Positions 1-64,000 of a stretch of 64,000 nt of DNA are shown in pieces. A program made the translations under genes and the position numbers. Position 1 is the stretch's first letter. Each line of letters begins with the position of its first letter. This stretch comes from Flavobacteriales bacterium. GTDB taxonomy: Bacteria > Bacteroidota > Bacteroidia > Flavobacteriales_D > Crocinitomicaceae. The notes under the pieces were generated by a model, which searched no databases, had not been told where the DNA came from, and was given only the letters and a program-made list of their open reading frames with translations. The DNA is taken from contig CANFRV010000001.1 in NCBI GenBank assembly GCA_947449575.1, forward strand, positions 89,121 to 153,120, in the 5' to 3' direction.

Positions 1-1
1 T

Positions 2-361
2 GAGTTAATTGGAGGATATCATACGGAATACAGTTCTATGAAATTGGGTTTTTTCTTGTTTGCTGAGTATACGAACATGTTTATTTCCTCAGCCGTAATC
101 GCTGTATTATTCTTCGGAGGATATAATTTTCCGGGAATGGATGCGTTTTCAGGAAACTGGTTAGCTCTTATGTGTGTAGCTGCTTTCTTTATTAAAATTC
201 TGTTTTTCATATTTGTATTTATGTGGGTGAGATGGACCATCCCTAGATTTAGATATGATCAATTAATGCACTTAGGATGGAAAAAAATGATTCCTATAGC
301 TTTGATTAATTTATTGATAACAGCTGTTGTAATCGCCCTTTGGGAAGGTTGGTTTAATTAA
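2..361 (+). CDS. nuoH: NADH-quinone oxidoreductase subunit H, C-terminal part (5' end lies outside the window)
   Basis: The frame is open from the window edge (ELIGGYHTEYSSMKLGFFLFAEY...). The sequence is polytopic membrane protein and immediately precedes nuoI-N. Confidence 0.85.
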   Translation, partial: ELIGGYHTEYSSMKLGFFLFAEYTNMFISSAVIAVLFFGGYNFPGMDAFSGNWLALMCVAAFFIKILFFIFVFMWVRWTIPRFRYDQLMHLGWKKMIPIALINLLITAVVIALWEGWFN

Positions 362-382
362 TTTATCTCAAGATACTGAACT

Positions 383-925
383 ATGCAAAGTTTAACAAAT
401 AGAAGTAAAATGGTTTCTAACAAGAAAATGAGTTTTCTTGAGAAATTGTATTTACCAGCCATTTTTGGAGGGATGGTTATCACTTTTAAGCACCTTTTTA
501 AAAAGAATAATACGCTAAAATATCCTGAGGAGAGAAAAGTTTTTGCTCCTGTTTATAGAGGTCAACATGTTTTAAAACGTGATGAGCATGGTAGAGAGAA
601 TTGCACGGCATGTGGATTATGTGCAGTAGCTTGTCCAGCTGAAGCAATTACGATGATTGCTGGTGAGAGAAAAAAAGGGGAAGAGTCACTCTACCGCGAA
701 GAAAAATATGCTGAAACGTATGAAATTAATATGCTTCGTTGTATTTTCTGTGGATTATGCGAAGAGGCTTGTCCGAAAGAAGCTATTTTTCTTACAGATA
801 GACTTGTTGAACCACAATTTGAAAGAGAAGAATTTATAATGGGAAAAGATCGTTTGGTTGAAGATGTGAATAATAGAATTGATATTTCATTGCGTCAATT
901 GACTGGTAAAAGAAAAGAAATATGA
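383..925 (+). CDS. nuoI: NADH-quinone oxidoreductase subunit I (2x[4Fe-4S] ferredoxin-type)
   Basis: Two CxxCxxCxxxCP motifs (CTACGLCAVACP, CIFCGLCEEACP). Position in the nuo operon. Confidence 0.9.
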   Translation: MQSLTNRSKMVSNKKMSFLEKLYLPAIFGGMVITFKHLFKKNNTLKYPEERKVFAPVYRGQHVLKRDEHGRENCTACGLCAVACPAEAITMIAGERKKGEESLYREEKYAETYEINMLRCIFCGLCEEACPKEAIFLTDRLVEPQFEREEFIMGKDRLVEDVNNRIDISLRQLTGKRKEI

Positions 926-1434
926 ATATAGAAACAATTGCATATATTTTAGGAGGTTTGACGATTGGTTCGGCCTTGATGGTTATTTTAAGTAACCACC
1001 CTATGAGAAGTATTCTTTATCTCGTGGTAACATTCTTCATGATTTCAGCTAATTACGTGTTAATGAACGCACAATTTTTGGCGATTGTAAATATCATTGT
1101 GTATGCTGGAGCAATTATGGTTTTATTCCTTTTTGTTTTGATGATGTTAAATTTGAGTAAAGACACAGAACCTAAAACTTCTATACCTATGAAAGCAGCA
1201 GCAGTTATAGCTGGCGGCTCGTTATTAGTTGTGTTTGTTGCCGCTTTAAGTAAAGGAGCTCACACAGCGCCTGGAGTATCGGCAGATTCTGCTAATAACG
1301 TAGGATTAGTGAAAGTACTTGGTCATGAATTGTTTACAACGTATATTCTTCCTTTTGAAATTTCTTCGGTTTTATTTATATCTGCCATTGTTGGGGCGGT
1401 ACTTTTAGCAAAACGAGAGAAACAAGTCCTATAG
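922..1434 (+). CDS. nuoJ: NADH-quinone oxidoreductase subunit J
   Basis: 170 aa hydrophobic protein. 4-nt overlap with nuoI. Operon position. Confidence 0.85.
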   Translation: MNIETIAYILGGLTIGSALMVILSNHPMRSILYLVVTFFMISANYVLMNAQFLAIVNIIVYAGAIMVLFLFVLMMLNLSKDTEPKTSIPMKAAAVIAGGSLLVVFVAALSKGAHTAPGVSADSANNVGLVKVLGHELFTTYILPFEISSVLFISAIVGAVLLAKREKQVL

Positions 1435-1484
1435 CAGTAATGAGAAGAACGAAAAATAACAAACTCATAATTAATTAGAGTAAC

Positions 1485-1811
1485 ATGGTATTAGCAACTA
1501 TTTTTGAATCTGTATCTATTCAGTACTATCTGGTACTTTCATCCATTCTCTTTGTGATCGGGGTGGTGGGTGTTTTGATACGTAAAAATGCAATCATCGT
1601 TTTGATGTGCGTGGAGTTAATGTTAAATGCGGTTAACTTATTATTGGTAGCATTTTCAACCTTTTTTGGTCAATCAGATGGACAATTATTTGTTTTTTTC
1701 ATAATGGTTGTTGCAGCTGCGGAAGCTACAGTAGGTTTATCGATTTTAGTTTTGATATACCGTAATACTAGATCGGTCGATATTGGGTTATTTAATAAAC
1801 TTAAAGATTAA
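1485..1811 (+). CDS. nuoK: NADH-quinone oxidoreductase subunit K
   Basis: 108 aa three-helix membrane protein with the conserved membrane Glu residues (CVELMLNAVNL, AAAEATVGL). Operon position. Confidence 0.85.
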   Translation: MVLATIFESVSIQYYLVLSSILFVIGVVGVLIRKNAIIVLMCVELMLNAVNLLLVAFSTFFGQSDGQLFVFFIMVVAAAEATVGLSILVLIYRNTRSVDIGLFNKLKD

Positions 1812-1817
1812 TTAAAG

Positions 1818-3734
1818 ATGTCAGTAGAACAACTTATACCCATCATTATTGCAATTCCATTAGTTGTTGGAATAATTAATGGAATTTACGGAAGAAATTT
1901 GTCTAAAAAAATTGCGGGATCGATAGCGACCATCGCTGTATTTACTTCATTTTTCTTAGCCTTGACAGTTTTCTTTCAATTAGATCAATCTGTTCGGATT
2001 AATTTATTTACAATCATGAAATTAGAGAATTTTTCTCTAAATGCTGGACTCTTAGTCGATAACCTTTCTATTTGGATGGTATTAATCATCACTGGTGTCG
2101 GAGCACTCATACATTTATTCTCAATGGGATATATGAGTCATGATGAAGGGTATTACAAATTCTTTACGTATTTAAATTTATTCATCTTTGCGATGTTAAT
2201 CTTGGTTTTAGGATCAAACTACTTCATGCTTTTCTTTGGATGGGAAGGGGTAGGAATTTGTTCCTACTTGTTAATTGGTTTCCATTACAGCGATGCTCAA
2301 AAAGGAATGTTGAATGGTTTGGCAGCTAGAAAAGCATTCATTATGAATCGAGTAGGGGATTTGGGTTTATTGATAGGCCTATTTCTAATATTAGCTCATT
2401 TTGGTACCCTTGAATATACAGAACTTTATAAAAAGGTTATCGCTGATTCTATTCCTTTGAATGCCCCATTTATAGTTGGGATCACCATTTGTCTGTTTAT
2501 TGGAGCGACTGGTAAAAGTGCACAAATACCTCTATTTACTTGGCTTCCAGATGCAATGGCGGGACCAACTCCTGTTTCAGCATTGATACATGCAGCAACG
2601 ATGGTAACTGCGGGTATCTTTTTAGTTGTTCGATCCAATTTTATGTTTGATTATGCGCCGATCACGCAAGATATTATGTTGTACATTGGATTAGCAACTT
2701 CTATCGTGGCAGCTTTTATAGCGATGCGTCAGAATGATATTAAGAAGGTATTAGCCTACTCCACAGTTTCTCAATTAGGGTTGCTTTTTGTAGCTTTAGG
2801 AATGGGTGCATACACTGCGGCAATGTTTCACGTTACAACGCATGCGTTCTTTAAAGCGCTGTTATTCTTAGGTTCGGGTAGCGTTATTCATGCTATGTCT
2901 GACGAACAGGATATTCGTAAGATGGGGGGACTGAAAAAATACATTCCCACAACTCATCTTACCTTCTTAATTGGAACTCTTGCTATTTCAGGTTTCCCAT
3001 TATTGTCTGGTTTCTATTCGAAAGATGAAATTTTAGGTCACGCCTTTGAGCACAGTCCAATGATATATTTTATTTTAATGTTGAGTGTCACAATGACGGC
3101 TCTTTATATGTTTAGAATGTACTTTATCGTATTTCATGGTAAATTTAGAGGAACACATGATCAGGAACATCATTTACATGAAAGTCCAAAAAACATGACA
3201 ATTCCGTTAGTTATCCTAGCTGTTCTTTCTGTTTTTGGAGGTATCCTTAACTTACCAGGGATTTTTCTGAAAAAGGGAACACATTGGATGTCAAATTTCT
3301 TCGCACATAATACAAATGGGATAAAAGTAGTGCACGAACATATGGAAAGTGGAACAACACTTGCTTTGATGGTGATTGCTGTTTTGGTTTGTTTGGGAGC
3401 TCTAGCTGTATCTTACTTCGTTTATGTTAAGAAATCTAACCTTCCGGTGGAAGATAAAGACTTGAAAGGATGGGAAAAGGTTTCTGCAAACAAATTATAT
3501 TTTGACGAAATCTATAATTTTCTTTTTGTTCGTCCAATTGAATGGCTATCGATAAAAGGGCATCAATTTATTGAACTATTTATTCTAAATGGAATTGTAA
3601 ATGTTTCAACCAAATCGATTGAATTGACAGGGAATTTGGTTAAAAAAATGCAAACAGGTAAAACTGATTGGTATATTTTATGGATGGTTTTCGGGATTGT
3701 CGGATTTGTTATTTATTATCTTCTAAAATTTTAA
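1818..3734 (+). CDS. nuoL: NADH-quinone oxidoreductase subunit L (antiporter-like)
   Basis: 638 aa Mrp/ND5-like sequence (WEGVGICSYLLIGF, GKSAQIPLFTWLPDAMAGPTPVSALIHAATMVTAG). Confidence 0.9.
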   Translation: MSVEQLIPIIIAIPLVVGIINGIYGRNLSKKIAGSIATIAVFTSFFLALTVFFQLDQSVRINLFTIMKLENFSLNAGLLVDNLSIWMVLIITGVGALIHLFSMGYMSHDEGYYKFFTYLNLFIFAMLILVLGSNYFMLFFGWEGVGICSYLLIGFHYSDAQKGMLNGLAARKAFIMNRVGDLGLLIGLFLILAHFGTLEYTELYKKVIADSIPLNAPFIVGITICLFIGATGKSAQIPLFTWLPDAMAGPTPVSALIHAATMVTAGIFLVVRSNFMFDYAPITQDIMLYIGLATSIVAAFIAMRQNDIKKVLAYSTVSQLGLLFVALGMGAYTAAMFHVTTHAFFKALLFLGSGSVIHAMSDEQDIRKMGGLKKYIPTTHLTFLIGTLAISGFPLLSGFYSKDEILGHAFEHSPMIYFILMLSVTMTALYMFRMYFIVFHGKFRGTHDQEHHLHESPKNMTIPLVILAVLSVFGGILNLPGIFLKKGTHWMSNFFAHNTNGIKVVHEHMESGTTLALMVIAVLVCLGALAVSYFVYVKKSNLPVEDKDLKGWEKVSANKLYFDEIYNFLFVRPIEWLSIKGHQFIELFILNGIVNVSTKSIELTGNLVKKMQTGKTDWYILWMVFGIVGFVIYYLLKF

Positions 3735-3737
3735 GCT

Positions 3738-5168
3738 TTGGAAATCTTATTAATACCTTGTTTATTTGCATTAATTGCGTTGGTTGTACCAAGTAATTTT
3801 ATGCGCCAATTTTCACTTGTTGGTAGTCTTGTATCGCTTGCAGCTGCGTGTATTCGAGTATCTTCATTTAATAGTACTAAGTTTGAAGCAATAACCTCTG
3901 AGCATGTAACCAATTTTGGATTAACTTTTAAAATGGGCTATGATGGAATGAGTTTGTTTATGATTATTCTAACAAACGTTATTACATTCTTAATTCTTCT
4001 TAGTAATTATAACCGCGAATTATCTTCTAATCGTACATTCACTTCTTTGGTGTTTTTCATGCAAGCAGCCCTATTAGGTGTATTTGCATCATTTGATGGA
4101 CTGTTATTCTATATTTTTTGGGAATTAACCTTAATACCAGTTTTTTTAATTGCTCTTTGGTTTGGAGCTCCTGGAAATAAAGCAGCATTAATGAAATTCT
4201 TCATTTACACATTTGTTGGATCATTGGCTATGTTGTTATCTTTATTTGCAATTAAATCAAGTGCAGCTAGTTTTTCGCATGCTGACTTAATGGCGGTTGA
4301 ATTGACAGCTAAATCGGCTTACTGGATTTTTGGAGGTTTTTTCATTGCTTTTGCTATTAAAATTCCATTGTTTCCATTTCATATGTGGCAACCAGATACG
4401 TATACAACTTCTCCAATGGCTGGAACGATGTTACTTTCAGCATTAATGTTGAAAATGGCTTTGTATGGAATGATACGTTGGATGATTCCACTAGCTCCTG
4501 AAGCGTTAGCTGAGATGACCTATCCAGTAGTTCTCTTAGGAATTATTGGGGTAGTTTATGCTGGAGTTTTGGCCATCAAACAAAATGATATTAAACGATT
4601 ATTCGCCTTTGCATCTATCAGTCACGTTGGTTTAATAGCTGCTGGAGCTGTATTAATCAATCATGATAATTGGACTGCTGTATTTATTCAAATGGGAAAC
4701 CATAGTTTGGTGGCTGTTGGTTTGTTTTTGGCAGCTGATATTATCGAGCAGCGTTCAGGTAAAAGAACATTGAGCGATTTAGGAGGAATTGCTAAAGTAG
4801 CGCCTCGATTTGCATTTATGTTTGGTGCATTGGTTTTAGCCTCGATATCAGTTCCTTTATCAAGTGGTTTTATTGGTGAATTCTTATTGTTAAAAGGTGT
4901 TTTTTCATATAATTGGATGATTGGAGTGATAGCTGGAACAACTTTAATCGTTGGAGCAGTTTATACCTTGCGTGCTTATCAATTGAGTATGTATGGCGCA
5001 CCAAAACCAGCACCATTTGCTGATTTGAGACCGAATGAATGGTTGGCATTTTTAATTATTATGCTTCTAATTGTTTCATTTGGGGTTTTCCCACAGTCAA
5101 TAATTAATTTTGTGGGACCTAGTGTAAACAATCTTATCGAATCAATTAATAATACTTTAGTTAAATAA
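3738..5168 (+). CDS. nuoM: NADH-quinone oxidoreductase subunit M (antiporter-like), TTG start
   Basis: ND4-like sequence (FIAFAIKIPLFPFHMWQPDTYTTSPMAGTMLLSALMLK). Starts 3 nt after the nuoL stop. Confidence 0.88.
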   Translation: MEILLIPCLFALIALVVPSNFMRQFSLVGSLVSLAAACIRVSSFNSTKFEAITSEHVTNFGLTFKMGYDGMSLFMIILTNVITFLILLSNYNRELSSNRTFTSLVFFMQAALLGVFASFDGLLFYIFWELTLIPVFLIALWFGAPGNKAALMKFFIYTFVGSLAMLLSLFAIKSSAASFSHADLMAVELTAKSAYWIFGGFFIAFAIKIPLFPFHMWQPDTYTTSPMAGTMLLSALMLKMALYGMIRWMIPLAPEALAEMTYPVVLLGIIGVVYAGVLAIKQNDIKRLFAFASISHVGLIAAGAVLINHDNWTAVFIQMGNHSLVAVGLFLAADIIEQRSGKRTLSDLGGIAKVAPRFAFMFGALVLASISVPLSSGFIGEFLLLKGVFSYNWMIGVIAGTTLIVGAVYTLRAYQLSMYGAPKPAPFADLRPNEWLAFLIIMLLIVSFGVFPQSIINFVGPSVNNLIESINNTLVK

Positions 5169-5170
5169 TT

Positions 5171-6541
5171 ATGGACGCTCTAATTGTCATTTTTTTAAGT
5201 GGTTTAATTTCACTTTTTGTCGCTTTTGCAAAGAAACCTGTATATGTGCTTGCGACGGCTTCAGTAGGGTTGGTGACGGCTGCAGTTTTATTAATGAATC
5301 AGTGGAATACTCCTTGCACCTTATTTTCTAGCTATAGAGGTCTAGATTTTAATCATAGTGCCATTGCTTATTCGTTGGTTGCGATTTTATTTACTTTTCT
5401 TTCTGTTTTGGCAGGTTATAAGTCTTTTAAAGAAGAATTAGAGCATACGGGTGATTATGTAGCTCTTTATCTTTTTTCGTTAACAGGAGCGATGATTATG
5501 CTCTCTTTTACAGATATGTTTATGTTTTTCTTAGGTTTAGAAATTTTATCAATTCCAATCTATATTTTAGCAGGTACGAAAAGAAAAGATATCAAATCAA
5601 GTGAAGCTTCATTAAAATACTTTCTAATGGGTGCTTTTGCAACGGGGATCTTGTTATTCGGAATCGCTTGGATCTATGGTGCTACCAAATCTTTTAATTT
5701 GAATGAAATTGCAATGGTGATTAATGGAGAGCAAAATCATTCTTCCTTATTATTTATTGGAATATTACTAATGATGAGTGCATTTTTATTCAAAGTGGGA
5801 GCAGCGCCTTTCCATTTTTGGAGTCCAGATGTGTATGAAGGTAGCCCGAATATTGTCACTGGTTTTATGGCTTCAGTGGTGAAATTAGCAGCTTTCGGTG
5901 CTTTCATGAAATTATTTGGAATGTATTTTACAGGTTTGTACGACTTCTGGGCACCCGCTTTAATGTGCATGGCAATTGTGACCATGTTTGTTGGTAATTT
6001 ATCAGCACTTACTCAAGTTAAATTTAAACGATTGCTAGCTTATTCCAGTATTACACATGTTGGATATGCTTTGTTGACGATCTTGTCAAAAGACCTAATG
6101 AATGAAATGAATTTACTATTTTACTTATTCTCGTATGGGTTCTCAGTAATCGCATTGATTGTCATTTCTATGATTTTAAATGACGAAGAAGATCGATTAG
6201 AATCTTTTAAAGGTTTAGCAAAACGTAATCCAATTTTAGGATTTATAGCTGTTTTATCGTTATTATCCTTAGCCGGTGTACCTCCTTTAGTGGGATTCTT
6301 TGGTAAATATTTAGTTTTCTCAAGTGTATTCGCTCAATATCCTACGTTGGTGATCATTGCGATTATTAATTCTGGTATTGGTATTTACTATTACTTAAAA
6401 ACAGTGATGACGGTTGTTTCTAAAGATCAACTAGCAGAACCAACTGTCACATTATCCGTTTCTCTATTGCAATGGGTTGTTTTGTTGCTTTGTGCAGTAG
6501 GATTGTTGTTTGGAGGATGTTTTATTCAATACTTAGGGTAA
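5171..6541 (+). CDS. nuoN: NADH-quinone oxidoreductase subunit N (antiporter-like)
   Basis: ND2-like sequence (FKVGAAPFHFWSPDVYEGSPNIVTGFMA). Last gene of the operon. Confidence 0.88.
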   Translation: MDALIVIFLSGLISLFVAFAKKPVYVLATASVGLVTAAVLLMNQWNTPCTLFSSYRGLDFNHSAIAYSLVAILFTFLSVLAGYKSFKEELEHTGDYVALYLFSLTGAMIMLSFTDMFMFFLGLEILSIPIYILAGTKRKDIKSSEASLKYFLMGAFATGILLFGIAWIYGATKSFNLNEIAMVINGEQNHSSLLFIGILLMMSAFLFKVGAAPFHFWSPDVYEGSPNIVTGFMASVVKLAAFGAFMKLFGMYFTGLYDFWAPALMCMAIVTMFVGNLSALTQVKFKRLLAYSSITHVGYALLTILSKDLMNEMNLLFYLFSYGFSVIALIVISMILNDEEDRLESFKGLAKRNPILGFIAVLSLLSLAGVPPLVGFFGKYLVFSSVFAQYPTLVIIAIINSGIGIYYYLKTVMTVVSKDQLAEPTVTLSVSLLQWVVLLLCAVGLLFGGCFIQYLG

Positions 6542-6647
6542 AGGTTGTAGGGTCGAAAATTTTGCAATGCTACTTCTTTTTAAACCTTTTTAGTTTTTTT
6601 GTACTAGATATTTAAAACGGCTGAGATCAGGATAATTTTGATAAAAG

Positions 6648-7232
6648 TTATTTATTTTCTTTTTCTTTCAATTCGATATCATCACAAAGGCGAATAAAAT
6701 TATCGAATAGAACTCTACCATGATTCCCAGAAATTTCTGGATGGAATTGTACACCAAAAAGAGGGAGTGAAGTATGTTGCATTGATTCATTGATACAGGC
6801 ATCCGACGAAGCTATTAACTTAAAGTTTGCGGGGATAGAGATAGATTCACAATGATCTTCAATCATTTCAATTTCAGTGGGTAACTTATCAAATAAGGGG
6901 GATTCTTCGAAAATTTCAATTAATTGAGTCCCTCGATCATCTTTCATTTTAGATCCAAAAGCACCAAATGATAGTCCAATTAATTGATGACCAAAACATA
7001 TGCCCAGCACAGGTATGGTCGTTTGTTTAATGAAGGAGATTTTATCGAGGTAAATTTCCATATCCATTTCTGTAATGAGCAAAGGAGCACCAGAAATAAT
7101 TATTCCTTTTTTCTTTTTAAGATCTTTATCCGAAAGAGCATGGATTTGAATCGTTTCAAAATCCATAAATTGATCTACACATTCTTCAATATAGATGGTA
7201 TTCTTACTCCCACAATCGATTATTAGAATCAT
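6648..7232 (-). CDS. Class I glutamine amidotransferase (GuaA N-terminal-like, stand-alone)
   Basis: Cys nucleophile elbow GICFGHQLIG and the His/Glu pair in VQFHPE. The N-terminus ILIIDCGSKNT resembles the GMP synthase GATase domain. Confidence 0.75.
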   Translation of the reverse strand: MILIIDCGSKNTIYIEECVDQFMDFETIQIHALSDKDLKKKKGIIISGAPLLITEMDMEIYLDKISFIKQTTIPVLGICFGHQLIGLSFGAFGSKMKDDRGTQLIEIFEESPLFDKLPTEIEMIEDHCESISIPANFKLIASSDACINESMQHTSLPLFGVQFHPEISGNHGRVLFDNFIRLCDDIELKEKENK

Positions 7233-7846
7233 AACTCAATTTGTCCAATTCCTTGCCGGATAATTTTTGCTACATCTCCCGTGCAATCAATTACAGTTGA
7301 TGCTTCCAAATTACCATAACCACCATCTATAATCATATCTACAGTATCTTCGTATTTTTCAAAAATTGCATTTGGATCAGCAAAATAATCTAAAAATGTA
7401 TCTTCATCATTGTGCAAAGAAGTTGTGGCGATGGGATTTCCTAAACTAGCGACAATTTCCAATATTATTTTATTGTTTGGAATTCGAATACCAATTTCTT
7501 TTTTATTCGTGTCGAATATTTTTGTAACTTCATTCGTAGCATTTAAAATAAATGTAAATGGTCCTGGAAAGCTATGTTTTAATAACTTAAATAGTGGTCG
7601 GTCGATGTGTTTTACGTATTCTGACAGATTACTTAAATCATTGCAAATAATTGAAAAATTAGCTTTACTTAGTTTTATACCTTTTAATTTAGCTAAATTG
7701 TTTAAGGCCTTTTTATTTCTTAAATCACACCCCATACTGTAAACTGTATCTGTTGGAAATATAATGATTCCACCATTTTTCAGTATTTTAATTGTTTGAT
7801 CTATTGAACGTTGATCGATATTGTTAGGGTTGATTTGTATAAACAT
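7229..7846 (-). CDS. tsaC: L-threonylcarbamoyladenylate synthase (YrdC/Sua5 domain)
   Basis: YrdC-type motifs (IIIFPTDTVYSMGCD, GPFTFIL, SLH). 205 aa. 4-nt overlap with the downstream GATase gene. Confidence 0.8.
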   Translation of the reverse strand: MFIQINPNNIDQRSIDQTIKILKNGGIIIFPTDTVYSMGCDLRNKKALNNLAKLKGIKLSKANFSIICNDLSNLSEYVKHIDRPLFKLLKHSFPGPFTFILNATNEVTKIFDTNKKEIGIRIPNNKIILEIVASLGNPIATTSLHNDEDTFLDYFADPNAIFEKYEDTVDMIIDGGYGNLEASTVIDCTGDVAKIIRQGIGQIEL

Positions 7847-7853
7847 TTTAAAT

Positions 7854-8294
7854 TTATTGGGCAGTATATTTGTGTACTTTACTATTTGATCCTTCCGTAA
7901 TTAATTTTGTAGAACTTAATTCCTTCACTTTAAACACTTCGGGATTATTAGATTCTGGAAGAAGATGCATTAATCTGAGCTCATTATTCTCATATCTCCA
8001 TTGCCCTTTTGAAATAGGTTGAATTTTAGTAATACCTGCTTCTGCAAATTTAGGGTCAATTATAGTGTCATAAATAATAAAATATCCATTTTTTTCAAGT
8101 GACATGATAATCATTGTTGGTGTATCCTCAGATATTCCATCTGTTAATACCCATTTTTTAGTAAGTATTTTTAGGGTATTATCATACTCTGTAATTGATT
8201 TACCTCCCTTTTGAATAGTAGTATCTGAATTACATGAGCTAAAGGCAAATACAAGTACCAAAAAGGAAATTTCAAAAAAAAGTTTATTTTTCAT
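7854..8294 (-). CDS. Hypothetical lipoprotein
   Basis: Signal peptide plus lipobox (VFAFSSC|NS). No recognisable motif. Confidence 0.6.
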   Translation of the reverse strand: MKNKLFFEISFLVLVFAFSSCNSDTTIQKGGKSITEYDNTLKILTKKWVLTDGISEDTPTMIIMSLEKNGYFIIYDTIIDPKFAEAGITKIQPISKGQWRYENNELRLMHLLPESNNPEVFKVKELSSTKLITEGSNSKVHKYTAQ

Positions 8295-8392
8295 TGAATG
8301 TAAAAATAGGATATATTTATGAAAATTCCAAGTGTAATTTTTTGAGAAATAAAATTCAAAAGAGGGAAAGTAATAAACATATATAGCTCTTG

Positions 8393-9523
8393 CTAAGGTT
8401 TATATATTCTGCAAGAGATTGCGCGGTGATCACTGTGTATTTCTTCTTGAATTTTAAATTGTGCGGATTGCAGGTTCTGTGAATGGAAAATGTAATCGAT
8501 TCTTCCAGCTGGAACTCTTCCAGAATATGTGGCACCAATCCCTGAAGCACAATTTCTAAATGCATCAATCATTTTTTGATTGAATTGATTATAGGTATAG
8601 GATAAAGGTGTATCATTAAAATCTCCGCAAATAATCACTGGATAGGGGGATGTTTTAATATGCTCCACTATTGTCAGGGCTTGTTCAGCTCTTTTAGGAA
8701 AAGCAATTCTTAGTTTATCTAACATCAATCTAACGTTTGATTTTTTAAATTCAGCATGCTCGCGCACTTCCCCAAAGACGGCATAATCATCTTTTTTAAA
8801 TTTTATCGATTGAAGATGTACATTATAGATTCTAAATGTATCTTTATTCTTTACGATATCAGCGTAAATACAATAGTTATCATCATTGTGGTTTTCGTCT
8901 TTAAAGACAACATCTCCTTTTGCAATCATAGGGTATTTTGATAACATTGCCACTCCAAAATTTTGTCTACCTTTTAGTTTGTGGCTATACCTTTCATGAT
9001 AATCTTTTATTTTTAATAACTTTCTAAGTTCATCTCGAGTTGAAAAATTCGTAGGTTTATCTTGGTGATAAAATTCTTGAAAGCATATTACATCTGGATT
9101 TTCGGTTTGAATATATTTAAAAATAGCATCTCTATTTTCATATTTTTCAGACATGGTCCATTGGTATAAATCAAATAAACGAACATTGTAACTCATCACA
9201 TGTAAAGAAAGTTCGTTTGAGGGCAATATTTCTGGGTCTGAACCAAAGGAAACCATTCTAAAATGTAGTTTACCTCCTACAAGGATAACGAATAATACGA
9301 CCAAAGCCCACTTTGATTTAGCAATTGTCCAAATAATCAAAAATAGGAGGGCGAAAAGAAATATAATCGGATATGCTAAGCCAAAAAAGGGTAGAGGCCA
9401 AAATGTCTTCGGGTGAATAAATGGGCATAAATAAGCCAACACTAAGCTGCTTAAACAGATAATTGTTGCAATCTTAATCCATGAAGAGAATCGCATTATA
9501 CTTCGGATTAACTTACTTCCCAT
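8393..9523 (-). CDS. Membrane-anchored endonuclease/exonuclease/phosphatase (EEP) family protein
   Basis: N-terminal TM helices followed by EEP-like motifs (MSYNVRLF, FQEF, GDFNDTP, SDHRA). The start is uncertain: Met codons at 9523 or 9496 are more plausible than the ORF-track start at 9589, which lies deep in the upstream gene. Confidence 0.75.
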   Translation of the reverse strand: MGSKLIRSIMRFSSWIKIATIICLSSLVLAYLCPFIHPKTFWPLPFFGLAYPIIFLFALLFLIIWTIAKSKWALVVLFVILVGGKLHFRMVSFGSDPEILPSNELSLHVMSYNVRLFDLYQWTMSEKYENRDAIFKYIQTENPDVICFQEFYHQDKPTNFSTRDELRKLLKIKDYHERYSHKLKGRQNFGVAMLSKYPMIAKGDVVFKDENHNDDNYCIYADIVKNKDTFRIYNVHLQSIKFKKDDYAVFGEVREHAEFKKSNVRLMLDKLRIAFPKRAEQALTIVEHIKTSPYPVIICGDFNDTPLSYTYNQFNQKMIDAFRNCASGIGATYSGRVPAGRIDYIFHSQNLQSAQFKIQEEIHSDHRAISCRIYKP

Positions 9524-10454
9524 CTTGACTTTGCTTAAATAAAAATTCTTTTTCTGATTTTGATAAGGATTCGTAACCTGATTTAGCAATTTTATCTAAA
9601 ATAACATCTACTTTTATTTGTCTTTGTTTTTTGTCGTAATTATATTCTTCATCCGTTTTTACTCCTCCTCGCGCACTTCCGCCTTGATGGATCGTAAATT
9701 TCGGTTGTTTCTTGCTTGTAATTCTAGAGAAAATATTTTTTATGGATTGTATTAATCTTTCAAATAATGAAATAATATTCTTTGAGCTATTTATATTTTG
9801 TATCGACACTATTCCAAGAACTGCGCCCCCGATATGGGCAAAATGAGCAGTGCCATCTGGTTTTGAAAGTGAAAATAAATTCATTACTAAGTAGATGCAT
9901 GCAAGATAGATTAATTTTATCGGAAAAATACCAAATAAACTTACTTCTGTGCTTGGTCGGTAAAAAGCAAGAGCCATAAAAATAGCCATTACAGAGCCAG
10001 AAGCACCCACTATCACTGTTTTTGTTTCATGTGCAAAAAGAGGGAAAAAAGTATGCGCTAAGATTTCAAAAATTCCGCCAAGAAGTCCGCCTAAAATGTA
10101 GGTATATAAGAGTCTTTTTTGACTAAATAATTGCTCAAAAGCTTTTCCAACAAAGTACAGCATCAGCATATTAAGAAGCAAATGCATAAAGCTAAAATGC
10201 GCAAAAATACTTGTAATTAAACCCCACGGTTGTACTATAGCTTCAGATATATTAGTGTCCAAAGCGAAGACAGTTGTGTTAAATTCCTCAATAAAAGATT
10301 TAAATTCTCCCTGCATTAGTCCACCAAGAACTGAGACTAAGCCGACAAATAAAAAAACTAGTAGATTGATAAAAATCAACTTGACAGTCATACCACCAAA
10401 ATAAAATTGGTGTTTTACTTCTTCTGTAAAAGTTCGTTGTGCGTTCATTACCAA
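9513..10454 (-). CDS. Rhomboid family intramembrane serine protease
   Basis: Polytopic protein with the catalytic GASGSVMAIF serine motif, HFSFMHLLLN and HIGGAVLG histidines, and a charged C-terminal tail. Confidence 0.8.
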   Translation of the reverse strand: MVMNAQRTFTEEVKHQFYFGGMTVKLIFINLLVFLFVGLVSVLGGLMQGEFKSFIEEFNTTVFALDTNISEAIVQPWGLITSIFAHFSFMHLLLNMLMLYFVGKAFEQLFSQKRLLYTYILGGLLGGIFEILAHTFFPLFAHETKTVIVGASGSVMAIFMALAFYRPSTEVSLFGIFPIKLIYLACIYLVMNLFSLSKPDGTAHFAHIGGAVLGIVSIQNINSSKNIISLFERLIQSIKNIFSRITSKKQPKFTIHQGGSARGGVKTDEEYNYDKKQRQIKVDVILDKIAKSGYESLSKSEKEFLFKQSQDGK

Positions 10455-11239
10455 AAGTTTTTCTTATCCGTTTTACGCCAATAAAGAATCATGATGGCTC
10501 CTGCAATTGCACCACCAACGTGGGCTAGATGAGCAACATTGTCGCCTTGTGTGCCATTAAAGCTTAGATAAAGTTCAAATAAGAAGTAGGCACCTACTAA
10601 AAACTTTGCTTTCACTGGAATGGCAAAATACAGCATGAATTCCGTATTCGGAAAAAGAATTGCAAAAGCTGCCATTACCCCGAATACAGCCCCAGAAGCA
10701 CCAACCATGGGAGTACTGCAAAAACTAATGTATTTTTGTAATAAATTAGTATCGATTACTTGTTGACCAGATAAGGTATGTAGATAATTGTTTACTTCAG
10801 TTACTATTTCCTCCATAGATTGGCTATTATTCATAATAGAATCAATTCTATTAATATCTAGAACACCAGTAAATGAATTCCTAAGTTCACTGATTTGATA
10901 CATGCCCATCGCATTATACAATGCGAAAGCGCCTAATGCCGAAATGATATACAAGACAAAATATTTTTTTGGCCCCCAAAGTCTTTCTAGATAAGATCCT
11001 AAAATTACTAAAAGGTACATATTCATGAACAAATGCATGATACTGCTACCATCGTGCATGAAAAAATGAGTAACAATTTGATAAGGTCTAAAAAGAGGGG
11101 AATTCATATAGTAAGCCCCAAGATCTCTGCCTAGATCAATATTTTGAGAACCCAATATAAATGTAACGATAGAAAGCATCACATTTATTAATAATATATT
11201 CTTTGTAACTTGAGGTATGTTATTTAAAAAAGAAAACAT
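10448..11239 (-). CDS. Rhomboid family intramembrane serine protease (second paralogue)
   Basis: GASGAVFGVMAAF, HFFMHDG..HLFMN, HVGGAIAG. 7-nt overlap with the downstream rhomboid gene. Confidence 0.8.
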   Translation of the reverse strand: MFSFLNNIPQVTKNILLINVMLSIVTFILGSQNIDLGRDLGAYYMNSPLFRPYQIVTHFFMHDGSSIMHLFMNMYLLVILGSYLERLWGPKKYFVLYIISALGAFALYNAMGMYQISELRNSFTGVLDINRIDSIMNNSQSMEEIVTEVNNYLHTLSGQQVIDTNLLQKYISFCSTPMVGASGAVFGVMAAFAILFPNTEFMLYFAIPVKAKFLVGAYFLFELYLSFNGTQGDNVAHLAHVGGAIAGAIMILYWRKTDKKNFW

Positions 11240-11240
11240 A

Positions 11241-13073
11241 TTAAAATTTATTAGTTATTTCTTCCATCGAAATGGTCTTCATAATTGTTTTTCCGTTTGG
11301 AGTGAACATATGTTCAGGGCATTGAAATAAATCTTCAATAAGAATTTCGGCAGCCTCATTATTCATCACTAGATTCTTTTTTTGCGATGAAGAGTGGGCA
11401 ATTGAATTTATTAATAGATGAGCAATATCGCCTTTTTCGATGTCTCTGAATGAAACGTTTTCTAAAATAGTATCTAAACACTCATTAATATTTTCTTCTT
11501 GAAGTACAGAAGGAACAGCAGTAATGTTCATTGTATTGCCTTGAAAATTTGTTTCGAAGCCCAATCTTGAAAGTATTTTTTCATTACTAATCCATTCATT
11601 TTTTTCCGTATTAGACACTTCTTTTTCATATGGGAAAAGAAGTTTTTGAGATGATATAGGATTGGAAATAAATAAGTTAATTAGCTTATCATAAACTATT
11701 CGTTCAACTGCTCGACGGTGATGAATTACCATTAATCCAGACTTACAAGAAGTAATTAAGTAGTTTCCTCTGACGATAAATTCTTTGATTTTATTAACCT
11801 CTCCTTCAAATTCAATTTCTTGATTCACTTCTTCTTTTGTTTCTTCTTTAATCGCATAGAAATTCATCCAATCTTGCTGATTGATTTCTTGATTTCCAAA
11901 ACCTTCCGCCTTAATCGCTTTAGAAAAACTTGGTTGTGAACTTGATTTAGAATAGGAAGTTGACGCTGTGAAAGGATTGTATTGCTGATTTACGCTTATT
12001 TTAGGTTCAACGGGTATTTGATCTTTCATCGAAAAAGGTAAATCAAAGCTAGTTTCTCTGTTGAAATCAAGTGTAGGAGCAATGTTGTATTTCCCTAAGG
12101 CTTGTCTAATACTGCTTAGAATGATAGCATAAATCAATCGATCTTCTTCAAATTTTATTTCTGTTTTTGTAGGATGTACGTTAACGTCAATTTTTTGTGG
12201 ATCAATAGTTAAGTACAAAAAATAGGAAGGAAATGTTTTTGCTTGAATTAATCCATCAAAAGCCTTTGTAATAGCGTGGTTGAAAAATGAGTCTTTAAAA
12301 AAACGATCATTTACAAATAAAAATTGTTCCCCTCTTTTTTTCTTAGCAAATTCAGGTTTCCCAACAAAACCAAGGATTTCAACAATTTCTGTCGCTTCTT
12401 CGATTGGAACCAATTTTTCATTGGAACTTTTCCCTAAAACATCAACAATTCGTTTTTTTAAGTTCGATGCAGGTAAATTATATACCTCTGTATCATTGTT
12501 TGTTAAGGTAAAAAATACTTCAGGATGTGCAAATGCAATTCTTTCAAAATCATCTAAGATATGGCGAAATTCGATACTGTCTGATTTCAAAAAATTACGT
12601 CTTGCAGGAACATTATAAAATAAGTTTTTCACTTCAAACGAGGATCCTGTAGGACAAACGATTGGCTCTTGTTTGGTTATTTTACTACCTTCAATTTGAA
12701 GTAAATTTCCTATTTGATCATCGGCTAATTTTGTTTTTAACGTCACATGTGCAATCGCAGCAATAGAAGCCAATGCCTCACCTCTAAATCCTTTGGTTGT
12801 TAGACTGAACAGATCTTCAGCTTTAGAAACTTTGCTTGTGGCGTGGCGCTCAAAACACATACGGGAGTCAAAAGTTGACATTCCTTTTCCATTGTCTATT
12901 ATTTGAATCAGTGTTTTTCCTGCATCTCGAATCACTACATCAATTTTAGTCGCACCAGCATCGATAGCATTTTCTACTATTTCTTTTAAAACAGAAGCTG
13001 GACGTTGTATAACTTCCCCTGCAGCAATTTGGTTTGCAATATGATCGGGTAATAACTTAATTACGTCACTCAT
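11241..13073 (-). CDS. mutL: DNA mismatch repair protein MutL
   Basis: GHKL ATPase N-terminus (IANQIAAGEVIQRPASVLKEIVENAIDAGA, DNGKGM, GFRGEAL). 610 aa. Confidence 0.92.
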   Translation of the reverse strand: MSDVIKLLPDHIANQIAAGEVIQRPASVLKEIVENAIDAGATKIDVVIRDAGKTLIQIIDNGKGMSTFDSRMCFERHATSKVSKAEDLFSLTTKGFRGEALASIAAIAHVTLKTKLADDQIGNLLQIEGSKITKQEPIVCPTGSSFEVKNLFYNVPARRNFLKSDSIEFRHILDDFERIAFAHPEVFFTLTNNDTEVYNLPASNLKKRIVDVLGKSSNEKLVPIEEATEIVEILGFVGKPEFAKKKRGEQFLFVNDRFFKDSFFNHAITKAFDGLIQAKTFPSYFLYLTIDPQKIDVNVHPTKTEIKFEEDRLIYAIILSSIRQALGKYNIAPTLDFNRETSFDLPFSMKDQIPVEPKISVNQQYNPFTASTSYSKSSSQPSFSKAIKAEGFGNQEINQQDWMNFYAIKEETKEEVNQEIEFEGEVNKIKEFIVRGNYLITSCKSGLMVIHHRRAVERIVYDKLINLFISNPISSQKLLFPYEKEVSNTEKNEWISNEKILSRLGFETNFQGNTMNITAVPSVLQEENINECLDTILENVSFRDIEKGDIAHLLINSIAHSSSQKKNLVMNNEAAEILIEDLFQCPEHMFTPNGKTIMKTISMEEITNKF

Positions 13074-13205
13074 TCTTTACCATTTCCATTTTAACTCAAA
13101 AGAATATTGGCACTTTATCACCAATATCATTTCACCTATTTTATTTCCTACATTTTCAAGAATCATTCCATGATTCACTTTATGACAAATCGACAGATTT
13201 TATTT

Positions 13206-14486
13206 TTAGTCGTCGCCGAGAATATTTTCATCCAAATCCAATTCTGAGCTATTTAATTCTAACGCTTTTACAGACTGAATAGCATTGCCAGCAATACCTT
13301 TTATTGAACCGTACATGTCGATTGTATTGGTAATAACTTTTTCAATTTGTTTTTCACGTTGTTTCCAAATCCTTTGCATTGAACGTTTTTCTGAATCTAA
13401 ATCAGCTTTCATTTGGGTAAACCCTTCAACGATAGCTTCAACCTGGAAACGAAATGTATTACTTGTCAGAAAATCGTAGAGTAAATGCATTTTATCTCCT
13501 TTGTTTTCTTGCGAACTAATTGAATTATTTACTTGAATAATTGACTCACGAAGCACGGTGCATAAACCTTTGAATTCTTCGTAGGTACAAATCCAAATCC
13601 CGTCCTTTAAGCCCATTCTTTCCATGCCTTTTGGCATAGCATCTGTAACTAGAACTCCTATATTGGCACTTTTTTCGCGGATATCAGATTTGAATTTTTC
13701 AATCCAATTTTGTTGAAACTCTTTTGTCCTCTTGCTTTCATAGTATATGGAACCACAGTTTTGCGAGGATCTTGTGTGAATTATTTGAATACAATCACCT
13801 CCACGTTGTCCCTTTTGAATTTCGTGAATTGTATCCAAGGGGAATTTTGCTGCTAGCCATTCTTCAATTGCTAATTCCTGCACTTCTCCTTGTAATTGCA
13901 TGGATCCTTGTTCTTGTTTTCGCTTCATTTCTTCAGTCAATCGCTTTTGATCTTCTAATTGCTTTTGCATTTCTTTGAAGCGCATCTCATTTTTATCTTC
14001 TTCTGATTTTCTAATTTTTTCTTTTTCTTCAAGTAGTTGAATATTCAATTTTACTTGAGATTCCGCCTCAACAGACTCCTTCATTTCTGCTTTTTCACGC
14101 TTTAATTTTTCAATTTCAGCCTTACTTTTACTCAAATCAATTAATTGCAAAGATTTTTCATTCAATTCCTTTTGCATTTCTTGAAATTGTTCCGCCTGTT
14201 CTTCTTGAAGTTTGGTTTTTAAACTTAGAGTAATGATTTGTTTTTCAGCTTTTAATCTAGATTCTAGTTTTTCTTGAAACAGCTCATTTTCTTGATTTTT
14301 TTTACGTTCAAAATCTATTTTTTCTTGTGCTAAAATTTCTTTTTTCTTTTCAAATTCAACTCTATGTTCCGCTAATTGTAAATTGTATTGATGTTTAATT
14401 TTGTCTTCCAGTTGGCTAGATAAAATATCATTTACATCTATAATGGTATCACAAGTAGGACATATAATTTGATTATTTGTATTCAT
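13206..14486 (-). CDS. DUF2130-like protein: N-terminal CxxC, ~200 aa coiled coil, C-terminal PD-(D/E)xK-like domain
   Basis: CPTCDT at the N-terminus, a long E/K/Q-rich heptad region, then GGDCIQI...YYESKRTKEF (D...ExK arrangement). Confidence 0.7.
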   Translation of the reverse strand: MNTNNQIICPTCDTIIDVNDILSSQLEDKIKHQYNLQLAEHRVEFEKKKEILAQEKIDFERKKNQENELFQEKLESRLKAEKQIITLSLKTKLQEEQAEQFQEMQKELNEKSLQLIDLSKSKAEIEKLKREKAEMKESVEAESQVKLNIQLLEEKEKIRKSEEDKNEMRFKEMQKQLEDQKRLTEEMKRKQEQGSMQLQGEVQELAIEEWLAAKFPLDTIHEIQKGQRGGDCIQIIHTRSSQNCGSIYYESKRTKEFQQNWIEKFKSDIREKSANIGVLVTDAMPKGMERMGLKDGIWICTYEEFKGLCTVLRESIIQVNNSISSQENKGDKMHLLYDFLTSNTFRFQVEAIVEGFTQMKADLDSEKRSMQRIWKQREKQIEKVITNTIDMYGSIKGIAGNAIQSVKALELNSSELDLDENILGDD

Positions 14487-14711
14487 AAATGTTTTGTTCT
14501 CTTTTTTTTATTCGTTTTTATTGAAAAATAGATCATTAAAAGACGGTATCATAAAAGTACGTATTATTTTACTTTTCAACATAATAAAATTGAAATTGAT
14601 TTTTGAAAAAAAAATAACATTTTAAATTAGAAAAAAAGACTTGATTTATAGCGAATTTCGACTTTCTTAGCTTAACTTCGTAATAGAAAAACTACCTTTT
14701 GTGGTGGTAAA

Positions 14712-17702
14712 ATGAAGATAGTGAGTCTCTCGAATGCGGACAGGTCACTAAAAAAAGAAACAAATTATCTACAAATGAACATTATACGTTACTCAAAGTA
14801 TTTTCTAGCTGCAGGAATGATAGTAGCTGTGGGGGTTGTTTTTTCAGCATATACTGCTGGGAAAAAGATAAAAAAGTCTGCTAAGATTGAGATTTCTTCA
14901 GAAGATGTTTGGGCTCAAAAGCAATTATCAGAAATGACACTGGAAGAGAAAGTGGGGCAATTTTTCATGGTTTCTGCTTTTTCAAATCAAGGGGAAAAAC
15001 ATTTACAAGAGGTAGAGGATTTGGTGACAAAACAAAAAATTGGAGGAGTGATCTTTTTTCAAGGAGAACGAGATAATTTAACATCTTCCATTAGTCGTTT
15101 TCAAAATGCTAGTAAAACACCACTTTTAATTGGAATGGATGCAGAATGGGGGGTTCAAATGAGAATTTTCGGAACTGAAAGGTTTCCTTATGCGTATACA
15201 ATTGGAGCGGCAAATGACTTAAATTTGTCTAAGAAAATGGGCGAAATGATGGCGCAAGAATGCCGTGAGTTAGGAATTCATATGAATTTCTCTCCAGATG
15301 CAGACGTCAATAGTAATCCTGACAATCCGGTCATTGGTTTTAGATCTTTTGGACAAAATCCTAAGCATGTTGCTTCTCATGTAAGCGCAGTGGTGAAAGG
15401 TATGGAAGAAAATGGCATTATGACAAGTATTAAGCATTTCCCGGGTCATGGCGATACGGAGTTAGATTCTCATCTTGAATTGCCAACTGTTTCCAAGTCT
15501 TTAGGTTCAATTAATTCCGTTGATTTTCTTCCTTTTAAAGAAGGAATAAAAGCGGGTGCTTCTTCTGTGATGATTGGTCATTTAAATGTACCAGCTTTGG
15601 ATAATTCTGGTTTACCGAGTAGTTTATCTAAAAGAATCATTAAGGGCGTTTTACAAGATTCTTTGGGGTATAATGGATTGGTTATCAGTGATGCGTTAAA
15701 TATGAAAGCAGTTGCTGATAAATATGGGAAAACGGAAGTTTGCGTTAAGGCTTTTGAAGCAGGTTGTGATATTTTATTATTTCCAGAAAGTGTTAGTGAA
15801 GCCATTTCTGCCATTTCTGCAAAAGTAAGAGAAGGAAAAATTACACAGATAGAATTGGATCAGCGCTGTTTAAAAGTTTTAAAAGCAAAGTATAAATTTA
15901 TCATAAAGCCTTCAGAATTCAAATCATACACAGAGGGGGAAATTGATTGGGCTAAAAAAGAGGTATACGAAAAAGCGATTACTGTTCTTAAAAATGATAA
16001 AAATTTATTACCATTCAATACGTTAGATAGAAAAATTGCTAGAATCAGTATAGGTGCTCATGCAGATCCATTTGGAGAGGGAATTGAACGATTTTCAAAG
16101 ATAGACCACTTCCATTTTTATACAGTTGAAGAAGCCAACGAAATGTTAGGAGATAAGTTGAAATCGTATGATGTCATTATCACTGCTCTGCATGCAAGTT
16201 CAGTTCGACCTAAAAATGACTTTGGGATGCCAAAAGAGTGGCGAAGTTGGATATTAAATTTACCTAAGAATAAAGATAATGTATTGATTTTATTTGGAAA
16301 TCCTTTGGCACTGAAAGAAAATTGCGAATTAAAGCATTTTAAGTCTGTTGTTCTTGGATATGAGAATAATCACATTGCTTTAGAGAGAATGTCACAATTT
16401 CTTTTTGGTGCGATTTCAGCAACTGGTAGGCTTCCTTTTACAATTTCAGATGAATATCCGTGTGAATTTGGGAAAACAGTTGAAAGTAATGGTAGACTAA
16501 AATATTCTCAACCTGAAGAATTGGGAATTGATCCAAATAAATTGAAAGAAATAGATCAAATCGTTAAAAGTTCGATTGCTGCAGGGGCATTTCCTGGTTG
16601 TCAAATCGTTTTTTCTGTTCAAGGAAAAATTATTTATCAGAGAAGCTTTGGAACTCAAAGATATGAAGACAAAATTCCAGTTAAAAATATAGATGTATAT
16701 GATATTGCTTCTATCACCAAAATTGCAGGATCCACGTTAGCTCTCATGAAATTGCAATCTGAAGGAAAATTTTCAGTCAATAAACGTTTGAAGGATTATA
16801 TACCTGAAGTCACTGGTGGATCTGAATTTGGAAACATCTTAATCAAAGATATGATGACGCATCAAGCAGGTCTAACCGCTTGGATTCCATTTTATAAAAA
16901 AACATTGGTAAATGGTGAACTGAATCCTAAAATTTATTCCAAAGAAAAGAAAGCAGGTTTTGAGAAGCAGGTTGCTAAAGATCTTTGGATCAAAAATTCT
17001 TACACAGATACAATTTACCAACGTATTTTATCTTCGGATTTGGGTGTGAAAAAGTATGAATATTCTGATTTAGGGTATTATTTTGTTAAAAAAATTATAG
17101 AAAAGCTAACGTCTCAAAGCATCAACGAATATGTTACAGCGGCTATTTATGAGCCAATGGGTTTACAATTTTTACGTTATAAACCTTTAAATTATTTTCC
17201 TCTTTCTCAAATTGTGCCCACAGAAAATGACAAAGCATTTCGTAAGCAATTAATTCATGGATATGTGCATGATCCAGGTGCTGCAATGCTAGGTGGTGTT
17301 GGAGGTCATGCAGGATTATTTTCAAATGCCACCGATTTATCATCCATTATGCAATTGTTTTTAAACAAGGGGATGTATGGAAATGTTTCATACTTAGATA
17401 AAGCAGTTGTTGAGGAATATACTCGATGCCAGTTTGGTCCTGAAAATAGAAGAGGAATAGGTTTTGACCGACCTAAGAACTCAGGTGGTGGAACATGTCA
17501 TGAATTAGCATCTCAATCTAGTTATGGACATTCAGGATTTACAGGAACATTGGTTTGGGCTGATCCAAAATATCAAATCAATTATGTTTTTCTCTCAAAT
17601 AGAGTTTATCAGGATCAAGAAAATTGGAAGATACGCGATATGAATATTCGAACAAATATCCAAAAGGTGATTTATGAGGCTGTCATGTCAGCAAAAAAAT
17701 GA
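14712..17702 (+). CDS. Fusion protein: glycoside hydrolase family 3 (NagZ-like) N-terminal domain + serine beta-lactamase/PBP-fold C-terminal domain
   Basis: GH3 motifs (KHFPGHGDT, ISDALNM). Class-C-like motifs (ASITK = SxxK, YSD, HSGFTG). TM/signal anchor near the N-terminus. An alternative start is the Met at 14775. Confidence 0.85.
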   Translation: MKIVSLSNADRSLKKETNYLQMNIIRYSKYFLAAGMIVAVGVVFSAYTAGKKIKKSAKIEISSEDVWAQKQLSEMTLEEKVGQFFMVSAFSNQGEKHLQEVEDLVTKQKIGGVIFFQGERDNLTSSISRFQNASKTPLLIGMDAEWGVQMRIFGTERFPYAYTIGAANDLNLSKKMGEMMAQECRELGIHMNFSPDADVNSNPDNPVIGFRSFGQNPKHVASHVSAVVKGMEENGIMTSIKHFPGHGDTELDSHLELPTVSKSLGSINSVDFLPFKEGIKAGASSVMIGHLNVPALDNSGLPSSLSKRIIKGVLQDSLGYNGLVISDALNMKAVADKYGKTEVCVKAFEAGCDILLFPESVSEAISAISAKVREGKITQIELDQRCLKVLKAKYKFIIKPSEFKSYTEGEIDWAKKEVYEKAITVLKNDKNLLPFNTLDRKIARISIGAHADPFGEGIERFSKIDHFHFYTVEEANEMLGDKLKSYDVIITALHASSVRPKNDFGMPKEWRSWILNLPKNKDNVLILFGNPLALKENCELKHFKSVVLGYENNHIALERMSQFLFGAISATGRLPFTISDEYPCEFGKTVESNGRLKYSQPEELGIDPNKLKEIDQIVKSSIAAGAFPGCQIVFSVQGKIIYQRSFGTQRYEDKIPVKNIDVYDIASITKIAGSTLALMKLQSEGKFSVNKRLKDYIPEVTGGSEFGNILIKDMMTHQAGLTAWIPFYKKTLVNGELNPKIYSKEKKAGFEKQVAKDLWIKNSYTDTIYQRILSSDLGVKKYEYSDLGYYFVKKIIEKLTSQSINEYVTAAIYEPMGLQFLRYKPLNYFPLSQIVPTENDKAFRKQLIHGYVHDPGAAMLGGVGGHAGLFSNATDLSSIMQLFLNKGMYGNVSYLDKAVVEEYTRCQFGPENRRGIGFDRPKNSGGGTCHELASQSSYGHSGFTGTLVWADPKYQINYVFLSNRVYQDQENWKIRDMNIRTNIQKVIYEAVMSAKK

Positions 17703-17757
17703 TAGTTAGGAAGCGATTCCCGCGAGTAAATGACCGTATGATAATTATAATATAAGA

Positions 17758-18879
17758 ATGAAAATAGGAATTGTTTTATATCCAACATTTGGAGGAAGCG
17801 GAGTAGTCGCAACAGAATTAGGTAAGGCATTAGCTAAAAAAGGACATGAGATTCATTTTATCACCTATTCTCAACCTGTTCGTTTAGGTAGTTTTAGAGA
17901 AAATATTTATTATCATGAAGTGACAATAAGTGATTATCCACTGTTTGATTATCAACCGTATGAAACGATCTTAGCCAGTAAAATGGTAGACGTTGTAAAA
18001 TATGAAAATTTAGATATTTTACATGTTCATTATGCAATTCCTCATGCTTCTGCAGCATTTATGGCGCAACAAATACTTAAATCACAAGGTATTTCAATTC
18101 CATTTGTTACAACACTGCATGGTACAGATATTACCCTAGTTGGAAAAGACCCATCATTTGAACCGGTAATTACCTTTTGTATTAATCAGTCCGATGCTGT
18201 CACAGCTGTTTCTCAAAGTTTAAAAGAAGATACTTTTCTTCATTTTAATACAAAAAGAGAGATAAAAGTTGTTCCCAATTTTATTAAATCACATGATACG
18301 ATTAAAGAAATTGATTACACGAAACGCAGACATTATGCAAAAGATGATGAGCGTATTTTGTGTCACATTTCAAATTTCAGGAAGGTTAAAAGGGTGGAAG
18401 ATGTATTGAATGTGTTCGCTTTGGTGAACCAGCAGATTCCTTCCAAAATGATTTTTGCAGGTGATGGACCAGAAAGAAATAATTTGGAACGATTATCTCG
18501 TGATCTAGGTTTGTGTGGGCGAGTTGTTTTTATAGGGAATGTGAGTGATACTTCTCATGTACTTGAAATGTCGGATCTATTCTTATTACCTTCTGAAACA
18601 GAGAGTTTTGGGCTTGCCGCTTTAGAAGCTTTGGCAGTTGGTGTACCTGTTATATCTTCTGATACAGGAGGAATTCCTGAAGTTAATGCACATGGAGTCA
18701 CTGGTTATTTGTCAGCTGTTGGGGACGTAGAAGATATGGCTAAAAATGCGATTCAATTATTACAGAACGAAGAAAAGTTTCAATTATTTAAGCAAAATGC
18801 TTTAAATCGAGCGAAAGTGTACAGTTTGGAAAATGTCCTTCCTTTGTATGAAGAGATTTATGAAAATTTAGTGAAGTAA
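17758..18879 (+). CDS. bshA: N-acetyl-alpha-D-glucosaminyl L-malate synthase (GT4 glycosyltransferase, bacillithiol biosynthesis)
   Basis: The N-terminus MKIGIVLYPTFGGSGVVATELGKALAKKGHEIHFI and the C-terminal ESFGLAALEA...GGIPEV are typical of BshA-type GT4 enzymes. Confidence 0.78.
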   Translation: MKIGIVLYPTFGGSGVVATELGKALAKKGHEIHFITYSQPVRLGSFRENIYYHEVTISDYPLFDYQPYETILASKMVDVVKYENLDILHVHYAIPHASAAFMAQQILKSQGISIPFVTTLHGTDITLVGKDPSFEPVITFCINQSDAVTAVSQSLKEDTFLHFNTKREIKVVPNFIKSHDTIKEIDYTKRRHYAKDDERILCHISNFRKVKRVEDVLNVFALVNQQIPSKMIFAGDGPERNNLERLSRDLGLCGRVVFIGNVSDTSHVLEMSDLFLLPSETESFGLAALEALAVGVPVISSDTGGIPEVNAHGVTGYLSAVGDVEDMAKNAIQLLQNEEKFQLFKQNALNRAKVYSLENVLPLYEEIYENLVK

Positions 18880-19210
18880 GATTTTAAAGGGGGTATTAAT
18901 TAAACGTGAAATATTGTCGTTGTATTTTCTTGATTTCGCTCGCTAAACCTAATAAAATACGTCTAAATCTTTCAAATTTAATTAAAATCTGATTCTAAAA
19001 TATCAGTCCAACTCAGGTTATTAGTTTAAATCATAGAGACTAACGAAGTGATTTCGAAATTAAATGAAAAACCTATTTAAGCTTGACTTTTAAAAACCCA
19101 AGTCACTTCGTAAAATCTCTTGATAAATACTACTATTTCTCTAAAATATTCAGTCCTGTATGATTATTTGTCAGATGATCTGATTACAAATAATGAATAA
19201 ACGTATGTTT

Positions 19211-20389
19211 TTAAATATTTTCGATAATCATGGCTGATGCGCCGCCGCCTCCATTGCAAATTGCAGCTCCGCCAATTTTACCATTGTTTTGCTTCAAAAC
19301 ATTGATTAATGTAACAATTACTCGTGAGCCAGAATTTCCAAGTGGGTGACCCAAAGCAACTGCTCCACCATTCACATCTACTTTTGACGGATTCAATCCA
19401 AGTATTTTTGTATTTGCTAAACCAACCACAGCGAAAGCTTGATTTAATTCCCAATAATCTACATTATCGGTTGTCATTCCAACTTTAGCTAGTGCTTTTG
19501 GGATTGCTAATGAAGGCGCAGTTGTGAACCATTCTGGCGCTTGTGCAGCGTCGGCATAACTTATTATTTTTGCAATTGGTTTTAAACCATGTTTTTCTAC
19601 TGCTTCTTTGGAAGCTAATATCAATGCAGAAGCGCCATCATTTAATGTAGAAGCATTTGCTGCAGTAATCGTCCCCTCCTTTTCAAAGGCTGGTCGTAAC
19701 GAAGGTATTTTATCTAAAAATACATTTTTATATTCTTCGTCTTCAGAAATGATGATGGGATCTCCTTTTCTTTGCGGAACAGGCACTGGAATGATTTCAT
19801 TGGTGAATTTACCATCTTTCCATGCTTCAGCAGAACGTGTGTATGAAGTTATTGCAAAATTATCTTGATCTTCACGTGTGAAACCATATTCTTTTGCACA
19901 CAATTCAGCACAATTCCCCATAGGAACTTTACTGTAGACATCTAATAAGCCATCTTTCGTTATACCGTCCAACATTCCGATATTTCCAAATTTTGTTCCT
20001 TGGCGTCCATCGAAATAATGGGGTACTTGAGACATGTTTTCCATTCCACCAACAACAACTATTTCATTGTCACCTGCGATTATTGATTGAGCACCAAACA
20101 TAATTGCTTTCATTCCAGATGCACATACTTTATTTACTGTGGTACAAGGTACATTATTTCCTAATCCAGCTCCGAGAGATGCTTGCTTTGCTGGTGCTTG
20201 ACCAACGCCTGCTTGTAATACATTTCCCATGAATACTTCATCAATAAGTTCTGCTTTTACACCACTTTTATCTAGTGCACCTTTAATCGCTATTGCACCT
20301 AATGTGGTTGCCGGAACTTTAGATAACCCACCTAAGAAAGCTCCAATCGGAGTTCTAACAGCTGCTATGATAAATACTTCTTTTGTCAT
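19211..20389 (-). CDS. Acetyl-CoA C-acetyltransferase (thiolase II)
   Basis: Active-site VNKVCASGMKA, GHPLGNSGSR, and C-terminal CNGGGGASAMIIE. Confidence 0.9.
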   Translation of the reverse strand: MTKEVFIIAAVRTPIGAFLGGLSKVPATTLGAIAIKGALDKSGVKAELIDEVFMGNVLQAGVGQAPAKQASLGAGLGNNVPCTTVNKVCASGMKAIMFGAQSIIAGDNEIVVVGGMENMSQVPHYFDGRQGTKFGNIGMLDGITKDGLLDVYSKVPMGNCAELCAKEYGFTREDQDNFAITSYTRSAEAWKDGKFTNEIIPVPVPQRKGDPIIISEDEEYKNVFLDKIPSLRPAFEKEGTITAANASTLNDGASALILASKEAVEKHGLKPIAKIISYADAAQAPEWFTTAPSLAIPKALAKVGMTTDNVDYWELNQAFAVVGLANTKILGLNPSKVDVNGGAVALGHPLGNSGSRVIVTLINVLKQNNGKIGGAAICNGGGGASAMIIENI

Positions 20390-20532
20390 TTTTTGAGTAA
20401 TTTAATCTATTATTTGGATATAAAAGTAACAATAATCAAACTTTAAATAACTATTGTTTAGCTTAAATTAACAAAGTACATTTTTAGGACAAAATTAGGT
20501 GATTTTTATCTTCGCTCTACAACTTTTTAACC

Positions 20533-20558
20533 AAAAAAGCCACCCTAAGAGTGGCTTT
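20533..20558 (-). terminator. Intrinsic terminator downstream of tRNA-Lys
   Basis: On the - strand: AAAGCCAC-TCTTAGG-GTGGCTTTTTT, starting 4 nt after the tRNA 3' end. Confidence 0.55.
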
Positions 20559-20561
20559 CAG

Positions 20562-20634
20562 TGATCCCGCTGGGATTCGAACCCAGGACCCATACATTAA
20601 AAGTGTATTGCTCTACCGGCTGAGCTACAGAATC
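20562..20634 (-). tRNA. tRNA-Lys (anticodon UUU), no encoded CCA
   Basis: - strand GATTCTGTAGCTCAGCCGGTAGAGCAATACACTTTTAATGTATGGGTCCTGGGTTCGAATCCCAGCGGGATCA. It folds as a cloverleaf by hand: 7-bp acceptor stem with two G-U pairs, anticodon loop CTTTTAA, and a GTTCGAATC T-loop. Confidence 0.9.
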
Positions 20635-20673
20635 TTGTTTGCAATAGTAATTATTAAATTATAATTGCGAGTG

Positions 20674-20681
20674 CAAAGATA
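20674..20681 (-). promoter_or_regulatory. Candidate Bacteroidota -7 promoter box (TATCTTTG) for tRNA-Lys
   Basis: Exact TAnnTTTG match on the - strand, 40 nt upstream of the mature tRNA 5' end. Confidence 0.35.
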
Positions 20682-20832
20682 GTCAGTTTATTTAAACTGA
20701 CAAGTAACTACCTAACTTTTTTCAAATATAATTTAGATTTCTCTCTTAAGTTATTGAATTCTAGTTAAAAAAAATCTATTTATTCTTGGAATAAATCACA
20801 TTCAAAGATTTTTTGTTATTTTGCTCCTACTT

Positions 20833-21351
20833 ATGGATCACAAAATTATCTTTATTGGCTACATGGGCTCTGGGAAATCGACTTTAGGAGAGAAATTGGC
20901 TATGGAGCTGAAGATTCCTTTTATTGATTCGGATAAAGTTATTGAGGAAATCGCAAACATGTCTATAGCTGCTATTTTTAAAGAAAAGGGGGAGGGTACT
21001 TTTAGGAAAATGGAGTCAATGTTTATTCAAAGTTTAGCAAATATTCCAGCCTTTGTTCTTTCTACCGGTGGAGGAATGCCCTGCTTTAATAATAACATGT
21101 TACTTCTGAACGAATTAGGTGTAACCGTTTATTTGAAAAACACAAGTGACGTTCTTGCGGATAGATTATTAATGGGGAAGAACGCGCGACCTTTGATAGA
21201 AGGGAAATCAAAAGAAGAATTAATTCAATTTATAGATGATAATCTCTTGCAAAGAGAAAAATTTTATTCACTCGCTAATTTGACAGTAGAAAATAAAATG
21301 CAAGAAATAATACCGATTTTAAAGTTGATTGATGAATTAAAAGATAAATGA
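20833..21351 (+). CDS. aroK: Shikimate kinase
   Basis: P-loop IFIGYMGSGKSTLG, DSD, STGGG. The ATG at 20833 is preferred over the TTG at 20821. Confidence 0.85.
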   Translation: MDHKIIFIGYMGSGKSTLGEKLAMELKIPFIDSDKVIEEIANMSIAAIFKEKGEGTFRKMESMFIQSLANIPAFVLSTGGGMPCFNNNMLLLNELGVTVYLKNTSDVLADRLLMGKNARPLIEGKSKEELIQFIDDNLLQREKFYSLANLTVENKMQEIIPILKLIDELKDK

Positions 21352-21989
21352 AGGAATTTTTAAGAGAAACGAGTTTTTTGAATTTTAATGATCCGTCTTT
21401 TGATGAATTTACTTCTGCTATAGATTCTTCAAAAAGTTCAAAAGAAATTGCCTTGCAATTGTATTTCCATGTGAGGGACAGCTTCTTGTACGATCCGTAT
21501 CATTTAGATTTAAGGCAAGATGCTTTGAAGGCTAGTAACGTTCTTCGAAAAAAAAGAGCTTGGTGTGTTGAGAAAGCTACTGTGCTGGCAGCTTGTGCAA
21601 GGAAATTTAATATTCCTTCTCGCTTAGGTTATTCTATTGTAACTAATCACATTGGAAGTGAGAAGTTAGTATATTATTTACGTAAAAATGAAATTGTTTT
21701 TCACGGTTATGTGGAAATGTTTCTGGACAATAAATGGGTGAAGTGCACGCCTTCTTTCGATAAAAATATATGTCGACTAATGGATGTCGAACCATTAAAT
21801 TGGGATGGTGAAGCGGATAGTATGTTTCAAGAATTTAAGAAAGAGAAAAAATATATGGAATACGTTTATTTTTATGGTGAATTTGAAGATGTTCCAATCG
21901 AATTAATGAATGCTGAAATGAAAAAACATTATCCTCATTTATTTACTGAAAAATTTGAAACGAAAGAGTTTTCTTTTTATCATATATGA
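21348..21989 (+). CDS. Transglutaminase-like (papain-fold) superfamily protein
   Basis: Candidate Cys-His-Asp arrangement (RAWCVEKATVLAACAR ... FHGYVEMFLDNKW). 4-nt overlap with aroK. Confidence 0.65.
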   Translation: MKEFLRETSFLNFNDPSFDEFTSAIDSSKSSKEIALQLYFHVRDSFLYDPYHLDLRQDALKASNVLRKKRAWCVEKATVLAACARKFNIPSRLGYSIVTNHIGSEKLVYYLRKNEIVFHGYVEMFLDNKWVKCTPSFDKNICRLMDVEPLNWDGEADSMFQEFKKEKKYMEYVYFYGEFEDVPIELMNAEMKKHYPHLFTEKFETKEFSFYHI

Positions 21990-22044
21990 GTGTAGAGAGA
22001 TTAGATCGCTTCGCTTTTATAAGTTAGACAGCTTCGCTCATAGA

Positions 22045-22196
22045 TTAAATCATCTATCAACAATTATCCCAAGTTTATCAGCGAAGAGTTCTACTGTCTA
22101 TGAGCACAGCGATCTAATTTCTTAACCTGTCTCAACAATTTCCTTAAGTCTTTCAGCGTAGCGTTCTATTGTCTGAGAGCACAGCGATCTAATGTC
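22045..22196. repeat. Two tandem copies of a ~76-bp intergenic repeat (22045-22121 and 22122-22196)
   Basis: By-eye alignment shows the copies are roughly three-quarters identical and share ...CAACAATT...TCAGCG.AG.GTTCTA.TGTCT..GAGCACAGCGATCTAAT.TC. An inverted 11-mer partner, ATTAGATCGCT, sits at 22000-22010. Confidence 0.7.
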
Positions 22197-22203
22197 TATA
22201 AAA

Positions 22204-23064
22204 TCAATCCACCAAAACAACCAGATACTTTGTGACTCTCCAGAATTCTTTTGGATTAGAAATAAGAATTTTGGTATTGTTTCCAACGATTTGCAATGTG
22301 TAAGACGAAGATGGATGATCCGTAATGAAACGAATTTTGGTTCCTTCAACTAAGATTTCTTTGGTCATTGAGATGTCAATTTTTTCGAAATATGCTTCAT
22401 TGAAATTATTAAGTAATTTTGTTTTTTTTCCTATCCCGATAAATCCTTTTTGCTTTTCAATTACCTGATTATCTCTTAATTCTCTTTCTTTTCCATAGGT
22501 ATAATACCCTGTGTTGATTCGGTCCGTTAATTCACCTAGTATTACTGCTTGTGTTAAATAGGCGTCGAAAATGGCTGAGTATTCACTTGTTTTAGTTTCA
22601 ATTTGAGATTGTAAAACTGATATTTCATTATCATTCGATTCCATTTCTTTGATTAATCTCTCGATCATATTTTCTAATTCTTTTATCTTTAATCCACTCT
22701 TTTTTAGTTCATTATTTAAAGAATTTACTTTTTTTCCATTTTCTTCGCGAAGGAAATTAATGTGCTTTATTTCTTGTATTATCCATTGCTTATCTTGTTC
22801 AGTTGCATCTGGATTTTCAGATTTAATTTTTATTTCATTATTTTTTAGACGGATGACCTCAAGATTGGCTTGAATTTGATCGAAGAAAGTGAGTGATTCT
22901 TGAATTAGTGCGTCTTTCAATTCATCATCTATTTTTAATTGACCTAATTGCCCTTTTAGTTCAGCAATTTTCTCTAAGTCGGCAGATCTTGATATTTTCG
23001 GTTCAGCTTGACAAGAAGAAAGTGAAATTGCGGTAATAAAAGAAATTCCAAGGATGATGCGCAT
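22204..23064 (-). CDS. Hypothetical lipoprotein with central coiled coil
   Basis: Lipobox (AISLSSC|QA) and an E/K/L/I-rich heptad region. No catalytic motif. Confidence 0.6.
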   Translation of the reverse strand: MRIILGISFITAISLSSCQAEPKISRSADLEKIAELKGQLGQLKIDDELKDALIQESLTFFDQIQANLEVIRLKNNEIKIKSENPDATEQDKQWIIQEIKHINFLREENGKKVNSLNNELKKSGLKIKELENMIERLIKEMESNDNEISVLQSQIETKTSEYSAIFDAYLTQAVILGELTDRINTGYYTYGKERELRDNQVIEKQKGFIGIGKKTKLLNNFNEAYFEKIDISMTKEILVEGTKIRFITDHPSSSYTLQIVGNNTKILISNPKEFWRVTKYLVVLVD

Positions 23065-23113
23065 AATATATTGTATTTATGAAGAATTATACACAAAATT
23101 ACAATGCAAATTC

Positions 23114-23121
23114 TATCTTTG
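23114..23121 (+). promoter_or_regulatory. Candidate -7 promoter box (TATCTTTG)
   Basis: Exact TAnnTTTG match 17 nt upstream of the ATG at 23138. Confidence 0.4.
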
Positions 23122-23137
23122 ATAAAAATATTGAATT

Positions 23138-24925
23138 ATGTTTAAAGTCACTTTGTTAATTACTTTTTCACTTTGTTTTTCGACGATTTTTGGTCAAAAA
23201 ATTTCCTATAAACTGAAAATGGCTAGGCCACAATCTCATTATTATGAAGTGGAAATGATTATAGAAGGAAGCACTTCTCAAAATTTAGAGGTGAAAATGC
23301 CAGTTTGGGCACCTGGATCTTATTTGATTAGGGAGTTTTCAAAAAATATAAATTTGGTGAAGGCATTTGACGAAAAGGGAAGTGAATTAAAAGTCAAGAA
23401 AAATGAGAAAAATAAATGGACGATCGAAAAAGGTGATGCAAAGAAAGTATCTGTTAAATATGAAGTCTATGCATTTGAATTATCTGTTAGAACCAGTTTT
23501 TTAGATCTTACGCATGGATACATCAGTGGTACAGGTGTTTTTATGTATGTGGAAGAATTACGAAATGTGAAAGGAAAATTGGAAATTTATCCGTACAAAG
23601 ATTTCAGGGTTATTTCAACGGCAATGCCTAAAACTGGAGAGGCAGTAACAGCCGAGAATATGCAATCATTTGAATTTGAAAATTATGATCAACTGGTCGA
23701 TTGCCCGATAGAAATTGGTAATCAAGAGGTATTTGAATTTAAAGCTGCTGGAACGATACATACAGTCGCAATCTATGGTATTGGGAATTATGATGTGCTT
23801 GCTTTGAAAAAAGATATGGCAAAAATTTGTGAAACAGCAACCAATGTTTTTGGAGAAAATCCCAATAAGAATTATACGTTCATTATTCACAATGTGATTG
23901 ATGGTCAAGGTGGTTTAGAACATATTAATTCTACAACATTAAGTGTCAATCGTTGGACCTATCAAGGAGGGGCGTACATCGATTTTCTATCATTGGTTGC
24001 CCATGAATATTTTCATTTATGGAATGTGAAAAGAATTCGACCAATTGAATTAGGACCTTTTGATTATGATAAAGAAAATTACACTTCTTTACTTTGGGTA
24101 ATGGAAGGTTTCACTACTTATTACGATGAATTACTATTGTTGAGAGCTGGTTATCATACCCCTGAGTCGTATTTACCGAAAGTTTTGAGTTCTATTAATT
24201 ACGTGGAAGGGAGTGTTGGGACAAGAATTCAACCCGTTGCACATGCTAGTTTTGATGCCTGGATTAAAGCATACCGTCCAAATGAAAATAGCGCAAACAC
24301 AACGATGACCTATTATTCAAGAGGTTCTTTGTTAGCAGCGTGTTTTGATGCAATGATTATTGAAAAGTTTGAAGGCAAGAAATGCTTAGATCATTTTTTA
24401 CAACAATTGTATACTAAGTTTTATAAAAGAATGACCAGAGGTTTTTCTGAATTAGAATTTCAAGAAGAACTTGAGATATTTCTAGGACGAGATTTGGATA
24501 CGTTTTTTAGCGATTATGTGTATGGAACGAAAGTGCCTGATTATAATTTGATTTTCTCGAAAGTTGGATTGAATGTTCAATACATCGGTGTTGCCAAACC
24601 TTCTTTTGGGGCGACTGTCGCGCAAGAAGGAAATAAAACGGTAGTGAGAGCAGTAAGGTCATCTTCAGCGGCAGAAGAAGCTGGTATTAGTGTAAATGAT
24701 GAAATTATTGGTTGCAATGGTTTCAGAGTGGATCAAGGTGCTTTTGAAGGCATGGTAGGTTCGGCGAATGTAAATGATGTTTTGGATATTTTAATTTCGA
24801 GAGATGAATTGCTAGTTGAGCTAAAAGTCAGAATGACAAACTATGAACGACCGCAATATAAGTTTGTTCCAATTGATTCTAGCGCGACTAATCAGTTAAA
24901 AAAATATTGGTTAAGAACGTTGTAA
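23138..24925 (+). CDS. M61-type glycyl aminopeptidase with C-terminal PDZ domain
   Basis: Signal peptide, zinc motif HEYFHLWNV followed by EGFTTYY, and a C-terminal PDZ-like segment (GATVAQEGNKTVVRAVRSSSAAEEAGISVNDEIIGCNG). Confidence 0.78.
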   Translation: MFKVTLLITFSLCFSTIFGQKISYKLKMARPQSHYYEVEMIIEGSTSQNLEVKMPVWAPGSYLIREFSKNINLVKAFDEKGSELKVKKNEKNKWTIEKGDAKKVSVKYEVYAFELSVRTSFLDLTHGYISGTGVFMYVEELRNVKGKLEIYPYKDFRVISTAMPKTGEAVTAENMQSFEFENYDQLVDCPIEIGNQEVFEFKAAGTIHTVAIYGIGNYDVLALKKDMAKICETATNVFGENPNKNYTFIIHNVIDGQGGLEHINSTTLSVNRWTYQGGAYIDFLSLVAHEYFHLWNVKRIRPIELGPFDYDKENYTSLLWVMEGFTTYYDELLLLRAGYHTPESYLPKVLSSINYVEGSVGTRIQPVAHASFDAWIKAYRPNENSANTTMTYYSRGSLLAACFDAMIIEKFEGKKCLDHFLQQLYTKFYKRMTRGFSELEFQEELEIFLGRDLDTFFSDYVYGTKVPDYNLIFSKVGLNVQYIGVAKPSFGATVAQEGNKTVVRAVRSSSAAEEAGISVNDEIIGCNGFRVDQGAFEGMVGSANVNDVLDILISRDELLVELKVRMTNYERPQYKFVPIDSSATNQLKKYWLRTL

Positions 24926-25070
24926 GAGATAAAAGATTAGAAGACACTAGATGATAAGACACTAGATCACTTTGCTTAAAGACTGATGAGCACTAGTTGA
25001 AATAGTAAGGGCTTACCATTGTAATTTTTTTTGTTTGACTAATTTTTCAAAGTCTTGAAAATCATACTTC

Positions 25071-25550
25071 TTAGATTTCGGAAGAAGTTAATCTTGAAAT
25101 TATTTCATATTCATCCGGATAAAGTTTAACTAAATCAACGGAATTAAATAATTCAAAATCATTAAAATCAAAGCCAGGGGCAACTGCGCATGAAACCAAA
25201 GAATAACTATTATCTTCTGACACGCTAGATCCAAAAATAGTATTCTTAGGAACCATAAATTGGGGTAGTTCTCCATTAAATAGATCATTTCCAACTTTGA
25301 CCTCCGAGTGACCATTTTCATCAAGGATATGAACAATTAACGGACTTCCTGAATGAAAAAACCAAAATTCATCACTTTTTATGCGGTGAAAATGAGAAAC
25401 ATTTTCAGAGGTAAGTAGAAAATAAATAATCGTCATCAGTTGTCGATCCATACCTGGAATCGTAATTTCAGAACGATATGTTTCGGAATAAAATCCTCCT
25501 TCAGGATGCGGAATTAGATGCAGTGTTTTTATTATGTCTTCTATTATCAT
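25071..25550 (-). CDS. Cupin superfamily protein (DUF985-like)
   Basis: L.PHPEGGFYSETYRS N-terminal signature and ...FHRIKSDEFWFFHSG... Confidence 0.72.
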   Translation of the reverse strand: MIIEDIIKTLHLIPHPEGGFYSETYRSEITIPGMDRQLMTIIYFLLTSENVSHFHRIKSDEFWFFHSGSPLIVHILDENGHSEVKVGNDLFNGELPQFMVPKNTIFGSSVSEDNSYSLVSCAVAPGFDFNDFELFNSVDLVKLYPDEYEIISRLTSSEI

Positions 25551-25577
25551 GGCATATTTATTTAGTTAAACGAGTCA

Positions 25578-26330
25578 TCAATCGTTAGGGCCTTTTTGAG
25601 GTTGATCCCCTTTTTTTGGTATAATTGGGAAAAAGTATTTAAGGTCAAGCGCTAAATAACCTCCGTCAATTAACCCATTTATTGTTGTTTTTGAAGTTTG
25701 TTTTAAAATATAATGCGTGGACTGAATATTGAGGAAAGTCGTCATCGGAACGCATACAGATCCTCCAAAATAGAAAAATCCCTTATCGCGTGTTCTGTAT
25801 TCAAAACCTACATTTGCATTAAAATTAAATCCTATCTTGTTTTTGAGATAACCGTAATTATCAAAATAATGAATTCCGCCAGTTTCTGTTAGTTTTACAA
25901 TATTAGTAGGAGAGTAGCGAATAGTTGTTCCTAAGGAGGAATTCATGTAAGTTTTCTTGCTTAATTGTATGTATATTAATAAGTTAGTTGGTATTTCATA
26001 GTTTATAAAAGACCACTGATCGGTAGCGCTTACAGCAGTGTCTATTAAGGACATGTTAAGGGCATAATTTCGCTGCGTATAACTGATGCCGGTTTCAAAA
26101 GCTAGGAGTTTTGTAAATCCAGCTCTAACAGTTACCCCAAAATTATATCCAAGCGTTTGAGTGACGGCCAGATTATAATTAGGGCCATTCATTTTTAATG
26201 TTTTACTACCTACAAGTTCAGTCGGAAATAAAGGCCTTAGCTGTACTCCGAAATAGTAAGGATATCTTTCATTTTGTCCAAAAAAGGAATGGCTAATCAC
26301 AAATAAAAAAATAAAGTAAAAATATTTCAT
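25578..26330 (-). CDS. Hypothetical exported beta-rich protein (possible outer-membrane beta-barrel)
   Basis: Signal peptide, alternating-hydrophobicity strands, abundant G/Y/F/N/T. Confidence 0.5.
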   Translation of the reverse strand: MKYFYFIFLFVISHSFFGQNERYPYYFGVQLRPLFPTELVGSKTLKMNGPNYNLAVTQTLGYNFGVTVRAGFTKLLAFETGISYTQRNYALNMSLIDTAVSATDQWSFINYEIPTNLLIYIQLSKKTYMNSSLGTTIRYSPTNIVKLTETGGIHYFDNYGYLKNKIGFNFNANVGFEYRTRDKGFFYFGGSVCVPMTTFLNIQSTHYILKQTSKTTINGLIDGGYLALDLKYFFPIIPKKGDQPQKGPND

Positions 26331-26383
26331 TTATCGATTATTCTATGGTTTCCTATTAGTATGCAATTAATTTTTTATCAGAA

Positions 26384-28681
26384 TTATTTTCTAGTTCTTG
26401 GAACATGATTTTCTTCAAAGTTGGACATGTTTTCTCTCGTGGTTGCGTTTGCTATTTTTAATTCATGCAATTGATAGCGAGTAAGGGCAACTTTAGCTGG
26501 CCATGCATTATTATCTAAATCAGTATCGGCGCTTTCTAAAAATGGATCCAGGTGAAAAGAAATTGCTTCTTTATTGAAAATAAAAACTTTAGAAACCGTT
26601 TCTTGTCCAAGTACCCAAACCTCGACCGGTATCCGAATAATTTCTTTGGTCAAATCTTTGAACGTCACACAAATTGTTAAAGGGGCAAGCAGTCCGCCAA
26701 TATTTTTGAAGGAAACTTCATAAAACAACTGAGTATCTTTCAAGCTTTTCTTCTCGGTATCACTCATTTTCGCAAAAAGATCACTAGAGGTTTGCTTTGG
26801 AAGTGTGTCATTTTTTTGCATCAACAGAGCATATTTATCATCTATATTTTTATCAATTTCGTTGATAGTGGTAGTGATTTTTTCTCTGTTGAGAATATCC
26901 CCAATAAATTCAGCATGAAAATTAATAGGAGTCGTATTAAAATGTAACTCGTTCATTTTATTATCTTTGAATTCGTATGCTTTTACATTCGAAATTGCAA
27001 TATCTACGTTTTCAGTAGTGTAAAACCAACCTCTCCAAAACCAATCTAAATCAACCGCTGAAGCATCTTCCATCGTTCTAAAAAAGTCTGCAGGAGTTGG
27101 ATGTTTAAATTTCCAACGTTCACAATAGGTTTTAAAAGCATAATCAAATAATTCTCTACCCATCACCGTTTCGCGCAGAATATTAAGCGCCGTTGCAGGT
27201 TTTCCATATGCGTTATTACCGAATTGAAGAACCGATTCAGAATTAGTCATTGCAGGCGACATAAATTTCTCATCACCTCTCATGTAATCAGCAATTAAAT
27301 AGGCTGGACCTCTTCGAGAAGGATATCCTCTTTCCCATTCTTGTTCAGTTAAATATTGGACAAATGTGTTTAATCCCTCATCCATCCATGTCCATTGTCT
27401 TTCATCAGAATTGATAATCATAGGAAAAAAGTTATGTCCTACTTCATGGATAATTACTCCCCACATTCCATATTTAGTATCTAAAGAATATGTCCCGTCC
27501 AATTCAGGTCTTCCACCGTTAAAGCAAATCATAGGATATTCCATGCCAATCCATTTTGAATGAACAGAAATTGCCACTGGATAGGGATATTCCACTGTAT
27601 ATTTAGAATATGTTTTGATAGTATGTGCTACCAATTTTGTAGAATATCTTTCCCATAACGGGTTACCTTCTTTTGGATAGTAAGACATCGCTAATACTGT
27701 TTTGGAAGGGAATTTTACGCCCTGAGCATCCCAAATAAATTTTCTCGAATTAGCAAAAGCAAAATCTCTTACATTAATAGCTTTAAAAGTCCAGGTTTTA
27801 GTTTCTGTTGTAGAGGTAGATTCTCTTGCAATCGCTTCCTCTTGTGTAGCAATAATTACTGGCGTATCTGAATTTAATGCTTTTTTTAATCGTTCTTGTT
27901 GTTCAACTGTTAAAACTTGATTTGCATTTTGCAATTCGCCCGTTGCTCCTACAATATGATCAGCAGGAACAGTAATATTGACTTCATAATCTCCGAAAGG
28001 AAGAGTAAATTCTCCTTTGCCTAAAAATTGCTTGTTTTGCCAACCGGTCACGTCATTGTATACGCACATCCTAGGAAACCATTGCGCAATCGTATACAGA
28101 TAGTTTTTGTCTGTGTCAAAATATTCATAGCCAGAACGACCTCCAACAGCCATTCTATCATTAATATTGTACCACCATTTCACTTTAAATTTAAAACTTT
28201 CACCTGTTTTCAAAGGTTTATCTAAATCAATGCGCAACATGGTTTTATTAATAGAAAACTGGATTTTTTGTCCTGAAACTGTTTTTATTTCATCAATTTT
28301 AAAACCTCCATCATAATAGAATTGCTTTGATTTAATTGCATCTACACTTCTAAAGTCCTCCATTTTTTCAATATCCATGGTTTTTGAATCTGCATTCATT
28401 TCAAAAATATTTTGATCCAATTGCAGCCATAAATAATCTAAACGATCGGGCGAATTATTTGTGTAGGTGATTTCTTCCTCTCCTGAGAGAATTTGTTTAG
28501 CATCATTTATGGTAACATTAATTTTATAGTCTGCTTTTTGCTGATAGTAGTTATGTCCAGGCGCTCCAGCAGCATTTCTGTATTCATTGGGTGTCGGCAA
28601 CATTTGATCTAATTGAGCAAACTTGCTTTGACTAAAAACGATGTGAGGAATTATAAAAAGTAAAAAGACTATTTTTTTCAT
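26384..28681 (-). CDS. M1 family zinc metallopeptidase (aminopeptidase N-like), exported
   Basis: HEVGHNFFP followed 18 residues later by the E of WMDEGLNTF (HExxH-x18-E). Signal peptide. Confidence 0.85.
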   Translation of the reverse strand: MKKIVFLLFIIPHIVFSQSKFAQLDQMLPTPNEYRNAAGAPGHNYYQQKADYKINVTINDAKQILSGEEEITYTNNSPDRLDYLWLQLDQNIFEMNADSKTMDIEKMEDFRSVDAIKSKQFYYDGGFKIDEIKTVSGQKIQFSINKTMLRIDLDKPLKTGESFKFKVKWWYNINDRMAVGGRSGYEYFDTDKNYLYTIAQWFPRMCVYNDVTGWQNKQFLGKGEFTLPFGDYEVNITVPADHIVGATGELQNANQVLTVEQQERLKKALNSDTPVIIATQEEAIARESTSTTETKTWTFKAINVRDFAFANSRKFIWDAQGVKFPSKTVLAMSYYPKEGNPLWERYSTKLVAHTIKTYSKYTVEYPYPVAISVHSKWIGMEYPMICFNGGRPELDGTYSLDTKYGMWGVIIHEVGHNFFPMIINSDERQWTWMDEGLNTFVQYLTEQEWERGYPSRRGPAYLIADYMRGDEKFMSPAMTNSESVLQFGNNAYGKPATALNILRETVMGRELFDYAFKTYCERWKFKHPTPADFFRTMEDASAVDLDWFWRGWFYTTENVDIAISNVKAYEFKDNKMNELHFNTTPINFHAEFIGDILNREKITTTINEIDKNIDDKYALLMQKNDTLPKQTSSDLFAKMSDTEKKSLKDTQLFYEVSFKNIGGLLAPLTICVTFKDLTKEIIRIPVEVWVLGQETVSKVFIFNKEAISFHLDPFLESADTDLDNNAWPAKVALTRYQLHELKIANATTRENMSNFEENHVPRTRK

Positions 28682-28693
28682 TTTTTTTTTGAG

Positions 28694-29191
28694 TTAAAAT
28701 TCAATAATTTGTTCTCTATTTGTGTAAAGAAAAGGAAATGTTTGTTTTTTCGAATTATAGATAAATGTTAGTTTATTTTGTTGTTGCTCATATTCGTCCA
28801 TTAATAGATCGAAAGTCACGCTGATAGGAGATTTTATGTCAATTTCAGAAGAAGAAAAATAAAATTCTGTTAAACCATTCGTTTTTACCTCATAGCCACT
28901 ACTTCTGAAATCAATATTTAAAGTATTCATCACCACAGAAAAGCCTTCAAGTAGATTACTGCCAATTTTATTTTGCATTACTGTTTCCGTTTGAATGTCT
29001 TCTAATTCTTTGACATCTAATCCTTTGTGTTGCAACCAATGTTCAATGTCATGTGTCGAAACAATAAGAGTTAATTCAAATTTTCTACTTTTTACATTAT
29101 ACTCCATCTCGCTAAAAGCAAAGTAATAATCATGTGAAAATGAACTGAAAGTAATGAATGTAAAAATTACTAGATAAAGAAGAGATTTCAT
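28694..29191 (-). CDS. Hypothetical exported protein (DUF6702-like), predicted mature N-terminus His
   Basis: Signal peptide ...ITFSSFS|HDYYFAFSEMEYN. 12 nt upstream of the M1 peptidase start (A10 tract on the coding strand). Confidence 0.55.
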   Translation of the reverse strand: MKSLLYLVIFTFITFSSFSHDYYFAFSEMEYNVKSRKFELTLIVSTHDIEHWLQHKGLDVKELEDIQTETVMQNKIGSNLLEGFSVVMNTLNIDFRSSGYEVKTNGLTEFYFSSSEIDIKSPISVTFDLLMDEYEQQQNKLTFIYNSKKQTFPFLYTNREQIIEF

Positions 29192-29286
29192 ATTTACAAT
29201 AATATCTGCTAAAATAGTATTTATTATATTGAATAATTCATTTATTCCATTCTAAAATTCTAATTTTACCTAATAATGATTTAAAA

Positions 29287-30072
29287 ATGCAAAAAATAGG
29301 AATAATTGGTTGTGGTAATTTGGGACTTTCTTTGTTGAAAGGTATTCGTAAGAAGGAGCCAAAAACTATTTTATACGGTTCGAAAAGAAATATTGAATCT
29401 TTGAAAGGTTTAGAAGATAGCGTGACCTTTATTACATCGAATAATAAAGTCGTTATCGAAGAATGTGATGTTATTATTTTGGCTTTAAAACCATACAACA
29501 CAATTCCTTTTTTAACTGAAAACACAACGTTATTCAATTCCAAAAAACACAGTATTGTTTCTGTTGCGACAGGTGTTACAATCAGTGAAATTGAAGCTTG
29601 TTTTTCTGAACCTATGGATATTTTTAGAGCCATGCCGAATACTGCGTCTTCTGTCAATGAATCCATTACAATGATCGCAGTAAGTTCAGATACTTTAGAT
29701 AGAAAAGATAAAATTGTTTCGATTTTTAATACGGTGGGTGACACCATTATTATTGAAGAAAACTTGATGGAATCTGCTACCGTTTTAGGAGCTTGTGGAA
29801 TAGCGTATGTGCTTAGATTTATGCGCGCTATGATACAAGGAGGAATTGAAATAGGATTTGATGCTAAAACAGCCACTAAAATTGTGAGTCAAACAGTCAA
29901 AGGTGCTGCCGAATTAATTATACGAAATGGAAGTCACCCGGAAGAGGAGATCGATAAGGTGACCACGCCAAAAGGTTGCACGATTGTTGGATTGAATGAA
30001 ATGGAACACAGTGGTTTCAGCTCCGCTCTAATTAAAGGCATTGTGACGTCATATCAGAAAATAGAAAAATAA
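29287..30072 (+). CDS. proC: Pyrroline-5-carboxylate reductase
   Basis: Rossmann N-terminus IGIIGCGNLG, RAMPNTAS, and C-terminal VTTPKGCTIVGLNEME. Confidence 0.85.
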   Translation: MQKIGIIGCGNLGLSLLKGIRKKEPKTILYGSKRNIESLKGLEDSVTFITSNNKVVIEECDVIILALKPYNTIPFLTENTTLFNSKKHSIVSVATGVTISEIEACFSEPMDIFRAMPNTASSVNESITMIAVSSDTLDRKDKIVSIFNTVGDTIIIEENLMESATVLGACGIAYVLRFMRAMIQGGIEIGFDAKTATKIVSQTVKGAAELIIRNGSHPEEEIDKVTTPKGCTIVGLNEMEHSGFSSALIKGIVTSYQKIEK

Positions 30073-30330
30073 GTCTTAGCGCTACAAATACAATGTGCTT
30101 CTTGAATCATCCATCTAGAGCAATTTGCTATGGTTGGATACTTGGTTTTCTAAATTTGATTCATTTTTTGAAGGTGAGAACGAATTAAAAGCAAAAAGTA
30201 GCACCCAAAATATGGCTTCAGGGCAATTTTTAAAAATGTGTGAAGTAAGGCCTGACAATAAAAAATAGTTCCTACAACTTTTAATTATTTTACCATTAGG
30301 TAAATTTTGTTTAGTCGACGAGGGAAGTTG

Positions 30331-30828
30331 CTAACTAGTTTTTCTTCTTTTAATTTTTCGAATACTATGGTGCTTATACTCATTTGATACCACACTGATA
30401 TTTCCATCCGCCTCCAAAATAACACTATTTACTTCATCCACGGAATCACTACCGTGCTCTCGAATCGTTTCTAATATTTCATCTTCTGTAATCCCTACTT
30501 TTCTACAGTTTGCTTTATTAATAACCCCTTTATAGACTAGAATAACGGGCTCCCCTTCCATAAATTTCTTAAAAATTGGAAACCTGTACTTAATTCTCTT
30601 GAGCACCATATTAATAAAAAACAAAACACTTGCAGCCACTAAACCTCCTAAAAGCGAAGTGTCAGGTCCCACCATTGCATTTTGAACGGCATTACTGATC
30701 AATAAAACGAACACTAAGTCTGTAATAGACAATTGAGCCAATTCTGTTTTCCCGAATATTCTAAATACGATCATTATGAAAAAAAAGACGGCTGAAGTAC
30801 TTAAAATTATATGCAAATAGCTGTTCAT
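30331..30828 (-). CDS. DUF421 (YetF-like) membrane protein
   Basis: Three N-terminal TM helices with LSITDLVFVLLISNAVQNAM, plus a soluble C-terminal domain. Confidence 0.68.
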   Translation of the reverse strand: MNSYLHIILSTSAVFFFIMIVFRIFGKTELAQLSITDLVFVLLISNAVQNAMVGPDTSLLGGLVAASVLFFINMVLKRIKYRFPIFKKFMEGEPVILVYKGVINKANCRKVGITEDEILETIREHGSDSVDEVNSVILEADGNISVVSNEYKHHSIRKIKRRKTS

Positions 30829-30871
30829 AAAGAAATCTTTTTAGAAAAATGAAACGACAGAAAACAAAGAC

Positions 30872-31432
30872 TTATTTCTTTTCACAAGTATACACAAAAG
30901 CAGGAGGAACGTTTAGGGGCGTAAATGCAATTGTGACCTCATCAAAAGTTGATGTAAGAAGCTTCTTTGCTTGCGTAGAGTATTGAAATTGAATATATTT
31001 CCCTGTATTCTTTAATATTTTATAGGAGTTAGTGATAATCGTTTCTCTTACTACTTGCGGGAAATTAAATAATGGTAAGGAGGAAACAACCACATCAGCA
31101 TTTTGAATATTATTTATTTTCAAATACTCTTCTATTTTTTCCGCACTATCTGCAACGAAAATAGCCCTTTTGTCATCAATATCCCTTTTAAGAATTTTTA
31201 TAAATTGCTCATTCAATTCAAAAATGATAAGCACCGCATCCGGCGCCATTTTTTTTAATAGTTCATGGGTAAAAACACCTGTGCCTGGTCCTAGTTCAAC
31301 AATTACTTTTGAGTTTTCGAAATCAATATTTTGAAGCATTTTTTTCATTAAAAAACGTGAGCTTGGACGAACAGATCCAACCATTTTACTTTCTTTGAAA
31401 AATTGAGATATAAATGAGTATTTTTTTGGCAT
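30872..31432 (-). CDS. Class I SAM-dependent methyltransferase
   Basis: Motif I VVELGPGTGVFT. The N-terminal VGSVRPSSRFL resembles the small phospholipid/rRNA-adenine methyltransferase-like group. Confidence 0.68.
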   Translation of the reverse strand: MPKKYSFISQFFKESKMVGSVRPSSRFLMKKMLQNIDFENSKVIVELGPGTGVFTHELLKKMAPDAVLIIFELNEQFIKILKRDIDDKRAIFVADSAEKIEEYLKINNIQNADVVVSSLPLFNFPQVVRETIITNSYKILKNTGKYIQFQYSTQAKKLLTSTFDEVTIAFTPLNVPPAFVYTCEKK

Positions 31433-31438
31433 TGGTTA

Positions 31439-32698
31439 TTATTGTTTTATCGCTAAGTTACCTTTATTTATGATTGCAACAACATTTCCAGTAAATTCTT
31501 GATTAATAAACGGGGTGTTGGTTGTTGCAGATATAATGTCCTCTTTTGTGAAAATCCATTTCATGGTGGGACTAAAAATAGTTAAGTCCGCCTGCGAATT
31601 AATTTCAATAGGGTGATTTTTAATATCTAAAATTGTTCTAGCATTTGTGGTAATTGCCTTTATAACAACTTGTAAATCAAATTCTTTAGTTAGATTTAGG
31701 GCGCTGAAATTTGTTTGTAACGTAATATTTCCGAAAGAAGCATTGTCAAATTCAACGTCTTTTTCTTCTTTGTCGTAAGGTCTGTGGTCAGAAACGATAG
31801 TATCAATTGTACCATCTTTTAAACCCTCCCATAGCGCTTTTCTATCAGTTTCACGACGAAGTGGAGGCATTAGTTTGAAATTTGAATCAAATTCTAGCAC
31901 AGCTGTTTCATTAAAGATTAAATGAGAAACATGCACATCAGCAGTGATAGACAATCCTTTCAATTTAGCTTTTCGAATCAAGGAAACACTTTCTGCACAA
32001 GAAATTCCCGTCATGTGAAGAGTCCCTTCCGTATATTCCACTAAACGTATATTTCTTTCTACCTGTATAATTTCTGCGATGGTTGGATCCGCTTTCAAGC
32101 CTGTTTTCATGGAAGCCTCTCCTTCATTTACCATTCCCTTTCCAGCCATAGCGGAATCTCTGGAGAAAGCGATAATTTTTCCTCCGAAATTTTTACTATA
32201 TAGCAAGGCTCTGTACATTATGCCGGAATTGACAGGTTCCAAATCATCGGTAAATAATTTCACTCCAGCTTGATACATATCAAACATTTCAGAAAGATTT
32301 TCTCCGTTCATTTTCTCCGTAATAGTTCCAAGAGGATACAAACTAGTCACTTCATTTTCTGCTTTGTGCAGTGCATAGTATACTTGTGATTTCCCATCCA
32401 CAACAGGGTTGGTACTGGGAAGCATTGCTACGTGAGTATATCCGCCAAATGCAGCAGCTTGAAGTCCTGTTTCGATGGTTTCTTTATGCTCATTTCCAGG
32501 ATCACAAAAACTAGCTTTTAAATCAACCCAGCCCTGAGAAACATATAAGTTTTCTCCTGATATAACTTTAGCGGACTCATGGCTCAAAGATGAATCTATT
32601 GCTGTAATAATTCCATTTTCTATCAATAAATCCATTTGCTTTCCATCAAAAGTAGATTGATTGTCAAGAATTCGAGCTTGTTTGATAAGAATTTTCAT
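31439..32698 (-). CDS. Dihydroorotase-like amidohydrolase-fold protein lacking the HxH metal-binding motif (probably non-catalytic)
   Basis: [44 protein letters not shown] aligns to the canonical GFVDLHVHFREPG..KETIETG..AA..GGYT.V..MPNT.P, but HVH is replaced by KAS. The start at Met 32698 avoids overlap with the upstream gene. Confidence 0.75.
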
Positions 32699-32721
32699 TT
32701 TACAGTGATTTTTTTGTCTAA

Positions 32722-34776
32722 TTAATTTTTCCAAAATTTCAATAATGCAATTTCAATAAGTATAAAAATAAGAGCTAGAATGATAAATCTTCTCCAATAT
32801 TCATAGGGTTTTTCTAAATCAATTTTTGTTAAGCTTTGACCTTCTGAAATTTCTGAAAGTGTAATATTTTTAATACCTTGCGCTTCGAATAATGCAGTGA
32901 TTTCATTCTTTTTATAGGATTCAATTACTGACTCTTTTCGATTGTAGTTTAAGGAAATCACTCCTTTAATGGACTCATCCATGACTGAATATGTCCCAGA
33001 CTTTAAATTTTCCACAGCTTCTAATCCACTTAATGATAAATAGGTAATTGAACCTTTTATTTCAGTTTGTGGGATAAAATCAATGTCTTTATTTTTTAAA
33101 TGTACAGGTGATTCGTTTTTTAATTTTGAAAAAATCGGGAAACGAGAATCAGTACCAATAATTAAAGAAAGTGGCAATTTTCGTTTGCTTAATTCAGCAG
33201 TTCTTAATAGAATTGTACTGAACAAAGCATTGGAGGTAAAACTTCCATATGCGGGAGATAGTGAACTTGTGTATAAAAATACATTAAATGAACCCAAAGA
33301 ACGAAGATAAAGAGGACTGCCATTTTGAAGGTAGATTAGCCCAATTGATTGCGAAGAATTAACAGTGTTGGTGCGGTATGCCTTTGCAACGGTAGGTAAA
33401 TTTAAATTTTCAGGATTTTTCTCAAATACAGATTTAAAAAAAGGATCTTCAAAATTGATTTCTTTAATTTTTACGCCTTCAGAGAAAACAGTACCAAGTG
33501 TGGGCATTTTTAAAGTGCTTAGGAAAGAATTCCATCCACTTGAAGGTAAAAGATCTTCACCGGGGAACAAAGCAAGTGATCCACCTTCTTTTGCATATGC
33601 TGCTAGGTCATCACCCAAACCAGATGTAATATCTTTCGCTCCATTAATAATGACCAAGTCTTTTTCTAAAAGCAACTCATTTGTAAAACTGTTTTGACTA
33701 ATTTCTTTCACGGAGTAAAAATTATCAAGGCTATAAACCAAAGGAATTCCGTTCGAAGCATTCTCACCATTAATAATTAAGACATTTGCTTTCTTAGCGA
33801 CAGTATAACTGAAAAAATATTCATCGTCAAAGAAAAATTGTTTGTCGTTGATACTTACTTTTCCTTGCTTGAAACCCTCATTTTTTTCCGTAAAATTGAT
33901 GATGGTTAACGTCTTGTCATTAGAAGGAATATCTAGAAAAACATCTCTCTTCATCGTGCCAACCTCAAGATGCAATTCTACATTCGTCAAATCTTGATCA
34001 CCATAATTGCGAACACGAACGTTTAGTTCATTATTTTCTCCAATTTTTTGAACGGGTGATGTGAACCAAACAGAGTCAATAAAAATATTAGAGGACTCTA
34101 TAGGCTTCAATTTTATTGGATAGTAAAATGATTCTTGATCTGCTTTTAATTTAGTAAGGTCAGAGGAGTTTTTTTGAAAGTCAGAAAAGATTATAAATTG
34201 TTTAACACCAATCTTTTGTTTTGTATCATGTTCATTTTGAATTACTTTTTTTTCCCATTCTAGGACATCAGCAATATTTCGAACCATTGAACTTATCTCA
34301 ATTTTATCTAATCTTTCTAAAGCGTCAACTTTCGTAACCAATCTCTGTTCAATTCCACTTAGCGCATTTGTGACCAGCATAAAACGTGTATCTAGGCTCG
34401 CTTCAGTAATCATTTTTCTTGCCATTTCTCGCGCTTCAGAAATTAGTTCACCTTCAGTCCCCTTCATTGACATTGAAAAAGAATTATCGATATAGATGGC
34501 AATTACTGGTTTCCCACCTGTTGATTTATCTTTCGCTGCTGGTATATAGGGTTGAGCAAATCCAATAATTAAAAACGAAAATGCAAGTATACGCGCCAAT
34601 AAAACCAAAAGATGTTTCAATTTTTGTGTCGATCGTGTCTGTTGATCAACGAATTGAAGAAATTTTAAACTGGAGAAATAAAGTACTTTATATTTTCTAA
34701 AATTGAATAAATGGATTATCACTGGTATTAAAAGAACACCAAAAGCCCAGAGAAATTCAGGATACACAAACTTCAT
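32722..34776 (-). CDS. BatA-N-domain (N-terminal double-transmembrane) protein, large extracytoplasmic region
   Basis: The N-terminus [28 protein letters not shown] matches the aerotolerance-regulator N-terminal domain pattern. A second TM follows and there is a C-terminal TM anchor. Confidence 0.68.
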
Positions 34777-34860
34777 GATTCAAAGATAATCAAATTAGGT
34801 AAAAGACAATCAATTTTAAGTATTACTTTAGGACCTAGCGTTACTTGTTTCACTGAAATA

Positions 34861-35406
34861 TTACTTCCAAATCCAATTCATTTCATCGTTCCACGGTATG
34901 TCTTGTTTATCTGCGATGGCCGTCAGTTCCACTAGTAAATTATCTGACGATGGTATTGAATACGTTGGGATAATGATCGATTGACCTCCCGTCACTTTTA
35001 AAAAGCAATAGTCCGTTAATTCGTTGATTTCTACTATTTCAGAAAAACCTATCACGGATTCGCCTTTTGTGTCTGAAATGAGCAAAGCGTCGCTCTTAAT
35101 TTCAAGAGTTGTCGGTTCTGAAATTCGATCTTTATAAAATTTCTTCACGTGTTTTAAATAGGTCTTTTTATAATTCCATCGGGTGTAAAGAGGCATGAAC
35201 AAAAATGCTAAAACCGCTAAAATTGAAAAATAAATAGTTTGCCCTGGTGAATTATTCCCGAATGATATGCAGGCAAAAATCACTAGAAAAAGAGTCATCA
35301 TCACTCGAATTTTCGCTCTTGTTTTAGTGGCGGAAGAAGACTTCGAAATAGTGTAGAGCACGTGTGTATGGTAATCTTCTTCTTCTAATTTATATGTGTA
35401 AATCAT
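34861..35406 (-). CDS. YcxB-like membrane protein
   Basis: Two central TM helices and a C-terminal ...CFLKVTGGQSIIIPTYSIP segment typical of YcxB-like proteins. 22 nt downstream of the preceding gene. Confidence 0.5.
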   Translation of the reverse strand: MIYTYKLEEEDYHTHVLYTISKSSSATKTRAKIRVMMTLFLVIFACISFGNNSPGQTIYFSILAVLAFLFMPLYTRWNYKKTYLKHVKKFYKDRISEPTTLEIKSDALLISDTKGESVIGFSEIVEINELTDYCFLKVTGGQSIIIPTYSIPSSDNLLVELTAIADKQDIPWNDEMNWIWK

Positions 35407-35428
35407 TCTTGAAATCTTGATTAGTCAA

Positions 35429-35923
35429 TTAAAACGCTACATTCCAACGAGGTAATGATTTGTTTTCATCCATGAACTTTTGCAAAATTAAACCTTCAAC
35501 ATAGGTTGGGATATGCTTTGTCTTTGCATTGAATGTTTCATACCAGTGAACTTCTAATGAATCAATATTTTCTTTTTTCATTTGAATAGGCCAAGCAGTT
35601 CGTCGTGAAAGTTTTCCAAATTGCTGTCCGTTTACAAGTCGGTCATAAATTCCCCCAACTCTATGTTTAATTTCACCATTCGTATGAACTGTTCCCGTTG
35701 AACCAACAAATAATAATTCTTTTTCATCTCCAGAAACGGCGTACACCAAGTAAATTCCGCTTCCGTCCTGAGGAGCGTTACACACTTCACTTAGATCACT
35801 TTCATTATTGAAGATGAAATGATTATGATTTTTATATTTCGTTAATTCTTTGAACATTGGTGTGAATTTCTTAGTAAAATAATAAATTGAAGGTATTTTT
35901 TTTGCCCTATGCATACGTTTCAA
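35429..35923 (-). CDS. Hypothetical protein with GIY-YIG nuclease-like motif set
   Basis: GIYLVY-x13-FVGSTG, then HRVGG..R, YVEGLIL (Glu) and RWN (Asn), in the order expected for a GIY-YIG fold. The start is ambiguous (Met at 35923, 35914 or 35857). Confidence 0.45.
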   Translation of the reverse strand: MKRMHRAKKIPSIYYFTKKFTPMFKELTKYKNHNHFIFNNESDLSEVCNAPQDGSGIYLVYAVSGDEKELLFVGSTGTVHTNGEIKHRVGGIYDRLVNGQQFGKLSRRTAWPIQMKKENIDSLEVHWYETFNAKTKHIPTYVEGLILQKFMDENKSLPRWNVAF

Positions 35924-35931
35924 TCGGCGAA

Positions 35932-35939
35932 CAAAGATA
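35932..35939 (-). promoter_or_regulatory. Candidate -7 promoter box (TATCTTTG) for the GIY-YIG-like/YcxB-like pair
   Basis: Exact TAnnTTTG match on the - strand, immediately upstream of the first ATG at 35923. Confidence 0.35.
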
Positions 35940-36028
35940 GTTCTTTTTGATTTAATTGTTGGAGGTAGACGTTTTTATTACTGAAATAAGTGAAAAGCAA
36001 AAAGAGTTTTTATTGAATTACCAGAGGA

Positions 36029-37828
36029 TTAATTACTCTCAATAATCTCTTTCCAAGCTCTCTCAGCTGCTGCTACTCCATTTTTTGAACTGATATACGT
36101 ATTTAATAATTTAATTTCATTGCACTGGTACTGAGGCTCTGGTAAAACAGGTACTTCAATCAATTTTATTCCCTTGTTTTCTTTCATGCAGAATGAAAAA
36201 TAAGTTGTAAAATCTTGGACGGTTGAACAAATTTTAGCTTCGCCACCATAGCAAGAAATTAATTTCTGAACGTCAAAATCTTTGGAAGAACAATTGTATA
36301 TTTCTGCATCACTATTTTTTCCGAGATGAAATATATTATTGCGCATATAGATGATGGTAATATTTAGTTCATCTTTCATGAAATGTATGAGTTCATTTAG
36401 TTGAAAATGGAAACCGCCATCTCCCGTAATTACAACTGCGGCATCATTTGATTTTTTTACTTTTAACACTTCACAAAGAGCTCTAGCATAAGGTAAAGAA
36501 GTTCCCATTGCTCCGTACCAAGCATTGCAAATCCAACCTCTTCCAATTTCAGATTTTTTTATTTTCAGACTGTAACTAGCGAAGTAGGAGTTGCCAACTT
36601 CAGGTAAATAGATACAAGGTTGATCCGTTTTATCTTGAATTGAATTTAATACGTTTGTTAAATTGTGAAAATCTACTTTATCGTGGGCTAAAAGTTGAGG
36701 CGATTCTTGAGTATTAAATTCAAATTCAAAGGGTTGTATCTCGCTTTTTAATAATTTTTCAAATATTTCTAGTAGATCTTTTTGTAATTTACTAGTTCCT
36801 TTTAATAATGTCTTAGTAGGAAAAGTGCTTAATTTATGTGTTCCTGTATCAAAAGCCATATTGGCATCCATTTGAAAAATACTTGTTGCCACTTCAATCA
36901 CATAATCCGCTTCCTTGTCAATGTATTTTCGATGATGTAAGTCACTAAAAACACCATTATAAGCCCCTAGACTCAGAGGGTGATAATCATCTAAAATTCC
37001 TTTTGCAAACCAACTTGAAACAAATGGGATATTATTTTTTTCGCAAAATTGAAGAATTAAATCGATTAATTTTTTATTTAATTTGAGTGCTGCTCCAAAA
37101 TAAATCAGGGGTTTTTTTGAAACTTTTAATTTAGCAAGAATGTTTTTTACAATAAAATCCCCTGAAGCAAAGGATGTTAAATCGGTATTTAGTTGATTTT
37201 TATCGATTGGTAGAACTATCGCCTGTGTTTTTTTAAATACGATATCCCTGGGTATTTCAATAAATACAGGTTCGTTGTGTGTAAACGCATGCGAAACCAA
37301 TTTAAAAAAGTGTTCTCCAGCTAGGTCAGGTTGTCCTTTTGTTCTCTCTCCTTGCAATCTTTCAGACCGAATTCCTAATTCTTTGAAACTATTTAAACAT
37401 GCGTCGTATTCAACATTCCATGATGAAAAAGACGTGACTGTATGGTGAATTGCAGTTCTCCCGATTTCACTTTCGCCTGGCGCGCCTGAAATAAATATAA
37501 CGGGAAGGTTTTCACTTTTCGCCAATGCTATTGCGCTCGCACAAGGGAGACTTCCTACGGTATAAGTCATTATGCAACAGCCTATTCCTTCGATTTCCGC
37601 TTGTCCGCAAGCTGAAAAAGCGGCATGCATTTCATTACTGGAAGGTAATAATTGAAAATCAGCTTCGAACGCCTTTATCAGATTTACAGCAAAGTCCCCA
37701 CCAATTCCGTACATCCTTTCAATAGAAAAAAAACTCAAGGTTTTAACCATGCTTTCCGCAAGGGTGGGAAGGGAGTCATAGAACTCTTGTCCTAAGTCCG
37801 AACTATTCGTTTCTGTAAGTGTTGTCAT
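36029..37828 (-). CDS. Thiamine-pyrophosphate-dependent 2-keto-acid decarboxylase family enzyme (IpdC/PDC-like)
   Basis: The N-terminal PYR domain has the catalytic Glu context (SSNEMHAAF), GAPGESEIG and AIHHT. The TPP-binding motif is GDGGFHFQLNE-x18-NN. Confidence 0.8.
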   Translation of the reverse strand: MTTLTETNSSDLGQEFYDSLPTLAESMVKTLSFFSIERMYGIGGDFAVNLIKAFEADFQLLPSSNEMHAAFSACGQAEIEGIGCCIMTYTVGSLPCASAIALAKSENLPVIFISGAPGESEIGRTAIHHTVTSFSSWNVEYDACLNSFKELGIRSERLQGERTKGQPDLAGEHFFKLVSHAFTHNEPVFIEIPRDIVFKKTQAIVLPIDKNQLNTDLTSFASGDFIVKNILAKLKVSKKPLIYFGAALKLNKKLIDLILQFCEKNNIPFVSSWFAKGILDDYHPLSLGAYNGVFSDLHHRKYIDKEADYVIEVATSIFQMDANMAFDTGTHKLSTFPTKTLLKGTSKLQKDLLEIFEKLLKSEIQPFEFEFNTQESPQLLAHDKVDFHNLTNVLNSIQDKTDQPCIYLPEVGNSYFASYSLKIKKSEIGRGWICNAWYGAMGTSLPYARALCEVLKVKKSNDAAVVITGDGGFHFQLNELIHFMKDELNITIIYMRNNIFHLGKNSDAEIYNCSSKDFDVQKLISCYGGEAKICSTVQDFTTYFSFCMKENKGIKLIEVPVLPEPQYQCNEIKLLNTYISSKNGVAAAERAWKEIIESN

Positions 37829-37887
37829 TTTTTTTATTAAAAAAGTAAGCGGCAGAAATAGTTACAATAAATAAGAAATTGGAAGGA

Positions 37888-37895
37888 CAAAAGTA
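37888..37895 (-). promoter_or_regulatory. Candidate -7 promoter box (TACTTTTG) for the TPP-enzyme gene
   Basis: Exact TAnnTTTG match on the - strand, 60 nt upstream of the ATG at 37828. Confidence 0.35.
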
Positions 37896-38156
37896 GTTCA
37901 GGATAAAAGAGAGTAGTATGATTATAATCATCTTATTAAAGATTATTCATCATAAATTTAGATCAGAGGAAGGTATATAATTTACTTATATTTTAGAATT
38001 AAACAGAAAGCTTAGATTTATTGAAATACAGCGACATACAACCGATAAAGTATTTAATTACAATATTTTATAGGTTGTAATTAGTTAAATACAGATAAAA
38101 GTTTGAGTGAAATAAAATTGTCTTAAAAAGAAATAATATTCTATTTATGTACCTCT

Positions 38157-38615
38157 TTATTTTACTCCTAAAATTTGATTAGCGCCAAGCAGCCAAGCTC
38201 CTGGACCACCTGCAACGTAACCAGTGCTTCCTATTTTTTCTAAGTTGATTTTTTCTCCTGATTTTGAAGGTTTAACAAACCAAACCGTAGGATATCCCTT
38301 TATCTCAAACATTTGACTTAATGTTACATTTTGATTTTTAATCGATTCTGATTGAGGAGTATTTCTCGGGAAATCTAATTCTACCAAGACCACTTTTTCT
38401 TGCGCCCACGATTTAAAATCGACTTGCTTAAAGACTTCATTTTGTAAACGAACACACCATCCACACCAATCACTTCCAGTAAAAAAAAGCATGATTACTT
38501 TATGTTCTTTTTCAGCTCTTTCAACGGCTTTCGACATGTCAGTTTCCCAAGATAACTCTTGCGCATTCAATGAAATAGTACTGAAAGCTAATAGTATGAA
38601 TAATAATTTTTTCAT
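38157..38615 (-). CDS. Exported thioredoxin-fold protein (CxxC)
   Basis: Signal peptide and the FTGSDWCGWC redox motif. 152 aa. Confidence 0.75.
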   Translation of the reverse strand: MKKLLFILLAFSTISLNAQELSWETDMSKAVERAEKEHKVIMLFFTGSDWCGWCVRLQNEVFKQVDFKSWAQEKVVLVELDFPRNTPQSESIKNQNVTLSQMFEIKGYPTVWFVKPSKSGEKINLEKIGSTGYVAGGPGAWLLGANQILGVK

Positions 38616-38839
38616 TTTTCTTATGTTATTATATGATCAAATTTATAATAATTATTTAAGTAAGAGCAGTTTCTTTTATAGAATTAACATTTGAATTTAT
38701 AATTAGATGTCATTTGTATTACAACTAAAGTAATTATGACGTTTTTTGATTCAATTTAATCTTTCACTGGTTTTACTATAGATAAGTCTTAGAAAAAAAG
38801 TATTTTTAATTTAAATATTTGAAAATCCAAAAAAAATCT

Positions 38840-38847
38840 TAATTTTG
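38840..38847 (+). promoter_or_regulatory. Candidate -7 promoter box (TAATTTTG)
   Basis: Exact TAnnTTTG match 20 nt upstream of the TTG start at 38867. Confidence 0.35.
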
Positions 38848-38866
38848 ACCTTCAAAAATTAAAAAA

Positions 38867-40306
38867 TTGAGCAAAGTAATTGAAACCACAGATTCAAAAC
38901 AGATTGAATTTCGTAAGCCTAAAAAGAAGCGCAGCCTTATAGCAAAGGTTTTTCGTTTTCTCTATTTCACCGTGCTACATTTATTAGCAGCTGGTGCTTT
39001 ATTTGCTATCGCTACTGCTATGGCTGTTCATTTTAAATGGACAAACACTGAAGGTGCGGTGGATTTGAATAGCCGCTATTTTTCTCAAATGGCCGATAAA
39101 TATAATCAAGGTTTTAAAACGGACAGTTCTTCAGTTGCGAAAAATGAATACATGCTCTTTCGACAAATCGGTGTTTTGGCTAAATACTATCCAAACAATG
39201 CAAAGACCATCATGGCATCTTATGAAAAGAATAAAGATGCAGTGGTTGCGCTTAGAATGATAGATGCCGTCAATTTGTGCATGATCAAGAATACAGCGTA
39301 CCAGAAAGAAATTGCTGAAATTAAATGGGATAAAGATGTCGAAGCAAAATCTATTTTTGCCTGGTCTAATTATAAAGAATGGAAAGAGTTTTGTAAAGTC
39401 ATCAAAGCAGATAAAAAAGCGATTGATTCTGTTGCAAAGATCACAGGTGTTGAGGCGCGTATGATCGTAATGTGTTTGGTGGGTGAGCAAGTTCGAATGT
39501 TTAATTCTGGACGGGAAAAATTTAAGAAATATGTGGTGCCTTTTAATCGATTAATTTTACCAACAAATAGAGGGTATGGAGTGACTGGGATATTACAACA
39601 TACAGCTTTAAGAATTGAACGTAATTTATTTGATAAATCGAGTAAATTTTATGCGGGTCCATACTTTGAAAAATGTTTGAATACCAAAGACGCTTTTCCA
39701 GAATTGGTAGTTGACTCAATTGCAGCTCATAAATCACTTACGATTCAGCGCTTAATTAAAAGAGGAGACCATTTTTATTCTTATTTATATACTGCTTTTT
39801 TTCTACGCCAATTTCAAGCGCATTGGGAAAGAGAAGGATTTTCACTATCAAATCGTCCAGAAATTTTAGGGACTTTGTATAATTTAGGGTATCAAAAAAG
39901 TGTACCAAAAAATAATCCCAATGTTGGAGGATCTAATTTTATTGTAGGAAATAAAGATTATACCTTTGGAGGATTGTGTTATGAATTCTATTATAGTGGT
40001 GAATTACAAGATTTATTTCCACTTACTGGTCGAGGATTTATACCAGTTGAAGAACTTGAAGGTAAGAATAAGAATCTCGATAAAGTAGTGAAAGATCGGG
40101 AGAAAGATGAAGAATTATTACAGAAAGAAAAAAGAGAGAAGAAAGCAAAGCAGGAGAAAGAAGCTAAGAGGCTAAAGGAATTAGAAGGTGAAAACACAAT
40201 TCCTGCACAAAAGGAAATTATTCCTACCGTGCCAGTGCAAAAGGAAATTGCACCTGTTCCTGCTAAAAAGGAGATTGTACCAGTTCCTGTGAAGAAGGAA
40301 TTGTAA
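38867..40306 (+). CDS. Membrane-anchored hypothetical protein with a possible lysozyme-like (GH23/SLT-like) core, K/E-rich segment and C-terminal 9-aa tandem repeats
   Basis: N-terminal TM (FRFLYFTVLHLLAAGALFAIATAMAV). Motif order VGEQ ... GVTGILQHTAL ... LYNLGY resembles ES...GLMQ...AYNAG. The tail is AQKEIIPTVP/VQKEIAPVP/AKKEIVPVP/VKKEL. TTG start. Confidence 0.6.
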   Translation: MSKVIETTDSKQIEFRKPKKKRSLIAKVFRFLYFTVLHLLAAGALFAIATAMAVHFKWTNTEGAVDLNSRYFSQMADKYNQGFKTDSSSVAKNEYMLFRQIGVLAKYYPNNAKTIMASYEKNKDAVVALRMIDAVNLCMIKNTAYQKEIAEIKWDKDVEAKSIFAWSNYKEWKEFCKVIKADKKAIDSVAKITGVEARMIVMCLVGEQVRMFNSGREKFKKYVVPFNRLILPTNRGYGVTGILQHTALRIERNLFDKSSKFYAGPYFEKCLNTKDAFPELVVDSIAAHKSLTIQRLIKRGDHFYSYLYTAFFLRQFQAHWEREGFSLSNRPEILGTLYNLGYQKSVPKNNPNVGGSNFIVGNKDYTFGGLCYEFYYSGELQDLFPLTGRGFIPVEELEGKNKNLDKVVKDREKDEELLQKEKREKKAKQEKEAKRLKELEGENTIPAQKEIIPTVPVQKEIAPVPAKKEIVPVPVKKEL

Positions 40307-40443
40307 AATTCAAAATCATTTACGAATTAGGACTTGCTGATTAAGTATAAAAATTCTAATACTATTTACAAAGAATTGTGCAATATTTTATAAAGGAATG
40401 TAAATCTTATGGTATTTCAGTATGTAAGAGGCTGTAAAATTGT

Positions 40444-41364
40444 TTATTCTCCCCAATTATCTAATTCTTCTTTGCTCCACAATTCTGGAAAGAAAATCCT
40501 TCTTTGATATTTGGGTAACATGTATTTTCTCCAATCACTTCCTCCTGTTGCCTCTACGACAACTCCTTTTGGTTGTAAATATTTTTCCGCCGCATAGTAA
40601 TGAGCCATTACCCAGGTAATATTTACGGTATGATCATAATGGCGCATTGCTTTAACTAATTCAGGGTTATTCCTGTCATTTTCTGGAAGTGTCTTAAATT
40701 TAGCATATAAGTTGGTAGTATTGTATTCTTCCATTTTTCCTAGAAACATTTTCTTGTACTTTTCTTCAAACAAGGTAATCAACGTATTCTTTTTCCCTGT
40801 TTTATGATCTTTACCAGCAGCTTGCCAATACAAATGTTCATAGGCATGTTCAAAAGGGGTGTTTCTATCTATGGTTGATCTAAATCGGAAATCTATTAAA
40901 TTAATCAAATCTGTTGACCCAAATTCAATTAGTCTATATTGTGCACTTTGAAATCCACTTGCAGGAGTTAAAGTATTTCTAAACTTTAAATATTGCTCAG
41001 TGTCCATTCCATCTTGCATTATTTTAAATGAAGATGATAACATATCAAAATAGCGACTAATTCTTGAAAGTTTCTCTGTGAAAAATTGAACCGTCACATC
41101 GTTAGAATCTGTTACCTGCTCCATTTCCCAAAGAATCATTTTAAAAAGTAATTCATTGATTTGATGATACATGATAAACACCATCTCATCTGGTAAAGTA
41201 GTTCTTTGTGTTTGAAGACCTAAAAGTGATTCTGTTTGGATGTAATCCCAGTATGTTATTGGTTTAGCCCATACTAATCCTTCCAAATGAGTGTCCGTAT
41301 TTTGATTAATCGCCACAAACTTTTCCTCAAGTCTTCTTAATAGATCCACTTTTGTTTCTTCCAT
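40444..41364 (-). CDS. kynA: Tryptophan 2,3-dioxygenase
   Basis: YWDYIQTESLLGLQ ... PDEMVFIMYHQINELLFKMILWE matches the TDO helical-core signature. The heme-ligand region is SGFQSAQYR. Confidence 0.78.
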   Translation of the reverse strand: MEETKVDLLRRLEEKFVAINQNTDTHLEGLVWAKPITYWDYIQTESLLGLQTQRTTLPDEMVFIMYHQINELLFKMILWEMEQVTDSNDVTVQFFTEKLSRISRYFDMLSSSFKIMQDGMDTEQYLKFRNTLTPASGFQSAQYRLIEFGSTDLINLIDFRFRSTIDRNTPFEHAYEHLYWQAAGKDHKTGKKNTLITLFEEKYKKMFLGKMEEYNTTNLYAKFKTLPENDRNNPELVKAMRHYDHTVNITWVMAHYYAAEKYLQPKGVVVEATGGSDWRKYMLPKYQRRIFFPELWSKEELDNWGE

Positions 41365-41788
41365 AATTCCTTTTTTCTAACTCCAAAGGTATCAATATTC
41401 CTTAATTTAAAAAAATCAAAAGCATCAATTTATTTTGGAAGTATTTTTATAAGCTACTTTTATCAATTCTGCTATTTTATTTTTAAGATCTGAAAAATTT
41501 ATTTCCATGCTTAAAAAAAAGGAAATGCAGATTTTTAAAAAATGATGAATAAATGGACAACGCAATTTATGATGCCATTTTATCCCTTATTTTCATTTCA
41601 GGTACTTACAGTACATTTTTCTTAATTGTAAATATGTAATAAATTGATAATTAATTATTTAATATTTTTATAAGGATAGTAATAAGGGGCGTTTGATGAT
41701 TTTTTCGTTTTAATTTACTTACATTTTCACTATTAAACAAAGGAATTTTGTATTTTAGTATCCTAAAAATATAAGTCATTCTATAAAT

Positions 41789-42703
41789 ATGCTTTCTTTA
41801 TTTTTTCGAAATATAATTCTTTTTGGATTCTTTCTTTTAATGAACCAATTTATTTATGCGCAATCTGATGTAGAAATAGATTCCTTGGATTCTATATCAA
41901 TTCCTTCAAAAAAAAATATTTCTATACCTGAATTTAAATTAATTAAACTTGACACGTTAAAGCTCGGTGAATTTGATGAGGTAGTTTCTGGTTCATATTG
42001 CGCTATGGGGATTCCCTATGTGTATGATGCGCTTCATTCCTTCAATTATCGTCGCGTTGATAGGTTTGGAGGATACATTAATGGGAAAGTAAATACAGCG
42101 CTTGAGAATATTCGAAAAAAAGGCTTTAAGTCGGATGTAAAACAACTATATATACAAATTGATCCACAAACATTGACGGTATATTGGTTTGCATTAGTCG
42201 GACCAAGTGCAGATGATAAGTGCTATGTCCGAATTGATAGCCGTGGATCAGCAGGTGGGGGTCTTGCAGCAATGGAAAAGCAATTGCCTTCGATGCATGC
42301 ATTGTATCCATCTCTTACAAGCGTAAAATTACTTGAATTTAATGAGAATGTGATTAAATGTTTTGATTGGAATGGTAATCCACTTAATTCTATTTGTAGT
42401 TCAATCAATATTTGTCAGCACTTTTATAAATATTACGATTCACAAGTGGACGTAACCGTTTCTATAGAAGAATACACTTTAAAAAATCCTTGCAGTAATG
42501 CATCAGAAGTAGTTTATGTCCCTGCAATTAAAAAAGCCAAACCCAAATCCAAACCTCAGCAGATAAAATATAAGGTCAAGTCTGGCGATAGTTTATCTGA
42601 GATTGCTGAAAAGTACCATACATCCGTTTCTCAAATAAAAAAAGCAAACGGACTTCGTTCAGATACTCTGCAAATAGGTAAAGTGTTGAAAATTCCTAAA
42701 TAA
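41789..42703 (+). CDS. Exported protein with an unknown Cys-containing N-terminal domain and a C-terminal LysM domain
   Basis: Signal peptide. LysM: YKVKSGDSLSEIAEKYHTSVSQIKKANGLRSDTLQIGKVLKIP. Confidence 0.75.
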   Translation: MLSLFFRNIILFGFFLLMNQFIYAQSDVEIDSLDSISIPSKKNISIPEFKLIKLDTLKLGEFDEVVSGSYCAMGIPYVYDALHSFNYRRVDRFGGYINGKVNTALENIRKKGFKSDVKQLYIQIDPQTLTVYWFALVGPSADDKCYVRIDSRGSAGGGLAAMEKQLPSMHALYPSLTSVKLLEFNENVIKCFDWNGNPLNSICSSINICQHFYKYYDSQVDVTVSIEEYTLKNPCSNASEVVYVPAIKKAKPKSKPQQIKYKVKSGDSLSEIAEKYHTSVSQIKKANGLRSDTLQIGKVLKIPK

Positions 42704-42838
42704 AAATAGGAATTTAATGTTTAGATATTAACTATTTAAAAAAAAACAATTGATTACATTTTTTTATATTTTAGTTGGTAAGATTTGCTGCTAAATGCAA
42801 GATTAAATTAAGTTCACAATAAAATTATACGATTAATA

Positions 42839-44188
42839 ATGAAATACTTTCTCCTACTTCTCATCTTTACTTGTGTAATACAAGTAAAAGCTCAGTATCA
42901 AATTGGTCACACTACAATTGATTTTGTAGATGTCAATCGCGCAAATAGAATTGTTTCATCAGAGATTTATTACCCAGCCTTGACTTCAGGTACAAACACA
43001 AGCGCAGCAGTAGGTCAATTTCCAGTTATTATTTTTGGTCATGGTTTTGCAATGTCATGGAGTGATTATCAAAATTATTGGGAAAGATATACTCCGAAAG
43101 GATATATTTTAGTTTTCCCTAAAACTGAATCTGCACTTCTATCCATAGATCATCAGCAATTTGGCTGGGACTTACAGTTTTTAGTAAATGAAATGCAACA
43201 GGAAGGTCAAAGAACAGGCTCAGTAATCTATCAGTCAGTCGCTTCAGAAACAGCATTAATGGGTCATTCTATGGGAGGTGGAGCGGCATTTTTAGCGGCA
43301 GATTCTTTATCTGTAAATGGGAATCTGAATTTCAAAACATTAATTGGTTTAGCACCCGCAGAGTCTAGTACAAACGGTGTTTCTTCCATTTCATCTGCAT
43401 CTATTGTTAGTAAACCATCCTTGATTTTTTCCGGAAGTGGGGATGGTGTTACACCTCCAATTGATCACCATATACCAATGTATAATGGGATAGCAGCCGA
43501 TTGTAAAGCCTTTGTAAATATAATTGGTGGAGGACATTGTTATTTTGCTCAATCTGATTTTATTTGCGATTTTGGAGAGGCGGGAACGATCAGTAATGTT
43601 GTGATAACAAGAGCACAGCAACAGCAAATAACCTATGATTTATTAGATAATTGGTTAGCGTTTTATTTAAAAAACCAATGTGATAATCGCAATCTTTTCA
43701 TGTCAGATATTTTGACTTTACCAGGAATTATTGGTCAGACAACATGTGTTGAAAGTGCTTTAGTAATAATTTCTGAAAGTGCAGGTAATTTAATTTCCTC
43801 AGTTACCAGTACTAGTTATCAATGGTTTTATGAAGGAAACCCAATCAGTGTTTCTAATAGCATTTCTATAACTCCCACTTTAACTGGTAATTATACGGTT
43901 CAGATTACCTATCCTGATGGTTGCACCAGGTTAAGTCCGGATTATTATTATCAGGTCTTGGGCATGGAGGAATTCACAAAGTATTATTCTATTTCCCCAA
44001 ATCCAACGGATGGAGTTATTACTATTAAAACAAATTCTCCAGAAAAAATAGCCGTTGAATTATTTGATGTTTTCGGAAAATTTATTTCTTTGATTGAAAC
44101 TTCAGATAAAATCGATATTAGTTACCTTCAAAACGGAATGTATTATTTATCAATAGGAGAAAAAAAACACCTAATAATTAAAATTTAA
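42839..44188 (+). CDS. Secreted alpha/beta hydrolase (dienelactone hydrolase/cutinase-PETase-like) with T9SS C-terminal sorting domain
   Basis: Signal peptide, nucleophile elbow GHSMGGG, candidate Asp (SGSGDGVTPP) and His (GGGHCYF). C-terminal ~80 aa Por/T9SS-type CTD (SISPNPTDGVITIKT...NGMYYLSIGEKKHLIIKI). Confidence 0.8.
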   Translation: MKYFLLLLIFTCVIQVKAQYQIGHTTIDFVDVNRANRIVSSEIYYPALTSGTNTSAAVGQFPVIIFGHGFAMSWSDYQNYWERYTPKGYILVFPKTESALLSIDHQQFGWDLQFLVNEMQQEGQRTGSVIYQSVASETALMGHSMGGGAAFLAADSLSVNGNLNFKTLIGLAPAESSTNGVSSISSASIVSKPSLIFSGSGDGVTPPIDHHIPMYNGIAADCKAFVNIIGGGHCYFAQSDFICDFGEAGTISNVVITRAQQQQITYDLLDNWLAFYLKNQCDNRNLFMSDILTLPGIIGQTTCVESALVIISESAGNLISSVTSTSYQWFYEGNPISVSNSISITPTLTGNYTVQITYPDGCTRLSPDYYYQVLGMEEFTKYYSISPNPTDGVITIKTNSPEKIAVELFDVFGKFISLIETSDKIDISYLQNGMYYLSIGEKKHLIIKI

Positions 44189-44433
44189 TAAGTGCTAGTA
44201 ACTTCATCATATTCTGGATTCGATTCTGAATCTCTAGAATAAAAAAAAAGAAGTCAGCATTATATTTATTTAGATGTAAAATAGAAGTTCAACAAAGCTT
44301 TAATAGCGTTTTTTTTAGTGTTGAAATTTATTCATTTCATACATTTGTAAACGAATTTTTCTTTTCAATTCTTCCCATATTTTTATTGTTAGGATATTTA
44401 CGCCGAATCTCAGGTTATTAAATAAAAAATGAA

Positions 44434-44441
44434 TAAATTTG
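44434..44441 (+). promoter_or_regulatory. Candidate -7 promoter box (TAAATTTG) upstream of the L,D-transpeptidase gene
   Basis: Exact TAnnTTTG match 83 nt upstream of the ATG at 44524. Confidence 0.35.
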
Positions 44442-44523
44442 CAACAACTAATCATTAGTTTCACTAAAAGGATTCTAAAAAAAATAGATAATTACCAAAA
44501 TTACACCTTATTACTAAAAAAAA

Positions 44524-45840
44524 ATGAAGAAAATCATTGAATTATTATTCAACTTTTATACATTTCCACTTATTATCTCACTAGTTCTTTTTAATAGTTG
44601 TGCTGAAAAATCACAAAAAAAAATTGTAGTAAGAAAAAAGGTTGATGCAACTTCATATTGCTTGAAAATTGAAAGTGAAAATGAATTCTCCGCAAGCTTA
44701 TCTACAAGTGATTTATTTGATGAGAAACACGAGAAAATAAATCTACTAAAGTTTGATACGATTGATACAATTGGACGATCTTGGCATCTTCAAATTGAAT
44801 TACATTCCGATTTTAAATTAGATACAGTTTTAAATGTAAGAAATTTGCATGAATTTAAAAAAAAGGTAAATAAATGCTTTTTGAAGGTTCCTCACATTGC
44901 ACCAAAAAATGCAAACTACGTCTATGAAAACAATGCGTTTGAGCCTTTGGAGGCGGTCAATGGTAATCAATTAGATACTTCAAAACTAAATAAATTAATT
45001 TTCAATTCGATTTCTACAAACAGTGATCATTTATCAATCAATTATCAAAATGCATATTTAAAACCGAGGTACCATTTGTCTCATGAAAAATCTGCTGCTG
45101 GACTAAAAGAATTGAAAAAGTGTGTTGAGACTAAGATTATTTTTAAAATTAAAGATGAGGAAGTCACCATGGATAATTCGATATTTGGAAACTGGTTGAG
45201 TTTGGATACTGCCATGAAAACGAAAATAAATCAAACTAAAGCTGGATCCTTTTTTAGGTCTTTAGCCAAAAAGTATGATGAGATAATACCGAGCGTTTCT
45301 ATTACTTCATCGAAAGGCGAAGTGAAAACTATTAATGGTGGAGATATAGGAGTGCGAATTAATGTAAATAAAGAATCAAATAATCTCATAAGTGATTTGA
45401 GAAAAGGGGAAGAGATAAGTAGAGAACCATACTATAGCATGAAAGGATTACCTGAGGGTGTTTTTGATTCAAAGAAAAATTTTGTAGAGATTAGTTTGTC
45501 AGATCAAAAGTTGTGGTACTATAAAAATGGTGCTTTAATTATTGAAAGTGATATAGTTACTGGCTGTCCAAAACTAGGGCATAAAACTCCTTCTGGTGCC
45601 TTTTACGTAAAATATAAATCAACTAATACTACTTTAAAAGGTCCTGGCTACAGTGCTTTCGTGAGGTATTGGATGCCTTTCAATAATGGGATTGGATTGC
45701 ATGATGCGCAATGGAGAAAATCATTTGGTGGTTCAATATATGTAGGAACTGGATCCCATGGTTGCATTAATTTACCACTGAGCACTGCAAGTATCATTTA
45801 TCAAAATTTATCACCAGGAACTATTGTACTTTGCTATTAA
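44524..45840 (+). CDS. L,D-transpeptidase (YkuD domain) with large N-terminal domain
   Basis: C-terminal YkuD signature (GLHDAQWR ... GSHGCINLP). N-terminal signal/lipobox-like LVLFNSC. Confidence 0.8.
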   Translation: MKKIIELLFNFYTFPLIISLVLFNSCAEKSQKKIVVRKKVDATSYCLKIESENEFSASLSTSDLFDEKHEKINLLKFDTIDTIGRSWHLQIELHSDFKLDTVLNVRNLHEFKKKVNKCFLKVPHIAPKNANYVYENNAFEPLEAVNGNQLDTSKLNKLIFNSISTNSDHLSINYQNAYLKPRYHLSHEKSAAGLKELKKCVETKIIFKIKDEEVTMDNSIFGNWLSLDTAMKTKINQTKAGSFFRSLAKKYDEIIPSVSITSSKGEVKTINGGDIGVRINVNKESNNLISDLRKGEEISREPYYSMKGLPEGVFDSKKNFVEISLSDQKLWYYKNGALIIESDIVTGCPKLGHKTPSGAFYVKYKSTNTTLKGPGYSAFVRYWMPFNNGIGLHDAQWRKSFGGSIYVGTGSHGCINLPLSTASIIYQNLSPGTIVLCY

Positions 45841-45901
45841 AAAGAGGAAGTAGTTATTTAATGTAAATTTTTGTATGTTTACTAAATATTTTTTTTAATC
45901 T

Positions 45902-47689
45902 ATGTCTAAACACGTATCTCTATTTATTTTATTTATTGTCGTATCGTCCTCTATTTTTAGCCAAAAAACAATAGATGAATGGCTTAAGGAAAATAGCTAT
46001 TTGAATAAAGAATATTTTTTTGTAAAATCTGCTCCAATAGAGATAGATAAAAATCCAACTGAAACTATTCTTGAAGCAAGAAAAGTGACTTCCAAAAGTG
46101 ACGCAAAAGATAAACTCATAAAGGAATTGCAGGTAGGGATTTATTTTGTCCCCATAGATTTCTATACAACAGAGGTATATTATTCCTATCATGACGAGAA
46201 AGCTAAAACAATTCAAACTGCAGTGGTTATTAATAAATCTAAGATCAGTTCGTTTTTCATGAAAGATGTGGAAAGACAATATGAAGAGTTACAGTCTTCT
46301 CTAAAAGAAAATGATGATGCTAAAAGTTTTAAAACTGAACAACTAGAAGAAATTTTATCTAATGCAAAACAAACGAAGAAAAAGCTTTCCAACTTACAAT
46401 CTATCGCTTTTAAATTAAATCCAGATATTGATACTAAAGTTGCGTTTATGTGGTTAAATAGCATTGATAATCAGTTGAATAATTTGGGGAGTAAATTAGA
46501 TAACACCATTATTCTTAACCTAATAAAAAAAGCTGAATTTAAATTTACTGCAAATGATTTTATTGGTGCCTATAAAAACTACACAGAGCTTTTAGTTTTA
46601 TATCCAAACAATCAGACTGTGCTAAATGGCAAAGAAAAGTCATTTGAGAAAATTAAATCAACTTTTGAATATAAAATAGATAATTTTGTTCAATCAAATG
46701 ATTATAAATCAGCTATTTTGACACTTGATTCTCTTGTTAATTTAGATGTTGATTTGTATAAAATTTATCAGAGTAAAAAAGAGGACTATAAAATAAAGTA
46801 CTTTTATTCTACAGTAGAAAAAATCGAAAAACTTTTAACCTATCACAGCGTAAGCGTTGTTACTGTGAAAGACCTAATGAAAGAACTTGGAAATATCAAA
46901 AATGTAGATGAACAGAGGTACTTAAAAATAAAAGAAGAAACAGAAAGTCGTTTATTAGACTATGACTTAAAAATTTTAAAGTCTTATGTATACAATAAAG
47001 AATTTAAAACAGCCTTAAAATTTTTGCCTGAACTCAAGTATAATTATCCTAGAAATAAAGCAATAGAAAAAACTGAAAATAAAATTGATAGAAAAATTTA
47101 CACGAATTTTAAAAAGGAATTATTAAGTACAAGACCCAAAATTTATTCATTAGAACCATCCGTGTCCTTAATGACAAGTGAACGCGGAATTAATGATTTA
47201 ATGCAAGTTTCAGTAGATAATTTGTCAATGATGTATTCTCTTGGTATTTATCGTAGATTTAGCTTAAAACCTAAGAGATCGCAAAATCATTTTTCTTATT
47301 CTTCCCTTGGAGTGAAAATCGATTATTTGGATCCTACTACAATTATTAATCGCAATGATTCTCTGTATAATTTATCTGCTCCTAATAAATTTATTAATCC
47401 TCAAATCTCGCTAAGTTTGCGAAAAACATTGTATTTTGACGTAGGTTATGTGAAACGTATTGGGGTAAATGATTTTGGAGCAAAAGATTATTATAGCATG
47501 GGAGCAAGTATATTTATTCCAATTAGAGTGCTTAGTTTTGGGGTAACAGGAAAATACATTTCAGACTTTGTGAAGGGACATACTTTAATGCTAGGTGGAA
47601 GTATTAAAATAAATCTTGGCCTAATAAAAAAGTTTAAAAAAAATGAGAAGGAGGAAATACAAACTAAAATATTATTATTAAAACAGTAG
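45902..47689 (+). CDS. Exported hypothetical protein P1: N-terminal alpha/beta module, helical repeats, C-terminal beta-strand-rich region
   Basis: Signal peptide MSKHVSLFILFIVVSSSIFSQ. Repeated [ND]-[DY]-[FY]-x-x-A motifs (NDFIGAYKNY, NDYKSAILTL, KEFKTALKFL). The last ~170 aa show an alternating hydrophobic pattern. Confidence 0.7.
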   Translation: MSKHVSLFILFIVVSSSIFSQKTIDEWLKENSYLNKEYFFVKSAPIEIDKNPTETILEARKVTSKSDAKDKLIKELQVGIYFVPIDFYTTEVYYSYHDEKAKTIQTAVVINKSKISSFFMKDVERQYEELQSSLKENDDAKSFKTEQLEEILSNAKQTKKKLSNLQSIAFKLNPDIDTKVAFMWLNSIDNQLNNLGSKLDNTIILNLIKKAEFKFTANDFIGAYKNYTELLVLYPNNQTVLNGKEKSFEKIKSTFEYKIDNFVQSNDYKSAILTLDSLVNLDVDLYKIYQSKKEDYKIKYFYSTVEKIEKLLTYHSVSVVTVKDLMKELGNIKNVDEQRYLKIKEETESRLLDYDLKILKSYVYNKEFKTALKFLPELKYNYPRNKAIEKTENKIDRKIYTNFKKELLSTRPKIYSLEPSVSLMTSERGINDLMQVSVDNLSMMYSLGIYRRFSLKPKRSQNHFSYSSLGVKIDYLDPTTIINRNDSLYNLSAPNKFINPQISLSLRKTLYFDVGYVKRIGVNDFGAKDYYSMGASIFIPIRVLSFGVTGKYISDFVKGHTLMLGGSIKINLGLIKKFKKNEKEEIQTKILLLKQ

Positions 47690-47692
47690 ATT

Positions 47693-48166
47693 ATGAAAAT
47701 CAACAGAAATTTTGAAAAGTTATTTATTTTTATTGGACTAGTTTTTTCACTTCAATGTTGTTCGGTTGTAGAAAATTACCCCTCAAATGTACAGGTAGAA
47801 AGTAAAGAAGGTACTTTTAATTATTCAATGAAAGGAGCAGGATCAGGAAAATCGATCAAACTTAGTGTTGAAAATGCTGAAAAAAATATTTTTGAAGTAA
47901 TAATGTTTAGGGGAATTGTTGGTACAGATTTGCAAATTCCATTAGTAGATAATGAAGTTACATCAAGAGATCAAAATAAAAAATTTTACGATGTGTTCTT
48001 TGGTGATAAAATTTATAGAAATTTCATTACGTCTTCAGTAGAAAAATTATCCCCCTCTGAGAAAGTAAAAGGTGGTTTTAAAACATCTGTTAAGTTTTCA
48101 ATAAATTTAGCAGCTTTAAGAGTATATTTAGAGCAAAATAAAATTATAAGAACATTTGGATATTGA
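47693..48166 (+). CDS. Hypothetical lipoprotein P2
   Basis: Lipobox VFSLQC|C. Starts 3 nt after the P1 stop. No catalytic motif. Confidence 0.7.
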   Translation: MKINRNFEKLFIFIGLVFSLQCCSVVENYPSNVQVESKEGTFNYSMKGAGSGKSIKLSVENAEKNIFEVIMFRGIVGTDLQIPLVDNEVTSRDQNKKFYDVFFGDKIYRNFITSSVEKLSPSEKVKGGFKTSVKFSINLAALRVYLEQNKIIRTFGY

Positions 48167-48171
48167 AAATT

Positions 48172-49059
48172 ATGAAAAAAATATTTTTAATTGGTATTAC
48201 ATTTATTTCATTAAATGTGTTATCACAGATTCCAGCAACGTCTTCAAAAGGAGAAGTTACAGTATTAAAGCCTACAATTATGGTCATTCCATGGGTTGAT
48301 AACGATCAAGACATTAGAAGTGTATTGGAGTCCGATTTTAATAAGCGATATGCAGTTTCGATTATGTCAAAAAGTTTTGATGACAGAGGTTATACCACAA
48401 AAGATTTTTTAGAAGTGTTAAAGATTTGCGAAACTTCTCAAATGTTTAATAGTAATACTCAAAAATCGTTTAAAGAAGTTATCTTAGAGCAATCTGGGGC
48501 TGATATGGTTGTTTCTATAGATATGGAGACAATTCCTGGAGATGGAAATCAGGTGAGGGTAATTTTAACATTATTAGATAAACGAACTGGTGCAAAATTA
48601 GGTTCGGAGCAATCAGATAGTAAAAGATTGTATACTCAGGATATTGGAATGTTAACCAAAATGGCAATTGATAATGCCAAAGATTCATTTATGAGTTTAA
48701 TACAGACCAAATTCACAGAAATTGTGAATAATGGGATAGCCATTAAAGTAGAATTTAGAATATCAGCAAATAGCACGATTTCTTTTGATGATGAAACTGG
48801 TGGTCAAGGAGATTTGTTGTCTGAAGTTTTAATGGATTGGCTAAAAAAGAATTCTTTTAAGTCTTATGCAAAAAAAGGAGAAGGATCTACATCTAAATTT
48901 ATTAATTATGAAGACGTAAGAATCCCACTTAAGGATCAAGTAACTGGAAATAATTATGATATTCAAGAGTTTGGAAGATCATTAAGGAAATATATTTATT
49001 CATTAGGATTGAAACCAATCGTTGAATATGGCAGGGGTGTAATTATTTTAACATTTTAA
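48172..49059 (+). CDS. Exported hypothetical protein P3
   Basis: Signal peptide MKKIFLIGITFISLNVLSQ. The ATG lies 5 nt after the P2 stop. An alternative TTG at 48163 overlaps the P2 stop by 4 nt. Confidence 0.7.
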   Translation: MKKIFLIGITFISLNVLSQIPATSSKGEVTVLKPTIMVIPWVDNDQDIRSVLESDFNKRYAVSIMSKSFDDRGYTTKDFLEVLKICETSQMFNSNTQKSFKEVILEQSGADMVVSIDMETIPGDGNQVRVILTLLDKRTGAKLGSEQSDSKRLYTQDIGMLTKMAIDNAKDSFMSLIQTKFTEIVNNGIAIKVEFRISANSTISFDDETGGQGDLLSEVLMDWLKKNSFKSYAKKGEGSTSKFINYEDVRIPLKDQVTGNNYDIQEFGRSLRKYIYSLGLKPIVEYGRGVIILTF

Positions 49060-49062
49060 ACT

Positions 49063-50016
49063 ATGAAATTTATAAAAATATTAAGTTTAATTTCTTTTCT
49101 ATTTATTGTGTTTCATAGTAATGAACAAATTACTTCTGATCAAGTTGGGAATATAACGTTTTCATTAGTTATGCCTGAATCAATAGAGGGTTTTGATGAT
49201 AATTTAATGTTGAAATTAGAATCAAAAATAATTCAAGCAACATCTAAAGTAGCCATTGCAGGAAAAGGTTTTTATTCTGATTTCATACTATATCCAGTGG
49301 TTACTTTTTCAGAAGATAATTCAAGTAATTTTGGCAATAAAAAACTTTACTCCAAAAAAATCAATTTAGATTTATTTATAAAAAGTATCTCAGATGGAAG
49401 AATTTTTTCTTCATATAGTCAAAGTCTTATTGGAGTTGGAGAAAATGAAAATTTTGCATTAATTAATTCCTTGAATGAATTTAATCCGCAAAGCAGTGAT
49501 GTGGAAAGATTTTTTTCAAGTTCTTGCGATAAAATTATTAATTATTTTAACGCCAACTGTGACTATTTTATAGGAAAAAGCGATGCATTAGCAAAGATGG
49601 GTAAATATGATGAGGCTATCGCTCTTTTGCTTTCTATTCCAAATTTGTCTGCAAAATGTCAAACTAAAATAAAAGACATGTCAATCGAAGTATATAAACA
49701 ATACATCAATAAAGAATGTAAAGTACTTCTTAACAAATCGTATGCAGAAAAAAGCTCTAAAAATTATCAAGCCGCACTTGTCATTCTTGCAAATATTGAT
49801 CCAAGTGCGAATTGTTATACTGATTCTCAAGTAATGATGAAAGAAATTGAAAAGTCTTTAGATCAAGATGAAAAGAAAAAATGGGAAACAGAGTTGATGA
49901 AATATAATAATCTAGTTGAAATAGAAAAAATAAAAATTAATGCAATGAAAGAAATTGCAGTTGCTTATTACAATTCAATTCCAAATGCTGTTAATTATTA
50001 TCATATAAAAAATTGA
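49063..50016 (+). CDS. Exported hypothetical protein P4 with duplicated Cys-containing helical module
   Basis: Signal peptide MKFIKILSLISFLFIVFHS. Internal repeat GKYDEAIALLLSIPNLSAKC / KNYQAALVILANIDPSANC. Starts 3 nt after the P3 stop. Confidence 0.7.
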   Translation: MKFIKILSLISFLFIVFHSNEQITSDQVGNITFSLVMPESIEGFDDNLMLKLESKIIQATSKVAIAGKGFYSDFILYPVVTFSEDNSSNFGNKKLYSKKINLDLFIKSISDGRIFSSYSQSLIGVGENENFALINSLNEFNPQSSDVERFFSSSCDKIINYFNANCDYFIGKSDALAKMGKYDEAIALLLSIPNLSAKCQTKIKDMSIEVYKQYINKECKVLLNKSYAEKSSKNYQAALVILANIDPSANCYTDSQVMMKEIEKSLDQDEKKKWETELMKYNNLVEIEKIKINAMKEIAVAYYNSIPNAVNYYHIKN

Positions 50017-50122
50017 CTTATTCCAAATTTAGTAAGTTAGTCTATTGAAAAATGAATTGTACGATTCCCATTCCCCAGTCTTAAAAAGTTGCCAAAGATT
50101 CTACCGGTGTTAGAAATTTATT

Positions 50123-50130
50123 TACCTTTG
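50123..50130 (+). promoter_or_regulatory. Candidate -7 promoter box (TACCTTTG) abutting the bamD start
   Basis: Exact TAnnTTTG match ending 5 nt before the ATG at 50136. Confidence 0.35.
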
Positions 50131-50135
50131 CCACA

Positions 50136-50948
50136 ATGAAAAAAATAATATTTTTACATCTTACATTTTGCTTACTTTTTCTGACGAGTTGTTCTGGTTA
50201 CAATAAAATTGTAAAAGGAGATAATTATGAAGATAAATTTAGAGTAGCAGGTGAACTCTTTGAAAAAAATCAATACATGCGCTCAGTTACTTTGTATGAG
50301 CAGATATACCAGCGTGTGCCCAGAACTCCTGAAGGCGAATTAGCTTATTATAGATTAGGAAAAGCATACTATGCTGAAAAAGATTATCACATGGCTGGAT
50401 ATTATTTTGGTTCCTTTTATGAGCGATTTACGACAAGTCCAAAGGCTGAAGAGACTTTATTCTTATCTGCTTTATGTTCTGTAGAGAATTCACCTGAAGC
50501 TTCTTTGGATCAAAATGATACAGAATTAGCCATCAATGATTTACAGCAATTTGTAAATAAATTCCCCAATTCTGATTTAATAGACTCTTGTAATAATGTG
50601 ATGGATAGACTTCGTTTTAAGTTAGAAACAAAAGATTATCAAGTAGTTATGTTGTACTCGAAAACGCAAAATTTCAAGTCAGCTATTACCACTTCTCTGA
50701 CGTTTTTAGCAGATTATCCTAGTTCAAAATATGCGGAGGAAATTGGTTTTACCCTTGTTAATTCTTCCTACCTTTTGACAAAAAACAGTGTTGAAGAGAA
50801 AAAAAAGCAAAGAATTGAGGAAACTTTGGAAAGATATCGTAATTTTGTAACACAATTTCCAAATACGCAGTACAAGAAAGATGTAAATTTCATCAGCGAT
50901 ACTATGGAGGAGGAACTTCAAGAATTTAATTCGAAAAAAAAAATATAG
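50136..50948 (+). CDS. bamD: Outer membrane protein assembly factor BamD (TPR lipoprotein)
   Basis: Lipobox LFLTSC|SG and TPR-like repeats. Conserved position upstream of rpoZ-coaBC in Flavobacteriia-type genomes. Confidence 0.72.
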   Translation: MKKIIFLHLTFCLLFLTSCSGYNKIVKGDNYEDKFRVAGELFEKNQYMRSVTLYEQIYQRVPRTPEGELAYYRLGKAYYAEKDYHMAGYYFGSFYERFTTSPKAEETLFLSALCSVENSPEASLDQNDTELAINDLQQFVNKFPNSDLIDSCNNVMDRLRFKLETKDYQVVMLYSKTQNFKSAITTSLTFLADYPSSKYAEEIGFTLVNSSYLLTKNSVEEKKKQRIEETLERYRNFVTQFPNTQYKKDVNFISDTMEEELQEFNSKKKI

Positions 50949-50949
50949 A

Positions 50950-51276
50950 ATGAACTTTAAAAACAGCACAGCAGAACGTTCAACCATAACAAGAGATACC
51001 GTTCATATTGAAAATGTAACTGGAAATATCTACGAGTCAATTGTAGCTATGTCTAGACGTTCTAATCAAATTAGTACTGAGTTGAAAGAAGAGTTAACTC
51101 AAAAATTGCAAGAATTTGCATCTTCAACGGATAATTTAGAAGAAATTTTTGAAAATAGAGAGCAAATTGAAATCTCTAAATTCTATGAAAAACTTCCAAA
51201 ACCAGTTTCTATGGCAATTGATCAGTTGCTAAATGATGAAATATATTTACGTCATCCAGAAGTAATTTCAAAGTAA
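50950..51276 (+). CDS. rpoZ: DNA-directed RNA polymerase subunit omega
   Basis: 108 aa with an NIYESIVAMSRRSNQI core like the omega K/NxYExV..A..RA.QI motif. Synteny with bamD and coaBC. Confidence 0.62.
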   Translation: MNFKNSTAERSTITRDTVHIENVTGNIYESIVAMSRRSNQISTELKEELTQKLQEFASSTDNLEEIFENREQIEISKFYEKLPKPVSMAIDQLLNDEIYLRHPEVISK

Positions 51277-51285
51277 AATACTACA

Positions 51286-52482
51286 ATGCAAGGAAAACGC
51301 ATTCTTCTCGGTATTTCAGGAGGGATAGCTGCTTACAAAATTGCAACACTTATTCGATTATTAAAAAAATCAGGGGCAGAAGTCAAATGTATTTTGACTC
51401 CTGCCTCTTGTGATTTTATAAGTCCTCTAACCGTTTCTACTCTTTCAAAAAATCCTGTGGGAATTGAGTTTTGGGATAAAAATGATGGTACATGGTCCAA
51501 TCATGTAGAATATGGTTTGTGGGCGGATGTTTTTTTAATCGCTCCTTTGACTGCTAATACTTTACAGAAATTAGCGCATGGTGGATGTGATAATTTATTG
51601 ATGGCAACGTATTTATCGATGAAATGTCCCGTGATTGTTGCTCCTGCAATGGATTTGGATATGTATGTTCATCCAACTACCAAACGAAATTTAGAAAGAA
51701 TCGCTGCTGATGGGGTTCAAATAATTCCTGCTGAATCTGGTGAATTAGCAAGCGGATTGATGGGAGAAGGTCGAATGGCTGAACCAGAAACACTTTTTCA
51801 GACACTTCAAGATTTTTTTGAAGAGTCAGATGAGTTGGCAGGAAAAAGGTTTCTCATTACTGCCGGTCCAACGTATGAATTGATTGATCCTGTTCGTTTT
51901 ATAGGAAACCATTCTTCGGGTAAAATGGGCTTTGCTATTGCAGAAACAATTCTTCGAAAAGGAGGAGAGGTTATTTTGGTTTCAGGTCCGACAAAATTGG
52001 AGTTAAAACATAAAAATCTTCGCATTGTGAAAGTGCAAACCGCTGAAAACATGCTTCACGCTGTTCATGAAGTGTGGACAAAATGTGATGCTGGAATATT
52101 TTCTGCCGCGGTGGCTGATTATCGCCCATTGCATGTTTCTGAACAAAAAATTAAAAAAAACGGGGAAACGTTAACCATTGAATTAGTAAAAAATCCTGAC
52201 ATTCTAGGTTGGGCAGGATCAGTGAAGTCTGAAAATCAATGCTTAATAGGATTTGCTTTAGAGACCACAGATGGTCAAAAATATGCTGAAGATAAATTAG
52301 CACGTAAAAATCTTGATTTCATTGTCTTAAATTCATTGGAAGATCATGGAGCAGGATTTGGTTTTGATACAAATAAGATTTCTATTTTAGATAATCACAA
52401 TAATTTCACTAGCTTTGAGTTAATGTCGAAAGTGAATGTTGCCAAAGACATTGTTACGTATATGAAATCGTATTTGAAATGA
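51286..52482 (+). CDS. coaBC: Bifunctional phosphopantothenoylcysteine decarboxylase / phosphopantothenate-cysteine ligase
   Basis: Flavoprotein N-domain ([33 protein letters not shown]) and CoaB domain ([33 protein letters not shown]). Confidence 0.9.
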
Positions 52483-53384
52483 AATATATTGCCGTATTAT
52501 TTTGCACTCTTTCATTTTTGACTTTTGGTCAAGAATTTAATTGCCAAGTGACCATAATTACCGAAGCAAAAGTCGAAGTGAGTACTGCTGATAAAGCGAT
52601 GTTAGACCAGATGAAAACCTCGATCTACGAATTCATGAATAATCAACAATGGACAAACGATAAGTTTAAAACGGAAGAAAGGATAAATTGTCAAATTCAA
52701 ATACAGATTACTGCCATTCCTTCGTTTGGAAATTATTCGGGCTCCATGCAAATTCAATCTTCTCGACCAGCATTTAATTCTTCTTATAATTCGACACTTT
52801 TTAATTTTCAGGATGATAATGTTCAAATTTCCTATGTTGGAGGTGCTGCCTTGGTTCTTCCTAAAAATGGCTACAAAGATAATTTAAGTTCTCTTTTAGG
52901 ATTTTATGGTTATTTTATATTAGGGATGGATTATGACTCATTTTCTTTAAAAGGAGGAACTCCTTACTTTAATCAAGCTCAGCAAATTGTTTCTAACGCT
53001 CAATCTTCTGGTCTAGCTGGCTGGCAATCCAATGAAACAGGGAAGGGGAAAAATAATAGATATTGGTTAGTTGATAATATTTTGCATCAATTATTCGAGC
53101 CTTTGCGCGAATGTAATTACGAATATCATCGAAAAGGGGTGGATGCTCTTTATGAAGATAAAGTGAAAGGTAGAAAAGCTATTTTTGATGCTCTAAATAA
53201 ATTAAATAAAATTACAGCAACACGTCCTAATTCTGTCAATTTATTGAACTTTTGTCAGGCGAAAACGATTGAAATAAAGAATTTATTTATTGATGCTGAA
53301 GCAAAAGATAAGTCGGAAGTTGTGAATTTATTAAAGAAAATAGATCCAGCGAATTCTTCTAAATATGAACAAATATTGAATTGA
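52479..53384 (+). CDS. DUF4835-family exported protein (family recently linked to T9SS as PorD; assignment from memory)
   Basis: Signal peptide. Conserved position between coaBC and recN, with 4-nt overlaps on both sides. Confidence 0.55.
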   Translation: MKYIAVLFCTLSFLTFGQEFNCQVTIITEAKVEVSTADKAMLDQMKTSIYEFMNNQQWTNDKFKTEERINCQIQIQITAIPSFGNYSGSMQIQSSRPAFNSSYNSTLFNFQDDNVQISYVGGAALVLPKNGYKDNLSSLLGFYGYFILGMDYDSFSLKGGTPYFNQAQQIVSNAQSSGLAGWQSNETGKGKNNRYWLVDNILHQLFEPLRECNYEYHRKGVDALYEDKVKGRKAIFDALNKLNKITATRPNSVNLLNFCQAKTIEIKNLFIDAEAKDKSEVVNLLKKIDPANSSKYEQILN

Positions 53385-55033
53385 TGCTTTCTACATTAAG
53401 AATTCAGAATTTTGCGTTAATTGATCATTTAGCGCTAGATTTCAACAAAGGTTATACCACGCTTACGGGTGAAACGGGTTCTGGAAAGTCTATATTATTA
53501 GGTGCTTTAAATTTAATATTAGGCGAAAGGGCAGATTTTTCAGTGATCGGACCTTCCTCAGATAAAGCGGTTGTTGAGGCCGAATTTGAATTAAGTAATT
53601 TTCATTTAGAAGCCTTTTTTCAAAATAATGATATTGATTTGTTTAATCCAACAATTATTAGGAGAGAAATCAATAGCCAAGGTCGTTCACGGGCTTTTAT
53701 CAATGACACACCTGTTCAGCTTGGTGTATTAAAAGAGTTGACGGAAAAGCTCGTTCATATTCATTCGCAGCACAATACGTTAGAATTAAGAAAGCCTGAT
53801 TTTCAAATTGAGGTATTAGACACACTTTCGGGATTAGAGTCTTTGAGAGTAGCGTATTCTGTTAAGTTTAAATTGTGGAACAGTGAACGTAAAAGTCTCG
53901 AGAATTTAAAGGAGAAATTAGCTTTATCGCTTCAGCAAGGTGATTATAATCGTTTTCAATTGGAGGAATTAGAAGAACTAAATTTAGATAAAAATGATTA
54001 TCAAGCTCTAGAAAAGGAACTTCTTCGTAACGAAAATGTAGATGATCTAAAATCTACTTTGGACAATATAGTGCTAGCAATTGAAAACGAAGATGGAGCG
54101 TCAAGTACTTTGAGGAAATTGAAGTCATTGTTAGAAAAATCCAAAGGAGTAGATGTTGTTTTGGATGATTTGACGCAACGTATTAACTCGGTTTTAATTG
54201 AGTTAAACGATATTTCTAGTGAGTCAGAAAATTATTTAGAAAAAATAGAAATTGATCCAAAAAGATTGAATGAGTTAGTTTTACTGATTGATCAGTACAA
54301 TAGAGTTTTGAGAAAACATAACTTAATAACACAGGATCAGTTAGTTGAATTGAAACAGAAACTTTCTTCAGATTTGGACGATACCAGTGAACTTCAACTT
54401 CTAATTGATTTAAAATCAAAAGAAGTTGCTGAATTAAGAGTGGAAATTGAAGAGATTGGTTTGGAACTTCATGAAAAAAGAATTGTTTCATCAAAATATT
54501 GTGAGAAAGAGGTGCAAATCTTATTGTCCGAATTAAAGATGCCTGATACGCAATTTCTTTTCGATTTTACAAAAAGAGAAGAATTCAATTCGTTTGGATG
54601 CACAGATGTGAAAATCTTATTTTCTCCCAACAAAGGACTTGCACCTGTAAGTATTGACAAAGCAGCTAGTGGAGGCGAGTTATCTCGATTAATGTTGGCT
54701 TTACAGAATTTAATTTCAGCAAAAAAGCAATTACCAACGATCATTTTCGATGAAATTGATACGGGCGTTTCAGGAGAAGTTGCTCAGAAAATTGGGTCAT
54801 TACTCAAGAGAATGGGGGAGAACCTACAATTGATAGCCATTACGCACTTGCCGCAAGTTGCTGGAAAGGCAGATTTTCACTTCAAAGTTGAAAAATCAAA
54901 TACGGATGATCGAACGCGCACCCATGTGAAGGTTTTAACACAGGATGAACGAATTGAAGAAATTGCTCGCCTAATGAGTGGAGAAGAAATCAATGAAGCT
55001 GCCTTATTGAATGCGAAAGCGTTGATGGGATGA
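53381..55033 (+). CDS. recN: DNA repair protein RecN
   Basis: Walker A GETGSGKSIL, a long coiled coil, the SGGELSR signature and a FDEIDTGVSG Walker B. Confidence 0.9.
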   Translation: MMLSTLRIQNFALIDHLALDFNKGYTTLTGETGSGKSILLGALNLILGERADFSVIGPSSDKAVVEAEFELSNFHLEAFFQNNDIDLFNPTIIRREINSQGRSRAFINDTPVQLGVLKELTEKLVHIHSQHNTLELRKPDFQIEVLDTLSGLESLRVAYSVKFKLWNSERKSLENLKEKLALSLQQGDYNRFQLEELEELNLDKNDYQALEKELLRNENVDDLKSTLDNIVLAIENEDGASSTLRKLKSLLEKSKGVDVVLDDLTQRINSVLIELNDISSESENYLEKIEIDPKRLNELVLLIDQYNRVLRKHNLITQDQLVELKQKLSSDLDDTSELQLLIDLKSKEVAELRVEIEEIGLELHEKRIVSSKYCEKEVQILLSELKMPDTQFLFDFTKREEFNSFGCTDVKILFSPNKGLAPVSIDKAASGGELSRLMLALQNLISAKKQLPTIIFDEIDTGVSGEVAQKIGSLLKRMGENLQLIAITHLPQVAGKADFHFKVEKSNTDDRTRTHVKVLTQDERIEEIARLMSGEEINEAALLNAKALMG

Positions 55034-55046
55034 AAAATAGTGAACG

Positions 55047-55985
55047 ATGAATTTCAAACTTAATTTCGAAATCCCTTCCTCAACTTTCACGTTCAAACAC
55101 GGTGAAGGGTTGATTTTTCTAGGAAGTTGTTTCTCCAATGAAATGGCTGAAAAAGCAAAATTTCATGGATTAAATGTGAAAGCGAATCATTTCGGAACTG
55201 TTTTCCATCCTTCACTGTTAAGTAGATTTATTAGTGAATCAATAGAAGGAGTAGAGAAGGAACGAATTTTTAATCGGAAGGATATTTTTCTTTCTTGGGA
55301 TGCAAATAGTACTGTTTTTGATTATTCAGCAAGTGCTTTGTCGTCTAAATTGAAATCTTTGAGAAATGATTTTTTTGCTGAACTAAGAATAGCAAAAGTT
55401 TTGTATGTCACTTTTGGAACAGCTTGGGCGTATCGAAATTTAGATACGAATAGCTTAGTAGCGAATTGCCATAAAATTCCGACGAATCAATTTAGAAAGG
55501 AACTTGTTTCAATAGATACGCTATACGCAGAATGGAAATCGACGATTGAAAAAATCAGAGCAATAAATTCTAACATAGAAATTGTCTTCACTGTAAGTCC
55601 TGTTCGACATATTCGAGATGGATTAATTGAAAATAATCAAAGTAAAGCGATTTTAATTGAAGTCGTGCGAAAATTGACCAACCAATTGCAGTGCAGTTAT
55701 TTCCCTTCTTACGAAATTGTAATCGATGAATTGAGAGATTATCGTTTTTATAAAGTAGATCGTGTGCATCCCTCAGAAGAAGCAATTGACTATGTTTGGA
55801 AAAGATTTGAAGAGCACTATTGTGATGAAGAAACAAAACTTTTGAATACAAAGGTTTCTAATTTTAGAAGAACACTCGCTCATCGGAGTATTCACGAAGA
55901 TTCAAAAGATCATCAGGAGCAAAAGATTCAGTCAGAAAAGCAGTTAAATGAGTTTTTAGCGATGTTTCCCCAAATTGAATTCTAA
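55047..55985 (+). CDS. GSCFA domain protein
   Basis: Eponymous N-terminal motif (FLGSCFSNEMAEK). 312 aa. Confidence 0.78.
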   Translation: MNFKLNFEIPSSTFTFKHGEGLIFLGSCFSNEMAEKAKFHGLNVKANHFGTVFHPSLLSRFISESIEGVEKERIFNRKDIFLSWDANSTVFDYSASALSSKLKSLRNDFFAELRIAKVLYVTFGTAWAYRNLDTNSLVANCHKIPTNQFRKELVSIDTLYAEWKSTIEKIRAINSNIEIVFTVSPVRHIRDGLIENNQSKAILIEVVRKLTNQLQCSYFPSYEIVIDELRDYRFYKVDRVHPSEEAIDYVWKRFEEHYCDEETKLLNTKVSNFRRTLAHRSIHEDSKDHQEQKIQSEKQLNEFLAMFPQIEF

Positions 55986-56015
55986 GAATTTAAATTGATG
56001 ACAAATCTTTGCAAC

Positions 56016-56057
56016 AAAAAAAAGACCCAATTAAATAATTAATTGAGTCTTTTTTTT
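56016..56057. terminator. Bidirectional intrinsic terminator between convergent genes
   Basis: A8-AGACCCAATTAA-ATAA-TTAATTGAGTCT-T7: a 12-bp stem with one mismatch, with an A-run and a T-run on the two sides. Confidence 0.65.
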
Positions 56058-56070
56058 GAAATTAATCGAT

Positions 56071-57297
56071 TCATAGTCGAGTAATCACGCCTTTATAGTT
56101 AGCATTTTCTCCTGGTTGTGGATTACTTATCGTAACCTTCCATATAAAAGTTGTTCCTGTTGTCGGATTTCCGGTTCTCTTATCAGTTCCATCCCAAGCT
56201 TGAGTAGCATCGTCGGTTTGAAAAACAATTTCATTTGAATTGGCATCAATAATTGTCATCACGAATTTTACATTCCTAACAGTTAATGCATAAGGCATAA
56301 ACGTGCTAATTTTAGAATTACTATTTGATACGTCGATTGTATTTGCTGCCATCAAATTATAGTCTTCTTTCACAGTAAGTTTGCTTGTTTCGGAATTTTT
56401 ACACCCATTTTCTGAAGTAGTTGTTAACGTGATTTTATACGTCCCTGCTTTGTAGTAGTGAACTTCTGTTTCCCTAGATTGAGCAACTTCTTTCAATTTT
56501 TCAAAATCCCAACTATAACTTGCAGCATTTGTAGTTGCTTTTAATCCTATTGCAGGAATTCCTTCGCTATAAATGTTTTCATTGTCTATTGTGAAGTCTA
56601 CTTTGTTTGCAGGGTGTACTGTGAAAAAATCTTTCTGGATGAATTCCTCATTTTTCATGTATCCCAAAAGATATTCTCCTGAAATACCGCTTTTGAAGGA
56701 AGTTTTAGTGCCTGCTTTGATACTGGTGGATTTTCCATTTGGCAGAATAAGGAAGATATCTGTTTTATTGGCATTTGAAATCTCAATATCGTCCCCAAAA
56801 CAAACGTTTTTTATCTGCGGAATAATAGGAATTGCATTCACAGTCTTAGTATCTGGATTTGTAGTTGTTTTTGCTCCAGTCGATTGTATTTCAGTTGATA
56901 AAATTTCTTGAGGAGATAATTTTTCAACTTTACTATTTTCGATTGTTATTGGTTCCAATGTAACTTTTTCGTTGATACTAGTTGATTCTGAAGTCGTTTT
57001 CTCTCCGATGAGGTCAGAAGAAGTTTCTCTCGTTTGCGATGTAGTAGAAGGATTTATTTCTTCCTTATTCTCTGCAGGTAAAGATTTTTTAGTCGTATTT
57101 GATGTAAAATAGATAATCGTTGAAATAGATAGCACAGCAATAACAAGCGCAGCTATCCAAAATTTAGAAGTAATTTTTGATTTTACAGGCATTCTAACAT
57201 CCAGTTGCTTGCTTAAATTATCCCAAGCAGCAGGATCGTAAGGTAACTCGTACCCTTCGAAGCTTTGTTTAATTTTGTTATTAAAATTATTTTCCAT
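56071..57297 (-). CDS. Single-pass membrane protein with PKD-like domain and CHU_C/T9SS type-B-like C-terminal domain, coupled to the ECF sigma factor
   Basis: The ATG at 57297 lies 1 nt after the sigma gene stop. TM helix FWIAALVIAVLSISTIIYF. PKD-like YSWDF...GTYKITLTTTSENGC. C-terminus ...IIDANSNEIVFQTDDATQAWDGTDKRTGNPTTGTTFIWKVTI...YKGVITRL. Confidence 0.65.
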   Translation of the reverse strand: MENNFNNKIKQSFEGYELPYDPAAWDNLSKQLDVRMPVKSKITSKFWIAALVIAVLSISTIIYFTSNTTKKSLPAENKEEINPSTTSQTRETSSDLIGEKTTSESTSINEKVTLEPITIENSKVEKLSPQEILSTEIQSTGAKTTTNPDTKTVNAIPIIPQIKNVCFGDDIEISNANKTDIFLILPNGKSTSIKAGTKTSFKSGISGEYLLGYMKNEEFIQKDFFTVHPANKVDFTIDNENIYSEGIPAIGLKATTNAASYSWDFEKLKEVAQSRETEVHYYKAGTYKITLTTTSENGCKNSETSKLTVKEDYNLMAANTIDVSNSNSKISTFMPYALTVRNVKFVMTIIDANSNEIVFQTDDATQAWDGTDKRTGNPTTGTTFIWKVTISNPQPGENANYKGVITRL

Positions 57298-57298
57298 G

Positions 57299-57868
57299 TT
57301 AATGCAAATTATGAAATTTACTTTCAACCATTTTTTGTATGTTCCCCCGTGCTTTTGATAAGTTTGATTTTGACGTTCCTTCACTAATTCCAAGCGTTTC
57401 AGCAATTTCTTTATGTGAATAATCATCAATGACATAGAGGTTAAAAACAGCTCTGTATGCAGGAGACAATTTTTGAATTGCTTCCATAATAATTTCTGCT
57501 TTTTCATCCTTCAACTCCAGTTCTTCACTTTCGATTGTTGGATCAACACCTCCTAGTCTAAAATCATTGTCATTATCTGTCAAAAAAGGATCTTTCTTTG
57601 ATTTCCGGATGTGATCTATTGCTGTATTCACTACAACTCTTTTTATCCAACCTTCAAATGAACCAGAATTATCAAATGACTTCAACTTTTCAAAAACTTT
57701 TATAAAACTGTCTTGAACAATTTCCTGGGCTGTATCACGATCGTTTGTATAACGCATACAAACACCGAGCATTTTCCCATAAAAGAGTTTAAATATTTGT
57801 TCTTGGGATTTACGATCATTGCGCAAACACCCACTAACTATCTCTTTTATTTTTTCTTTGTTTTCCAC
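57299..57868 (-). CDS. ECF-type RNA polymerase sigma-70 family factor
   Basis: Region 2 (FKLFYGKMLGVCMRYTNDRDTAQEIVQDSFIKVF, WIKRVVVNTAIDHIR) and region 4 HTH (YSHKEIAETLGISEGTSKSNLSKAR). Confidence 0.85.
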   Translation of the reverse strand: MENKEKIKEIVSGCLRNDRKSQEQIFKLFYGKMLGVCMRYTNDRDTAQEIVQDSFIKVFEKLKSFDNSGSFEGWIKRVVVNTAIDHIRKSKKDPFLTDNDNDFRLGGVDPTIESEELELKDEKAEIIMEAIQKLSPAYRAVFNLYVIDDYSHKEIAETLGISEGTSKSNLSKARGNIQKMVESKFHNLH

Positions 57869-57979
57869 ATTTCTATGTTTACTAGACGTAAAGTCGAGTT
57901 GCTGGTTGCCTTAGTAAGAAAATAATGATAAAAAAAATCATTTCACATGCAAAATAACATATTTTCTTATCAAATTGTT

Positions 57980-57987
57980 TACTTTTG
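57980..57987 (+). promoter_or_regulatory. Candidate -7 promoter box (TACTTTTG) for mdh
   Basis: Exact TAnnTTTG match 41 nt upstream of the ATG at 58028. Confidence 0.4.
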
Positions 57988-58027
57988 CATCGATAAATTT
58001 ATATTGACAATATCAATAACAAAGAAA

Positions 58028-58969
58028 ATGAAAGTAACTGTTGTAGGAGCTGGAAACGTAGGAGCAACTTGTGCTGACGTATTAGCGAAAAGAGAGATTG
58101 CAAACGAAATCGTTTTGCTTGACATTAAAGAAGGTTTTGCAGAAGGAAAAGCATTAGATATTTGGCAGACTTCTCCAATTAATCTATATGATTCAAGAAC
58201 TGTTGGTTCTACAAATGATTATTCAAAAACAGCTGATTCTGACGTTGTTGTTATTACTTCTGGTTTGCCACGTAAGCCAGGGATGTCTCGTGATGATTTG
58301 ATCGCTACCAATGCAGGTATTGTGAAATCTGTTACAGAAAATATAGTGAAATATTCTCCAAATGCTAAAATAATCATTGTTTCTAATCCTTTAGATGTGA
58401 TGACATATTGTGCTTTTTTAGCTGCTAAAGTTAAACCAACCCATTTATTTGGAATGGCAGGAGTTTTAGATACTGCAAGATATCGCGCATTTCTTGCTGA
58501 AGAATTAAATGTTTCTCCAAAAGATATTCAAGCGGTATTAATGGGTGGACATGGTGATACAATGGTTCCACTTCCTCGTTATACAACAGTGGGTGGTATT
58601 CCAGTTACTGAATTAATTTCTACTGAAAAATTGGACGAAATCATCGAGCGTACGAAGTTTGGTGGTGGTGAAATCGTTAAATTATTAGGAACTTCAGCTT
58701 GGTATGCTCCGGGAGCTGCTGCTGCTCAAATGGTGGAAGCTATTGTTCGTGATCAAAAACGTATTTTCCCAGTTTGTGCTTGGTTAACAGGTGAATATGG
58801 TCTAAAAGATATCTATTTAGGAGTTCCTGTGGTTCTGGGTAAAAACGGAATCGAAAGAATTATTGAATTAGATTTAAATGCAGATGAGAAAGCGCTTTTA
58901 GCTGAATCAGCAATTGCAGTGAAAGATGTAATGAATGTTTTAGATGAAATGAATGCTCAAAACGCATAA
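58028..58969 (+). CDS. mdh: Malate dehydrogenase (LDH-like type)
   Basis: MKVTVVGAGNVGATCA Rossmann start, GLPRKPGMSRDDL, and the catalytic GGHGDTMVPL. Confidence 0.92.
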   Translation: MKVTVVGAGNVGATCADVLAKREIANEIVLLDIKEGFAEGKALDIWQTSPINLYDSRTVGSTNDYSKTADSDVVVITSGLPRKPGMSRDDLIATNAGIVKSVTENIVKYSPNAKIIIVSNPLDVMTYCAFLAAKVKPTHLFGMAGVLDTARYRAFLAEELNVSPKDIQAVLMGGHGDTMVPLPRYTTVGGIPVTELISTEKLDEIIERTKFGGGEIVKLLGTSAWYAPGAAAAQMVEAIVRDQKRIFPVCAWLTGEYGLKDIYLGVPVVLGKNGIERIIELDLNADEKALLAESAIAVKDVMNVLDEMNAQNA

Positions 58970-58993
58970 TTTTATTGAATGATAGATTGAAAT

Positions 58994-59016
58994 GGGACTT
59001 CGGTCCCTTTTTTTTT
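58994..59016 (+). terminator. Intrinsic terminator of mdh
   Basis: GGGAC-TTCG-GTCCC followed by T9. Confidence 0.75.
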
Positions 59017-59042
59017 GATTAAATTTTCAGACTAAATCAACC

Positions 59043-59130
59043 ATTCAACATCAATAATTCAACATCAAAAATCAATCATCAAAAATTCAACATCAAAAAT
59101 TCAACATTAAAAATTCAACCATTCAATCAA
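59043..59130. repeat. About six degenerate tandem copies of a 14-bp unit (ATTCAACATCAAAA)
   Basis: Units read directly: ATTCAACATCAATA / ATTCAACATCAAAA / ATCAATCATCAAAA / ATTCAACATCAAAA / ATTCAACATTAAAA / ATTCAACCATTCAATCAA. They lie in a convergent intergenic region and run into the stop of the 59127 gene. Confidence 0.75.
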
Positions 59131-60536
59131 TAAGCCCCAATATTAGAAGAAGTAACTCCTTCAATATTCAAACCACTCATTGTTGGAAACAAGATATTGT
59201 TCGCAGTCCCAGTCATGGGAGAAGTGCTGTATATCTTAAAATTATTTAAAGAAATATCTACAAATTGAGGGTCAATGTTCCAGATATTTCCTGCTATATA
59301 AAATGGATCCGTGCCGATTGTTTCTTTTTTAATCAAGCAATTTTGAATTTTAAAATCGAGAGTGACTCCTGCAGTGTTACCGATAGTGTCAAAACCAATT
59401 TCAGACGCTAATTGCCCGTAAATAGCACAATTACTTAGAACTCCTTCATGAATGGAGCCGATGTTAGTGACGCCATTAATATCAAAATGGTTGGTTATTC
59501 CTACCGCCTGATTTTGTGAATCTGAATTATATCCTACAAGATCACAATGATTAAAATTGAAATCACCACTTAATAATACTAAAAGTCCAAAAGCACCATT
59601 TTTACTAATAACACAGTTGTCAGCTTTAACTCGTGCACCAGAATAGATAAGAATTCCATTGTTGGCATTATTCGTTACTTTCGTATTCGTTACTGTTAAT
59701 GTGTAATCTGTGGAAAGATTCGAAGCATGATGATCAAACAGATGAATACCCGTAGTTCCATTCTTAATGATAGCATAATTGATGGTTGACGGTCGAGCAG
59801 AATCAAAGTAAATCCCATAATATTGACCTGAAACGTCATCGTAATCAGCTTCTAATCGATCACCTTGAACCGTTACTTCATTATTTAATGCTCCATTAAT
59901 ATTTACAGTTCCCTTATAAACATACAGTAAGGCATTCTTATGCAAGTAAATATCTGTTCCTGCTTGAATGTTTAACGTTTTGTCTTCATCCACAAAAGCA
60001 GCACCATAGATCAGATGTGGTTTATCGTTGGGCCACGTTCCTTCATTGAGGTCTAATACATTTGGGCCAGCTCCTAAATGGGAATAATGATAGTACATAT
60101 CTTGTCCCCAAACAGCTAATTGAACATATTGATCCACTCCATTGGTTCTGAAACGAATAGAATCTTGAATAACCATTGGGTTTACGGAGGCATTGATATC
60201 TAGGGTAACTTCCACAAAGGCAAATAAACTATCCTTTCCTTCTAATTGAATCTGTGAGAATTTTTTCCCTGATGCACCGTCTAAATTCATCCGAAATGGT
60301 GAATTTTCGCCTCCCATTAATTCGATTTCTTCAATGGTTACGGTCTTATTTTCTGTATTATATATTTTGAACTGTCTTGTGGTGGAGCCAATGGTTGTGA
60401 AAACGGTATCGAAAACAATCGTATCCGCTGAAAATGAAAGATTTCCTTTAGAAAAACCAGTAATTTTCTTGCACCCAGAATTAAATAGTATGATTGAAAC
60501 TGCTGTAAAATAAAGGATAAAAGAATATTTTCTCAC
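59127..60536 (-). CDS. Right-handed parallel beta-helix repeat lipoprotein
   Basis: Lipobox ILFNSGC|KK. Repeated N/G/T-rich ~22-aa turns (NNANNGILIYSGARV, ISKNGAFGLLV, ...). Confidence 0.68.
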   Translation of the reverse strand: MRKYSFILYFTAVSIILFNSGCKKITGFSKGNLSFSADTIVFDTVFTTIGSTTRQFKIYNTENKTVTIEEIELMGGENSPFRMNLDGASGKKFSQIQLEGKDSLFAFVEVTLDINASVNPMVIQDSIRFRTNGVDQYVQLAVWGQDMYYHYSHLGAGPNVLDLNEGTWPNDKPHLIYGAAFVDEDKTLNIQAGTDIYLHKNALLYVYKGTVNINGALNNEVTVQGDRLEADYDDVSGQYYGIYFDSARPSTINYAIIKNGTTGIHLFDHHASNLSTDYTLTVTNTKVTNNANNGILIYSGARVKADNCVISKNGAFGLLVLLSGDFNFNHCDLVGYNSDSQNQAVGITNHFDINGVTNIGSIHEGVLSNCAIYGQLASEIGFDTIGNTAGVTLDFKIQNCLIKKETIGTDPFYIAGNIWNIDPQFVDISLNNFKIYSTSPMTGTANNILFPTMSGLNIEGVTSSNIGAY

Positions 60537-60649
60537 TTTTCTTGAATATAATTGACCCTAAAATTAACGTAATCTACTGAAAGATTATTTTAATTTGAAA
60601 AAAAAAAGTTTAATTTCCTGAAAAGTGATGTAAATTAAAAAACTTTACT

Positions 60650-60657
60650 TAAATTTG
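60650..60657 (+). promoter_or_regulatory. Candidate -7 promoter box (TAAATTTG) for the L31 gene
   Basis: Exact TAnnTTTG match 43 nt upstream of the ATG at 60700. Confidence 0.4.
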
Positions 60658-60699
60658 CACTCCTTAAAAGGAAATATAAAAGCATATAATATTATTAAA

Positions 60700-60957
60700 A
60701 TGAGAAAAGATATACACCCACAAGATTATAGATTGGTAGTATTTAAAGACATGTCAAATGACTATTCTTTCGTTTGTCCATCTTGCGCAACAACTAGCGA
60801 AACTATTAAATGGGAGGATGGTGTAGAATATCCATTATTTAAATTGGATATATCACACAAATCTCACCCTTTCTTTACAGGAATTGTACAATTTGTGGAT
60901 ACTGCAGGTCGTATTGATAAATTCCAAAACCGTTACTCGAAAACAATTAAAAAATAA
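60700..60957 (+). CDS. rpmE2: 50S ribosomal protein L31, type B
   Basis: MRKDIHPQDY ... SHKSHPFFTG ... VDTAGRIDKFQNRY. Only one CxxC pair (CPSC). Confidence 0.85.
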   Translation: MRKDIHPQDYRLVVFKDMSNDYSFVCPSCATTSETIKWEDGVEYPLFKLDISHKSHPFFTGIVQFVDTAGRIDKFQNRYSKTIKK

Positions 60958-60976
60958 TTTTTTTCAAAAAAATACG

Positions 60977-61003
60977 AAGCCTCCAATTTGGGGGCTTTTT
61001 TTT
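60977..61003 (+). terminator. Intrinsic terminator of the L31 gene
   Basis: AAGCCTCC-AATTT-GGGGGCTT (one G-U pair) followed by a T-run. Confidence 0.65.
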
Positions 61004-61048
61004 GGCTTAGATGTTGCTCTGCAACGTCTAAAAATAATATTTTTTAAT

Positions 61049-61056
61049 TACTTTTG
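61049..61056 (+). promoter_or_regulatory. Candidate -7 promoter box (TACTTTTG) abutting the WG-repeat gene start
   Basis: Exact TAnnTTTG match ending 3 nt before the ATG at 61060. Confidence 0.35.
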
Positions 61057-61059
61057 CAC

Positions 61060-63180
61060 ATGTTTATTTCAACTAAAAGAGCGGTATTTTTAGCGTCATT
61101 TTTCCTGTTTATTTTTTCTGCCTCTGCGGAGAAAATAGAAAAAGGGTATGAGGCACTAAAAGTCTACAATTACTTTGAAGCGAAACGAATATTTATAAAA
61201 ACCATAAAAAAAGATTCATCTGCTTCTGCTTTTGGATTAGCAACGATCTATTTTAGAAATGATAATCCTTTTCATTCTTTGGATTCAGCGTATAAATATG
61301 TGCTTATTTCCGAAAGAAATTTTAACTTAATTACTGCGGAGCAAAAAGCTAAACTACTGCCTTTTGGATTTGATTATTTAAGAATTATCGAACTGAGAGC
61401 AAAGGTAAGTTCAGCGTATTATCAAGTGGCGACTAAAATAAATACGATCGTTGGGTATAATGAATTTATTACCAGAAATTATTGGTCACAAGAAAGATTT
61501 CATGCGATCTATAAGCGTGATTCTTTGGCGTTCGAAATAGCGGTAAAAATCAATTCCACAATTGGTTTTCAATCTTTTATGAATATATATCCGACCAGTG
61601 ACTTTACAAAAGTGGCTCAAAAAGAATTTGAATTATGCCAGTTTAAAGAAGCTACTCAATCTGGGACATTGACTTCTTACCTTACATTTTGCAGAACCTT
61701 TCCAAGAAACAGACATGTGAAAGCGGCTGAAGACAGAATATATGAAATTTCAGTGAAGAGTAATAAAATTGAAGATTACTACAGTTTTATAAAAAATCAG
61801 CCACTGAACCGCAACGTAGAAGAGGCTTGGAGAAAAGTCTATCAACTTTTTATGGTGGATTATGCTGAAGATCGAATACAAGAGTTTCAGAAGAAATATC
61901 CTACGTATCCTTTTCAATCGGAATTGGAAAAAGACATACAATTTTCAAAACGTCAATTAGTGCCACAAAAACAGGGTTCTTTATTTGGTTTCATGAATTA
62001 TGAAGGAGAAACGATTATAGATCCGTTGTACGAATACGTTGGTTTTTTCCATGATGGATTAGCAATGGCTGTGAAAAAAGGGAAATTTGGATATATTGAC
62101 AAAGGAAACAATATTGTTGTTGATTTTATATATGATGCCGGACTTGATTTTGAAGAAGGAAGAGCAATCGTTGGATTGAACGATAAATTAGGTGTGATTG
62201 ATCGATCTGGAAGAATTATTATGCCAATCACTTACAAAGATCTTGGAGCTTTCTCTGAGGGATTGATTTACGGTAAGTTAGATAGTTTGTACGGATATTA
62301 TGATAATTCAGGTTTTCTTCGAATTGATGAAAAATATGTAGAGGCTTTTTCCTTTACAAAAGGCTTGGCAAAAGTCATTTTAGGGAAAAATCAATCATTT
62401 ATTGATCCATATGGAAGTATAATTGTTCCAACAAATTATGAATCTATTCATTTTTTTAATGATTCATTATTGGTTTTTGAAACGAATGGAAAATATGGGA
62501 TTTGCAGAAAAAACGGACAAATTATTGATTCAGCGAAGTATGATTTGATAGGACCTTTGACTTTTGATCGTGCGCTTGTTTCAAAAAAAGGAAAAATTGG
62601 ATATCTCAATGGTTCGGGAAGATTGACGTTGGATTTGAAATTTGAGGAATTTCCAAATTTTATAGAAAATGGACAATTTAATGATAATTATGCAGTTGTT
62701 AAATTGAAAGGGAAATTTGGTATTATTGACAAACTTGGGAAAGTGATTATTCCTGCAACGTATTCAAATATGGGAAAAAGTAGTCCATTAATTGCTTTTA
62801 AGAAAGGTAAAATGTGGGGATTCATTAATAGAGCAAATACAGTTTTAATAGCGCCGCAATATGATTATGCAGAAAGTTTTGACCAAGGATATGCTTTTGT
62901 TGCAAACCAAGATCTTTCTGGAATAATAGATGCAAAAGGAAAAGTAACGGTTCCTATTTCATTTAAAGAAATCGATCGTCTAGATGTCAATAGGGTAATC
63001 GTTTCTACGGATTCTCTTTTTGGTGTATATTCGCTGTCTGGCGAAATAATTGTTCCGGTCGAATATGATCAAGTTCGGATATTAGATAAAGATTTCTTAA
63101 TTTTAACAAAGTCAGGCGAGGTTCATTATTTGTATTTACCTCAAAATAGAATTATAAAACCAAAGGATAAGAATGAATAA
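61060..63180 (+). CDS. WG-repeat (KWG-type) protein with N-terminal helical-repeat region, exported
   Basis: Signal peptide. More than 10 repeats of the G(K/L)xG(Y/V/I)ID..G..(I/V).P..Y type (GKFGYIDKGNNIVVDFIYD, DKLGVIDRSGRIIMPITYKD, GKFGIIDKLGKVIIPATYS). Confidence 0.8.
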   Translation: MFISTKRAVFLASFFLFIFSASAEKIEKGYEALKVYNYFEAKRIFIKTIKKDSSASAFGLATIYFRNDNPFHSLDSAYKYVLISERNFNLITAEQKAKLLPFGFDYLRIIELRAKVSSAYYQVATKINTIVGYNEFITRNYWSQERFHAIYKRDSLAFEIAVKINSTIGFQSFMNIYPTSDFTKVAQKEFELCQFKEATQSGTLTSYLTFCRTFPRNRHVKAAEDRIYEISVKSNKIEDYYSFIKNQPLNRNVEEAWRKVYQLFMVDYAEDRIQEFQKKYPTYPFQSELEKDIQFSKRQLVPQKQGSLFGFMNYEGETIIDPLYEYVGFFHDGLAMAVKKGKFGYIDKGNNIVVDFIYDAGLDFEEGRAIVGLNDKLGVIDRSGRIIMPITYKDLGAFSEGLIYGKLDSLYGYYDNSGFLRIDEKYVEAFSFTKGLAKVILGKNQSFIDPYGSIIVPTNYESIHFFNDSLLVFETNGKYGICRKNGQIIDSAKYDLIGPLTFDRALVSKKGKIGYLNGSGRLTLDLKFEEFPNFIENGQFNDNYAVVKLKGKFGIIDKLGKVIIPATYSNMGKSSPLIAFKKGKMWGFINRANTVLIAPQYDYAESFDQGYAFVANQDLSGIIDAKGKVTVPISFKEIDRLDVNRVIVSTDSLFGVYSLSGEIIVPVEYDQVRILDKDFLILTKSGEVHYLYLPQNRIIKPKDKNE

Positions 63181-63949
63181 ATTTTTAGATAGATATAAAT
63201 TTAGTATAGTTTCCGTCTTATTGGCTTATACTGGAATGTATATGTATTTACAATTAACGGAGATTCCTGAATATACCGAAATCATTAGCCTGCGAGAAAA
63301 AATTCAGTTAGAACAACCCGTTGAAGAGATTGAATTAACAAATGAAAATATTGAGATTACTCCACAATTTGAGACTGGGAAGGTTGTCAATAGTGCTCGT
63401 GATATGAATGATACGCGAGAAAGATCATCAGAAGATTACAGTGCTACCAAGGAGACTTCGGATGGTGAAAAGTCAGCGCGTGAAACTGAACAAAGGTACA
63501 AAGATGAGGCTCGGAATAGTAGCTATAACAAAGAGGTTGATAAATTAATTGAGGAAAGAAATAAAAAGAAAGATCAGCAAAAAGATAAGTCAAAAACTAC
63601 TACGAATCCAGAAAACAGTTCGAATTCTGGAGGTAAATTTGCCCCGAAGGGGAATGTGATGGTGGAATGGAGTTTAAGTAAACGTTCTCCGCATCAAAAT
63701 AATGAATGGTATGTGCGAAATCCAGGCTATACATGTGGATCAGGCTCTTCTGGGAGGGTTGTGATTGATATTACGGTTGCTCAGGATGGAAAGGTCGTTT
63801 CAGCAATATATAATTCGTCAGCAAGCAGTGCCGCTAATTCATGCATGCAAGAGCAAGCTTTAAAGTATGCTAAGATGTCTCGGTTTGATTATTCTGCTGC
63901 TGCAACGAGTCAAAAAGGAAAGATTTATTACACGTTCGTATCTCAATAA
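63173..63949 (+). CDS. Membrane-anchored protein with charged linker and TonB-C-like terminal domain
   Basis: N-terminal TM (FSIVSVLLAYTGMYMYL), a K/E/D/S-rich linker, and C-terminal GRVVIDITVAQDGKVVSA...ALKYAKMSRFDY resembling the TonB C-terminal fold pattern. 8-nt overlap with the WG-repeat gene. Confidence 0.5.
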   Translation: MNKFLDRYKFSIVSVLLAYTGMYMYLQLTEIPEYTEIISLREKIQLEQPVEEIELTNENIEITPQFETGKVVNSARDMNDTRERSSEDYSATKETSDGEKSARETEQRYKDEARNSSYNKEVDKLIEERNKKKDQQKDKSKTTTNPENSSNSGGKFAPKGNVMVEWSLSKRSPHQNNEWYVRNPGYTCGSGSSGRVVIDITVAQDGKVVSAIYNSSASSAANSCMQEQALKYAKMSRFDYSAAATSQKGKIYYTFVSQ

Positions 63950-63962
63950 AAATTAAATTGAA

Positions 63963-64000
63963 TGAGTAGTCATGAAAAAATAAAAGCCATCGTTTTTGGT
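63963..64000 (+). CDS. Start of an unidentified CDS (truncated by the window end)
   Basis: ATG followed by an open frame (MSSHEKIKAIVFG). Too short to classify. Confidence 0.3.

Follow-up and report, generated by a model that had tools for sequence, protein, structure and literature searches.

The four adjacent genes that we call P1 to P4 are a rare, P1-headed variant of a conserved, never-studied Bacteroidota envelope cassette, the DUF6175 cassette. P2, P3, and P4 are orthologous to genes three to five of this five-gene cassette, and P1 replaces the gene pair, G0 and G1, that heads it nearly everywhere else. The four genes are same-strand open reading frames at positions 45902-50016 of the 64-kb stretch of DNA that we analyzed (hereafter the window). 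We found no literature on the DUF6175 cassette. The envelopes of Bacteroidota are strongly unlike that of the model species E. coli, and many complexes in them are yet uncharacterized.

P1 (45902-47689, 595 aa), P2 (47693-48166, 157 aa), P3 (ending at 49059), and P4 (49063-50016, 317 aa) are encoded on the forward strand, exactly where the original prediction had placed them, between an L,D-transpeptidase (Ldt) gene (44524-45840) and bamD (50136-50948). P3 starts either at a TTG at 48163 (298 aa) or at an ATG at 48172 (295 aa), the latter being the form in public gene calls. From the Ldt gene to bamD, successive genes are separated by 61, 3, 5 (or -4), 3, and 119 nt. Because close packing is likewise usual in the homologous clusters of ~80 other genomes, the tight arrangement of P1-P4 is not due to chance. 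Reading the sequence directly, we found a basic n-region followed by a hydrophobic core at each N-terminus, consistent with the signal peptides proposed earlier for all four products. Pfam and NCBIfam searches identified no catalytic or nucleotide-binding domain in P1-P4, supporting the earlier description of the genes as an exported, non-enzymatic envelope module, and none of the four matched a defense system.

The canonical cassette consists of G0 (~190 aa, helical), G1 (LpoB/CsgG/FlgT-like), a P2-like lipoprotein, a DUF6175 protein, and a P4-like protein, in this order. We recovered it in all 80 of the 80 Bacteroidota species genomes fetched with the DUF6175 profile, which bears out the expectation that other Bacteroidota share the module. 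Complete G1-P2-P3-P4 clusters were present at 69 of about 90 loci, the others being cut by contig ends, and at 51 loci the median gap between G0 and the downstream G1 is 2 nt. Most G1 members match Pfam LpoB (22/24) and Pfam CsgG (20/24), with weak matches to FlgT_M and FlgT_C. The cassette is widespread, occurring in Flavobacteriia, Bacteroidia, Chitinophagia, Cytophagia, Sphingobacteriia, and Saprospiria, yet sporadic, with at least 173 pattern-confirmed matches among 185,579 species genomes. Its genomic contexts are variable, and no family besides G0 is conserved in its flanks.

P2, P3, and P4 occur in the order and with the tight spacing typical of this cassette. P3 is a full-length member of Pfam PF19672 (DUF6175; E 1.7e-57, 195.2 bits with a threshold of 23, covering profile positions 2-286 of 293), with 130 homologues found. 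The original statement that no family could be named for these proteins is thus partly superseded by the assignment of P3, although DUF6175 is itself uncharacterized. P2 and P4 flank the DUF6175 gene on the same strand, as at loci L002, L004, L006, and L008 (BLASTP 1e-18 to 1e-103). Clear P2 homologues occupy the same cassette position in Flavobacterium, Cyclobacterium, and Bacteroides (BLASTP 1e-18 to 1e-47), and P4 orthologues form the final cassette gene (BLASTP 1e-40 to 1e-103). P2 itself had no match in Pfam, NCBIfam, or PDB searches. Its proposed lipobox cysteine (..FSLQCCS) aligns with the lipobox cysteine of most of 28 homologues, making P2 a probable small lipoprotein. The lipoprotein motif put forward in the original prediction (FRG..G....PL, ending ..FG[FY]) proved to be real: the P2-family alignment conserves F-R-G-x-P/V-G/x-S/T...P-L and a C-terminal ..IR-K/T-F-G-Y/F.

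By contrast with the canonical cassette, the window lacks both head genes, with zero G0 or G1 HMM matches across its whole 64 kb, and P1 stands in their place. Profile comparison with hhalign gave P1 a probability of at most 1.3% against either G0 or G1. Four other contexts (L008/L009, L092, L001, and the P0002 contig) show the same P1-P2-P3-P4 order, with P1 identity among them as low as 31%. P2 and P4 of the P1-type cassettes are each other's closest relatives, a sequence-based hint of co-evolution with P1. Among 1.84 billion proteins, just 85 represent the P1 family. Some of these homologues are found alone or beside unrelated partners, indicating that P1 is not obligatorily tied to P2-P4. 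The family also includes short forms of ~320 aa that correspond to the C-terminal half, one of which is translationally coupled to a 1162-aa PD40/VWA/OmpA_C protein; this coupling suggests that the P1 family is a modular anchor. The exchange of G0/G1 for P1 had not been part of the original prediction.

P1 matched no Pfam or NCBIfam family in profile searches. Its AF2 model (pLDDT 75.5, pTM 0.37, from an alignment of 5 sequences) predicts a signal peptide followed by a small alpha/beta domain (about residues 24-111), a long helical TPR-like solenoid (residues 112-410), an 8-stranded OmpA/OmpX-like beta-barrel (residues 415-570, pLDDT 35-82), and a conserved C-terminal amphipathic helix (residues 581-594). 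Foldseek matched the model to the OmpA transmembrane domain (1bxw), OmpX (2m06), and Ail (2n2l) with probability 1.0 and weak E-values (about 1e-3), and target-normalized TM-scores of the barrel to these structures are 0.46-0.53 for this five-sequence model. Like these proteins, P1 is predicted to form eight antiparallel strands, which span its last 155 residues. In contrast to them, the P1 barrel follows a periplasmic region of 390 residues and precedes the amphipathic helix, and P1 carries neither an OmpA_C peptidoglycan-binding domain nor a Pfam barrel match. The model also matched BamD/TPR proteins, and the solenoid resembles the C-terminal half of P4 (hhalign 89%, E 2.4e-6). Among P1 homologues, one matches TPR_Slam (8.7e-6) and one matches OMP_b-brl_2 (E 0.009). 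Based on this model, we propose that P1 may be the outer-membrane anchor and docking subunit.

The P3 model (AF2, pLDDT 85.5) comprises an N-terminal alpha/beta domain of the GNA1162/PelC/CsgG/LpoB/TolB-N fold, followed by a long helix and a second alpha/beta domain. Foldseek against the PDB returned 4hrv (2.9e-5), 4uv2 (1.3e-4), 5t10 (6.4e-4), and 4q6z (1.2e-3), all with probability ~1.0. FlgT was also among the fold matches; to our knowledge, Bacteroidota do not have flagella. The best structural matches of the N-domain fall into a group that includes GNA1162 (DUF799) of Neisseria, LpoB, TolB-N, FlgT, LptE, and HpaA. P3 resembles this TolB-N/LpoB-like group of outer-membrane-proximal periplasmic proteins at the level of fold only (10-18% identity, target-normalized TM about 0.5), and the genomic partners differ. 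GNA1162, PelC, CsgG, and LpoB sit beneath the outer membrane, and several of them form rings.

In P4, a signal peptide leads into an N-terminal alpha/beta domain, and the C-terminal part is a TPR-like helical domain whose cysteines are conserved; the P4-family alignment contains a nearly invariant Cys. Its Pfam matches to ARM_TT21/TPR are sub-threshold. The N-terminal domain is possibly LpoB-like, a weak assignment: the hhalign probability of P4 against G1 falls from 94% with signal peptides to 35% without, and LpoB-like profile-profile support for both P3 and P4 is mostly lost after signal-peptide trimming.

With a probability of roughly one half, we propose that P1-P4 form a self-contained, Sec-exported periplasmic complex that is anchored in the outer membrane by P1 and serves as a passive scaffold, tether, or conduit accessory. 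All four proteins would cross the inner membrane via Sec. P1 would then enter the outer membrane by its C-terminal 8-stranded barrel, with its TPR-like solenoid offering a periplasmic docking platform, and P2 would be held by its lipid anchor. P3 and P4, the latter with a TPR-like domain probably homologous to that of P1, would assemble on this platform into a complex beneath the outer membrane that is probably oligomeric or ring-like. The anchoring and organizing role would belong to G0 and G1 in most genomes and would have been taken over by P1 here. Because such a complex lacks an enzyme, an ATPase, and an inner-membrane component, it would act passively, as a structure or conduit accessory, and not as an energy-driven machine, with scaffold or tether as our default reading. 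The cassette consists only of exported, non-enzymatic proteins, of which P3 at least has a sub-outer-membrane fold, and its P1 variant suggests that a monomeric (predicted) TPR-barrel protein can stand in for LpoB/CsgG-like head genes. This variant predicts the membrane-contacting subunit, offers a bait for pull-downs, and provides a natural variant pair for comparison. Going further, the cassette might encode an undescribed outer-membrane-associated ring machine of Bacteroidota, either an envelope-spanning tether or a translocon, whose P2-P3-P4 core plugs into interchangeable membrane modules (FlgT/CsgG-like G0+G1 or TPR-barrel P1). We regard this as unlikely; if true, the window would hold a natural module swap that reveals the membrane-working part.

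It is doubtful that P1 and a P3/P4 ring constitute an outer-membrane export conduit for a polymer or protein, similar to PelB/PelC or CsgG/E/F, though several likenesses point that way. P3 resembles PelC, CsgG, and GNA1162, the TPR-then-barrel order of P1 is reminiscent of PelB, PgaA, BcsC, and Slam, and one P1 homologue matches TPR_Slam. In the PelB/PelC exopolysaccharide exporter (PDB 5t10, 9h80), a TPR-then-barrel protein is likewise encoded with a PelC-fold protein. The PelB barrel has 16 strands, however, whereas that of P1 is predicted to have 8, as in OmpA/OmpX, and would be too small for a pore. P3 is like PelC in fold only, is not lipidated, and carries an extra domain; there are also no pel biosynthesis genes and no sequence-level similarity. 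With the predicted strand number and the missing lipidation, we rejected a PelB/PelC identity. CsgG with CsgE/CsgF (PDB 4uv2, 4uv3, 6l7a) shares the P3 N-domain fold, small accessory proteins are encoded alongside in both systems, and the canonical G1 exceeds the Pfam CsgG threshold (20/24 members). Unlike curli CsgG, G1 lacks a lipobox and has a shortened TM1 hairpin region, part of the hairpin being missing in the alignment to E. coli CsgG. A curli-type system was rejected as well, given no Pfam CsgG match in any window protein, P1-P4 included, no lipobox in P3 or P4, and no Pfam matches for CsgA/B/E/F in the region or the P2 family. Furthermore, the cassette has no conserved neighbor encoding a substrate, a synthase, or a relative of CsgA/B/E/F, and taking G0 as the substrate would leave its loss in the P1 variant unexplained.

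The remaining alternatives draw on the cell wall. That P1-P4 regulate peptidoglycan synthases or envelope constriction, in the manner of LpoB/CpoB/TolB, seems improbable. In such a scheme, TPR proteins together with a domain of LpoB fold would extend from the outer membrane toward enzymes in the periplasm. The LpoB and TolB-N folds matched by P3, the Pfam LpoB matches of G1 (22/24), the TPR-like domains of P1 and P4 (as in CpoB and LpoA), and the surrounding cell-wall genes (Ldt, a LysM protein, and a GH3/beta-lactamase fusion) are all consistent with this role. The sporadic occurrence (the same at least 173 matches) and variable contexts of the cassette, however, are unexpected if it encoded a core regulator of the cell wall. 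It also shows no linkage to a PBP gene, and neither P3 nor P4 is a lipoprotein or has a long disordered linker like that of LpoB. An LpoB identity was itself rejected: P1-P4 have no Pfam LpoB match, the fold match to 4q6z/4q6l has E 1.2e-3, and the N-termini of P3 and P4 are signal peptidase I-type. We consider it very improbable that P1-P4 are tethers or substrates cross-linked to peptidoglycan by a co-encoded Ldt within a five-gene operon. The upstream gene, just 61 nt from P1, does encode a true YkuD enzyme that carries a PG_binding_4 domain, and the gene order is kept in two 98-99% identical assemblies; a LysM protein encoded nearby and the coupling of a short P1 relative to an OmpA_C peptidoglycan-binding protein also fit. 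Against this, P1-P4 have no peptidoglycan-binding domain in Pfam searches, the Ldt-P1 gap contains a near-consensus -7 box, and the 6-10 kb around ~85 other cassette loci, whole or partial, G1-headed and P1-headed alike, including all other P1-type loci, contain no homologue of the Ldt or BamD encoded in the window.

The original prediction that P1-P4 are functionally linked to the L,D-transpeptidase or BamD is thus not upheld. Apart from the window and its copies at 98-99% identity, no cassette adjoins an Ldt homologue, so that we rejected a conserved genetic linkage to the enzyme, and in relatives ~96% identical in DNA, nuoN directly precedes bamD. At the P1-type loci L008 and L092, what precedes the cassette is a divergent gene or an intergenic region of its own. 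Adjacency to Ldt and BamD came about through a chance local arrangement of the genome, a caution that proximity to attractive genes can be purely local and broken between strains ~96% identical. We likewise rejected P1-P4 as BAM accessory subunits: the linkage is not conserved, and BamG/H/M/P, the novel BAM subunits of Flavobacterium johnsoniae, are different kinds of protein (PMC12611786). The LysM protein lies at 41789-42703, and the GH3/beta-lactamase fusion is also in the neighborhood of the window.

P1-type cassettes elsewhere have no upstream Ldt gene and must therefore have their own promoter. The TAnnTTTG boxes originally reported at 44434 and 50123 are both present, among 98 occurrences in the window compared with 103 expected by shuffling; the motif is statistically uninformative, and its presence or absence carries little weight. 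Judging from sequence, the 61-nt gap between the Ldt stop and the P1 start (45841-45901, forward strand) is a possible cassette promoter, with a one-mismatch, near-consensus Bacteroidota -7 box (AATTTTTG) at 45866-45873. An exact box, TATATTTG, lies 5′ of the P1 homologue in locus L092.

P1-P4 are four tightly packed genes on the plus strand, between the gene for an L,D-transpeptidase (Ldt, 44524-45840, 438 aa; YkuD 8e-21, PG_binding_4 3e-8) and bamD (50136-50948, 270 aa; YfiO 5.5e-27, TIGR03302 2.9e-35). The ORF list gives the same gene coordinates as the original prediction: P1 at 45902-47689 (595 aa), P2 at 47693-48166 (157 aa), P3 from 48172 (ATG) or 48163 (TTG) to 49059 (295 or 298 aa), and P4 at 49063-50016 (317 aa). 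From Ldt through to bamD, successive intergenic gaps measure 61, 3, 5 (or -4), 3, and 119 nt. Each of the four proteins begins with a basic stretch and then a hydrophobic one, as expected from the signal peptides ascribed to them, and the N-terminus of P2 reads ..FSLQCCS, with a Cys that aligns with the lipobox Cys in most homologues.

P3 is a full-length member of the Pfam family DUF6175 (E 1.7e-57), while P1, P2, and P4 have no above-threshold match in either Pfam or NCBIfam. We examined DUF6175 contexts first in Flavobacterium sp. 5, Cyclobacterium xiamenense, and Bacteroides congonensis, and then in 80 species-representative genomes retrieved with the DUF6175 profile, covering Chitinophagaceae, Prevotellaceae, Flavobacterium, Saprospiraceae, Cytophagales, Sphingobacterium, Muribaculaceae, and others. 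A single architecture runs throughout these 80 genomes: G1 (an LpoB/CsgG/FlgT-like protein of about 275-320 aa), a P2-like lipoprotein (about 150 aa), DUF6175 (about 300 aa), and a P4-like protein (about 313 aa), in this order and with only a few bases between genes. Complete loci number 69, the remainder being cut by contig ends, and 51 loci carry an additional gene, G0, just ahead of G1 (median gap 2 nt). P2, P3, and P4 of the window are homologous to the cassette genes in the same positions (BLASTP 1e-18 to 1e-103). At L066 and L072, two loci from other genomes, the P4-like ORF runs to 634 and 575 aa, about double the norm, and a P2-like gene was not detected; the extra length could come from gene fusion or duplication, or from faulty ORF calling.

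Apart from G0, we found no other recurrent gene family beside the cassette. The flanks differ between loci, with helicases, integrase-like genes, and transposases in some. A profile scan of 185,579 species genomes yielded 173 confirmed hits, a pattern-limited count and thus a lower bound, which indicates that the distribution of the cassette is sporadic and accessory.

G0 encodes a protein of about 190 aa with a signal peptide and, judging from its alignment, mostly helical structure. Among 24 members of G1, 22 match LpoB and 20 match CsgG in Pfam, along with weak matches to FlgT_C and FlgT_M; G1 carries a signal peptide without a lipobox. Among PDB sequences, the G1 profile reached only a non-significant match to CsgG (E about 0.3). 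Part of the TM1 hairpin segment of E. coli CsgG is missing in G1. Some G1 proteins (L029:4524-5516 and L049:1110-2081) contain a Gly-rich hydrophobic insertion, such as GAVGGAVVGHFVGIGAGFGALAGGAA, replacing a short loop of the others. This insertion resembles a glycine zipper and might enter the membrane. Profiles of P1, P2, P3, P4, and G0 gave no significant match to PDB sequences, save for one between G0 (family represented by L006:8146-8691) and an engineered covalently linked cytochrome c555 trimer (9l08; E 7e-8, about 95 residues), which probably reflects compositional or helical bias.

In the window cassette, the position of G0 and G1 is taken by P1, and the whole 64-kb window contains no homologue of either gene. 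P1 as a divergent CsgG or G0 was ruled out, as neither BLASTP nor hhalign detected any similarity of P1 to G0 or G1. The order P1-P2-P3-P4 appears in four more contexts from other genomes: L008/L009 (P1 41% identical), the contig of P0002 (genes of 586, 152, 296, and 320 aa), L001, and L092 (P1 31% identical). Among these P1-headed cassettes, the P2 proteins are one another's closest relatives, as are the P4 proteins, whereas P3 is closest to that of canonical cassettes. This pattern of sequence kinship fits a putative single replacement event, with P2 and P4 co-evolving with P1.

Word-indexed homologue searches returned just 2 matches for P2 and 5 for P1, and further homologues came through the fetched loci and a full HMMER scan. 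That profile scan, across 1.84 billion representatives, recovered just 85 relatives of P1, including forms of about 320 aa that correspond to its C-terminal half; a metagenome scan with a narrow P1 alignment recovered only 2 loci. P1 relatives also occur alone, with an OmpA_C gene, or after a lipoprotein, so the family behaves as a modular unit. One short relative (323 aa, at L100:1614-6070), composed of a signal peptide, a few TPR-like helices, and a barrel, shares its last 4 nt with the beginning of a 1162-aa PD40/VWA/OmpA_C gene, a pairing that suggests the barrel module acts as an outer-membrane partner for various periplasmic proteins. Two other relatives (L010:10001-11782 and L101:3720-6269) lack any P2-P4 genes: one stands alone, and the other lies behind an unrelated 189-aa lipoprotein, with WG_beta_rep/TonB_C genes flanking.

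In the structure model of P3 (59 sequences, pLDDT 85.5), a long helix lies between an N-terminal and a second alpha/beta domain. Foldseek comparison with the PDB, mostly at probability about 1.0 and with target-normalised TM of 0.45-0.58 for single-domain targets, matched it to GNA1162 (4hrv, 2.9e-5), CsgG (4uv2, 1.3e-4), PelC (5t10, 5t0z, and 9h80), FlgT (3w1e), a chain of the Vibrio LPHT ring (8z5n), LpoB (4q6z), and TolB, LptE, and HpaA. These targets belong to the periplasmic face of the outer membrane, and a number of them assemble into rings; the domain fold predicted for P3 is typical of sub-outer-membrane ring proteins. For homology between G1 and the N-domains of P3 and P4, hhalign gave probabilities of 79% and 94% with signal peptides included; once these were trimmed, the values dropped to 2% and 35%, and the claim was downgraded. 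Hence it is the structure model that supports the fold assigned to P3, and any fold given to the P4 N-domain is tentative.

For P1, the model (5 sequences, pLDDT 75.5, pTM 0.37) shows an alpha/beta segment at residues 24-111, helices at 112-410, eight strands at 415-570, and a terminal helix at 581-594. By Foldseek, the predicted barrel resembles the OmpA TM domain, Ail, and OmpX (probability 1.0, target-normalised TM 0.46-0.53, E about 1e-3), and the helices resemble TPR proteins such as BamD. This helical region also aligns with the C-terminal half of P4 (hhalign 84%, or 89% with signal peptides trimmed, E 2.4e-6 over 203 columns).

The cassette is thus a conserved and self-contained set of exported, non-enzymatic proteins, of which a rare variant has a predicted TPR-barrel protein in place of the LpoB/CsgG-like head genes. 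Its parts are of known structural kinds, and the P1-headed form is new. DUF6175 is known only as a catalogued DUF, and our literature search found no mention of it and no description of the cassette. PADLOC gave no defence-system match. In the assembly that we envisage, P1 would be the outer-membrane anchor and provide a docking site through its TPR solenoid, P2 would be held by its lipid anchor, and P3 and P4 would make up a periplasmic body, possibly a ring. The cassette lacks an ATPase, an enzyme, and an inner-membrane protein, and no substrate gene is conserved with it; we therefore favor, at a probability of roughly 0.5, a passive role as scaffold or tether, or one as accessory to some other device of the outer membrane. 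The cassette is a sound and testable way into a Bacteroidota envelope complex that is so far unexplored.

A dedicated export conduit seems unlikely, given that the predicted 8-strand barrel is too narrow to serve as a pore and that no substrate gene is conserved beside the cassette. We are more doubtful still of an LpoB/CpoB-like regulator of wall synthesis, a role at odds with the sporadic distribution. The original prediction, in which P1-P4 are envelope tethers or substrates cross-linked to peptidoglycan by Ldt, appears the least probable. At no other locus did HMMs built from the window's Ldt and BamD detect a homologue in the 6-10 kb around the cassette, showing that this adjacency is not kept outside the window lineage.

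In contigs whose BamD is at least 90% identical (four independent assemblies, including GCA_947469985.1), nuoL-M-N is followed directly by bamD-rpoZ-coaBC-DUF4835-recN. There the nuoN stop meets the bamD start, and the 43.6 kb that separates them in the window is not at that site. The junction joins window positions 6541 and 50115, with about 96% identity on either side (blastn), placing the breakpoints (6541/6542 and 50114/50115) exactly at gene boundaries. Two assemblies of 98-99% identity retain the order Ldt-P1-P4-bamD, which, together with the nuoN-bamD relatives, indicates that the Ldt/bamD adjacency is lineage-specific. A mobile island that delivered the cassette was ruled out: the 43.6-kb segment has no integrase and is full of housekeeping genes (mutL, aroK, tsaC-like, thiolase, rhomboids), so the difference is a rearrangement. 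The new BAM subunits of F. johnsoniae, namely the FadL-like BamG, the surface lipoproteins BamH and BamM, and the periplasmic BamP, are other kinds of protein than those of the window (PMC12611786).

The TAnnTTTG boxes invoked for a shared transcript are present. The motif occurs 98 times in the window versus 103 in shuffles, and the Ldt-P1 gap has a copy with one mismatch, leaving the promoter argument weak both ways. Consensus scans for promoters and terminators gave counts at or under shuffle expectation, with no terminator-like site on the plus strand between 44000 and 51500, and Rfam and tRNA scans returned nothing relevant.

Several other features of the window merit mention. Two genes upstream of P1, a PETase/chlorophyllase-like alpha/beta hydrolase (42839-44188) carries a C-terminal type IX secretion sorting domain (Por_Secre_tail). 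A 2.16-kb stretch (35976-38134) with a TPP-dependent enzyme gene (36029-37828; MenD/acetolactate-synthase-like domains) is absent from a 98% identical assembly (L098). A 996-aa fusion of a GH family 3 (NagZ-like) domain with a beta-lactamase/PBP-like domain (14712-17702) possibly functions in peptidoglycan recycling. Finally, two rhomboid-family protease genes, one with a DUF6576 tail, are adjacent and overlapping on the minus strand at 9513-11239.
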